Shown piece after piece: positions 1 through 64,000 of a DNA stretch of 64,000 nt. The notes under the pieces were generated by a model. That model was given only the letters and a program-made list of their open reading frames with translations, was not told the DNA's origin and did no database searches. The stretch spans positions 14,105,323-14,169,322 of the forward strand of contig CM119264.1 in the NCBI GenBank assembly GCA_051294375.1, given 5' to 3'. Source of the stretch: Paraspadella gotoi. Lineage: Eukaryota; Animalia; Chaetognatha. The position numbers and the translations under genes were made by a program. Positions within the stretch are counted from its first letter, which is position 1; each line of letters starts with the position of its first letter.

Positions 1-238
1 TTATTGAAGAGACAATAATTATTGTAATGTGGTAATGACAGAACCGTTCAATATAAGCAGTCCCTGAGCTTCGGATCAGGCTGTAACACCATGTTACAGG
101 CGGGTTAAGCGCCCCGTCCCTCTTAACTGCGAGACGACCACCGGGCTAAAACCTCGGACCTTTGGGTTGGGAGGCGAAGGATTTGCCTCCGGCACCAATG
201 GCCGCTGATGAACAGTTGGTGGAGTTTAGTCCACCATA
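1..238 (-). mobile_element. tRNA-headed, twister-containing SINE/retrozyme-like element, family B copy 1 (antisense, in an SLC5 intron; may run off the window edge)
   Basis: Second copy at 37475-38330. On the minus strand: hairpin TGGTGGA..TCCACCA (217-236); tRNA-like head 205->134 (7-bp acceptor GCGGCCA/TGGTCGT, A-box-like TGGTGCCGGAGG, B-box-like GGTTTTAGCCC); twister motif 130->57; AT-rich tail. Confidence 0.75.
57..130 (-). ncRNA. Twister ribozyme-like motif, type-P5 permutation
   Basis: Minus strand parses as GCAGT(P5) TAA GAGG(P2') GACGG GGCGCT(P1) T^AA CCC(P2) GC CTGTAACA-TGG-TGTTACAG(P3) CCTGA TCCGAAGC TCAGG(P4/L4) G ACTGC(P5). L4 CCG pairs with CGG of GACGG, compensatory to canonical CCC/GAGGG. 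Predicted cut between 107 and 106. Confidence 0.75.
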
Positions 239-646
239 TTATATACATTATATTGGTTGTACCAATTTCATAATACTATTTTTTTCAAGCTTTACCAAAA
301 TCCGTTTTTTTCAAAATTCAGAATTTGAAAAAAAAAGTTATGATTTTAAATGTTAAATTTTAAATGCTTCTATGTTGTAAGTATATTAACTATATATCGT
401 AAGTATACATAGAATCCTAAAATTGTTTTAAAATTCGTTCTTTCAGGGATACTCTGTTATTTATGTTACAGAACTATTAGTTTTTACCTTGTTCCGCCTT
501 ACTGTACATTACTTTACCAAATTCTTTCATCTTTTTTACAGAGGATAAAACCAATTTAAAAAAAAAATGGGCAAAGTCTACTGTACATATATGTATATTG
601 TATAAGCGACACATAAGGTTTCATTCCCGTCATTTAATGTTCCAAG

Positions 647-3600
647 GCCGTGATGTGGACTGACGCCTTTCAAGTGAGCATTATGTTCCTCGGTATTTTC
701 GTCGTCGTCATTCTGGGCAGCGCGCGGTTCGTGGGAGGCTTTAATGGCGCCTGGGATGTGGCCGCGCGTCGCGGTCGAATCGAGTTTGATAATTTTTCCC
801 CAACGCTCTTTGAACGACACACTGTTTGGGGCACGATCGTTGGGGGAACGTTCACCTGGCTGGCCATCTATGCAGTCAATCAGGCACAGGTTAATAGTCA
901 CAATGCAACTACTCTATGTGCGTACAAGCTATTATGTGGAAAATATCTTCTTTAAAAAAATGTTAGAAAAATCTTCACTCATCCAGTCGCAACTTTAATC
1001 TTTAATCTTTAACTTTGTTTTGTCTTTAGACTTAGCTTTTTTTTGATGCTCCTGTATGTACTGAATCAACCTTGTTGAATTCGAAATAAAACGCATAATT
1101 ATAATGATCATAATCTTTTTCCAAATATAGAGAAAAAAAATTATTCAAATTGATATTGCGTAATAACAAATTAATCATAATGATAATATTGATAATTAAT
1201 ACTAGTAAAACACAATAAAATCTCAATATTTTGTTAAAATCTCTTCAGGTCCAACGGTGTCTGACCTGCCCTTCCCTCCGCCACGCCCGTCTCGCCCTGG
1301 CATTCAACGCCCCCGGTCTCTTCCTCTTCGTCATTCTTTCCTCCTGCGTGGGCGTTCTCGTTTTCGCCCGATACGCCGATTGCGATCCACTAACGGCGGG
1401 CGTGCTCGACGCCAAGGATCAGTTGCTGCCGCTATTCGTCATGGAAACTCTGTCCGCGGGCCACCCCGGTCTTGCTGGCTTGTTCGTTTCCTGCGTCTTT
1501 TGCGGCTCCCTCTCCACCATTTCGTCGGGTCTAAATTCTTTGGCGGCGGTGGTGTTGCAGGTTGGTTCCATGAAGAAAACGAGAAAAAGAAAACGAGTTT
1601 GAGCAAACAATGTCGGATCTGCCTACGATAATAAAGCGGTAATCGGTTAATCAGATTATAAATCACGATAATTCTTTCAATTTGTGATCCTAACTGATCA
1701 GAACAGATCGTACCATACCAAACCAATAGCTGCGCCGATATATAATTTGCATAACAATGCATAATTTTTTCAACTGGCATAATTTTTTTAATTTTCATTA
1801 TTTTTTTTAACTTGCATCATTTTTTCAACTTGCATAATTTTTTTTAACTTACATATTTTTTAAACTTGCATCATTTTTTAACTTGTATCATTTTTTCAAG
1901 TTGCATCATTTTTTCACTTTAATTTAATAACATTTATTAGTAGGCATAAATAATAAAAATTGAAGTCAACTTGACCTTGGTTTTTTTTATGCAAACTCAT
2001 TTCCACTCCTCGATTCCATTGAAACTTTATAACCTGCTCAATGCTCAATCACATACTACCCACACACAAAATTTTATTTAATTCTATCCATCTAATTATG
2101 AATAATTCGATTAATTAGGGGTTAAAATTAGTAAAAAGATTCAAGTAAATGTGACTTATGTTTTTTTGTTGTTTTTTTTTCATTTAAACTCATTTCCACT
2201 TGCACAATTCCATCGAAACTTTATATCCAGCTTCGTCACACACTTTCCTTACCACATACAAAATTTCATTTTAATCCATCCATCCAATCACGAGTAATTG
2301 GAGATTTTTGCTAAGGGGGGATGGACGGATGGACATAATTTTTTTGCATATATCATAATTCGATGTTCTGACATAATTTAAGTAAATGCCCGACCATATT
2401 GAGGGGACGGACCAAAAAGTGGATTATAGAGTCGGAATCTGCTGATAAGCAGATCCGACTAAAAACCCTTAGCCAATAGCATATTTATATTGATATATTT
2501 CAAAGGACATTGTACGTGTATACATCTGCAATGATCTTTCCGATTCGGCGGCTACTCTAATCTCCAAATGTCTTGTTCTTGGATTCGGCGTTACTTGCAT
2601 TGCCTTGACATGGGTGGCATCGCAAATGGGCGGCGTCCTTTCAGCAGCACTAAGCCTTTTCGGAGCGGTGAGTGCACATAGACATAACACAACTTATTTT
2701 TATCTATTGACTTTAACGAGATTTTTTTACAGATAGCCTGCTTTTTTTTCTCATGAGCTTTTTGCGCTACTCATACATTATACTGTATATTATAAGATTA
2801 GAAAATTTTATATCCATGATTCGCTAATATTGAATGAAAAATTATTTTATTTATTCCGTTTACATTTATTGCATTACTAAATCTAATATATTCTTTTTGT
2901 ATCAATACGTTGTTATGAAATTGGTACAACCAATATAAAATTACCCATTCATTTATTTAAGAGAAGCTTTCTTAGTTTGTAGTTGTTGCTTTTTTCATTT
3001 TTACAGGTTGGTGGACCACTCCTGGGCCTCTTTACTCTTGGAATTTTTATCCCTTTTGCCAATGCTACCGGGGCCATTGTCGGTTAGTATTTTAGTGATT
3101 TTATAAACTTACGTATTAAAAATTAAGATTTAAAATGAATATTTTATAATTGTTAAAGCGTTAACATTTAAATCAACTATTGTTACAATTGCAGATTTTA
3201 AATTTTTTTAAAATTTGAAAAGTACTTACTTAAGTATCTGAGCTTCCTTCCCCCCAATGCTTTTAATATTCTCCCCTCTTTTTCCAACCCCGTGTCCAGG
3301 CACCGTCTCCGCCCTTTCTCTCTCCACTTTGATGGTGATCGGGTCCCAGATGTTCCCTCCTCCTGTGACGACCCATTGCTGGTCGACCACCAAATGCTTC
3401 CTCTTCCAGGATTCCTTTGCCTTGAATCTGTCGTCAGTTCCGTGGGTTGAGTGCGATCAGGTCACCTTCCCAATTACCGGCGAGGGATACAAGGGACTCT
3501 CTCTCTACAGGATCTCTTACATTTGGTACGAGTGGAAACTGGTTGGAGACGGTCTGGGCATGGGCACATTGTGCAGTGTGTAAAAATCTAATGAGACTGT

Positions 3601-3960
3601 AAAAACGGTGTAGAAACTTGGTCATAGCCATTATGAATATTTCCAAGTTGGCGTCAACGTTCAATTAACCTACCCCCCCCCAGGTACAGCATCATATCCG
3701 TGATCATCGTCGTCATCGTCGGCGTCATCGTCACGATTCTCAACGGTCGACGCCATTGGGCGAAACCTTCACCGGAATTGGTCTCGCCGCTGCTGTACCG
3801 TTTCGTCAAGGGCAACGAAGTCGAAAATGTAAAATCCTCCGACTTTGGGTCCGCAGAGGGTCGTAATCCGACGTGCTCCGTTGAAGGGTCGGCCGAAAGG
3901 GGCGCCCAAAGCGGATATGGGGCCAACGTAGAGACGGGCGTCTCCTCCTCTGCTGTTTAG
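647..3960 (+). CDS. SLC5 family Na+/solute symporter (SMCT/SMVT-like), 3' exons only: 647-889, 1249-1560, 2506-2667, 3007-3082, 3300-3525, 3684-3960
   Basis: All six exons have GT-AG boundaries and join in phase. Family motifs: AVMWTDAFQ, AVNQAQVQRCL, KDQLLPLFVME, GLFVSCVFCGSLSTISSGLNSLAAV, VGGPLLGLFTLG, YRISYIWYS. Stop TAG at 3958-3960; 5' exons lie upstream of the window. Confidence 0.93.
1596..2465 (-). mobile_element. Helentron-associated non-autonomous element (DINE-1/HINE-like) in an SLC5 intron
   Basis: Sub-terminal inverted repeats GTCGGATCTGC (1612-1622) and GCAGATCCGAC (2449-2459). Extra inverted copy at 2430-2443 forms a hairpin; GGACGGATGGAC micro-repeat; internal tandem repeats (~1760-1915); terminal stem-loop GTTTGAGCAAAC. 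Related copy at 25948-26371. Confidence 0.65.
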
Positions 3961-5465
3961 AGCGACTTCCCTCTTTTTACTTTACTTGTTATAGCAACTT
4001 TTCTTGTTATGGCTTACATTTTGCTTTATTATTTCTAACGTTTTGAACGAAACGTTTGGTTCATCTTTTATTTTTACATTGTCCTTCGGGGTGCTGTACG
4101 TACTACGCTCGTTTCTCTACGAACACTTAAGTGTTTTTGCAGTTTGAATGGCGACCTGGTGCGTCGGGACGAAACCTATTATGATGTTATAATCACATTT
4201 TTTCTGTATTATAGATTTTTTTTTAGGTCGGTATATTTGACTGTAGGTACTATTGGTTTTTATAAATGAATGTTTTATGGCAATTGTGTAATTTAACTTT
4301 TTATCTCGCCAGACAGTCAAATGCCCGACTTGGGCGAGATGTTAATTCGTTTCTGTTTTTTTTAACTGTAGTTATTGTCGTCACGCTGTTATAACATTGA
4401 AAATAGCTCAAGTGTGTAACCATAAGAAGCTAAAAATTTAGATATAGCTTTTAATCAGCAAGATCTTTTAGATTCATATGTTTCATATTCTTCCACTCAT
4501 TTTTTTTTTGTTTTATTTACAAAACAATTTTTATATATATAGACGGGTTCAGCTGTCCAGCTCTTTTAAATATATGTCGTTCTCTTTTTTTTTCCCTTCG
4601 CTGCTTCTTCTGATTTGTTTAAAAACGAGTATAAGCTTTGCAGCGGCAGCAATGATTATTATCGGATCAATGAATAATTATCATCGCATTAATCATTTGG
4701 TTATTATCGCATTAATCCTTTGGTTATCATCGCATCATTAATCAATTACATCAATCTATTACTATTATATCAATAAATCTATTATTATTATTTCAATCAA
4801 TTATTCTTACATCAATAATTTGTTATCGTATCAATCATTCGTGTGTTTTTTTTTCAGATTTTTTTATTAATTTTCTTTGATAGTAACGTCTGGCGAGGTT
4901 ACTATACTTTTAAGATTTTTTTCATTGCGTAATGAATCATGTGTTCTCGATTTTATTTTATACTATTGGCCTTGAATAAATTTACATTTTTTCTATAAGA
5001 AATTCCATGTTTATAATTTTTTCGTTAAGAGAGGAAAGGATGATGCTTGTCGACAGATTTTATATGCAGGAGACAAATTTTAATGACCATCCCATTGACC
5101 AGCCCTAATCTGCCACTGAGTCTCAACTGACGTCCCATAAAGGGGGAGGGGGCCAGCTCACTTTGAGCTTCTTTCTTTATCTTTCTCTTTTCACAGAAAA
5201 CTATAATTTATTTCAATTATTGTTGTTACAAAATTTTACTTTTTACTTTTCATTTTAGTTAACAATGCATTTACTATTAGTACATTATTCCAATTTAAAG
5301 TTTAATTTATTACCTCTGAATTATTTCTCCTCTGACCTTTCATTTTCTTTTCCCTCCTGTATCTCTCAATCTGAGCTAAAACTTCAAGTGTCCTCACCTT
5401 CTAATTGTTACTTTCCCTCTCCCTCCCTCCCTCCTTTTAATTTACCAAAATTCAAATTATAATAA

Positions 5466-5507
5466 TGCACTGATGAAGAACAGAACAATGTTCGAAACAT
5501 GTCTGCA
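5466..5507 (+). ncRNA. Minimal type I hammerhead ribozyme (Penelope-like element type)
   Basis: TGCA-CTGATGA-A-GAAC(agaacaat)GTTC-GAAA-CATGTC^-TGCA. Intact core, 4-bp stems I and II, palindromic ACATGT in place of helix III, AATAAA shortly downstream. Predicted cut after 5503. Confidence 0.8.
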
Positions 5508-7336
5508 AATTAATTAATAAATTCGTTGTGAAAATCTAAATTTTAACTTTCTAAATCTTTTTTCAACGAAATGAAAGGAAAACCAACATGCTTGACGGAA
5601 TAAAAATTAATGCAAAAGGAGAAAATCCATGGTTTTTACCGACTTCTCATCTTTCCAAGGTGTCAGCGAACTTAACCTCAACAAAAAAAATTTTAATCCG
5701 AATCGAGCGAAAGGAAGGGCGCTTGATGTTGTCGGTGGTCAATGAAACGCGGTATATTTGGAGAAGCGTCTCTCTGTATATTTACCAAAATAAGATTTCT
5801 TTTAGAAAATGACAGAACATATTCAGGACATTACAGATATCGTAAAGTTAGTAAGGGAGAAGCTTTTCCGGTCGCGCTTTTGAGGCTGTCACAAAACCCA
5901 AAAAACGAGGTCGAGTTTTAATTCTAGTTTCCACTTTTCCATCTACGGTAAATCGTCATTGAGTCGAACCTTTTTCACATCACCCTCCCTCGGTTCGCCT
6001 GCGCATCGTTAAAACAAGACGTCGCTTCCCCAGATATGAATTCTATCCAAAGATGACTGTATCCTTCAATTTTCCAGGAATTCCACCATATTTAATTTGT
6101 TATCGCATCAATGATTCGTTATCATTGCATCATTTGCTTTCTCTCTGTTCATTTAAGTCACTGCGTTTCCTAGTTGTTCGTCCACACCTGCATCTTTTCT
6201 TTTGGATAAATTGACGGCGATTGACCTGAAATTTGGTATACATGGGTTGAGAAGCATGTGATTGAAATAGAAATAAAGTTTCAATAGAATCGTCTGTAAG
6301 TAAGCCAACGAACTAAACTTTTTAAAATTTATTGGGTCAAAAACTAAAATGAAATCATAGCCGCTCACCACTGATGTCACTGATGCCCTCCAACAAGATG
6401 ATCTAAAGCTTTCAGCGACTGCGATTTGTTAAAAATTAATTTTAGCGCTCGCTCTCTCTCTCCCCCTCAGTTACACACACACCCTCGGTTAATTGGGAAA
6501 GTTTTCGCCATTATGATTCAGCAGTCATGAAAGACTCAATGTTAAAATATGATTTGTCTGGAATTAAAACAAAAATAAAAAAAAAAGTCAATCCTGGTTT
6601 GAGCGGGAAATAAATTACTTTTCACGAAGCCAAGGGGGGGACCACCCGAGCGAGACAATAACAGGATGCAGAAAACCACGAGCATAACAACAACAACAAT
6701 GGACAACGACGAGGAGGCGGTTTTCACCAGACCAGGTTTTTTAATTAGGCTCATGAATCAAGCGACAAAGAACGTAGAAAAAGAAGAGGGTGAGAGGGCG
6801 AATGGTGGGGTAGGGGTGGTTGTGAGAAATCATAGAAAAGTAAGGGAATTAGGGGTTGAAATAGGGTGGGAGAGTGAGGACTGAGAAGGAAAGTGGAGAA
6901 AAAACGAAAAGCTAATCGTTGATAGAACAAGGATAAAAAAGTGTCAAGGGAAAAGAATACAAAAGGGTGTTTACAGAAGGTGAGGCGTCAAGGAAGGGAT
7001 ATTTAGTGAAGACGAAATAATAATAATAACATATTAATGGTTTACAAAAACAATAAATGGTTTTACATCGTTGTAAATTGACGAAATGTTATTATTTCGT
7101 CCCTAAATCGAACACAACGAATTGAAAGAAATAATGCAATTATTGCAGCAATATCATAAACATCTATAACTCTCCCGAAAATGAAATCTTTGCTTTTTAA
7201 CTCACCCTGGCGAAAAGAAACTTTTGCCCGAAGATATTTTCAACGTAAAATCTCCCTATATAACATCTTTTCTGAGACAGATGGCACTAAATGTCTGTTT
7301 GCTACGAATATTTGCGGAATCCATTCCTATCGAAAT

Positions 7337-7368
<32 letters not shown>

Positions 7369-7442
7369 AAATTATTCTCTGTCGAAGGATCCCAGACAAC
7401 TCGTGTCACCGATGCCGCTTCCGATATGTACCACCCCAGAGA

Positions 7443-7539
<97 letters not shown>

Positions 7540-7928
7540 GTCCAGTTTTGCTCCCTGGTCCTCGACAGACTAACTCGATCTAATCAAATGAAAAATAAAA
7601 AATAAACTTTGATCTTTTGTCTTCAGAAGAACGACGTGGCTTGTTGGATTCGATACGCACGCCCCTTTTTCTTTTTTTGATCTGAAATTTTCCCTTAAGT
7701 AAATTTTTATTTGGCCTTACCTTAAAATTATTAACATTTGTGCCAGAAGTCATTTTGTTATATTGATATTGTTCTTTTAATTATTTCGCAGAAAATTGTC
7801 GTTTATACCGGATGATTATATTAGAAATAGAAAACTCGAATATGAAACCTGACAATGGATACGCAGCGGAAAACTAACTTAAATTGACTAAAATCTTTCT
7901 ACACCTCATCAGTAGTATTTTCAACAAA

Positions 7929-10900
7929 ATGGCGACCGGAACTGATTTTACGGGCGCGTTTTCAGAAACAGAGACGTCAGATGGAACGAAGTTGAGAGAA
8001 GATACGAAAGAAGCGAAATCAATAGTAATTCCCGATGGAGCAAAGTCTTCTGACGGCGCCGTTTGCGTTGAGACCGTTGCAACTGAACTTGCTGCTGATT
8101 CTTCCGCCAACGTGTTCGATGAAGGCTGCATGCGACAAGTCAGGATTCTCCTCGCCGGATCTCGCTCCAACGAGATGGCGCAAGACTACGTTCAAGTCAA
8201 GATTGAAGACAAACGGAAGAAACAATGGAGCAACGAACTGTGGAAGTCGTGGGTCGAAGATCATCACGATTTCCTGAGTAAATACCAGTATTACGACAAG
8301 CAAGAGAAAACTGAGCAGGATGGTGTCATGGTTCCAGTTTATAAAAAAATTGACATAACTTTTTTTCAATATATGATGAAAAAAATCGTTAGTGATAAAA
8401 CGGCCTTTACAAAGTTATCAGATTTCCGAAATAGCTTGGCACACAGCACCAGAACAGCAGCGACAGAAGAAGAATTCGTAGAAGATTTCGACAAGCTTTT
8501 TGGTATCGTTGAAAGCTTGTTTTGCAAGCATAGAAAATATGCCATTAAATGGCGAGAAGAACTGATTAAAATAAAAACCGAAACTTCACCAAAAGGTATA
8601 GAATCGGTTTTTAAAAAAGATATTGAAACTATTCGAGAACAAAATAGGCAATCGCTGCTCGACATTCAAAAACGAATAAGAAATCTTGAGTTGAGTGACG
8701 GCCGTAAAAAAAATTTCGAAATTGATATGGAAAACTTTCAAAAAGTATTTAAAGATATAGTTAAGAAAAATATTGCGACTTTTAGCATTCCTGGATGTCA
8801 AATAAAACTAGAATTTACAAAAGTTTCGATTTTTCAATCGTTAAAGGATGTAACTTCGGTCCCAGAAAATAGAGTTTGTGCAGTGCCAGCCTATAAAGGT
8901 GTAGTATTTAATTTGTTTTTTGAAAATCCAAATCGTGTTCAAAAAACACGCGATAAGGAAGCAGAAAACCCGACGAGGAAATCTAAGTCCTTTCAATTTT
9001 CATATCCTGACTTATACGACACAGTGGCCAAAGAAATTGAGTTTTCTGCTTCTGTACTTAAGGATGAAAACGAATTGGAATATTCAGGTCTTCATCATGA
9101 CAATATAGTTTCCATAATTGCAAGTTACCTCAAAGGTCAAAGAAAAGATCAGATACTTATATCTGCTGCTGGGGGTATGGGAAAAACTGTTTGTTCCCAA
9201 AAAATTATGCTCGAATGGGCTGAAAACAAATGCTTAAAAGAATTTTGGGCTGTCATTAGAATAGATATGAAATGTATAAATTTTGAAGAAAGTCTATTTC
9301 AAAACATGGTTAGGCAATATCCAGGAATAAAATCTTCTATTTCAGATGAAGATATAAACACTTTAGAAACTGATTTTAACCAGAAAAAGGTATTGTGGAT
9401 GATAGACGGCCTTGATGAAAATAAATACAGACATAAGTCAGAGGAATTCATCAAAAACAGTCTTACCTCTCATGCCAAGAGCCTTTTCATTTTTCTCACG
9501 AGACCCGAAGGCAAAGATGTTCTTGAAGCAAGTCAAGAAAGTTTTACGGAATTTACAATTCTCCCTTTGAATGAGGAGAAGTTTATCACTCTTGTTGGAC
9601 GGTTTCCTTTTAAAGGTGAAAAAGCCAAAAAAATGAACAAGATTATAGATAAATATAGAACGAACAGTGAGTTTAGATCTTGTGTATCGGTGCCAATGAA
9701 TGCTGTTGCCTATTGCGCCTTGATGGACGAGGAAGAGGCATTTTCAACGAAAGATAAAAGCTTCGATATTTTGTTATCGCTTGTGGGAATGTCTCTTAAG
9801 TCCGGAGAATTGAAGTCAATTGAAACAAAGTTGCAGGACTCTGCTTTATTAGAAAATGAAAAAGAAAAGTTGAAATGTCAAAAGACGAAAGTTTTTCGGA
9901 TGTCAACGACACAGATATTGAAAAGTAATAACAACCTGCTATGTACTCTCGGACGAGCAGTCTTTATAACAAATGGTAATTGCCTCGCTGGATTCGATGA
10001 TATTAAAGAAGAACTGATTTGTTCGCTTGTGCGGCAGACGCCGGAAATTGACGTAAATCAAGTCTTGCAACTCACTCTATATGAGCACATACTTCACGAA
10101 AAAGCGTCCGGAACACAATCGCATTTTAGATTTTATCACCGCAATATTCGTGAACTAATATTGGGAATTTACTTGAGTCAAAATTCTAATATTTTAGAAG
10201 CTCCATCTCACAAAGAGAGAATATCCGATTCAGTTGTTTCAGTGTTTCGTTGCTGCTTAACTGTTTTACAGCAAAACTCCTTGAAAGAAAATATTGATTT
10301 TAGCATTGTTCCGACGTTGATTGGAAACATCGTTCAAAATTGCTCCGATTTTGATGAGTGGCGATTTATGAATATTGTTTGTGAACTATTAAAACTCGCG
10401 GTTATATATGAATCTTTTCTGCCTAGTTTTGAGGAATGCTTCAAGTTGCTTCAAGACACAGCGTTTAATCTATCGTCTTTTCCTCATTTCAGTGACATAC
10501 CCTTCATTCAACAACTCCGGCATCATGCGGCAATAGCAATTTGCGGAAAATGCAAACCGCCGAAAGCTTATTTTGCGTCATTGGACAATAGAAATCCAGA
10601 GACAAATATAGAAGATTTGGAAACCTGGCCGGACCTGAAGAGTTTTATAGTGAATCCTTTGTTGATCTACACCGATAAAAAAATTACTCTAAGCTTTCCT
10701 TCCTCTTCCAAATCTTTGTCAAAAGACGACGAGTCATCTCAACATTTAAAAAAGAATTCAGAAGTGATTTGCGTAACACGTCCGCCGACGATCGACAGTG
10801 ACGTGCTGTCAGCCACAGACATTCCGTCTCCATTTGTTGATTTTGATAAAAAGTCCGCCAATTGGCCCGGTGCCATAGGTCACCTAGTTTTCATCCTTCT

Positions 10901-21887: not shown

Positions 21888-24800
21888 AGAGAGAGAGAGA
21901 GGAGAAGCGACTGTTTTTATTTATTTCTTTGTGGGTCGCGAACACAAAGCATTGAAATTTTCTTTGACTTCTTTTATGAGATGGAGGGGTCAGAGAGCGC
22001 AAGCGAATAAAAATCTAAAAATATCAACGGAATAGTAAACTAAAAGGAAAACAGATGAGATTGAAGAGTCTTAAAATGACAGGAAGAAAAGCGGAAGGAG
22101 GAAATATGAGATTCGCTAAAGAAATACGTAACATGTATCATTGACGGGTATGGCAATTTCATTTGTCAAATCTCAAGTAATAACGTGCACTATTATTATT
22201 TATATTGTATTATTTTTTTTTTTGGCTAGGCCTTCTGTTCTTATCTCCCACTCTCACTCAGCGCTGCAGCATCGAAAACATCCATGATTATATTTATAAA
22301 TAATTCATTTCGTTAAAACTTTCAAACTGAGAGACGGCGCTATCTTGTATTGTTTATTCAAATCTAAATTCATGTTGTTTTTTTTTTATATATATATATT
22401 AATTTAATATACTCTTTTTTTTTCAGTCTTTCTTTTTAATTTTTATGTTTGTTTTTAATTTCATTCATTTTTTTATTGGAGCGATTATTGGAGCGATAGA
22501 TCGAGTTTGTGATATATATAGTTGATATCACGTCAGATTCAACCATATATATTCAATTCATTCATTTCTATTCTTTCCTTTCTTATATTCTTTTCTTTTT
22601 TCTTTCACATATCCTTATTATCCTATTTCTATCTTTTCTTTCTTTCTTATCATTATTTTATTCATATTTTACTTTTTTTTTACTTTTTTGTTGCTTTCTT
22701 TCTTGCTTTAAATGTTTATTTTTTGTTTGCATTCAGTTTTTTTGTTATTTTCTGCCTTTAAATTTTTTATCTTTATTTTTTATTTATATATTTCTTCGTT
22801 TATTTTTTTGTTTGCTTTCTGAATTTTTGTTTTCCACCTTCCTATGTACTAAGAAACCCCGCAAAGGTGAGAAAGTCACACTTACCTAATCGCAGTTCAT
22901 AAGTACTAAGCATGAGAATCCTGACATAAGACCGTCCAAAGTTGGAAACCAACCTTTTTACAGTAACCAGATCGCTCACACTGTTTTCAACGGCTAAAAA
23001 AATTAAGGGATAAAGAAATAAATAATAAAAAAAACTAATTCGTTTTCACCTCCGTTAAACAAAACTCTCGCCGGAAAATTATGAAAGGACAAAATAGAAA
23101 TAAAAGGCAAAACAAAAAAAAGAGGAAAGAAAAGAGAACGACAGAAAAACCCGAAAATAAGAAAATCAAATTAAAATCGAATGAGGAAGAATAAAGGGTG
23201 AGGAGATAAGAAAGAAATTGGCGATTGATAAGGTTAGAAAAAGGAAACGGTGGGGAAAAGATAGAGAAGAAAAAACAAAAAAATAAAAAAGAAAAGAACA
23301 GTAAGAATAAAAAGGAGAAAAGAAAAGTCAAAAAGGAAAAAAAAGAAAAGGAGAAGTTTAAACAGCAAAGGATTAATGGGAACTTCCAGCCGACGAGGAT
23401 TCTTTTCGAGGAGGATGAACAGGGGGGGGGTAAAAAAAGGGGGGGCAGGGAGATAAATGAAAATGGGGGGGAAGTGGAATAATTTTAAGGAAGAAATGAA
23501 AGAATTGGAGGAAGAAGAGAAATTTAAGGCTGATTAGGGAAAAGGGGGAAATTAATATCAAGAAAAAAGGGAAGAAATGAAAAAGAAACAAAGGGAAGGG
23601 AATGCTGAGAAGGAAGGAAAGAGAAAGGAAGGTATGGGGGGGTAAAAAGAGAGGAACGAATTACTTTTCAAGTCGATCCCTGATCACGGTTAAGATCGAT
23701 CCGAATTTGATTCCAATCGGGAAAAGACGATTCGGATCAAGGAGAAGAGAAGAAAAACAAAAGTTAATCACGAAAGAGAAAAAGAAGTTTAGGTGTGCGA
23801 ATGTTGTCAATCCAAATTATAAATATATTAATCAATGATGAGTCCATAAAAAAATAAATTTTAACTTTTTCAATATAGGATATATAGTATATAGTAAATT
23901 AGTAATCGTGTTAATATTTTTTTTAAACTCATCTGGTAAACTTTTTGATCCGGCCAACCCATAATCGATAAAAATCGACATAACTTGAACGCAAGACGGT
24001 GGAGACGCGACCGTGGGACACCGGATGTAGCTTGTGGGCGTTGGCGAGGCGTGGCTGTGGGCCGCTCCGACGGAGGGTGGGAACGAGACCGGATCCCGTT
24101 GCGCCCTTTTTTCCTTTTATGGTAATTGCCTCTTTTTATGATCGTCAGAGGACTTCACCACGCCGGCGCGCCGCCGCGCCGCCGCGGCGCGCCGACACGC
24201 AAGCAGCCGGTGTAAACGAATTTGGAAGGATTGACGAGAAGGGCGGGAGGATTTTTTTTTTCTTAACCGAGAATGAAAAATAAAATTTAACTTTTAATTA
24301 ATCCTAAAATTTTCGCACAACCGGCGTGAAAACCTCACGAGCGCGGCGTGAATTAAGGGGAGGTTGGAAACTCGAGCTCCCAACGCTTACTCGTTTTCTC
24401 AAGCTGAATTCGGTAGAATGTGAGTATTTAAGTTGAGGTTTTGGTTCACGTACGAAGCGACGGTTAAAATCCGAACTGTGGCTTCGTGAGATTGTCGAAA
24501 ACCTATGGACGAAATAACAATTAGTGCATTGGTTAGACCATTGTTTTTCTGAAAAGACTTAGAGAAAAGAAGGTGTGAGATTCTCCGGAGGAAACGATTT
24601 TCTCGCCCCCCCTGACGGAGTCTATGTGGACGTATGGGGAAGAGGGTGGCAATCCCCGGAGGGGGGCGTGGCTTCCCGATTTTGGGAGATCAAGTCCTTG
24701 AATTTTTGAAACCTCTAAAGTATTCGGGAATCGGGAAGGTCCTTTTCGAATTGAAAACGGATAGGAAGAGGAGGAAGGAGGTGGAGAAGAAGAAGAAGGA

Positions 24801-25947
24801 AAGAAAAGAAGAAAAGAGAGAAAAACAGAGGGGGAAGAGGAGGTGGAAATGGAGGAAGAAGATGAGGAAAGAAAAGAAGAAAGAGAGAAAAAACAGAGGG
24901 GAGAGGAAGAGGAGGTGGAAGTGGAAGAAAGAAGAAGGGGAAAAGAAAAGAAAGAAAAGAGAAAACAGATGAGGAAGAGGAGGTGGAAAATAGGAGGAAG
25001 AAGAAGGAGGAAGAAAGAAGAAAGAAAGGGGGAAAGAGAAAAAGGAAGGAGGAGGTGGAGGAAGAAGAAAGAAGGAACGAAAAGAAGAAAGAGAGAAAAA
25101 CAGAGGGGGAGAGGAAGAGGAGGTGGAAGTGAGGAAAGAAGAAGAAGGAAAGAAAAGAAGAAAGAGAGAAAAAAACAGATGAGGAAAGGAGGTGGAAGTG
25201 GGAGGAAGAAGAAGGAGGAAAGAAAAAGAAGAAAGGAGAAAAATAGATAGGGGAAAGGAGGTGGAAATGGAGGAAGAAGAAAGGGGAAAGAAAGAAGGAA
25301 GAGAAAAAACAGATGAGGAAGAGGATGGTGGAAATGGAAGAAGAAGAAGGAGGAAAAGAAAAGAAGGAAGAGAGAAAACAGATGAGGAATAGGAGGTGGA
25401 AATGGAGGAAGAAGAAGGAGGAAACAAAAGAAGGAAGAGAGCAACAGAGGAAGGGAAGAGAAAGAAGGAGGAGGAAGGTGGAGGAAGACGAAGAAGGAAA
25501 GAAAAGAAGAAAGAGAGAAAAAGCAGAGGGGAAGAGGAAGAGGAGGTGGAAGTGGAGGAAGACNNNNNNNNNNNNNNNNNNNNNNNNNGAAGAAGAAGGA
25601 AAGAAAAGAAGAAAGAGAGAAAAACAGATGTTGAATTCGACCTCGATTCTTCGGGTTTCAACGAACTCGAATGGCTTTTTGTTAAGACGAAATTCAACTA
25701 TTTGAATAATTTTTACATATTTAATATGTTAAAGGGCTTAACTTGAATATGTCACGACAAAAGTTTTTTTTAACGAGGAAACGAAAAACAAAAGTTTTAA
25801 GTTAAAAGCAGAAAATTATCCAAATCAAAAATAGAAGGACTTTTTATTTGTTTCTTATTTTAAAGAAACATTTACGTAAGAAGACTGGGATTTCAACATG
25901 AAACCAAAAAAATTTACTTATTTGAATGTTTAGATTGTTAGATTGGC

Positions 25948-26371
25948 TTTTAAGTCGGACCTCCTTATAATTCACTTTGTCGGTCCGACGGTCCGCCACC
26001 TTAATCTTGTCGGGCANNNNNNNNNNAGCTGGATATGAAGTTGAGATGGAATCGTGTGGAAATGAGTTTATATGGAAAAAACAAAAAAATATATTTCATT
26101 ATTTGAACACCAATTACTCATGAGTGGATTAAGCAGAAAATCAAGTTTTGATGGAATCTTTTTCTTTTTATATTAAATGTAAATGCAAGATGTATAAATT
26201 AATCAAATAATTAATCAGTTAATTAATCAATCAAAACAAACAAGTTAATTAATTAATTTACTAATTAATTAATTAACTTGAATTAATTAATTAATTATTA
26301 ATTAATTAATTATTAATTATTTAATTACCGATAATGATCTTGGGCAGATCCGACATTGTTTGCTCAAATTT
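25948..26371 (+). mobile_element. Second, shorter HINE-like element of the same family as 1596-2465
   Basis: Shared termini TTTTAAGTCGGA..TATAATTCACTTT..GGTCCG..GTCGGGCA and GCAGATCCGACATTGTTTGCTCAAA; internal (TAAT)n; contains an N gap. Confidence 0.6.
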
Positions 26372-26717
26372 GTTTTACATTTAATTGTTTTGTTCAAGTT
26401 AAATATTTTTTTAAATACTTAGTTAGTATTCCGCGATTCTTGAAAAAATTACATTTTGATGCTTAATTGAAAGTTAAATTAATTATAATTTTGTTAATGA
26501 ATCTTTTTTCTTTTTTTTCCATTCTTTTTAAGCTACATATTTCTTTTTTGTTTCTTTTTTCAATTAAAAAAAATACTGTAAAACAAAAAAATTAACAAGA
26601 GACAAACATCAATCTAAAATTGGTTAAATCGGTTTGTCATTTAAAAAATAAAAAAAAGTTTGAATCGAAGGCGACGAGTTTCTTGTCTCCAAGTGTGAAT
26701 CCTTTGCTGCCAAATTG

Positions 26718-26808
<91 letters not shown>

Positions 26809-27161
26809 TTTTCCCCCTCGGCCTTCCTTTAGCATTTTGTGTTGTGTTGTTTTTGCAGAGGGCGAATCATTCAATCACTGACAACAAGGAAGCGGCGGCG
26901 GTCGAGGCGGCAGCGGCGGCTGAGGCGGTGCTGCAGCTGGCGTGGCCTGTCGACGCCGGGCGGACGTCGACCAGCCACCCATCAAACGATGACACCGGGA
27001 TTTTTTTTTCAATGTAAAGATATTCATTGTGGCGGCTTCTTTGAGGCGATGGGGCGCGGTCGGTAGAGGGGACTGAGTGTCCGGCATCAGGATAACTACA
27101 TAAAAAGATTTAATGGTCACTAAGACGAAGCGCCTCATAAATTTTCAGAAAATTTTCAGAA

Positions 27162-27245
<84 letters not shown>

Positions 27246-27341
27246 ACAAATGAATGAATTAATTAATAAAAGAAAGAAAGAAAAAAAGAAAGAAAGAAAA
27301 AAAGAACAAATGAATGAATGAATGAATGAATAAATTAATGA

Positions 27342-27412
<71 letters not shown>

Positions 27413-28078
27413 GAAGGTAATCGCCGTGTTTGTGGCGGCATTAGAAGAGAAGACGGGTCAAGAGTTATGGTTTCTCTTGGTCGTTCTCCCCCCTTTCTAC
27501 CCTCACTGCCGCTCAGTCCCCCCCCCCGAGTTCACCTCCCCTTGCCCCACTTTTTTCCGCTTTCACGGATGCCTTATCGAGGAAAAGAGGTTTTTTCTAA
27601 GGATTTAGTAGTTTCTCCGGAGGTCAGGATTTTACTTAAGGTAATTTTTGTTTCTAAAAGTTTAAGGTCCTCACTCCTCATTATTAGATCGTTTAATGAT
27701 AATTAAGTTATCAGATCTAATGAATTCGTCTTTTTAGTCAAGACCATACAGTCCGTAAACGTATTGTCTTGAAAAAAGGGTTCAAAAAGAGAGCAAAGAG
27801 TTCGAATCTCTCCCTCAAAGTTCGAGTCTCTCGAAAAAAGGGTCCGAGGCCCTCGAAGAGTTTGAGTCCCTTCCAAGGGTCGCACCTCGTTTAAAGGTCG
27901 AGCCGGCGATAAAAAATGGATGTGACCGGCATAACACTAAAGCCGATGATGCCTTTTTCGCTGTTTTGCTGGGGAAGAGAGAAGAGAAGAGAGAGAGTGT
28001 AAGGGCTAAGGGGGAAGACTGAATGTCATAATGAGTTAGTTTGTGTGAGAGAGAGAGAGAAGAGAGAAGAGAGAGAGA

Positions 28079-28137
<59 letters not shown>

Positions 28138-29141
28138 AGAGAGAGAGAAGAAAGGCGAAAGGAGAATAACCGATCAAATTTAAAATGTTCCACATGGGTG
28201 ATTAAAAAACGTGCCATCCTTTCTGCATCACAAAAAAAGGCAAAGCAGGCCAACTACAAAAAAAAAGCAACAAAAAACTAAAAAAAAAACTGAAAACGAA
28301 AAAGAGCAGAAACCAGGCAGCAATAACAGGAAAAGCTCCACCGAAAAAAAGAGAGAAAGAAAAAAAGATTCAAGGTTGGAGCCGAAGGTTTCGCCCCTCA
28401 ACTAATTCCGCTTGTCTCTCACTCGCGAAATGGAGATAAATGATGTAGAGCGGGATACAAGGGTCGCCAACCAAAGAAAAACCATGGAAACAAGAAAACA
28501 AAATTGGGCGAGAGAAGCGGGAAGTGGGGTGGGGGGGGTGAGGGGCGGGAAGAGAGAAAAAGGCCCTCCCCACGAAAGAGGAGGCAGGGCAGAAAAGTGG
28601 GAAGGAGGAAAAGAGCAATCGGGGAATATAGTATGAAGAAAGAGAGTTTAATGACTGAAAAAATGATTTCCAATGAAGAAGCGAAGAAAGAAAGTATTAA
28701 TTTTTTTAAATATATAAATTATATAAAAAAAATAGGAAAAAATAGGAAAAAAACTTGTTCTTAAAAAATTTAAAAATGTCCAAGAATATAAAAAAATAGA
28801 AAATAATTTTCGGGAATATCAGAAGTGTCTCAGGGCACGCGTATCTTACTTTTTAGTTTCCCCCTGTATATCGTTTAGTAAATTTATTATTTATTTTTTG
28901 GTTGTATGTATCAATTTCAAATACGCGTTTGGGGAACAAGGAACTGGAGACTGTCAGGTGAAGGGCTGAAAGAGGAGACTGTGATTCACAGTGTGAATGG
29001 TTGAAAGTGGAGAGTTCAAGAGTAATGAGCGATAGTGAGTCGGGTGAAGAGCGAGGCGCCCAAGTTCCTCGCAGGGATTACATTAAATTTGTAACGAGTA
29101 AAGGAAATATAAAATGAAAGCAAGAATGAAAATAAAAATAA

Positions 29142-29237
<96 letters not shown>

Positions 29238-32200
29238 AAAAAAAAGAAAAAGAAGAAAAAAAAAAGTGATAAGAGATTTGACATCAATTTAGGTTTTTCT
29301 CCTCCGGCAGCCATTAATACTACTTGGGGTAAAAAGTAAGGGTCGTGAACGGAGAGAAAGTTGAAACCTTCAGCCCGAAACTAAAAAGAAAAAATGGTCT
29401 TCGGTTTTTGGCTATATTAAATTTTTGTTAGATTTTTTTTTTCGATGGGTAATATAGTATCTTGTTAAGTAAGAACGTGTGTGAACAAAATATCTCCGCC
29501 CCCGATAAAAGGCGTCTGTAATGAAGAATACTCCTGAACAAACGCATCGCTTTGTGACATATCAGTTGTCTTTTTTTAATCATTGTTTACTACTTTATGA
29601 ATGATAGAGCCATCTCAACGACTAATTATTTCAAACGAAAGATTTTCTGCAAATAATTTACGGGGGCAACAGAAAGCAATGAAGATGAAAACTGGCCAAC
29701 GATACAAAGAGACGAAGATCAGGGAGGCTGTGGACGGTGGGCGCGCCTTTCGCATGAGCGGGAAAACGAATCGGCGATTCGAGACTTTGATCCTTGCAGA
29801 AACAAAAGACGGACGGGAAAAAATTCCCTCGGCTTAAATCGCGTTAGTCTGTTCGCATTCTTTATATATATATATATTCACGGAAAATAAAAAGAAAAGA
29901 GAAAGGTGAATAAGAAGGAAAAAAACGAAAGGGAAAAAAAATCAACATTATTCACGATTAAAAGACAATCAACGTTAAAGTTCCTTTTTCTCTCACCAGC
30001 CTCTTTTCAATTTATAAGAAGGGACGGAAAGAGAAGTGATTGAGAGAGAGAGAGAGAGAGAAAGAAGGGGGGGGTTAAAAAAATTCAATTTGTTCCTAAG
30101 ATGAGGCCACCGTTTCTCTTCTTTTAATGGCACGAAAAAAAAGTAGCACCGCAGAAGAGAAATTGAAAACAGATGATATCACGTCAGCGCGAGCGGCCCT
30201 TTCGTTAATCCGGCCAACTAGTTTTTGGATAAAGAGATATTGAGAAGAAATCGGAGAGAGCAAAGGTGGAGATAAAATAAGTTACATCACACCACATCAC
30301 GCAAAACATTGTCGTTGAATTTTTATTACGAAATATATGTATTCCTATGTACTTATATTATTAATATTGTTGAACATAAACTTTTGCCAAACGTCGGAAT
30401 GTAATCAAAAAAATTTCATCAAAATGAGAGAAATACACACAGTAAGTAATTGCAAATTTCAAGGAAACAGAGCATTAACTTTTTGATTTAAGTAGTTCGA
30501 TAACTACATGCAAAATAGAAAGCTTGAATCCTGAAAATAATTTCAGACATGCGTTAAAACTCGCAGCCACAAAGGAACAACCAAAGAAGAGACATTCGAA
30601 AAAAAATGACGTAACCACCAAAAAACACACACAGTTCGACAATAAAAGCTCTGACAAAAAAAAGTTCAGCAAACCATTAAAGTACAAACAAATCCAAAAC
30701 TTCTAACAAAGTCGTCCGACCACAAAATCGTTAAACAGACACTCGAGACAAACAAATAAAAATCAAACTAACAAGCTCTTCGGACAAACAGACAGACGGA
30801 CAGACGTTAAGAGCCTTTGCTCCGTCATAAAACGCGAAAGGCAAAGGAAACGGAGGCTGAGTCCGCGACGAGTCTAAATGATATTCGTCTCGATTACCAT
30901 CGATGGCACCTGCGAGACTCGGAGATGCCGCCAAAGAGAAAGAGCAGATGCTGCCATGTTAGCCAGGCAACTAGAGAGCAGATGATGACGCTCCGTGTAG
31001 GGAAACGATAAAGCAGATGCTCAAGCGTGGGACAAGAGTTGATCGATGGCAAATGCCGATTCTTTTTTTTTTTGAGAGAGAGAAAATGGAAAAGACGTAA
31101 AATTGAAAAAAAAAATTAAAGACAAATAAAATATTGATCGGAAACCGACCTTTGCTTTCTTCAAGATCCTTTCCACTGTCTTGCATTCTTCAGTATTGTC
31201 GTCCTGGCAACAAAGACCACGACAAAATCTTGAAAGAACTGAGGGACCGTTGATTGGATGAGGTATTTGTTTGTTCCCATGAAAATAAGGAACGATTGAA
31301 TGGGCGGCTAAATGAATGAATGAGCCGAAAATAAAAAAAACTCGTGTTAAACAAAGCAGAGTCGACGTTATTTCAGATATAGTGGGTTTATTTGTAAAGG
31401 GGATGAACGACATAGATTTTATAATTATTTTTTTGCCGAGGATCCAACGAAAGAACGGGACAAACAATCCCAAACAGAGGACTGAGCTAACTTTAGTGAG
31501 CTTTAATTTGACTGTCAGTTTTTCTCTCTTTTCCTTGCGTTCGAATTTAGTGGTCAAAACTAAAGAAAAAACGAAACGGAAATGCCCGATTTGAAACGAC
31601 AACCACAGTGAGTCGAAAAGAGACTAGAACAAACTGACTGCCCGACAAACGTTGAGACGGACATTCGTACAGGTTTATTGCCTCTTCTCCTAATGGACCA
31701 TAGTCGCGTTTTAAACGACGTCGTTGGGGTTACAGTCAGTCGTAAGAACAGTGACCCCCCCTTGATGAGACTGGCAAGAGCGATTCTTTTTTCTCTGTGG
31801 AATTTCTTATTTATGGAATGACGTCTGCTTCTGACAAACGTAGGTTAAACAGCGCTCTATTTTCTTACGTTGACGTTCGCGTTGGCACGTAAGGATTTTA
31901 ATGACTTTTTTACCGTAGTAATGTTTAATTTATAAATAGTTATTAATTCAATTAATATAGAAAACTTCATTTATAAAGCTGCGAGTTAATAAAAGTGACT
32001 GTTAGAAAGTCAGAATTGAAAGCAGGGCTCTGCTATGTTATTATTGAAGGGGGATGGAGTCATTAAACAACCATGAAGGCATTAACCAACCATAGCCTTT
32101 TCAATTTGTTTATTTTTATGAAATTGGTGCGACAAATATAAAAATTATTCATCATATTAATAAATAAGCTATGGCTTCGCCTAGCAGGACCTGCAAGCTT

Positions 32201-33240
32201 TCAATCAAAACTCTCACACAATCTTGTTTATACACATATACACTCCAGGCTTCTCGATCAATAAAGTGGTATAATATTATAAAGAATGTTTCAATTGCGT
32301 AATATCTTGTTCCATAGTAGTACCATAAATCACGAGTGGATGATTCGCAATTGCGTCAATGATTTCTTCGATTTTCCACCGATTTTTTCCGGCGAAAGAA
32401 TTGAAGCGAAAGACTTTATTAAGAGGAGAAGAGTAAATTGAGGCCGGAGCGAGGAAAACGGAAGAAGGAAAGAAAAAAGGAAGAGAAATAAAAGGAAAAA
32501 AGGAGGGAGGAAAGTGAAGGAAAGGAAGGTAGGAAGAAAGAAATGGGGTAAAAAAAGAAAATTTAAGACGGACGAAAAAGGTCAGGAAGAAAGGGAGGGA
32601 GGAAAGGAAAAAGGAAGAAAATAGAAGAAAAGGGAGGGAGGAAAAAGAAAAAAGCAAAAGAAAAAAAGGAAATTAAAAAAGACGGACGAAAAAGGATAGG
32701 AGAAAGGGAGGGAGGAAAGAAGAAGGAAGGAAAAAAAGGAAGGGAGGAAGAAAGAAAAAGGGTGTAAAAAATAAAAATAGGGATAAAAAAAACCCGAAGA
32801 AATCTCGGAAGAAAGGAAGAAAGGAAGAAAGAAAAATGAGAAAAAAAAAAAGGAAAAAAAAGTAGAGAGAGACAGAAAAATTTTACTTGCGGCAGAAACT
32901 GTGGCGGGAAAACTGAAAATGACGTGTAAACGGAGATGGAATCGAAATGAGAATTGCAGGCGGCAATGGAAAAGCCCTTCTCACGTTTTTAATGCGGATG
33001 CAATAATTCAAGCGGAGACTTTCTCTGGTTTTCTCTCGATGAATTGCTTTTAGAATATCAACTGTTTCTGTTATTTATTGAAATTGGTTGTTTAATTTTA
33101 TTAATATTTTTTTTTATCAAACTTTATTTCGGCTTAAGCAATATTTCATTCAATTTTTTCTCTCTCTCTCGTCTTTATTCATTTGACGACGTTTTTCCCG
33201 AGGGAAACCTCTCCCCGCAATCTTTTCTCTCTCTCTCTCT

Positions 33241-33320
<80 letters not shown>

Positions 33321-34780
33321 CTTCATCTTTCTCGCCCGCCCCGTTTCCCCGAGGGTAGTCTCAGAATCGGAAATATTGCTTTGTCTGTCGGGCGTCAAAT
33401 AAATTCAAATCCTTTGACGACGAATTCTCACCTCCTTCACTTCCGCGCCTTACCTTCGCCTTACCTTCGCGCCCTTACCTTCGGGGGAAGGAAGATTTAA
33501 ACGGGGACAATGGGAACAATTTGGGAGAAAGAAAAGAGGAATGCAAAGAGAAAAGAGATTTTGAAGGAAAAAATTTGACGAAAATAGGATGAGAGGAAAT
33601 AGGAAATAGGAAATGATTATATATGATAATATGAGTTGGGCGAGGAAGGGACAAATGATCATTTTTTGTAATGCAATAGAAAATTTGTTAAAAATAAATA
33701 CATTAATAATATTAAACGATAATACATAAATATCAATACATAATTTTTAAATTTTTCAGAAAAACAAAGCTGAGTCTCTCTCGCTATTTACACTTTTGGT
33801 AGATAATTATAATTAGTTCCCACTGACAAGAAAACCTTTTACAAATTAAGCCTCGTCATAATATTTCAGTCTCTGTTATAAATCTCGTATATCATTTTTA
33901 TTTTTCTTTGTCTCTCTCTCTCTCTCTTTCTTTCTCTCTCCTCTCACGAATTCACGCACAAGGGAAGGAAAAAGAAATAAAGAGGAATAAAGAGGAGGCA
34001 CTCAAAAATGGGTTTTGAAGGAGGGAGGGCAAAGGGCCGATAACCCCCGGGTTATCTGATGGGATAAATAGCCAAAGTTTGAAGGATAAATATGTTGGAT
34101 TTGGGCCCATGGATTGAAGAGGGTTTACTGGAGCAAATGAATCAGAAAGTGAGAGGAGAAATTAAGTTGGAAAGTCACTCGAGATTTAGTCAGGATTTAG
34201 ACGTTTAGAGCGACGTCTGGATTTTATTTCCATTTTGATCAAATTTCCGATATTTAGTCGTCACTCGTCAGTATTATAATGGTCAACTTAAGAAATCGAG
34301 GCCTAATTAATAAATAATTATCCTTTACTGGATATCGTCATCGTCTTTAACATTGTTAATTACATTTAACTCTCGGACGTCTTCATCTTGGTCTTTATAG
34401 TCGAAATATATTTTCTCTTCTATCGTCGACGTGGCCGTAATAATAGTCGTCGTCGTCGTCGTCGTCGTCGTCGTTTCCACCGTTTCCTTACTCCTCGTCT
34501 CTGTCTCAGTCGCTGTCTCAGTCTCTCTCCCTGGGATCCGCTGCGTCGGCGGAAAAAGGCGAAGACCCGTTGACGGAGACAATCTGCTTCTGAAGCGATT
34601 AAGTCATCGTCGTCACGACGTCGTCGTCGTCGTCGTCGTCGTCTCTGCTTCCTTCGTCGAGATGATCAAATTGTTGTTGTTCTCGTCGTCGTTTTCTTTG
34701 ATATCATCGCCAAGAATCGTTTTGAAATATTTCTTTATCTAGAGAATGAGAAGACAGTGACGATAGAAATGCGAGAGATA

Positions 34781-34840
<60 letters not shown>

Positions 34841-34910
34841 CTATTCTATTTCTCTCACGCGAATCAGAATTCCTAGCTTTTCAGTGTTCTCTTCATAAAT
34901 CTTTTTAATC

Positions 34911-34973
<63 letters not shown>

Positions 34974-37536
34974 TCTCTCTCATTCACTCTTTTCCTTTCG
35001 TCTAAACAATCTTCTCTCCCTACCAATAATCTCTTAATTTATTGCCTTCTGGTCCCTTCGATTGCTTTCTGCTTTCATTTTCTGCAGCAACATTCGTCTT
35101 TTTTCTTTCTTATATTATTTCTTTTTTCGTTACTTTTCTACAATTTATTGGGATGTCAGTCGTTTCGAAAACTAGACGTATTTACTATATAAATTTGGTA
35201 TCGTTGGAAAGAGAATGGCGAAATTAGCCGAAATCCAAAATTTCATGTAAAATCGGACGACGCGTTCAAAAGTAATCGGCAAAAAAGACCGCGAAAAACG
35301 CGGTCTCGGCGGATCAACTCGCGCTATTTAAAAGCGATTCCGTTTTGGTTCTACCAAAGAAAGTACTACGTAGTTCAAATCCTTAGAACGCCGAATTTAG
35401 CCTAAGTCTCGTATGCGTGATCCGGGCCTCATAAGAATTAATCTTAACTACCGAAGCCTCGGACGAAGAAGTAATAACACGTGTAAACAAAATAGAAGGG
35501 AAATAATTCATTTTTTATTACAAATTATGCATAAATAAACTAAAAAAGCATTATGGCAAAAAATTATAGCCAAGAAAAGACTTAATTTTAAGTAAAGAAA
35601 TGCGTGGAGGCAGGAACGGTTTTACCGTGATTAAATTTTGTGCAGTGTTGCAGATTTGTGTGATAGTAGAAATCAACTATTACTTTATAACTATTACCAT
35701 TAGAAAATTTATAATTTTCGTAATTAATTCTGAATGAACAGAGATTGTGAAGAATGTTTGTTCTTCATGCCAGCCGAGACGCGCATTCCGAACGTCGCCC
35801 GTGCCGAATGTTTTAAACATGAGATCGCAACGATTAAGAAAAACGCAGAATAAAGTTTTATAAGTTTAATTTCTTTGTCAAAAGGTTCATATGGAAACTC
35901 GTAAAAACGGAGTTTCGTCACAGGCAAACGTGAGTTTATAAGTCTTCAAGAGAAACTAAAAAACGATTACATATCTCTCTCTTACTTCGATAAAATGCCC
36001 GCAAAAATTTGGCAAAACGCTGAAATCAGCCAAGGTCAAGTAAAACCCTGATATTAGGTACAAAACAAGGCAGAATATTTCACAGAGATTAAATTCTAAA
36101 TATTTGCTAGGTATGACGAAAGTAAATTTAATATTTATATTTGCACATGTTATTGAGATGATGAAGAGTCAATTCGGATCTCGACGAAGGATTTGAACTG
36201 TAAAGAGGGTTCTCCGCGAACGGATCCACGGCAGACGACGTCGTCGGGCGCGGCTCACTTCATCATGAGCAGCTGTGGCTCTCTTCAGGATACTTTGGAC
36301 TTTCAACGATTGACTCATGAACTGCCGGCGTAAGGAATCCTTAAATTAAATATATAGCAACAAATCAAAATAATGTAAAGCGGTTTAACTGCATTATTAT
36401 TTTTAAACAAAATTGTTTTTGTTGAATTTACCAGTTTGTAATCCGGAAGTGATCGCCTATCAAGTGACAGTTACAACTTGTGTAGTTTATAAAGCCATAT
36501 AGTACAGCATCCATCTGTATATTAAATTAAAAATGATACTTAGTATAACAGTATTATTATTATTATTTGTGTTTCTAAATACTTATGCAGTTGCATGAGA
36601 GAGGAACAGACAGGTCATTGAATTATATGAGCAAGTACTCTCAGTACTACTTACATAAGTAAGGATTCGCTGGTCCATCCTCCCAAAATACGCTGAGAAT
36701 CCTTTCTTTGGCGAGCCGCTTTGTTTGGGACATAAAATCATCGTCAGACAAGGTTTTGTGGCTAGAGTGGATCGCAATATAAAGTTTTTCTCTCTTTAGG
36801 TCTGTAAAGATATAAATATTGTATTTTTTATTCTTTAAATATAAAAAAATATTTCTATATAGCTTTTTTTAAATAAATTTATTAATATTAAAATATAAGT
36901 TTTTTAATTTTAATTGAAATTATCATTGTATTAATTCTTTCTTTTCGTTGCGTTTGAGTTTTATATGAGAAAATAATTTTTCTATCAACAACGATGGTAT
37001 ATTCAAAATCAGACATGTTTCGAATTTTATCATTACAACCTGTTAAGCGCTGATAGAAGATTTGTAATGTAAAGTAGAAAATAAACCATCTTTGTTGATA
37101 AAGAAATTATTTTTTCTCATTTAAATTATCATATATTTAAGCTGAAACTTAATTTAAAACTTAACCCTAACTTACCCCTAAACCCTCCCTTACCTCTAAC
37201 TTTAAACTTAACTTAAGCTTTAATTCTAATTTTATTCTTAACCCTAACTTAAGTTTAACATACCCTTAACTCTAACTTATCTTAACTCACTGTAAAGAAT
37301 CCCACCTCCTCAACATAAGCGGAGAGGGAGTAAGACGTCAGAGAGAAACCGTACTGAAGACCGGGATCGCCGGCGCCGTAATGTTTCTAATACTCAGTGT
37401 CCATTCGCGAGTGACATCTCATCCACTTGGCGTTTTGTTAATATTTAGTACCTTAATAAAATCAAGCATATAAATATTGAAGAGACAGTGATAATTATTA
37501 TGTGTTAGTGACAGAAAACCGTTCAATATAAGCAGT

Positions 37537-38145
37537 AGGCCGGAACAGGTTGAAAACTAGAAGTTCTCTCAAATAAATAATGGGTAAAGTGACTGTTCAG
37601 AGAATATGAAAATAAAAATAATATTAAAAAATTATTTCATTAATAAGCGCACGGAAGCCTTTAAGATTATTTTATTACTATATAAAGTTAAAAAATTTTT
37701 TTTAAATTTTCAATTTTTTTGGATAGATTATGATAGAGCTTTAAAAGTTAGATAAAGGTTATTATTACAAAATTTTAAAAAAATTTTTTGTTTTATTGAT
37801 AAAAATTTTAAAAAAACCATAAAATTCAGCCAATGATGATGATGATTTTTTAACGTTTTTTTTGTTTTTAAAACCAATTTTTTGTTACAATTTTAAAAAA
37901 TTGTAGTACTAACTTTCATTTAACTTTTCAAGCTCTATAAGAATCCGTTCTTACAAAATAAATTTTTTAAAAAAAATTTTTTGTCATTTGTTATATATTA
38001 ATAAATAATTTAAAAGCTTCAGTGCAACAACCCAATGAACTAATTCAAAAAGTTGCATTGAAAATCGATTTAGTAATGAGAAGGAAAAAATAAATTTTTT
38101 TGAGAGAATTAAAAGTTATAAATTGTTCAATTTGGCCTCGCCTTA
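37537..38145. mobile_element. AT-rich foldback/MITE with 9-bp TSD
   Basis: ATAAGCAGT duplicated at 37528-37536 and 38146-38154. AGGCC/GGCCT near the ends; internal long inverted arms (ATAGAGCTTTAAAAGTTA / TAACTTTTCAAGCTCTAT). Confidence 0.65.
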
Positions 38146-38149
38146 ATAA

Positions 38150-38222
38150 GCAGTCCCTGAGCTTTGGATCAGTCTGTAACACCGTGTTACAGGCGGGTTA
38201 TGCGCCCCGTCCTCTTAACTGC
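38150..38222 (-). ncRNA. Degenerate twister-like motif (family B copy 2)
   Basis: Same layout as 57-130, but L4 TCCAAAGC breaks one T1 pair with GACGG, P4 has a terminal mismatch and P2' is shortened. Confidence 0.55.
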
Positions 38223-41200
38223 TAGGCGACCACCGGGCTAGAACCCCTGACCTTTGAGTTAAGAGGCCAATGACTTGCCTCCGGTACCAATGGCCACTGA
38301 TGAACGGTTGGTGGATTTTAGTCCACCATAAATATTCCATTTGCTGTTGCCGGCGAGCAAATATATATCAGACAAACGATACTACAAATTATTATAAAAC
38401 ACAGAATAATCACGATTTTATTATATAAAACTACAGAAGATATCCAAACGTTTATTAGTTTGAAAAATTGAATCCTGTCCCGAATGATCGCAAGAAATAA
38501 TAAAATGGTTTAGTAATAATAGAAATTTAGAAATAATAAGAATATAATATAATAATAAAAATAATATATAAATTAGCATTTTTGATAATAAATATCTTGA
38601 ATACCGTAATCAATGGTCATGATAGATTATTTTAAGTTTAACGCTGTATAACATTAGCATTTAAATTCATCGGCTATGGCTACTTGAGTGCTCCACTCTA
38701 CTGAATAGTAACGAACGACGTAAAGCACAAATGATGAAATGATCCAAACGGTAAAGGCTTGTCACGAAGTACAAACTAAGATATCAAAATTTCATATACA
38801 CAAGTACAATTTTTTTTTTTCTGAAAAGAAAAAAAGACAACAAAACAAATGAGGTAGACTGGTCGTCCAAACTGGGCATCAAACATTTAAAAACAAAATA
38901 CGGAGAATCACAGAATTGACTATCACAGAAAAATTCTAACACACAGTACGAGAAATACATTTATAATTTCTACCTGTAATGAATACAGTCGTGACCAGCG
39001 CGGCCATGTCGTTAATAAATGAGTCCTCTGGTCCGACGAGGGTTCGCTTATCCTCCAGTCCTCTTTCTTCAACGACAAATGAACATACTCCTCCTACGCC
39101 GGCTCTAGACCAATGCGCTCAAAACAAAGGAAGAACTAGCATAAGTTATGAAATACCTTATTAAACTTAATATTATATTCTAATAAAGTATTATTATTAA
39201 TTAGAAATTAAATATAAAAACTTCTTTACGCTTTAATTTTTTCGTTTTCTTATAATAAATCCTCTCCGCTTCAACGCCATTGACTGAGCTCCATAAACGC
39301 CATACACGTGACCAGAGACGATCGTAACAGAAAAGATCTCCGTAGCCTTTTTAGATATAGATGTTTATAATAATATAATTTATAATATAATATAATTTTA
39401 AAAAGTTTGAGCGGGAAAGATGTTTCATAATAAACGAGCTACAAAAATCCTCTTCTGAACTTCAGGCTGAAGCGCGGTTGCTCGTGCGCTACGGCCATAG
39501 GCTTTCGGATTTTGATTCGCGGTAGAGCTCAATTATGCGCGTTTGGGTCCAATATAGACTGTTAAATCGAAGCAAAAGCGCCTTTGATTTCTTCGGATTT
39601 ATTTTAACATGTTTAGAGATATTAAGCCTCGTTCAGCGTCACAACCTAAAAGATGAAAGTAGAGCACACCTGTAAGACATTTCTAACTCATGCTATTCAA
39701 AATGGACATTCTTCGTGGGCATGACGTTGGGAAATTGAGCTAAAAAAGGAGTTCATTTGATTACCAAAACAAGCAATCAAGCTTGGAATTTTTTACCTTT
39801 TTTTTAGCTCAATGGATAGAGAAAACCATGGGCTTTTCATATATAAACGTCAAAATGAAGTACGGTTCTTTATTATTGAAGAACGAGCTGGTCTACGGAG
39901 AGTAAGTTACGAAGGGGTCAAACCAGTCAACTTCAAATGCATTTTAAATACATGAAAAAATGAAATTTCCGCTCGCGCTCCACCTCGATGCCCTGCCCAA
40001 GACCCTACACTTTCAGAATCTACCCATATTATTACTATTTATAAAGGCTTGACCATGGGATTTATATAGAATCGATTTCAAGCGAAAACTTGATCCACCC
40101 GTCGACCGAAACGACTGACATCCCCAAATTTATGTATATTTTCTCAATTTAATATATACTTTTTTCTTTTTTCGTAGTCGTCAACACTTTTTTTACAAGT
40201 TCCTACTTTTAATTTAAGATTTCTTGTTTCAGTATATTTTTAGACAAAATAATTTAAAATGTCAGAAAATATTGTTATAATTTTATTAAAGTAAAACATT
40301 TTGTTTAAGAAAAACATTTTTAACTCGGTACAACATATTTTAAAATTCTAACAATTATATTTTTAATTATATTGGTTTCATTGAAATTAGTAATATATAT
40401 TTTAATATTTCAATTGTATCCGTTTTTTTTCCTTCCCCAATGTCACTTGCTATATTTACTTTCCATCCTGCCCAATATTTTTTCACTTACCCTTCTCCCC
40501 TCACCTCCGCCTCACCCTGGCGGCTCTTCCCTCATTTCCCATTACATCTTCATTGTCGAACCAGGAAAATGCTTTCAACGAACTCTTCGCATTTCTCACT
40601 CTTGACGACGACGATGACGACGACGATGACTACGTCGTCGCACAAACGCAACGACGAAGACGATGACGAAGTTGACGACGATGACGACGACGAAAAAAGA
40701 AACGGAGGAATTTATCTAGGATTACAAAGAAAATCGCTAAGCTGACTCCGAAGATGATATATAATTACGAGTGCGATTAAAATATTTCCACTGTTTACAT
40801 AAAGACGGAAAACATCGACAATGATGACGCCACCATAAGTGATGATAAAGATAACGCTGACGCTGACGCAGAGAAAGACTGTAATTGATTGATCTGTCAA
40901 TAGCGATTGAAAATATTTTTTTTAACGCTCTCGAATAAACTCTTTAACGAATTTCCAAATAGCCTGAGTCCAATCTCAACGTATCATCCCAATTTTTTAA
41001 CCACCTCCACCTGCATACATTCCGATTCTTCCCGTCAAACCAGCATGGCCCAATGTCTTCTCCTTTCTGTCCTCCATCTCCTTCCCTAACCAGTGGCCAC
41101 TCCTCTCGGAGTAAACGTCTTTTCAACCTCTCTTCCCGACAAATCTCTCGTCCATTTTTCTTTTTCCTTCGTTTCCCTTTCTTTCCTTTCCTCCTCGCTT

Positions 41201-42723
41201 TCCTTTCCTCCTTCCTCCCTAATCTCCGATCCATTTTTCTTATTTCATCCCCAGCAAGAATTGGCGCGCGCGACTCGCCACCGCGGTGATCGAAACCCAC
41301 TTTTTTTTTCACATTTTTTTTTTATTCCGTGAATTATTTTCTCTCGGCGAGCGAAGGCTTAACTCTGGTCAAGCTGAAGAACCAATCGGATTAAAAAAAA
41401 AAGGGGTTTTAATGACTTTTTTACCGTAGTAATGTTTATATTATAACATAGTTATTTAATTCCAATTCAATATAGAAAACTTCATTTATAAAAGCTGCGA
41501 GTTAATAAAAGTGACTGTTAGAAGTCAGAATTGAAAAGCAGGGCTCTGCTATGTATATTGAAGGGGGAATGGAGTCATTAAACAACCATGAAGGCATTAA
41601 CCACACCATAGCCTTTTCAATTTGTTTATTTTTATGAAATTGGTGCGACAAATATAAAATTATTATTCATTCATTTAATAAAATAAGCTATCTTGCCCTA
41701 GCAGGACCCTGCAAGCCTTCATCACTAATCCAATTTATAACTTACACAGTCCTTCAAAAGGGAAAATAAGATTTTCATCTGCGTAATCTTGAAATACCAT
41801 AAATCACGAGTGGATGATTCGCAATTGCGTCAATGATTTCTTCGATTTTCCACCGATTTTTCCGGCGACAAAGAATGAAGCGAAAGACTTTATTAAGAGG
41901 AGCAAGAGGTAAATTGAGGGCCGGAGCGAGGGAAAACGGAAGAAGGAAAGAAAAAAGGAAGAGAAATAAAAGGAAAAAAGGAGGAGGAAAGTGAAGGAAA
42001 GGAGGTAGGAAAACAGAAATGGGGTAAAAAAGAAAATTAAGACGGACGAAAAAGGTCAGGAAGAAAGGGAGGGGAGGAAAGAAAAAAAGGAAAGAAAATA
42101 GAAGAAAAGGGAGGGAGGAAAAAGAAAAAGCAAAGAAAAAAAGGGAAATTTAAAAAAGACGGTACGAAAAAGGATAGGAGAAAGGAGGGAGGAAAGAAGA
42201 AGGAAGAAAAAAAAAGGGAGGAAGAAAGAAAGGGTGTAAAAAATAAAATAGGATAAAAAAACCCGAAGAAATCTCGGAAAGAAAGGAAGAAAGGAAGAAA
42301 GAAAAATGAGAAAAAAGAAAAAAAAAAAAAAAAGTTTAGAGAGAGACAGAAAAATTTTACTTGCGGCAGAAACTGTGCGGAGAAAACTTTGAAAATGAGT
42401 GTAAACGGAGATGGAATCGAAATGAGAATTGCAGGCGGCAATGGAAAAGCCCTTCTCACGTTTTTAATGCGGGATGCAATAATTCAAGCGGGAGACTTTC
42501 TCTGGTTTTCTCTCGATGAATTGCTTTTTAGAATATCAACTGTTTCTGTTAATTTATTGAAATTGGTTCTTGTTTAATTTATTAATATTTTTTTTATCAA
42601 ACTTTATTTTCGGCTTAAGCAATATTTCATTCAATTTTTTCTCTCTCTCTCGTCTTTATTCATTTGGACGACGTTTTTCCCGAGGAAACCTTCTCCCCGC
42701 AATCTTTTTCTCTCTCTCTCTCT

Positions 42724-42814
<91 letters not shown>

Positions 42815-44291
42815 TTCATCTTCTTCACCCGCCCCGTTTCCCCCGAGATCTCAAGAATCGGAAATATTGTTTGTCTGTCGGGCGTCAACATAATTCAAAT
42901 CCTTTGACCGACGAATTCTCACCTCCTTCACTTCCGCGGCCTTACCTTCGGCCTTACCTTCGCGCCCTTAACCTTCGGTGGAAGGAAATTTAAACGGGGA
43001 CAATGGGAACAATTTGGGAGAAAGAAAAGAGAATGCAAAGAGAAAAGAGATTTGTGAAGGAAAAAAATTTGACGAAAATAGGATGAGAAGGAAATAGGAA
43101 ATAGAGAAATGATTATATATGAATAATTATGAGTTGGGCGAGGCAAGGACAATGATCATTTTTTGTAATGAAATAGAAATCTGTTAATAAATAATACATT
43201 AATTAATATTAAACATAATACATAAATATCAATACATAATTTTTAAATTTTTCAGAAAAACAAGCTGAGTCTCTCTTTGCTATTTACACTTTTTGGTTAG
43301 ATAATTATAATTAGTTCCCACTGACAAGAAAACCTTTTACAAATTAAGCTCTCGGTCATAATATTTCAGTCTCTGTTATAAAATCTCGGTATAATCATTT
43401 TTTATTTTTCTTTGTCTCTCTCTCTCTCTCTTTCTTTCTCTCTCCTCTCACGAAATCACGCACAAGGGAAGGAAAAAGAAATAAAGAGGAATAAAGAGGA
43501 AGGCACTCAAAAATGGGTTTTGAAGGAGGGAGGGCAAAGGGCCGATAACCCGGGTTATCTGATGGGATAAATAGCCAAAGTTTGAAGGATAAATATGTTG
43601 GATTTGGGCCCATGGATTGAAGAGGGTTTACTGGAGCAAAATGAATCAGAAAGTGAGAGGAGAAATTAAGTTGGAAAGTCACTCGAGATTTAGTCAGGAT
43701 TTAGACGTTAGAGCGACGTCTGGATTTTATTTCCATTTTGATCAAATTTCCGATATTTAGTCGTCACTCGTCAGTATTATAATGGTCAACTTAAGAATCG
43801 AGGCCTAATTAATAAATAATTATCCTTTACTGGATATCGTCATCGTCTTTAACATTGTTAATTACATTTAACTCTCGGACGTCTTCATCTTGGTCTTTAT
43901 AGTCAATATATTTTCTCTTCTATCGTCGACGTGGCCGTAATAATAGTGTCGTCGTCTCGTCGTCGTCGTCGTCGTCGTTTTCACCGTTTCCTTACTCCTC
44001 GTCTCTGTCTCAGTCCTGTCTCAGTCTCTCTCCCTGGATCCGCTGCGTCGGCGGAAAAAGGCGAAGACCGTTGACGGAGACAATCTGCTTCTGAAGCGAT
44101 TAAGTCATCGTCGTCACGATCGCAGCGTCGTCGTTCGTCGTCGTCGTCGTCGTCTCTGCTTCCTTCGTCGAGATGATCAAATTGTTGTTGTTCTCGTTCG
44201 TCGTTTTCTTTGATATCATCGCCAAGAATCGTTTTGAAATATTTCTTTATCTAGAGAATGAGAAGACAGTGACGATAGAAATGCAGAGATA

Positions 44292-44360
<69 letters not shown>

Positions 44361-44450
44361 TCTTCTCTCTCTCTCATTCTATTTTATTTCTCTCACGCGA
44401 ATCAGAATTCCTAGCTTTTCAGTGTTCTCTTCATAAATCTTTTTAAATCA

Positions 44451-44503
<53 letters not shown>

Positions 44504-46035
44504 TCTCTCTCTTCTCTCTCTCTCTCTCCCTCACTCTTCTCTTCATTCACTCTTTTCCTTTCGGCTAAACAATCTTCTCTCCCTACCAATAATCTTCTTA
44601 ATTTATTGCCTTCTGGTCCCTTCGAATGTCTTTCTGCTTTCATTTTCTTGCAGCAACATTCGTCTTTTTTCTTTCTTATATTATTTCTTTTTCGTTACTT
44701 TTCTACAATTTATGTATATTTTCTCAATTTATATATATTTTTCTTTTTTCGTAGTCGTCAACACTTTTTTACAAGTCCTACTTTTAATTTAAATTTCTTG
44801 TTTCAGTATATTTTTAGACAAAATAATTTAAAATGTCAGAAAATATTGTTATAATTTTATTAAAGTAAAACATTTTGTTTAAGAAAAAACATTTTTAACT
44901 CGGTAACAACATATTTTAAAATTCTAACAATTATATTTTTAATATTATTGGTTTCATTGAAATTAGTAATATATATTTTAATATTTCCATTGTATCCGTT
45001 TTTTTTCCTTCCCCAATGTCACTTACTTGTATATTTACTTTCCATCCTAGCCCAATATTTTTTCACTTACCCTTCTCCCCTCACCTCGCCTCACCCTGGC
45101 GGCTCTTCCCTCATTTCCCATTACATCTTCATTGTCGAACCAGGAAAATGCTTTCAACGAACTCTTCGCATTTCTCACTCTTGACGACGACGATGACGAC
45201 GACGATGACTACGTCGTCGCACAAACGCAACGACGAAGACGATGACGAAGTTGACGACGATGACGACGACGAAAAAAAGAACGGAGGAATTTATCTAGGA
45301 TTACAAAGAAAATCGCTAACGCTGACTCCGAAGATGATATATAATTACGAGTGCGATTAAAATATTTCCACTGTTTACATAAAGACGGAAAACATCGACA
45401 ATGATGAGCGCCACCATAAGTTGATGATAAAGATAACGCTGACGCTGACGCAGAGAAAGACTGTAATTGATTGATCTGTCAATAGCGATTGAAATATTTT
45501 TTTTAACGCTCTCGAATAAACTCTTTTAACGAATTTCCAATAGCCTGAGTCCAATCTCAACGTATCATCCCAATTTTTTAACCACCTCCACCTGCATACA
45601 TTCCGATTCTTCCCGTCAAACCAGCATGGCCCAATGTCTTCTCCTTTCTGTCCTCCATCTCCCTTCCCTAACCAGTGGCCACTCCTCTCGGAGTAAACGT
45701 CTTTTCAACCTCTCTTCCCGACAAATCTCTCGTCCATTTTTCTTTTTCCTTCGTTTCCCTTTCTTTCCTTTCCTCTCGTTTCCTTTCCTCCTTCCTCCCT
45801 AATCTCCGATCCATTTTTCTTATTTCATTCCCCAGCAAGAATTGGCGCGCGCGACTCGCCACCGCGGTGATCGAAACCCACTTTTTTTTTCACATTTTTT
45901 TTTTATTCCGTTGAATTATTTTCTCTCGGCGAGCGAAGGCTTAACTCTGGTCAAGCTGAAGAACCAATCGGATTAAAAAAAAAAGGGGAAGGTATGCGAT
46001 GGAAGGCGATGCGAGCAAAGGCGCGATGCGGACGT

Positions 46036-46104
<69 letters not shown>

Positions 46105-46221
46105 CTTAAGATCGGAAGTTGCGTTGAAGTACAACAACAAAGAAGAAAAAAAACTCCATTGAGGCGAAGATGCGATCGGTTCATGAATTCTTGATTGGGA
46201 CGAGGGACGTGGCCGTCGCCG

Positions 46222-46284
<63 letters not shown>

Positions 46285-46506
46285 TCCCCGCGCCGCCGCC
46301 GCCGCCGCCGCCATGTCGCTTTTATCTCGTTCACGGTTTGCGCGGTGATAGATAATTGGATTAAATCCCCGTCACGTAATAAATCTGTTTTGCCCAATTC
46401 GCGTCTGTCCGAACCAATTGGTTATTTTCGGTATTTAATTATTTATTAGTTATTAGTCGGGCATAGCAAAGTTCACCCCGCATCTAAGTATGACACCTTC
46501 AGTCCT

Positions 46507-46580
46507 GACCCGGTGGCTCATTGAGTAAAGCCATCAGCTCATGACCACTAGGTACCGGGTTCAATCCCAACCCGGTACCA
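46507..46580 (+). promoter_or_regulatory. tRNA-derived Pol III internal promoter head (second copy 46918-46990)
   Basis: A-box-like TGGCTCATTGAG, B-box GGTTCAATCCC, acceptor-like ACCCGG/CCGGGT (copy 2), anticodon-loop-like CTCATGA; the anticodon stem does not pair, so this is not a functional tRNA. Confidence 0.75.
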
Positions 46581-46593
46581 ATCCCACTACCCT

Positions 46594-46672
46594 GCGGGAA
46601 GTGTGAGGACGGCCGTAAAGCCGCCTTGGGGGCGTGAAAACCCTCAAGCCTGGTTCCAAGCCCAGGACCCGT
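46594..46672 (+). ncRNA. Twister ribozyme-like motif, type-P5 (family A copy 1)
   Basis: GCGGG(P5) AA GTGT GAGGA CGGCCG(P1) T^AA AGCC GC CTTGGGGG..CCCTCAAG(P3) CCTGG TTCCAAGC CCAGG(P4/L4) A CCCGT(P5). L4 TCC pairs with GGA of GAGGA. P2 is imperfect. Predicted cut at 46616/46617. Confidence 0.7.
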
Positions 46673-46996
46673 TCCATAGCTGCTAGAGGGGTTTAAAGAA
46701 GTTATGGATAGTCATCTTCAGCCCACATAGCGCCTTATCCACACTGGTGAGCCCATCCTGTCGAGTGTTTTCCAACCTTCTGATTCCAGGCCCATGGACG
46801 TGCTGAAGATTGCTCCCCTCCCTCCACTGGAAGCAGTGCAGGGTGGGTTACAATCTGGGGGCATGTAGTCGGCCATAGCAAAGTTCACCCCGCCTCTAAG
46901 CATGACCCTTCAGTCCTGACCCGGTGGCTCATTGAGTAAAGCCATCAGCTCATGACCACTAGTACCGGGTTCAATCCCAACCCGGGTACCTACCCT

Positions 46997-47073
46997 GCGG
47001 AAGTGTGAGGACGCCGTAAAGCCGCCTTGGGGGCGTGGAAAACCCTCAAGCCTGGTTCCAAGCCCAGGACCGT
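46997..47073 (+). ncRNA. Twister ribozyme-like motif, type-P5 (family A copy 2)
   Basis: Same core; P5 is GCGG/CCGT (one pair shorter on both strands), P1 is CGCCG. Predicted cut at 47017/47018. Confidence 0.65.
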
Positions 47074-47704
47074 TCCATAGCTGATAGAGGGGGTTAAAGA
47101 AGTTACGGATAGTATCTTCAGCCCACTTTAGCGCCTTATCCACATACTTAGTTTATTCATCTTTTAACATTATTTGTTGATTTATTATTATAATAGCGAA
47201 CGTACTACATACGTACGTACGTACATACGTACGATTATAAAACATGGAACAACGAGTATTGATGTGACTTAATTTCCTGGCATTCCGGCATTCCACTCAG
47301 GGACGGACGCTGACGCCACGGACAGGAAACACGAGACGATACGAGGAGAGAGAGAGAGAGAGAGAAGAGAGACAGAGAGAGAGAGAGAGGAGAGAGAGAG
47401 AGGAAGAAAGGAAAAGAGGTTGGCGCCGACTCAACAAACAGAGAAAGGGAAAAAGCGGACGAGGCGAAACGAATCGGGCAAATAAAACCCGAGCGCCAAA
47501 CAGAAGACAGACATGACAGAGACAAAAAAAAAAGACAAAAGGCGCTCTGGAGATGGCGCTGTGGACGTCGACAGATTATCGAATTTTTAAAAAAAAAGAA
47601 AAAAAAACTGGATCTACTGATCCGGTTTCACTGAAAGACTCTCGGGAGAATCGTCGGTGATAATTCACTGCGGGAGAATGTGAAGCCTAGGATTTAACTC
47701 CTCC

Positions 47705-47776
<72 letters not shown>

Positions 47777-47963
47777 GTTTCTAATTGATACAGACACTCA
47801 CACCCAGACTTGCAGACCCACCAAACACGCCTACGAATTAAAGCACACTTCTCTTGTTAGTTGTTTAAAATCTTGGAATAAATCATGATTCTNNNNNNNN
47901 NNNNNNNNNNNNNNNNNAAGGCATTGCGATGGAAGGCGATGCGAGCAAAGGCGCGATGCGGAC

Positions 47964-48034
<71 letters not shown>

Positions 48035-48265
48035 AGATCGGAGTAGCGATGCACTTGAAGTACAACAACAAAGAAGAAAAAAACTCCATTGAGGCGAAGA
48101 TGCGATCGGTTCATGAATTCTTGATTGGGACGAGGGACGTGGCCGTCGACGCCGCCGCCGCCGCCGCCGCCGCCATGGTCGCTTTAAAAGTATCTATGAC
48201 ATGTGAAGTAGAAAAGGGGGCAAAATGATATCATATATGAATATGATTCAGATGCAGATCAGTCA

Positions 48266-48310
<45 letters not shown>

Positions 48311-49488
48311 ACGCACTCACTCTCGTAGGTAAGTCGCCTGCATCTCCATGCCTCGTCCGGAATCCACTTTCCAAACTGAAAGTCCGTCAAATCCTCTTTC
48401 AGATTTCGTCGTTTTTCTTCTTTTTTTACTGCGTCTCTTCTTTCTTTTCTTAGAATAACCTCTTCAAAATCTTTCCGATCGGTGACCCAATTTTCAGTCC
48501 GATCCACTTTTAATTTTCAACATTGAATTCCTCTATTTTCTATTCAGATCTCCTTTGAAAGGGAGTCAACATTCTCCATCCCACCGAAAACCACATCTCA
48601 CCACAAACCGCCCACAGAACTCTTCCCCTCCCGCTTTCCCTCCTCACCCAGTTTTCCACCTTCGTCGAACTTACTTTTAATTATGCACACACGACTCTTC
48701 AAACTCTGTCGACGATCCCCGACGGGCATTTCCTGCGAGCCTTCCGCTTTCGCATCCTCCCCTCTCAACCGGACACGCCCCCGAATTAACTGAACCCCAA
48801 CGAATCTGACTGTAAGGATCCCGTTCTTAAAAATCCCCATATTCCCCTCCTCTAAATCCAACGGCCCTTCCCCCACGCGACTCCCCTCCCCCGTTCCAAC
48901 CCCCGGTGGACGCCCTGATGCGAGGACTTTGGATGACAAAGATCCGGAAATATCCATTAGGAATCCTCAGAGCCCCTCGGATCGTAGGACGGCAAGAGGA
49001 GAGAATATGGAAAGAGGGGTAAAGATAGGAAGAGGAGTGAAGGAGTGAAGAGAGGAGAAAGGGTATAGATAGGTGGTAATAGGAATAAATTATAAAGAAA
49101 CAGAAGGAAAGCCTGAAATAGAGATTCGAACAAAAAGCAAAGGGGAAACACAACGGAGGATCTCAGTTTAAACCAGAATTTAATTTTAACTTTAATATTT
49201 AATCTAAATATATTCTAAACTTATGAACTAATCCTTTCCCGTTTAAAAAAAGAGGCGAAAAGACAGCGAAGCGGATAGTTAACAGACTAGGTATTTTTAT
49301 AGGACGAGTCACGAAGCCCTAAATTCAATGGAACTAATCCCTCATGAGGTTAGTAATAATGTTGATAATCGCCTTCGTTTTTTTACGTTATATAAATTGA
49401 TAGTTACATGCCATCTGTGACAGAATTGGTTGTGATAATCTTTTATTCTTAATATATTTGTTTATTTAATTAACAAAAAAAATTATTA

Positions 49489-49539
<51 letters not shown>

Positions 49540-51106
49540 TCTCTCTTCTCTAACACTTTCATTCAGTCGATATTAAACTCTAATTCCCTAATTTTAGAAA
49601 CTCACAAGTGACGAGCAGACGAACCTTTTGTCGGTCGCATTGACCCTTGTGGACGAATGCCTTTCAAGTTAAGTCACGTCGAATTGACGAGAATTAAAAA
49701 GGAAATTGAAATTGCAATTTAAAAAAAATAAAAAAACTCAAATTGAAAAAAAAGAAGAAATTGATGACTAAAACGCAATATTTAAAACAGTCAAATAAAA
49801 GAAGTAAGAAAACTAAACATGCAAAACATGTAAAAACAAAAGTAAATCCAACTGAATGAAGACTGACAACAAAAATATGATGGAATTGAAAGAAGAGGCT
49901 TCTTTGAGGAGATGAGAGAGAGAGAAAGATACAAGAAGATGGACGAGGGAAAGAGAGAGTACGATTGCTGAGAGAGAAGAGACGAGAGAGACGAGAAAGA
50001 TGCGCAAAAAAAAAAAACACTGCACCAAAAAACTGCTCTTTGTGAAAGACGAGCACAGACCGAGAAAAAGCAAAAGTGAAAAAAAGCAGGAAAAAAAAGT
50101 CAAAAAGGAACTAGAGAGAGAGAGATAAAAAAAAGGGGCAGAAAAGAAAAAGCAAGAAGAAAGAGCAAAAAAAAAAGCGTTAAAGGCATCAATAAAAAAG
50201 GCGACACGTGGACGGAATCCTCGCCGCGCGTCTCTGCGACGTGACGAGGAAGTGAGGGGGGCGGGTCTGTGGGGGCGTGGCAGAGACGAAGTGGCAAAGG
50301 AGGCGTGACAAAGGAAGAGGCGACTGAGTGGAAGACCACGGAGGATCTAAGCTGGTAATCGAGTTTCGTGTGAAAGAGAGTACGACGCCACTATTCACCG
50401 AATTAAATTGTCAAAAGTTATTTTTGTACAGTTATGAGATGCAACTTTCGACCGATGGATCGAGAACTACGAGAGAAAAGCCAGGAATGAGTTGCAAGGA
50501 GACAAGTTGCAAGGTGGAGGCCGAAGGAGGCGGAGAATTGTGATCGTGAGCCCAGCGAGCGAGAGCTGTACAAGCGAAGCGGAGCAGCGGTGGCGGCGAT
50601 GATGAAATAATTCATCGAGTTTCACGCGAGAATTCGCGTGAAATTTAGTTAATGTGATTATTTAGAAATGGAGGAAGAGTTTGTCATAGGAATTGTGAAG
50701 AGAAAACCCGCGGGAAAAAGAGAAGACGAAAATGTTCGAAATTTCGTGGTTTTTGTTTGTTCGAATTTTTTGTAGGGCGGTAATTTCATTATAGCTTCTT
50801 TACACATTTAACATTAACTATTTTTAAATATATTAATTAAAAATTAGAGCTTATTAGTTTCATTGTTATAGAATGATAGGTATTAAAAAAAGAAAAAAAT
50901 AAGTAATAACTATGCACTCATATCCTCATATGCAATCAAATAATCATTGAGAACTATAAAAAAGCACTTATAACTAAAAATACATATATTTAAGTACTGT
51001 TTAAATAGGAAACTAGGAGAACAAAAGATAAACTTTATAAGATGTCAAAATAAAATCGCGATTAGAATAAAAAGAGACATGATTCAGTTGTTCTTCCCCT
51101 TTTCCG

Positions 51107-51229
<123 letters not shown>

Positions 51230-51506
51230 GCCCTCCTTTCGCGGAATTGACCTTTTGTCAGGAATTCTCTCGTGAATTCGTCTCGAATCCACCACCGAGT
51301 CGTATTACCTTCCACGAAGACGAAAACGACGACGACAGCGACGATGACGACGAAGACGACGATAAAAGAAGCGACATAGCCAATGTTGAGACGATAACGA
51401 TGAAGATAACGACGGCGATGAAGAAGCTCGTATCACAATGCGTTTTACCGACTCTCAACTGGAGTCCGGATAAAAAATGGCCTTCTCTTCTTTCTCTCTC
51501 TCTCTC

Positions 51507-51572
<66 letters not shown>

Positions 51573-52634
51573 CCCTACTGTCCTCCCCCTCACTCCCAAA
51601 CTCTCTCGCTCTCCCTCCATAAACCTTAACCTATTCGACCTTTCGAACTCTCCAATCTTAACCTTTGACCTCCTCCATCTCGACCTCTGGTTTTTCTGTC
51701 TCACATCCCGATTTTTAATTCCGAGTTTCCCTCCCTCCCTCCCGCTCCCCTCGTCTTCTTCCTCTCCCGCTCACCCCTTTAGTTAGGGTTGATTAGAATT
51801 TTATCAAGAAGCGAAGTGTCTGAGGGAAGAAAACGAAAGGAGGAGCCTCAAGGTCGGAAGGAGGAAAGAGGAAGTGAAGGAGGTGAGAGGAAAGAAACGA
51901 GGAAAGTAGAAAAGAGGAAGGAAAAAAGGGAAAAAGAAAATAAAACGGATATCTTCGGTAACTTTCTTTCTTGTTTTCTTGTTGTTAATGGAACTAAAAG
52001 AGAACGTTGATAGCGAACTTTTTTAAAAAAGAAAGCGAAATCGAAAAAAAGAAAAGGGAATTTTAATTCGAAAAAAAAAGAAGTTGGAGTTTAGTTCAAC
52101 TACGATACTCCTCTAATTCATTAAACTTACATATTTCGGCTATAGTGAAAAAAATAGGCAACGACAAAAACAAAAACAACAAAATCAAATCAGACTTAGA
52201 CCATTGAAGGTCGGTGATTAAAGTTTCGTAAAATAAACAAAATCGTGAAGGAGGACGAAAGAAAATTCAGTTGAGGAAATGATTAAACGATGAAAGAAGC
52301 GAAAGGAGGGGGAACGCAGGGGAGGGGGGAACGCAGGGTATCGCAGGGACCCGCAGGGTATGCAAAAATAATCAAAAATCCCCTCGCCCCTTCCTAATAC
52401 TGAATCGCTTAGGTGATCTCCCCCTTCCGCTCCCCGCCTCCCCTCGCCTCCCGGGTCGTCGGCGAATATCCTGCCTCAATTTATGGTTATCGCCCGCTCT
52501 TTCCCAAAGACTCTCTCGTCACCTACATCTTTGCTTACTTGATTGCTTGTTTGCTTGAGTGCTTACTTCTTTTTTTCAATTTTTCGTTTGCTTGTTTACT
52601 CTATAATTAATGTTTCCTTCTTTCTTTCTTTCTC

Positions 52635-52697
<63 letters not shown>

Positions 52698-52714
52698 CTA
52701 TTTCTTTCTTTATT

Positions 52715-52747
<33 letters not shown>

Positions 52748-52907
52748 TTTTTCATTACTTTTTATTTTGGTTCTGTCTAACTTTTTCTTTTTTTTTTTCA
52801 TTAATGAATAACTCGAAATGAAAGTTTAAGCGGCGAACCTCGGATCGTAATATCGCCTTTTAAACGAAAGAATTCCCTTGCTTTTTCTCTAATCGTCTTC
52901 TCTCTCT

Positions 52908-52962
<55 letters not shown>

Positions 52963-54585
52963 GCAATCCTCAACCCTTCTATTTGATATTCTCTTTGCCT
53001 TCTTTTTTAATTCTTCTCTTATCTCTGCATCTCTTTTTCTTTTCCTCTCCATTTTCTTTTCTTATCTGCGATAACGATGCTAATGCTGATGATGACAAGA
53101 GACGATGCCGACGACGACGACGACGAACGCGACGAAGAAGCCGAGTGCAACGTGAAATACGAAAGACGTACAATCCTTACAACTGCCTAAAGTAAATCGG
53201 GAGAGATTTTCACTTTTGACGAGGAATTCAAATCTGCAATCAAAATTAAGAAAAGCCTATTTGAAATTTTTTCGAATTTTATAAGGATTAGTACTAATAT
53301 ATAAATATAGCCTAATCTGTGAAATTAAAAAAATAAAATTAATTTTTTTTTTACAATTAATGTTCACTGATGTATGTTGTTCATATATTTATATTAGAAT
53401 TTTCATATGTAACATTCACTTACGGCTTAGTGCATACTGTACTAGTAATTCTTAAGAAGTAACCATGTACTTCTGGCGCAGGTAAAATGAATTTCGAGTG
53501 AAAAAAAATAATATGAACGTATCTTCGTNNNNNNNNNNNNNNNNNNNNNNNNNTAAATCGCCAACTCCCTTCACGGACGTCACGATTATAAATATTGACG
53601 TCGAAGCCCAAGAGTGCATACTAAGGCGTAGTTAAATTTCTAATTTAAACTTTAATTTAAATTATAAAAGTGAGAACGAACAACATTATACTAATGAACA
53701 TTTATGTAATAAAAAATATTTATAATAAATTTTACAATTTACGCAGTAGGCCATATTTTATACTAGTACTTAATCTATTAAATGTTAAAATTTCAAAACA
53801 TTTTTTTCTTAAGATTTTTTTGCAGATTTGAATTCGTCATAAAAAGTTGATAGAAAGAAATATAACTCTTTTGAAAAATTCCTTCATTAGGGGACCCAGT
53901 GATAAAAATGATATCATAAGCTTAAGGGTCTATCATCAAATCTCTCCTCTGGGGGTGGGGGGTGTGAAAACCAAGTGCTGGAGGATGGCGGAAAATGGCT
54001 CGTGTCTCTTTGACTATAAAAATAAAGCAGTCAGTGAAGTAAACTGACAGAATTTCAATAAAATGACATGAAATGGTTGACAGAGGGCAAAATGACATTA
54101 CGCGTCAAAGAGTTGTCAAAGTTCACAAGTTAATTAACGACGAAGAAATAAATAATTTGTGAAGAACAAATGACAACAATTAAATCTTTAAGCAGCGCTC
54201 TCCTAATGATTTCGTCTTTTAGAAACTGCAAACGACTTTTTGGGATTTAACTCCTCCCGCTCGCAATCTCGCGAGGGAATTGAAATTTTTACAATCACTT
54301 AATTTAAAACAACATCGAAAGATTGGAGACGGAGGAGGCGGGGCCGACGGCGGAAGTTGGAGGAGATGAAAGAAGTCGATTGAAAAGGAAAGAAATTAAG
54401 GAGAAGAAAGGAAAAGTCTTGAAGGGGAGGAAAGAAAGAGAGACTGAAGAAAAAAAAAGGATTAAAGAAAATGAATGAGGAGAAAAAGCAAAAATAAAGA
54501 GAAAAGAAATAAGAGATAAAAAAGGGGAAAATAGAGAATGAAAGAAAGAGAGAGATGAAGAAGGAAAGAAAGAAGGAAAGAAGGA

Positions 54586-54645
<60 letters not shown>

Positions 54646-55075
54646 AAAAAAGAAAGAAAGAAAGAAAGAAATCAAAGCAACGAGAGAAGAATTAAATCTC
54701 ATTTTAACCTTAATTCTAATTTTTTCTTCTCTTCTTTTTTTAACTCATAATCGGTGACTATGTAGTATGTACTAATGTCTAAAGGTAATTTTTTGTTCTT
54801 AGAACAGAAAGTATGAATTTCAAGGAAAGAAGAATAAATAAAAGATAACAGCAATCTAATGTCGTCGAACAAACTGTTACATTAAATTATCGTCGTTAAA
54901 GATTTTAACAACTATAGCGTCTTTCTAATAAGTATGAAAACATCATAAAAATTGACATATATCTATTGGGCAACCAATTGAATGACGGACTCTCTGAACC
55001 AGAACCATCCATTTTTGTCATTATTTTTTTGCGCTTTTTTATTTGTTCTTCATATATGGATATATACTATAGTAT

Positions 55076-55112
<37 letters not shown>

Positions 55113-55271
55113 CTCTCTCTCTCGTATCTCCTCTCTCTCTCTCTCTCTCGCTCTCTCCACTTTCCCTCTTTACCGTCTAGACGCTTCTTGCCGGGCAATC
55201 AGTTTTCCGTCTTCCTGTCTTTTCGCTCTCTTTCTCCCTCTATTTCTCCTCTCTCTTCTCTTTCTCTCTCT

Positions 55272-55308
<37 letters not shown>

Positions 55309-55758
55309 CTCTCTCTTCTCTCTCGCTCTTCTCTCTCTTTCTCTCTCTCTCCCTCCTCTTCTCTCTCTCGCATTTTCCATTTCTTCCTCTCTGTCTAATA
55401 GCTTCACTTCATCCCTTCTTTTTCTCTTTGCCCTCACTACCCTACACTGTGTTCACAACCCTGCCGCCAGGGCCGCCGCCAGCGTCGCCGCGATGCCGTC
55501 GGCCGCCGCCGCCGGCTGCCGGCCGACCGCCCAAAGTATGAGGCTTTTCCCTGTCAACGCTGCTCTTTAAGCGTCTTTCTCTTTTTCTTATTTCTATTTC
55601 CTTTTCCATCTTTCCTTCCTTCGGCGTTATTGTCGTCGTCGTCGTCGTCGTCGTCTTTCAACAATTGAAATTCCAAGTTGTCTTGAAGGAACTTTTACGC
55701 GTAATTAGTTTTCGACAAGAGTTTCAGAGATGCCCACCGGAGAGAGAGAGAGAGACGT

Positions 55759-55798
<40 letters not shown>

Positions 55799-58700
55799 TG
55801 AGAGAGAGAGAAGAGAAAGAGAGAGAGAGAGAGAGAAGAGATTTATGCATAAGTATTGAAATTTATAACTTGTACGTATATTATCTTGATAAAAGAGCTT
55901 GAGGCGTTAAAGCCTGTCTATTTGCAATAACTTATTTATTGAATATATTGGTAATTTTTATCTTGGTTAGACCAAGTTCAAATTTAAATTTGATAGTAAA
56001 TTACTATTTTATAATGGCAGTGTCGTAACGACGACGACGACAGCGTCGACGACAGCCTTCAAAGCTGTAAAATCGTCGACGTGTTTTTATTGCACTTTTA
56101 TTGTTTATTTTTTTGGAAGTTTTCCACGGTTCCCGACCCGAAAGAGAAAAAATATCATTGTTTTATCGTTGGCGATGAACTTTTGGGAAAAACAAACGAT
56201 AAAACGAAAAAAAAACAGAATCGCGATTTTTTCTAATCTCTTAAATTGGCAAAATCTTGATATTTTAAAGTTTTAAGTCAAAAATAAAGTTAAAGAACTA
56301 TACAAAAGACAAAATAAAAAATAACAAGAGTAAGACAGGTTATAAAAACTTTTTCTGATATATTACCAATTTTGTACTCGATTTAACGTAACTTCCTTTA
56401 AAAACAAAAAAGAAGTTAAAATTGAAAACAAACAGACAGAAAAAACTGTAAGATTATATTAAAACCGTTTTGAAATACGACGTCGACGACAACGACGACG
56501 ACAACGACGACGACGACGAAGAAACTGAAAAAAGACACCGAAACGGGCACAACAACGACAACAGGAACACAACAACGAGAAAGAACCGCCGAGAAAATTT
56601 TGTGAAAATTCACAAAGGATTAGAATCGCAGATTCAACTCTTGGGGCGCTAATGGGGTTGGGGGTGAAGACTATAAGGGAGTGAAGGGGTAGTAGAAGAG
56701 CTCGTTGGTGAAAGAGCGACTGTGAAACCCAAGTAACGGGCGCCCAATTCACTCCCCCCCTCACTCCCGCCTAGACTCACAAAATCTCACAAAAGCTTTC
56801 AAAAGCAAAAACCGAAAATTTTAAAAATTGGTAAAATATGATAAAGGGCAGCGAGAAGGGAAATGCGAGAGAGAGAGAGAGAAAGGAAGAGAGAGAGAGA
56901 GTGAGAGAAAGAAAATGGGAGGAAAAGAATTATAGGAAAAGAGGAAGGGGAGTGACGTAGCGAAGGAGAATTGAAAAGGACAGCAGTACAACCTTTTTTC
57001 CCCCCCGTTTATTTAAACCAAATCAATTGTTCGTTTGATCTTTCATATTGTATTTATTGTTTAATTGAAATTATTAGAATTTTTAGATGTAAATTATTAT
57101 GCAAATGCGGTTTCTCTTTTGTTATTTACTAGAAAATGATAATTATTTTTGTCTCTTCTCGTAAAACAGAAAAACAAAACAAAAAATCCTGCTACATAGT
57201 TGTTTTTCTGCGGAGCGCGAGAAGAAAAAAACTAAAAATACAAAGTGTAAAAAAAAAAAGAGAGAAAAAAATGTAATTCTTCGCGGAATAATAATCCATT
57301 TGCGCGAATGAATATAGATGGCGGATGGAGAATGTGGATGGAGGGTTTCCCTTTTTTTTTCTTTGGAGACGGTTGATCCACGGCGACAGTTTTTACTTTA
57401 TTTCTTTCAGAAAATCGTACGAGAGTCGGAGCATCTCCAATCGGCTTGTTTATTTGGTTTAATATTATTTGTGTCTTTATTTATTTGGTTTACCTAATAT
57501 CTTATTTGTCGATATTGACGTTTAAGATCTACATTTATAAACGCTCTCCTTTTCGTACAAAAGTTATCATTTCGGACCCAAAGATTAGACCATTTAAAGA
57601 CAAAAAAAAATCTAATATCATCGGCGATGCATCCAAGGTTCCCTTTTCTTTCCTTCTTTCTTTTCCTTTTCCCCTCCACCTTCCTCTCTCTTTCCTTTCC
57701 TCCCTTTTCTTTTCTTTCTTTCTCGCCGGAAATTCTTTTTCCTCGACGCGAAACGTGCTCTCAACCAGACAGTTTCTCGATAACTTTTTGAATGGAAGCC
57801 AATTCCGGAAATACCAAAGGCGAGGCAGGGGGGAAAAGGGAGAAGGAAAAAATAATAAGCCAGTCGTCGTTGTCGTAGTCGTTGTCGTCGTCGTCGATGG
57901 CGGCGGCGGCGGCGGCGGGTAAAAAAGATAGGGTTGCAGGTCATCGTCGTCTTAAAAGGGTGGCGCGGCGTTGCGAGCGGCGCCTAAAACGAGCGCTGAC
58001 GTAGGAATGGGGAAAGAAAGAAACTCGCGATAGATAAAAGTGATAAAAAGTGAAAAAGTGATAAAAGTAGAAGTGACGAGGCAACGAGCGAAGGAGTGAA
58101 TAATAAAGTTAATTCTACCTGAGATGGAACCGAAGCGTCTGACGGAGCGATCATGCAAGAGATTGAAGTATCTCGCAACGGAGCCGAGTTTTTTTTCTGC
58201 AAATCGGAATGGAATTACGGAGCGTGAGAGGAAGCGATGATATTAGACAATGCGATGAAGTGGTAGAATCACACGGTTCCTGCAATAGCCAACGCCTCGA
58301 TTGATTGCCTCTTTGTCATTTGCACGAAGATGAAGACAAAGGGGCTGACTGTGGATTGCGTTTGAGACGGAGCGACATCAGAGAAGAACGAGATGAAATC
58401 CAAATTTAAAATATTATTTCTATTTCTCTTTCTCTTTACTTTAGGCTCAAGTTTCGATTTTTCTTCGACCCGTGAAAGGTCGACGGCTTTACGGAGGGAA
58501 AAAATAATAGAATTCTTTTATTATTATTTGTTATTACGTTTAATGAGTGAGATATATTGTGAGAAGGACGGACGTCTATATATTGAAATGGGAAACGTGA
58601 ATGGAGGGAAACTAACGGCGGTTAAATTTCGCGCGTTCCCTCGTGCGAGAAAAAGTAAAGAATCGAGATAGAAATTCAATCTGAAAGAGAAAGGAAAAAG

Positions 58701-59758
58701 GAAGATGAGAAGAAAGAAGAGCAAAAAAATGGGGAAAAGGTTAAATCTGTTTAAGAAGGTATTAAGAAGGGGGATAGGAAGCAGTTTCTTAATAATAATA
58801 AGTAATATGTAATATTTACCGAAATCTGAGAATCTGACATAATAACAACTAAAAGAAGTCATAAATTAATAGCAATGCAATTCTATTGGGGAAGCAAAAA
58901 TATACATTGCAATATACATAGATTTAAGTACGGAGTTTTACAGTACCGACGAATGTTAGGCTTCAAATAAGAAGTTACATCACTAAACAAAATCGCGGTC
59001 TTGAAATCCTCTGTCCTCCATCCTAACACTTGCGCAAAGGTACTTAAAGCGTCTGTTTAAAACTGTCGAGCAATTTTTTTCAAGTACTATTTTTCAAGTG
59101 CTGAAAGAAAAATTATAACTAATCAACCCGTTGGTATTAAGCAGACGAAAACCTCTGCCGAGGGGGGGGGGAAAGGGTGTAGGTTGACAGACGGAAGGAA
59201 TGAATCGTCTTGCGTAATAAACGGAGCGCGATCGCCCTTGGCTTAGAAATGACGTCGCCCGAATTGAAAGGCGCTATTGGTTGTCGCTCTTGCAATTTAC
59301 AAGAATTGGGACCCAGTGTCGCGGAATGGCAGAATGGCGAAATGTCACCGTCGCAGAATCACGCCGCTGCAAACGGGGCCGTCGTGAAGATGGCCCCCGA
59401 GTCCTTGACGCCGTGAGTTCGAGACAGAATGCAAACACATGCAAACAAGCCACGAGAAATAGACTTTTTTTTATTTTTTGGATATTTGGTTTTAAAAGAG
59501 AAAATTTAATTGGTTGCTGTTTTTATTTTGTTTCCCTTGAAGGGATATTTCCTACAAGCTACAACTTCAAGAGAAGATAAAGATCTCACTCAATGAGACG
59601 TATAAGAGGTTTTATCGGGAAGATGGAATGTGACAATCTATTAGAAACAAGAGGAAAAAGAGGGTGAAGAAAACCAGCCTAAAAGAAATTTCTATATTGG
59701 AAAACCACAATTGAAATTGATGGGAGACCGACAAGAGGGGGGAAGCCCAGGTGAGAGA

Positions 59759-59889
<131 letters not shown>

Positions 59890-60762
59890 GTCGCCTCCTT
59901 TAATGGCGCCAGGCTGGGTTTCTGCTCAAAATAGCGTCGCCCTCCATCGATGGTGAGAAAAAGACGCAGAATATGAAAAGATATTAAAGGGTTAGGAGAG
60001 CAGGAAAATCTGAGATGAAAATCATCGGCTGAAAAAAAAGGGAAGTTATTAAAGGGTTAAGAAAGATAGAAAAGACATCAGATGGAAAAATTATAAATAA
60101 TTAAGTAAAAATGGGGAAAAAGAAGAAGGAATTGTTAGCATGTTTTTAACTTAATTTATAATTTACGAAAGAAAAACAAACAATGTAATCTTTTTATCGG
60201 TACCCATAATTCTATTGTATTTAATTACAGATAGATTCGTTTTAAACTGAGAACATTATTAAAGTCATGTCTCCATACATGGCTAATAATTTTGTTTTAC
60301 TATTTAGCAGTTTTGTAGTTTAAAAAAGATATATAAGATTGACAATTTTAAATCATACCCGCCTCATAACTTTTACACTTTTTATTCTTTTAATTATCAT
60401 TCTCCCCTTTGCCTCTTCTTTTTCATCTCATTCCACCTCCTCTTCTTCCTCTTCCTCTTCCTCCTCCTCTTTCACTTCTTCCTTTCAAACCTCAAACCTC
60501 GTGTTCCTTATCCGCTGCTTCTTCCTCCTGCTCCTTATTCGAATGTCACTGGGTTTGACTCGTGACATTTTTCGTGTCACGGCCGGGCATTAGACTCGTG
60601 ACGAGCCCGTAAAGGTCAACGGCGGGCGGGTCTCTGCCACGTTCGCCTCCACCCTCCCCCGGCTTAACCTCCCTTTCTCCCCCTCGGTTTTTACCACGCC
60701 TCCAGGTTTTCGCACACGCGACCGCGGTCTCCGCGTAAAGCGCGTGCCTCGACGAGCGCGCG

Positions 60763-60847
<85 letters not shown>

Positions 60848-63800
60848 GCTGCTCCTCCTCTGCCCTTGACCGCTAGCACGCGCGTTTGTCAGCGCGACCG
60901 AAACGAGATAGAGAGAGAGACGAAAAAAAATAATATCATTCACGCGCGGTCGTTTGCGGAGGAAAAAGATGAGTTAGAAAAAAAAACCCGACGTTCCATC
61001 TAGAATAATAATAATAAAAAAGCGGAATAATGAATGGCTTTTTCGTTAAAAAAATAGTTTAAAAAAAAGTTGTGGTATAAAAATGAATTTCCTAACGGAA
61101 ACTCGATTGTTTTTCATCGACGGAAATTTTAGTCTCACTGGACTATATTTAATTAAAACATATTTTTAACTACGATGGAATAAAATATGTCCATTTAAAA
61201 CGACATGCTCTTTTAAATTAATTTTATTTGATGTATTTTACATGATACGAATAAAATGTGAAAAGCAAGCGTGAAATATACGAAAAAAAACAACAAAAAA
61301 CAAAAAAACAAAACAAAAAAAAAAAAAACAACAAAAAACAAAATCCAGCGCCAAGAAACTTTCCTAGTTTTTTTCTTTGGATGTTTATGTTCAAAGGAAA
61401 TGGGATTTTTTGGTCGCTATTCATTTTTTTTCTTTTTTTAAAACTGGAAAACATTTTTAAATTTTCCTTCGACCATTGAACGAATGATTCATGGCAATAT
61501 AGGAAAAAAATGAGAGGTTAAATTTGAAATAAAAAGGTTGGTGACATGTATGAGCTGATGAAAGAATTACTGGTAAAATGAACGAAAGATAGATTTATCT
61601 AGAAAATAAATCAATAAATGAATGAATCGGCCAAACAGTTAATTAGTAAAAAACGTATGTTGAATCGTCTCTAATAATTTTATATATCTCCTGATAAAAA
61701 AATTAAAACGAGAGAAAAGCTTGATCGTTAATTTTCCAATGGATTCGTGTTTCGATCAAATCAGCAAGGGACAAGTCTGGAGTTCATTCATCACCTCGCG
61801 ATCATTGGTTTATTCCCGTCGTTCATTCCTTCATTCATCATTCTATTCTTCCTTCTTTTCTTCCTCGTTTTTCTCCCTCCGATCTTTCGCGACTTCCACT
61901 TCATATTTCATCCACTGACTTTTTCCTTTTTTTCCCTTTTTTTTCTTTTTTTTTTTTCATTTTCCTTTTTTTAAAAGAGCAAAATAAAATCTTCGATGCT
62001 GTGAGTCTGTTTCAGTCGTCTTGACCGATCAGTTCATTTCCAGCATGTGCGCGTTTAAGGTAGTCGTTTTAGTTATGTACGACTGCGAATGTATTAAATG
62101 GTAATTTATTCTTTTTAATAATTTATATATTTAAAAATTATTTTTCTCTTCCATTCCTCGCGAGATAAAACACGAGTTCATTGCCCGGATATCGGGTCAT
62201 CCTTCTTTTTAACGAGAAGCGAGACAAATGTCGTCGTGATAACTTTTGAGTTAACGAGACAAGAAAACCTTAAAGAATAAAGAGAATTCTCCTCCTCTAT
62301 GAATTATGTCGAGGGATGTTAAGAGACAGTAATTAATTCCTTGGAAGCCATTCATGATGACTGATGAGGCAATTCTTGTTTAAATATTATAGCTAATATG
62401 CGAAAGTAGATTCTTTACTCTTCGGGTGTCTATGATGGGATGATACGTCATGTTAGTCAATATATTGTTTAATTTTTTAACTTGAACGTGGTTTTTTTCT
62501 AAATCTAAATCGTCGTTAACATGTATGTTAAGGCGTTGTGTGAGTAGCACGTGACAAGCTGAAGAATGAGTGTAATATTTCTTTGCTAAAAAGAGCCTAA
62601 AGTTAATTTAGTGCGATTTTTCTCTTCACTCGAAAAAAGGTGAGACGCGAAGACGTCAAAACATCAAATATGAATTTTTATGAAAGGCGGTACTTTGTAA
62701 ACGGAGAGAGAGAGAAAGAAAACTTTAGAAAAAAGTATTTTTAAAAGAAAGAAAGGTTGGATGGGAGGGAAAAGATAAAGAATTAAGAAGCAACGAATTA
62801 AGAGGCGAATGAAGAGTTAAAGAGAGTGTGGGCGAGATAAAGGTGGTGAGAAATAAAAGGAAGATAAAATAATTTAATTTTCCAAAGAATGTTTTCCCAT
62901 GGTAGATTCAGTTTCCACACATTCTTGCTACCATCATTCCCAGCACCTGTTCTAAATATTCTTTTTATTTTTTCTTCTTTTTTTTCCCCATTTTTTTCCT
63001 TCTAAAAAAGACGAAAAAAATTTATGAAAAAATCGCAAAGAAAAAAAAAGAGATTTGTTGTGTCACGATATTAATGCGATGGTAATAGAAATAAAAATAT
63101 ACTTTTAAACCATTTTAAACATGTTTCTTATTATTTTTCTTGAACTAAAATTTCAGTTTCAAGTTTTCTCTTTTCTTCTTTATCGCCATCCCCTTTTCCT
63201 TGATTTTTTTTCATTATTCATTTTTTTTCTTCACAGTTTATCTCCAGACTCACTTTTAATTTGTTTTTGTTTTCGTCTTTTTTAAAAATCCTCAACTTGA
63301 TAAATTTCTTCTTATCTTTTTCATCTCCATCTGTTTTTTCATTATCTCTCTCTTTTCTCGTTTTCCTCTCTTTCCATTTTTTACGTACGATTTACTTTTC
63401 ATATTTCTCCTCTTTCTCGTTTCCACCAATTCTATCAGTTAATGCCATTTTTGCTTCGTATCATAATTTTGATAATAACAAGATATAGATATGGATCTAA
63501 ATTAATCAATACAACTGGCTTTAAAGATAAGCTACGTTTAATACCAAACTAGGAAAAGCTTGAAGACACCGTTTACTTTGGCGTGGGAGACGCGAAAAAG
63601 TCAATGAGCGATGCGCAGCCAGAAATCAAAAGGGCGTCTGAGGGTTGAGAAAAAGACTCGAAAATAAGAAAATCAGGAGGCAAATAGTAAAAAAAGGACT
63701 TTTTCGCTATTATATTATTATATTATATGATATAATTTTTAGCGCAATTGAGGAATCTCAGCGAGAACTAGCAAGATGAAAGAATAATAAAGCGTAAAGG

Positions 63801-63955
63801 AAGAAGAAAGACCTGGTCTAAAATTGTAATTCAAAGTCATAGATATCGTGGTTAAGGTCCCTAATTTGTCCACAGAAGCCGCGGGAAAAAGACTGGCTAT
63901 TTCAGGTATATAAAGATATAATAATATAGTAATCTTTAATGCAAGATCTCGCGAT

Positions 63956-63989
<34 letters not shown>

Positions 63990-64000
63990 ACTCTGTTTCT

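What the first reader, a model, noticed from the sequence alone, without database searches (positions are those of the whole stretch)
57..238. Second, sequence-unrelated tRNA-headed element with a well-formed type-P5 twister
Seen on the minus strand: terminal hairpin, tRNA-like head with a 7-bp acceptor stem, then a twister with an 8-bp P3, 5-bp P4, 5-bp P5, U^AA, the GC/GC T2 pair and T1 CCG/CGG. It shares architecture but little primary sequence with family A and has a different tRNA-like head. Inference: tRNA-head plus twister is a recurrent design in this genome rather than a one-off. Cleavage ~27 nt after the tRNA-like domain would release a tRNA-like fragment and a 5'-OH RNA. This copy is antisense within an SLC5 intron, so it would not cut the pre-mRNA.
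Basis: partly seen in the sequence, partly recalled or inferred. Interest (0 to 1): 0.78.

Follow-up and report, generated by a model that had tools for sequence, protein, structure and literature searches.

The report
Twister ribozyme in animal mini-retrotransposon LTR
This 234-base, very abundant repeat in an invertebrate genome joins a tRNA-derived promoter sequence to a twister-type fold predicted to cut its own RNA, and it is likely the lone terminal repeat of a miniature LTR retrotransposon like the intact sister element in the same window, which would be an animal counterpart of plant LTR retrozymes that my searches did not find in print.

Summary
The motif is real. All twister core elements sit on the minus strand at 130-57. 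A descriptor finds 3 hits in the window against 0.012 per shuffled window, and 25 pairs shared with family A show 10 two-sided changes and none broken. It is a variant: no P1 stem, 3-bp bulged P2, no Rfam hit, and a competing hairpin predicted at 99%. Cleavage is untested. The element is longer than reported (238 to 5), has two fixed ends and is very abundant (roughly 10^4 copies). Its head is tRNA-derived but not a cloverleaf. Its twister is homologous to family A's, not unrelated. Family A is a miniature LTR retrotransposon: TG...CA repeats, primer-site-like and purine-tract-like internal ends, many solo repeats. Best reading (0.5): this is a solo LTR of a sister family whose twister cuts transcripts to unit length for circularisation, joining Helenus (tRNA promoter in the LTR) with plant LTR retrozymes (ribozyme in the LTR). 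No internal region was seen for this family, so LTR status is inferred. The scan noted a similar twister repeat and Helenus elements separately in other genomes, never together.

The parts
5..238 (-). Whole repeat unit, family B copy 1 (234 bp, sense ends TA...CA); inferred solo LTR
   Evidence: Contig ends pile at 238 (125 contigs in X4, 114 in X3, 32 in X9) and at 3-5 (108 in X4, 122 in X3); 4-nt direct repeat visible at the flanks
217..236 (-). 7-bp hairpin in the 5' leader, upstream of the tRNA-like part
   Evidence: z -4.2, 0 of 200 shuffles as stable
209..217 (-). 5' arm of a 9-bp long-range stem (pairs with 50-42) that encloses head and twister
   Evidence: 93% of depth has the base at 214 that turns a G-U into G-C
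133..204 (-). tRNA-derived segment (CCC at the anticodon position); box A-like 197-186, box B-like 153-143; not a cloverleaf
   Evidence: 15 of 18 landmarks, third best of 127,848 positions; boxes; ARAGORN none; this copy has lost box B C56, present in 94% of family depth
57..130 (-). Twister-type fold in type-P5 order: P5, bulged 3-bp P2, GA, T1, 6-nt loop in place of P1, T2, P3, P4, L4; predicted cut between 107 and 106
   Evidence: no Rfam hit
5..56 (-).
38146..38330 (-). Family B copy 2, 5' part (89% identical over 186 nt); T1 broken by one change
37478..37536 (-). Family B copy 2, tail, separated from its 5' part by a later insertion; 5-nt direct repeat at the copy's flanks
46452..46743 (+). 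Family A first terminal repeat with tRNA-derived segment (CAT at the anticodon position, from 46507) and homologous twister (46594-46672)
46744..46863 (+). Family A internal region: TGG one base after the repeat (primer-binding-site-like), G tract before the second repeat (polypurine-tract-like)
   Evidence: summed depth 2.4-3.7e5 against 125-255 in the flanks; 9 of its first 10 bases match the tRNA-Trp primer site listed in PMC10886601 Fig. S2
46864..47144 (+). Family A second terminal repeat (TG...CA)
644..895 (+). First SLC5 exon in the window (internal exon); host context only
   Evidence: tblastn; SLC5 homologues

Best explanation
[quoted passage not shown] Shown: fixed ends, high abundance, tRNA landmarks, twister pairings that covary with family A, and the LTR-internal-LTR build of family A. 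Inferred cycle, in a full element: polymerase III starts in the first LTR and reads through the second; both twisters cut, giving a unit RNA from cut site to cut site with 5'-OH and cyclic-phosphate ends; P5 and the 9-bp long-range stem hold the two ends together; a host ligase closes a circle; a Gypsy-type reverse transcriptase primed by a tRNA at the primer site copies round it, rebuilding leader and promoter; integrase inserts it with a 4-bp duplication; recombination or short copying leaves solo LTRs. This particular copy is an aged solo unit, antisense in an SLC5 intron, probably silent.
For: Both ends fixed, and neither is at the cut site or the tRNA start; a 34-nt leader upstream of an internal promoter and copies that span the cut site are what a terminal-repeat cycle predicts (inference). 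Family A has the same head-plus-twister order with a homologous twister and is a TRIM by TG...CA ends, primer-site-like and purine-tract-like internal ends, an abundant internal region and 76 contigs that stop at the repeat end. Length fits Helenus LTRs, which include solo-only families and ends other than TG...CA, one starting with TA. Copy 1 shows a 4-nt direct repeat, and plurality letters on both flanks resemble the same 4-mer; animal Helenus and plant LTR retrozymes make 4-bp duplications. The only T4 runs in copy 1 and in family A are removed by the family-majority bases. Imperfect P1 and P2 are tolerated by natural twisters (PMC11662667); 54 of 75 phage type-P5-order twisters have a 3-bp P2.
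Against: No internal region, primer site or two-LTR copy of family B was seen. Its ends are TA...CA, not TG...CA. The two visible flank repeats differ in length (4 nt, cut by the window start, and 5 nt), which fits target-primed insertion better than integrase. No clean target duplication is visible for the family A copy. A competing hairpin ties up the T1 strand with probability 0.995, against a median of 0.34 in 75 phage twisters (15 of 75 above 0.5); the nested twister fold is 10 kcal/mol above the minimum, pseudoknots not counted. Only 1 of 75 phage examples has a P1 loop of 8 nt or less. Rfam does not recognise the motif. No autonomous partner was identified.
Confidence: 0.5

Rival explanations
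1. Helenus-type LTR in which the twister is an inactive or misfolded passenger; the element moves by the ordinary LTR route with a short repeated region.
For: Competing hairpin predicted in both families; no P1, bulged P2; no Rfam hit; published Helenus families move without a twister loop.
Against: Ten two-sided changes and no broken pair among 25 pairs between families A and B, two of them in pseudoknot T1, imply the fold was kept under selection; the large variants within family B's twister fall in loop L3 (91, 92), while T1 changes are CpG-type at 13% and 7%.
Confidence: 0.15
2. A tRNA-derived SINE with a twister in its body, copied by a LINE through target-primed reverse transcription from uncut or religated RNA.
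For: tRNA head, dispersed monomers, flank repeats of unequal length; twisters are known in non-LTR elements (PMC8501958).
Against: Fixed 34-nt leader before the tRNA start; no poly(A) or simple-repeat tail; no pile of copies starting at the cut site among the 19 loose-end rows shown (639 not shown; smallest X4 row shown 17 contigs), unlike Perere-3 where insertions begin at the cut site.
Confidence: 0.15
3. Monomer of a Penelope-mobilised non-LTR retrozyme, like Sm-alpha (polymerase III promoter followed by a ribozyme) but with a twister.
For: Promoter-then-ribozyme order matches Schistosoma SINE-like repeats (PMC6765202); animal retrozymes often have dispersed monomers (preprint).
Against: No head-to-tail joint among the 15 joints shown (32 not shown) and both ends fixed; the sister family has primer-site-like and purine-tract-like signals.
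Confidence: 0.12
4. A non-autonomous DNA element (Helentron- or MITE-like) read on the plus strand, with subterminal inverted repeats and a 3' hairpin, that captured the head-twister module.
For: 9-bp inverted repeat (50-42 / 217-209) and a hairpin 2 nt from one end; a DNA route would not be harmed by RNA cleavage. Helentron features are recalled, not from a call.
Against: Direct repeats flank both copies; no terminal inverted repeats; one arm is about 40 nt from the end; the right flank does not always start with T.
Confidence: 0.08

Closest known systems
Helenus TRIMs (TRIMp3), Kojima 2024, PMC10886601 (read parts 1-4 of 6, supplement parts 1 and 10 of 11, motif searches of the supplement)
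   Same: tRNA-derived segment with boxes A and B inside a 100-320 bp LTR, non-functional as tRNA; primer site and purine tract in a short internal region (family A); solo LTRs; 4-bp duplications in animals
   Different: No ribozyme is described; three twister-loop motifs gave 0 hits in the consensus file and the 13 hits of a 6-mer showed no twister context by eye; motifs across line breaks could be missed
Plant LTR retrozymes, Cervera et al. 2016, PMC4918200 (passages)
   Same: Ribozyme inside each LTR, non-coding centre with primer site and purine tract, solo LTRs, unit RNA from cut site to cut site that is circularised
   Different: Hammerhead type III, plants, larger; here a twister, an animal host and a tRNA-type promoter
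Type-P5 twister ribozyme (Rfam RF02684)
   Same: Strand order, GA, UAA, both pseudoknots, L4 pattern; 3-bp P2 also in phage examples that pass the Rfam cut-off
   Different: 6-nt loop instead of an 8-bp P1, bulged P2, P3 present, T1 changed on both sides, A-U at the top of P4; below any Rfam threshold
Schistosoma Sm-alpha SINE-like repeats and animal non-LTR retrozymes (PMC6765202 section 11 part 1 and passages; PMC7229834 passages; bioRxiv 10.64898/2026.07.22.740005 parts 1-2 of 5)
   Same: Polymerase III promoter upstream of a self-cleaving ribozyme in a high-copy animal repeat
   Different: Hammerhead type I in tandem arrays linked to Penelope elements; here fixed ends and an LTR-type sister family
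Twister T-variants of Perere-3 in Schistosoma mansoni (PMC8501958, passages and section 17)
   Same: Twister with weak P1 in an animal retroelement
   Different: Type P1 at the 5' end of an autonomous LINE, insertions begin at the cut site; here copies span the cut site

Membership tests
Twister ribozyme | Catalytic G of GA and A after the cut, plus following A | tested here: met
   G118-A117 and U107-A106-A105; no variant of 3% or more listed at these places
Twister ribozyme | Pseudoknots T1 (3 bp) and T2 (GC/GC) | tested here: met
   All five pairs Watson-Crick; two T1 pairs change on both sides against family A
Twister ribozyme | Stems P2 and P4 | tested here: met
   P4 5 bp with A-U at the top; P2 3 bp with a bulge; 54 of 75 phage examples have a 3-bp P2
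Twister ribozyme | Stem P1 | tested here: not met
   6 nt only, at most one pair; P1 is reported dispensable (PMC5408937; PMC11662667)
Twister ribozyme | Score above an Rfam twister model | tested here: not met
   No match at E 10; family A reaches only 15.6 and 18.3 bits
Twister ribozyme | Self-cleavage at the predicted bond | not testable with these tools
   Needs a cleavage assay; competing hairpin predicted
Helenus TRIM | tRNA-derived segment with boxes A and B in the repeat | tested here: met
   The three best of 127,848 positions for 18 tRNA landmarks are copy 2, family A copy 1 and this copy (landmark list recalled)
Helenus TRIM | Two LTRs around an internal region with primer site and purine tract | tested here: inconclusive
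   Met by family A; not seen for family B, where only two solo copies are in the window and short contigs cannot bridge an internal region
Helenus TRIM | 4-bp target site duplication (animals) | tested here: inconclusive
   4 nt visible for copy 1, 5 nt for copy 2; flank plurality letters resemble one 4-mer on both sides at about 0.4 agreement
Helenus TRIM | LTR-type termini | tested here: inconclusive
   Family B TA...CA, family A TG...CA; published Helenus ends vary
LTR retrozyme | Hammerhead type III in each LTR | tested here: not met
   The ribozyme fold is a twister; no Rfam hammerhead hit. Works like, but is not a member
LTR retrozyme | Unit-length linear and circular RNA in cells | not testable with these tools
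   Only assembled contigs were available; no run on record as RNA
tRNA-derived SINE | 5' end at the tRNA start and a LINE-like or simple-repeat 3' tail | tested here: not met
   Fixed 34-nt leader before tRNA position 1; no such tail

The most novel reading that the evidence does not exclude
This genome holds at least two abundant families of animal LTR retrozymes that use a P1-less twister instead of a hammerhead and a tRNA-type polymerase III promoter inside the LTR, so that self-cleavage replaces both the terminator and the repeated region of a normal LTR cycle and produces small circular RNAs from thousands of loci.
Probability: 0.45. Interest if true: 0.8.

Novelty: new variant of a known kind. 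Interest (0 to 1): 0.66.

Why it matters
LTR retrozymes are described mainly from plants and with hammerheads; Helenus elements are described without ribozymes. A family that joins the two in an animal, with a twister that Rfam misses, would show that the ribozyme class is exchangeable in LTR elements and give a biological role to an abundant natural twister. It gives a 410-nt test unit (family A) for polymerase III-driven circular RNA formation, and suggests that P1-less type-P5 twisters are undercounted in animal repeats.

Tried and rejected
No whole genome is held for this window. Rfam and ARAGORN found nothing for the element. A 16-nt hairpin scan gave 117 metagenome and 7 viral loci, all chance matches, later used as controls (one search used a pattern shifted by one base, corrected). 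The first descriptor run missed family A through a regular-expression fault, fixed. A covariance model from 6 phage twisters found only the four copies in the window (14.9-19.5 bits), but 5 matches among 60 of the 124 hairpin-only control loci (three of them one sequence) scored 19.5 bits or more, so it is not counted as evidence. Exact and degenerate scans for the variant in prokaryote genomes and viral contigs gave 0. No RNA holder was listed; run X9 is only guessed to be RNA and says nothing on expression or cleavage. Run X10 (organism B) holds one contig matching the tail only. My first worry that a 3-nt P2 marks a dead copy was rejected. A purine tract upstream of family B, read from flank plurality letters, was set aside because a target preference explains it as well. 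The host was not placed beyond 'invertebrate animal'. Supplements of the bioRxiv preprint are closed and were not seen.

Full report
Observation. The minus strand from 238 down carries, in order, a 7-bp hairpin, a tRNA-like stretch and a twister-type motif at 130-57.

Is the twister more than chance? A permissive descriptor in type-P5 order, written after seeing the motif, hits 3 places in the window: this copy and both family A copies. The mean in 1000 block-wise dinucleotide shuffles is 0.012 and none reaches 3. Of 105 distinct unrelated contexts that contain the same 16-nt P4/L4 hairpin, 8 have GA plus the T1 complement upstream and 0 complete the core. Placed in register on the GA, GC and L4 anchors, 25 pairs compared between this copy and family A give 13 unchanged, 2 changed on one side, 10 changed on both sides and 0 broken; two of the double changes are in pseudoknot T1. 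I chose the register, so the zero is partly by construction, and two families give no statistic. A 3-bp P2 is not disqualifying: 54 of 75 phage twisters in this order have one, and examples pass the Rfam cut-off. Published testing reports tolerance of P1, P2 and P4 imperfections and sensitivity in the pseudoknots (PMC11662667 section 32); a review says P1 is dispensable but also relays a suggestion that changing P2 length could disturb the active site (PMC5408937 passages). Against activity: a hairpin between the T1 strand and the P2/T2 strand is predicted at 0.995, well above the phage median of 0.34, and only 1 of 75 phage examples has so short a P1 loop. A model built from six phage twisters found only the four window copies but scored hairpin-only controls as high, so I do not count it.

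The head. With 18 recalled tRNA landmark bases at standard spacing, the three best of 127,848 positions are copy 2 (16), family A copy 1 (16) and this copy (15). The anticodon position reads CCC here and CAT in family A. D and anticodon arms do not pair, so it is a promoter-like remnant. This copy differs from more than 90% of family depth at 149, 154, 179, 182, 214 and 224, including the invariant C of box B: it is an aged copy.

The family. A second copy lies at 38330-37478, split by a later insertion. Contigs of public runs laid on 1-420 (12,935 in X4, 9,827 in X3, 828 in X9, 1 in X10) give summed depths of 2-4.5 million over the element against 177 for a unique flank contig in X4, and 1-2.8 million against 91 in X3. 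The tool warns that this is no copy number; it suggests the order of 10^4, in line with two copies in 64 kb. Ends pile at 238 and at 3-5, so the unit is 234 bp with a 34-nt leader before the tRNA part and a 52-nt tail. No pile at the cut site appears among the 19 loose-end rows shown (639 not shown), and no head-to-tail joint among the 15 joints shown (32 not shown). Direct repeats flank both copies: 4 nt (limited by the window start) and 5 nt. The plurality letters of both flanks resemble one 4-mer at about 0.4 agreement, a weak sign of a target preference.

Family A explains the design. Its two repeats (about 290 bp) enclose 120 bp that begin with TGG one base after a CA end and finish with a G tract before a TG start. 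In 6,262 contigs of X4 the internal part has depth 2.4-3.7e5 against 125-255 in the flanks, 76 contigs stop at the repeat end 46743 and run into unrelated sequence, and the family start reads TG. Nine of the first ten bases match the tRNA-Trp primer site listed for Helenus. At family level its twister often has one A fewer at 46617 (43% of depth in X4, 75% in X9) and C at 46602 (63%), which gives the same 3-nt bulged P2 as family B, and its only T4 run is absent from nearly all depth. Twister modules of A and B share 45 identities (0 of 1000 shuffles), tRNA parts 37 of 72 (5 of 1000), leaders and tails nothing significant. No clean target duplication is visible for the family A copy, in a stretch with many indels.

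Mechanism. A fixed leader upstream of an internal promoter, and copies that span the cut site, are hard to get from a SINE cycle and natural for a terminal repeat (inference). I therefore read family B as solo LTRs of a sister TRIM. In a full element, transcription from the first LTR and cleavage in both would give a unit RNA whose ends are held by P5 and a 9-bp stem (217-209/50-42), ready for ligation and copying by a tRNA-primed Gypsy-type enzyme, as proposed for plant LTR retrozymes (PMC4918200 passages). Shown: anatomy, abundance, fixed ends, covariation, family A build. Inferred: LTR status of family B, promoter use, cleavage, circularisation, partner. I put this at 0.5; a dead twister in a Helenus LTR 0.15, SINE 0.15, Penelope-type retrozyme monomer 0.12, DNA element 0.08.

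Context. The host is an invertebrate animal not placed further. The first SLC5 exon in the window is an internal one on the plus strand, so the copy is antisense and, by inference, intronic.

Comparison and novelty. Helenus supplies the tRNA-in-LTR design but no ribozyme is described, and twister-loop motifs were not found in its consensus file. Plant LTR retrozymes supply the ribozyme-in-LTR design with hammerheads; a 2026 preprint still places LTR retrozymes primarily in plants. Ten literature searches listed no twister in an LTR element; the library lacks most subscription papers and I saw most results as listings only. Earlier notes of this scan record a similar twister repeat and several Helenus elements in other genomes, none with both; these are unchecked leads. 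Verdict: new variant of a known kind, interest 0.66.

Noticed in passing
window 37537-38145: About 610-bp AT-rich insertion inside family B copy 2, with an 8-bp direct repeat at its ends and imperfect terminal inverted repeats; looks like a hAT-type MITE (label recalled).
   Followed up: partly
window 46452-47144: Family A is a complete LTR-internal-LTR miniature retrotransposon with tRNA-derived promoter and twister; the better substrate for experiments.
   Followed up: yes
window 247-280: A short piece of another abundant repeat next to the element (summed depth 2-4e5 in X4; similar pieces at 2913-2938, 32116-32141, 41632-41657).
   Followed up: no
window 7878-11798: Uninterrupted 1306-codon frame with a NACHT domain and C-terminal Kelch repeats, an unusual innate-immune-receptor-like architecture.
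   Followed up: partly
window 31893-35148 / 41404-44713, 40127-41406 / 44707-45988, 13380-19706 / 20326-24820: Large near-duplicate segments at 83-98% identity; probably haplotype or assembly duplication with uncorrected indels.
   Followed up: no
L195, L211, L236, L257, L264-L269 and others: Several phage contigs carry clusters of three to six type-P5 twisters within a few kb, many with a 3-bp P2.
   Followed up: no
window 5-65, run X10: One contig from a second organism matches only the tail of the element (7 differences in 61 nt).
   Followed up: no
window 72, 90, 111, 116, 155, 156, 175, 176, 190, 204: Many minor family variants are C>T or G>A, several at CpG sites, suggesting these repeats are methylated.
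   Followed up: no

What the first reader, a model, noticed from the sequence alone, without database searches (positions are those of the whole stretch)
46454..47144. Tandem tRNA-promoter + twister ribozyme unit: candidate twister-based retrozyme producing a ~400-nt (circular) RNA
Seen: a 412-bp unit in ~1.7 head-to-tail copies with an approximate TSD. Each copy has a tRNA-like A/B-box head followed within ~15 nt by a type-P5 twister-like motif, and the two predicted cut sites (46616, 47017) are 401 nt apart. The insertion starts ~50 nt upstream of the tRNA head and stops mid-unit, unlike an ordinary SINE. Established: animal non-LTR retrozymes and the schistosome Sm-alpha repeat are tandem units of a few hundred bp with hammerheads, some with Pol III promoters, that are cut to monomers and can circularise. 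Inference: this is the same life cycle built on a twister, with a greater-than-unit-length, permuted insert made by reverse transcription around an RNA circle. I do not recognise it as a named family but cannot confirm it is undescribed. Caveat: P2 (AGCC/GTGT) pairs poorly.
Basis: partly seen in the sequence, partly recalled or inferred. Interest (0 to 1): 0.88.

Follow-up and report, generated by a model that had tools for sequence, protein, structure and literature searches.

The report
Twister-ribozyme LTR retrozyme in an animal
A small, abundant repeated element in an invertebrate animal has two matching end repeats, each with a tRNA-like stretch followed by a sequence predicted to fold as a self-cutting twister RNA, so it likely jumps by way of a small RNA circle, as plant retrozymes are thought to do with a different ribozyme.

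Summary
The duplication is real, but it is not a permuted 1.7-mer. It is LTR (291 bp) + internal part (120 bp) + LTR (281 bp). The 3' LTR runs TG...CA (the 5' LTR lacks the G), a primer-binding-like TGG follows the first LTR and a G-run precedes the second. Contigs of public runs show a large family whose copies start and stop at these LTR ends. Each LTR holds a tRNA-like promoter, as in Helenus elements, followed by a type-P5 twister motif with catalytic bases and both pseudoknots intact. P2 is weak and Rfam scores are far below threshold. A second, dissimilar repeat in the same window has the same promoter + twister layout with different letters in five stems, which supports the fold. In both families P1 is one base pair capped by a palindromic tetraloop, the design of hammerheads that cut as dimers. 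Best reading: an LTR retrozyme in an animal, built on twister and Pol III. My searches found LTR retrozymes only in plants with hammerheads, and no ribozyme in published Helenus. Cleavage, transcription, circles and dimers are all untested.

The parts
46447..46452 (+). Left copy of a candidate 6-bp target-site duplication
   Evidence: 5 of 6 match to 47145-47150; chance 0.019 at a fixed boundary; single locus only
46453..46743 (+). 5' LTR, 291 bp; ends in CA; lacks the G of the family's TG start
   Evidence: family contigs start and end here (table 7)
46507..46580 (+). tRNA-like stretch, likely an internal Pol III promoter (A-box-like 46514-46525, B-box-like 46558-46568); folds as two hairpins, not a cloverleaf
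   Evidence: sequence; fold z -6.1; ARAGORN 0 genes; no substitution listed at 8% or more in 46506-46572 (table 3)
46594..46672 (+). Type-P5 twister motif, copy 1: P5 46594-98/46668-72, P2 strand 46601-04, general-base G 46605, T1 46607-09/46655-57, P1 46610-15, U^A 46616/17, T2 46623-24/46660-61, P3 46625-48, P4 46649-66
   Evidence: pair tables; descriptor tests; Rfam Twister-P5 only 15.6 bits against a cut-off of 37.6
46609..46616 (+). Self-complementary P1 region: one C-G pair capped by a palindromic tetraloop; predicted dimer interface
   Evidence: duplex -14.1 kcal/mol against hairpin +2.4 to +3.0; present in loose-end consensus rows of X1, X2, X3, X5, X9 and X10
46744..46863 (+). Internal region, 120 bp, non-coding
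   Evidence: lower summed depth than most LTR bins; bridged to both LTRs by contigs
46745..46762 (+). Primer-binding-site-like stretch: starts with TGG one base after the LTR end; primer tRNA not identified
   Evidence: at most 6 nt complementary to the element itself
46856..46863 (+). Polypurine-tract-like G run directly before the 3' LTR
   Evidence: an extra G in many family contigs
46864..47144 (+). 3' LTR, 281 bp, TG...CA
   Evidence: 270 identities, 7 substitutions, 18 gap columns against the 5' LTR
46996..47072 (+). Type-P5 twister motif, copy 2; P1 palindrome and P5 each lack one base in this assembly
   Evidence: P1 self-duplex only -3.6 kcal/mol
47145..47150 (+). Right copy of the candidate target-site duplication
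53..238 (-). Sister repeat 'family B', copy 1: leader, tRNA-like head, complete type-P5 twister motif (130-57) with different stem letters
38146..38330 (-). Family B, copy 2 (89% alike); twister motif damaged (one G missing before the general base, one T1 pair broken)

Best explanation
This is a full-length copy of an abundant non-coding element with LTR-internal-LTR structure in an invertebrate animal; each LTR carries a tRNA-like stretch and a motif predicted to fold as a twister ribozyme, and the element likely moves as a retrozyme through a roughly 410-nt RNA circle. Shown: the LTR-internal-LTR layout, fixed family ends, the tRNA-like boxes and the twister pattern. Inferred, step by step: (1) Pol III starts near 46507 and reads through, because the only T4 run in this copy (46768-71) is absent from family contigs. 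(2) The two twisters cut at U^A and release one unit with 5'-OH and cyclic-phosphate ends and no terminal repeat. (3) A host RtcB-type ligase closes it. (4) A host tRNA primes at the PBS-like site; the reverse transcriptase and integrase of an autonomous LTR retrotransposon copy round the circle and insert LTR-internal-LTR; solo LTRs arise by recombination or short copies. (5) More speculative: the two ribozymes pair through their palindromic P1 and cut as a dimer, which would spare the one-ribozyme circle. Odds by step: LTR/TRIM architecture 0.9; genuine twister fold 0.85; active in at least part of the family 0.7; circle as intermediate 0.55; dimer 0.4. This particular copy is probably decayed or carries assembly errors.
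For: Ends, PBS-like and PPT-like motifs. Fixed family ends (table 7). An independent study's metagenome contig (X10 record 1, 320 nt) runs LTR 3' part, internal, LTR 5' part with 14 other letters. Twister: T1 3 of 3 pairs plus A.A, T2 2 of 2, P4 5 of 5, P3 8 of 8; P3 and P4 pair with probability 0.75-0.98 in context. Of 30 viral loci fetched with the 16-nt P4/L4 word, 21 have twister context (18 type P5, 3 type P1). The upstream half, not used to fetch them, matches here with chance 48 of 20,000. A descriptor with free T1/P2/P4 letters gives 3 hits in the window (both LTRs, family B copy 1) and none in 100 block-shuffled windows. Families A and B are not alike beyond shuffles (score 35; shuffled mean 28, maximum 50), yet keep pairing with changed letters in P5, P1, T1 (2 of 3 pairs), P3 and P4. 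Listed family variants fall in the P3 loop and the P2 strand; none is listed in P3 stems, P4/L4 or the cut-site core (table 3). Type-P1 twisters tolerate P1 and P2 defects, not pseudoknot or catalytic ones (PMC11662667). The same life cycle is proposed for plant LTR retrozymes (PMC4918200). Amphibian hammerheads with one pair + palindromic tetraloop cut better as dimers, and RtcB circularises animal retrozyme RNA (PMC7229834).
Against: No RNA evidence and no cleavage assay. Rfam: twister-P1 18.3 bits (cut-off 67.2), Twister-P5 15.6 (cut-off 37.6). My model from 12 phage P5 twisters scores the copies 32.1 and 29.9 bits against 19.9-25.9 for 9 word-only controls, a small margin, and aligns them in a different register from mine. 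The G-C pair that is invariant in P2 of 12 of 12 phage examples is not formed in direct register: position 46602 is mostly C in the family, T here, and G in 1 of 2 X10 contigs. A subfamily seen in X5 and X9 loose ends has A at 46608, which breaks a T1 pair. P5 has pairing probability 0 in the 46560-46720 context. The whole cut-to-cut RNA folds no better than shuffles (z -0.44), whereas animal hammerhead retrozyme RNAs are described as highly structured (PMC4918200). The tolerance data cover type-P1 permutations only. The TSD is imperfect and longer than the 4 bp of animal Helenus and plant retrozymes. The primer tRNA and the autonomous partner are unidentified. A hairpin that loses its loop becomes a palindrome by itself, so the P1 palindrome may be a by-product. 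The descriptor was written after I had seen the motifs.
Confidence: 0.62

Rival explanations
1. Ordinary Helenus-type TRIM (tRNA promoter in the LTR) whose twister motif is a dead relic, for example captured with a SINE that carried the 5' end of an RTE LINE; it moves as a linear RNA with a short terminal repeat.
For: Architecture fits Helenus (PMC10886601). RTE 5' parts are common SINE bodies (PMC5786205) and RTE elements carry twisters (PMC8501958; PMC7761336). P2 is weak, Rfam scores are low, and a subfamily has a broken T1 pair.
Against: Catalytic bases and both pseudoknots are intact, and two dissimilar families keep all stems with changed letters. The twisters described at RTE 5' ends have an open, terminal P1, not the P5 permutation seen here.
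Confidence: 0.15
2. The twister is active but only trims a linear RNA (it removes the tRNA head or sets the 3' end); reverse transcription uses a linear template in which only one of the two sites was cut, and no circle is needed.
For: If only one site is cut, a terminal repeat remains for ordinary strand transfer. Twisters trim 5' ends of Perere-3 RNA (PMC8501958). The unit RNA is not unusually structured.
Against: The two LTRs carry the same ribozyme, so both should cut. Animal cells ligate such ends with RtcB (PMC7229834).
Confidence: 0.15
3. One reading: a non-LTR retrozyme or dimeric SINE, inserted by target-primed reverse transcription round a circle, with permuted ends.
For: Two ribozymes one unit apart. 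The TSD may be longer and looser than integrase-made ones. 1001 loose-end rows were not shown. Family B has the same module without clear TG...CA ends.
Against: Dominant fixed ends at TG and CA, PBS-like and PPT-like motifs exactly at the LTR borders, and lower depth of the internal piece. Animal non-LTR retrozymes lack these motifs.
Confidence: 0.08

Closest known systems
Plant LTR retrozymes (Cervera et al. 2016, PMC4918200)
   Same: Non-coding LTR-internal-LTR, PBS and PPT, one self-cleaving ribozyme per LTR, solo LTRs; a cut-to-cut RNA with no R repeat would need circularisation.
   Different: Animal host. Twister (type P5) instead of type III hammerhead. tRNA-like promoter inside the LTR. 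Unit about 410 nt, against 697-776 in the Jatropha example. TSD apparently 5-6 bp, not 4. Activity untested here.
Helenus / TRIMp3 (Kojima 2024, PMC10886601)
   Same: TRIM under 1 kb with a tRNA-derived A/B-box promoter in each LTR, PBS and PPT, solo LTRs, found in animals; the tRNA-like part is not a cloverleaf gene and does not match the PBS.
   Different: A ribozyme motif follows the tRNA-like part. The paper has 0 mentions of twister, and its consensus set has 0 hits to three 9-nt twister loop words and 4 hits to a 7-nt word, none in twister context as read by eye. Animal Helenus have 4-bp TSDs.
Animal non-LTR hammerhead retrozymes, including schistosome tRNA-bearing repeats (PMC7229834; bioRxiv 10.64898/2026.07.22.740005)
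   Same: Animal, unit of 170-400 nt, ribozymes one unit apart; the amphibian forms have a one-pair stem with a palindromic tetraloop and cut as dimers.
   Different: They lack LTR, PBS and PPT, use type I hammerheads, occur as tandem arrays and are linked to Penelope-like elements.
Type-P5 twister ribozyme (Rfam RF02684) and the phage examples L002-L029
   Same: Order of strands, general-base G, U^AA, T1, T2 and an identical 16-nt P4/L4 word.
   Different: P1 is reduced to 6 nt (16-26 nt in the 12 phage examples). P2 is 2 pairs + bulge + 1 pair. Long P3. Score far below the Rfam cut-off.
Twister T-variants of the Perere-3 RTE LINE (PMC8501958)
   Same: Twister in an animal retrotransposon; extra A residues at the cut site are tolerated.
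   Different: Non-LTR, autonomous, single ribozyme with a terminal P1 at the 5' end.

Membership tests
TRIM / Helenus (TRIMp3) | Two LTRs with TG...CA ends, under 1 kb, non-coding | tested here: met
   692 bp; 3' LTR TG...CA; 5' LTR lacks the G but family contigs have it; 0 Pfam hits for the two frames of 60 aa or more inside it
TRIM / Helenus (TRIMp3) | tRNA-derived A and B boxes inside the LTR | tested here: met
   TRGCY and GGTTC motifs named by the paper are present; its YGG is not
TRIM / Helenus (TRIMp3) | PBS complementary to a host tRNA | tested here: inconclusive
   TGG in the expected place; no host tRNA set available
TRIM / Helenus (TRIMp3) | PPT next to the 3' LTR | tested here: met
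   G run then CA then TG, like internal ends printed in the Helenus set
TRIM / Helenus (TRIMp3) | Short TSD (4 bp in animal, 5 bp in fungal Helenus) | tested here: inconclusive
   One locus, 5 of 6 match, no 4-bp match at the boundary
LTR retrozyme | Type III hammerhead in each LTR | tested here: not met
   No hammerhead among Rfam matches at E up to 10; the motif is twister-like. So it works like, but is not a member of, the plant family
LTR retrozyme | Self-cleavage in both LTRs | not testable with these tools
   needs an assay
LTR retrozyme | Unit-length circular RNA in vivo | not testable with these tools
   only assembled contigs were on offer
Animal non-LTR retrozyme | Tandem units without LTR, PBS or PPT | tested here: not met
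Twister ribozyme, type P5 | General-base G, U^AA, L4 and pseudoknots T1 and T2 | tested here: met
Twister ribozyme, type P5 | Stems P1 and P2 | tested here: inconclusive
   P1 is one pair in a monomer; P2 is 2 pairs + bulge + 1 pair
Twister ribozyme, type P5 | Rfam gathering score | tested here: not met
   15.6 against 37.6 bits
Twister ribozyme, type P5 | Covariation of the stems | tested here: met
   Between families A and B by hand register, two sequences only; no alignment of many genomic copies was possible

The most novel reading that the evidence does not exclude
An undescribed clade of animal retrozymes: Pol III-driven LTR elements that make RNA circles with twister ribozymes which only cut as a domain-swapped dimer joined through a palindromic P1, a natural counterpart of the engineered twister-pair circular-RNA cassettes. 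At least two diverged families with this module share one genome, and the circle might also replicate as RNA.
Probability: 0.3. Interest if true: 0.9.

Novelty: new variant of a known kind. Interest (0 to 1): 0.74.

Why it matters
It would extend LTR retrozymes from plants to animals and from hammerhead to twister, and join two element classes described apart (Helenus/TRIMp3 and retrozymes). It gives eukaryotic twisters a concrete role beyond RTE 5' ends. A natural dimer-dependent twister was not found in my search and can be tested with a short in vitro transcript. The variant scores far below Rfam cut-offs, so such elements would be missed by standard scans; the descriptor used here offers a way to look for them in other animals.

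Tried and rejected
No genome is held for this window, so no copy catalogue, TSD survey, tRNA set or partner search was possible. No RNA holder was listed; X9 is only guessed to be RNA, and this says nothing on expression. Type-P1 reading using the 3' GA at 47083-84 (Rfam alignment): rejected, because T1 fails there, and copy 1 and the family majority have C at 47084. Functional tRNA gene: rejected. Self-priming: at most 6 nt of the PBS-like stretch is complementary to the element. Relatives in public collections: 0 hits in viral contigs for three patterns. The 20 metagenome hits to the short-P1 pattern gave no BLAST match to the unit and no LTR-like direct repeat; they are chance matches or type-P1 twisters. 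No Pfam match, so no reverse transcriptase, in 118 of the 131 higher-complexity frames of 60 aa or more; the other 13 were left out (9 overlap the long NACHT-Kelch gene, 2 were scanned, 2 lie over microsatellites). The second PBS-like 9-mer at 36709 has no LTR context. One search had the T2 columns misplaced; one search is the corrected count. The MAFFT alignment with the window copies included did not register P1 and was not used. Look-ups of earlier findings by sequence and by genome were empty. Whether X3 record 23 is an empty-site allele could not be settled.

Full report
Observation. The two copies align at 91.8% (E 6e-111) and nothing else in the window matches them. No whole genome is held. 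An SLC5 exon in the window hits only animals among named proteins, at most 62% identical, so the host is an invertebrate animal without a close named relative among the hits. Eleven public runs hold part of the stretch, none on record as RNA.

Architecture. Laying contigs on 46330-46890 (4551, 5453, 1789 and 451 contigs in X1, X3, X5, X9) shows a large family. Summed depth is thousands of times the flank's, which the tool warns is no copy number. Among the 24 of 1025 loose-end rows shown, the rows with unlike flanks cluster at two places. Behind 46743 there are 79, 78, 37 and 20 contigs (agreement 0.40-0.44). Before 46469-71 there are 46 contigs in X1 and 43 and 30 in X3, whose loose letters are the element's first bases, beginning TG, preceded by AT-rich sequence. 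Most other rows shown are element sequence across indels; a few (X9 46577 and 46677) are true unlike ends. Position 46743 equals 47144, where the second copy stops. The element is therefore LTR 46453-46743, internal 46744-46863, LTR 46864-47144. The LTRs end in CA. TGG follows one base after the first, and a G run + CA precedes the TG of the second. Contigs bridge LTR-internal and internal-LTR in studies P1-P3. One contig of the unrelated metagenome study P4 (X10 record 1) holds both junctions in order. The left flank junction is matched by one contig; the right one is not confirmed. The TSD is 5 of 6 (chance 0.019 at one boundary, more if neighbouring boundaries are allowed). The LTRs differ by 7 substitutions and 18 gap columns, and some of these may be assembly errors.

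Promoter. 46507-46580 is tRNA-like, with the TRGCY and GGTTC motifs that Kojima names for Helenus. It folds as two hairpins (z -6.1) and is not called by ARAGORN. No substitution at 8% or more is listed across 46506-46572. A CAT triplet at 46540-42 and subfamily variants suggest initiator tRNA-Met as the source; that label is recalled and comes from no call. The one T4 run on the plus strand (46768-71) is absent from family contigs (46769 read as A at about 100%), so Pol III could read from LTR to LTR.

Ribozyme. Rfam gives only weak matches (18.3 and 15.6 bits). The 16-nt P4/L4 word fetched 30 viral loci, of which 18 are type-P5 and 3 type-P1 twisters by pattern and 9 are neither. The 12 distinct P5 examples covary as expected. 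The upstream half of the pattern was not used to fetch them; it occurs before a fixed point in 48 of 20,000 LTR shuffles, and the full pattern in 0 of 20,000. In copy 1, T1, T2, P3 and P4 are complete. Against: P5 has probability 0 in wider context, although it is in the minimum-energy fold of the isolated motif. P2 is poor. A subfamily in X5 and X9 breaks one T1 pair. A model built from the phage examples separates the copies (32.1, 29.9 bits) only modestly from word-only controls (19.9-25.9) and in another register.

An internal control. The model's next window hit (14.2 bits) led to a second repeat family, B. It has a leader, a tRNA-like head and then the same twister layout. A descriptor with free stem letters finds both LTRs and B copy 1, and nothing in 100 block-shuffled windows (written after seeing the motifs; B copy 2 is damaged and missed). 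A and B are no more alike than shuffles, yet P5, P1, T1, P3 and P4 pair in both with changed letters, and T2 and the catalytic bases are the same. In B, P5 and P4 pair with probability 0.8-0.99. Both have a P2 of two pairs, a bulged base and a G-C pair; the bulged position is the variable 46602 of family A. This is two sequences in a hand register, not a deep alignment.

Dimer idea. In both families P1 is six bases: one pair closing a palindromic tetraloop, with a different tetraloop in each. The A duplex is -14.1 kcal/mol (8 nt) against +2.4 to +3.0 for the hairpin; the B duplex is -8.3 (6 nt). Such 6-mers are 96 of 4096. Amphibian hammerheads with exactly this design cut better as dimers (PMC7229834). 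Caveats: P1 is dispensable in type-P1 twisters, a hairpin that loses its loop is a palindrome anyway, the families may share ancestry, and copy 2 here has lost a base of it.

Mechanism. As proposed for plant LTR retrozymes (PMC4918200, Discussion), cutting in both LTRs leaves one unit with no R repeat, so a circle is the plausible template for tRNA-primed reverse transcription by an autonomous LTR element. Every step after the DNA anatomy is inferred. The unit RNA is not unusually structured (z -0.44).

What is known. Kojima 2024 (PMC10886601: parts 1-4 of 6 of the text, term search, supplement part 1 of 11 and motif searches over the whole supplement) describes the promoter-in-LTR design without ribozymes. 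Line breaks in the FASTA could hide about one motif in nine. PMC4918200 (passages, Discussion), PMC7229834, PMC7761336 and bioRxiv 10.64898/2026.07.22.740005 (passages) place LTR retrozymes in plants and non-LTR ones in animals, all with hammerheads. PMC8501958 (part 1 of 9, passages) links twisters to an RTE LINE. PMC11662667 (passages) gives tolerance data for type-P1 forms; its supplement could not be read and may list related eukaryotic twisters. PMC6765202 and PMC5786205 were read as passages. Ten library searches (listings seen) showed no twister-bearing LTR element, no animal LTR retrozyme and no natural twister dimer. Roth et al. 2014, Repbase and Dfam were not seen, so the family could be filed there without the ribozyme being noted. 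One earlier AI note (e1-7276099) mentions a P5 twister-like motif in a mobile element of another genome; I did not test it.

Verdict. A real feature, reinterpreted: a Helenus-type TRIM that works like an LTR retrozyme but is not a member of the hammerhead-defined plant family. New variant of a known kind; interest 0.74.

Noticed in passing
window 238-53 (-) and 38330-38146 (-): Second repeat family (186 bp, 89% alike) with a leader of about 33 nt holding a 7-bp hairpin, a tRNA-like head and a type-P5 twister motif with palindromic P1. Both copies start and stop at the same places, without clear TG...CA ends or TSD. May be solo LTRs of a sister family.
   Followed up: partly
window 7878-11798 (+): Intronless frame of about 1290 aa with NACHT (E 1.3e-09) and C-terminal Kelch repeats (E 1.9e-25): an NLR-like architecture with a beta-propeller sensor.
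   Followed up: partly
window 1246-1560 (+): Exon of an SLC5 sodium/solute symporter. All named hits are animals, at most 62% identical (centipede, snails, priapulid); two unnamed proteins reach 70-72%. Basis for calling the host an invertebrate animal.
   Followed up: partly
window 13380-19706 / 20326-24820 and 31893-35148, 40127-41406 / 41404-45988: Kilobase tandem segmental duplications at 83-98% identity next to N gaps; may be real or assembly duplicates.
   Followed up: no
window 15114-15517 and 53212-53382 / 53678-53847: Inverted repeats (77% and 75%), possibly old MITEs.
   Followed up: no
window 45995-46245 / 47925-48174: A 250-bp direct repeat (94%) brackets the element at 200-800 bp distance.
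   Followed up: no
window 46355 and 47257: Every run covering these places differs from the window (a missing T; T read as G), which suggests assembly errors, so some LTR-LTR differences may be errors too.
   Followed up: partly
L015 / L016 (one viral contig): Two type-P5 twisters 685 bases apart on one phage-like contig.
   Followed up: no
window 46714-46722 with 46802-46810: The end of the LTR is predicted to pair with the internal region over about 9 bp in the cut-to-cut RNA.
   Followed up: no
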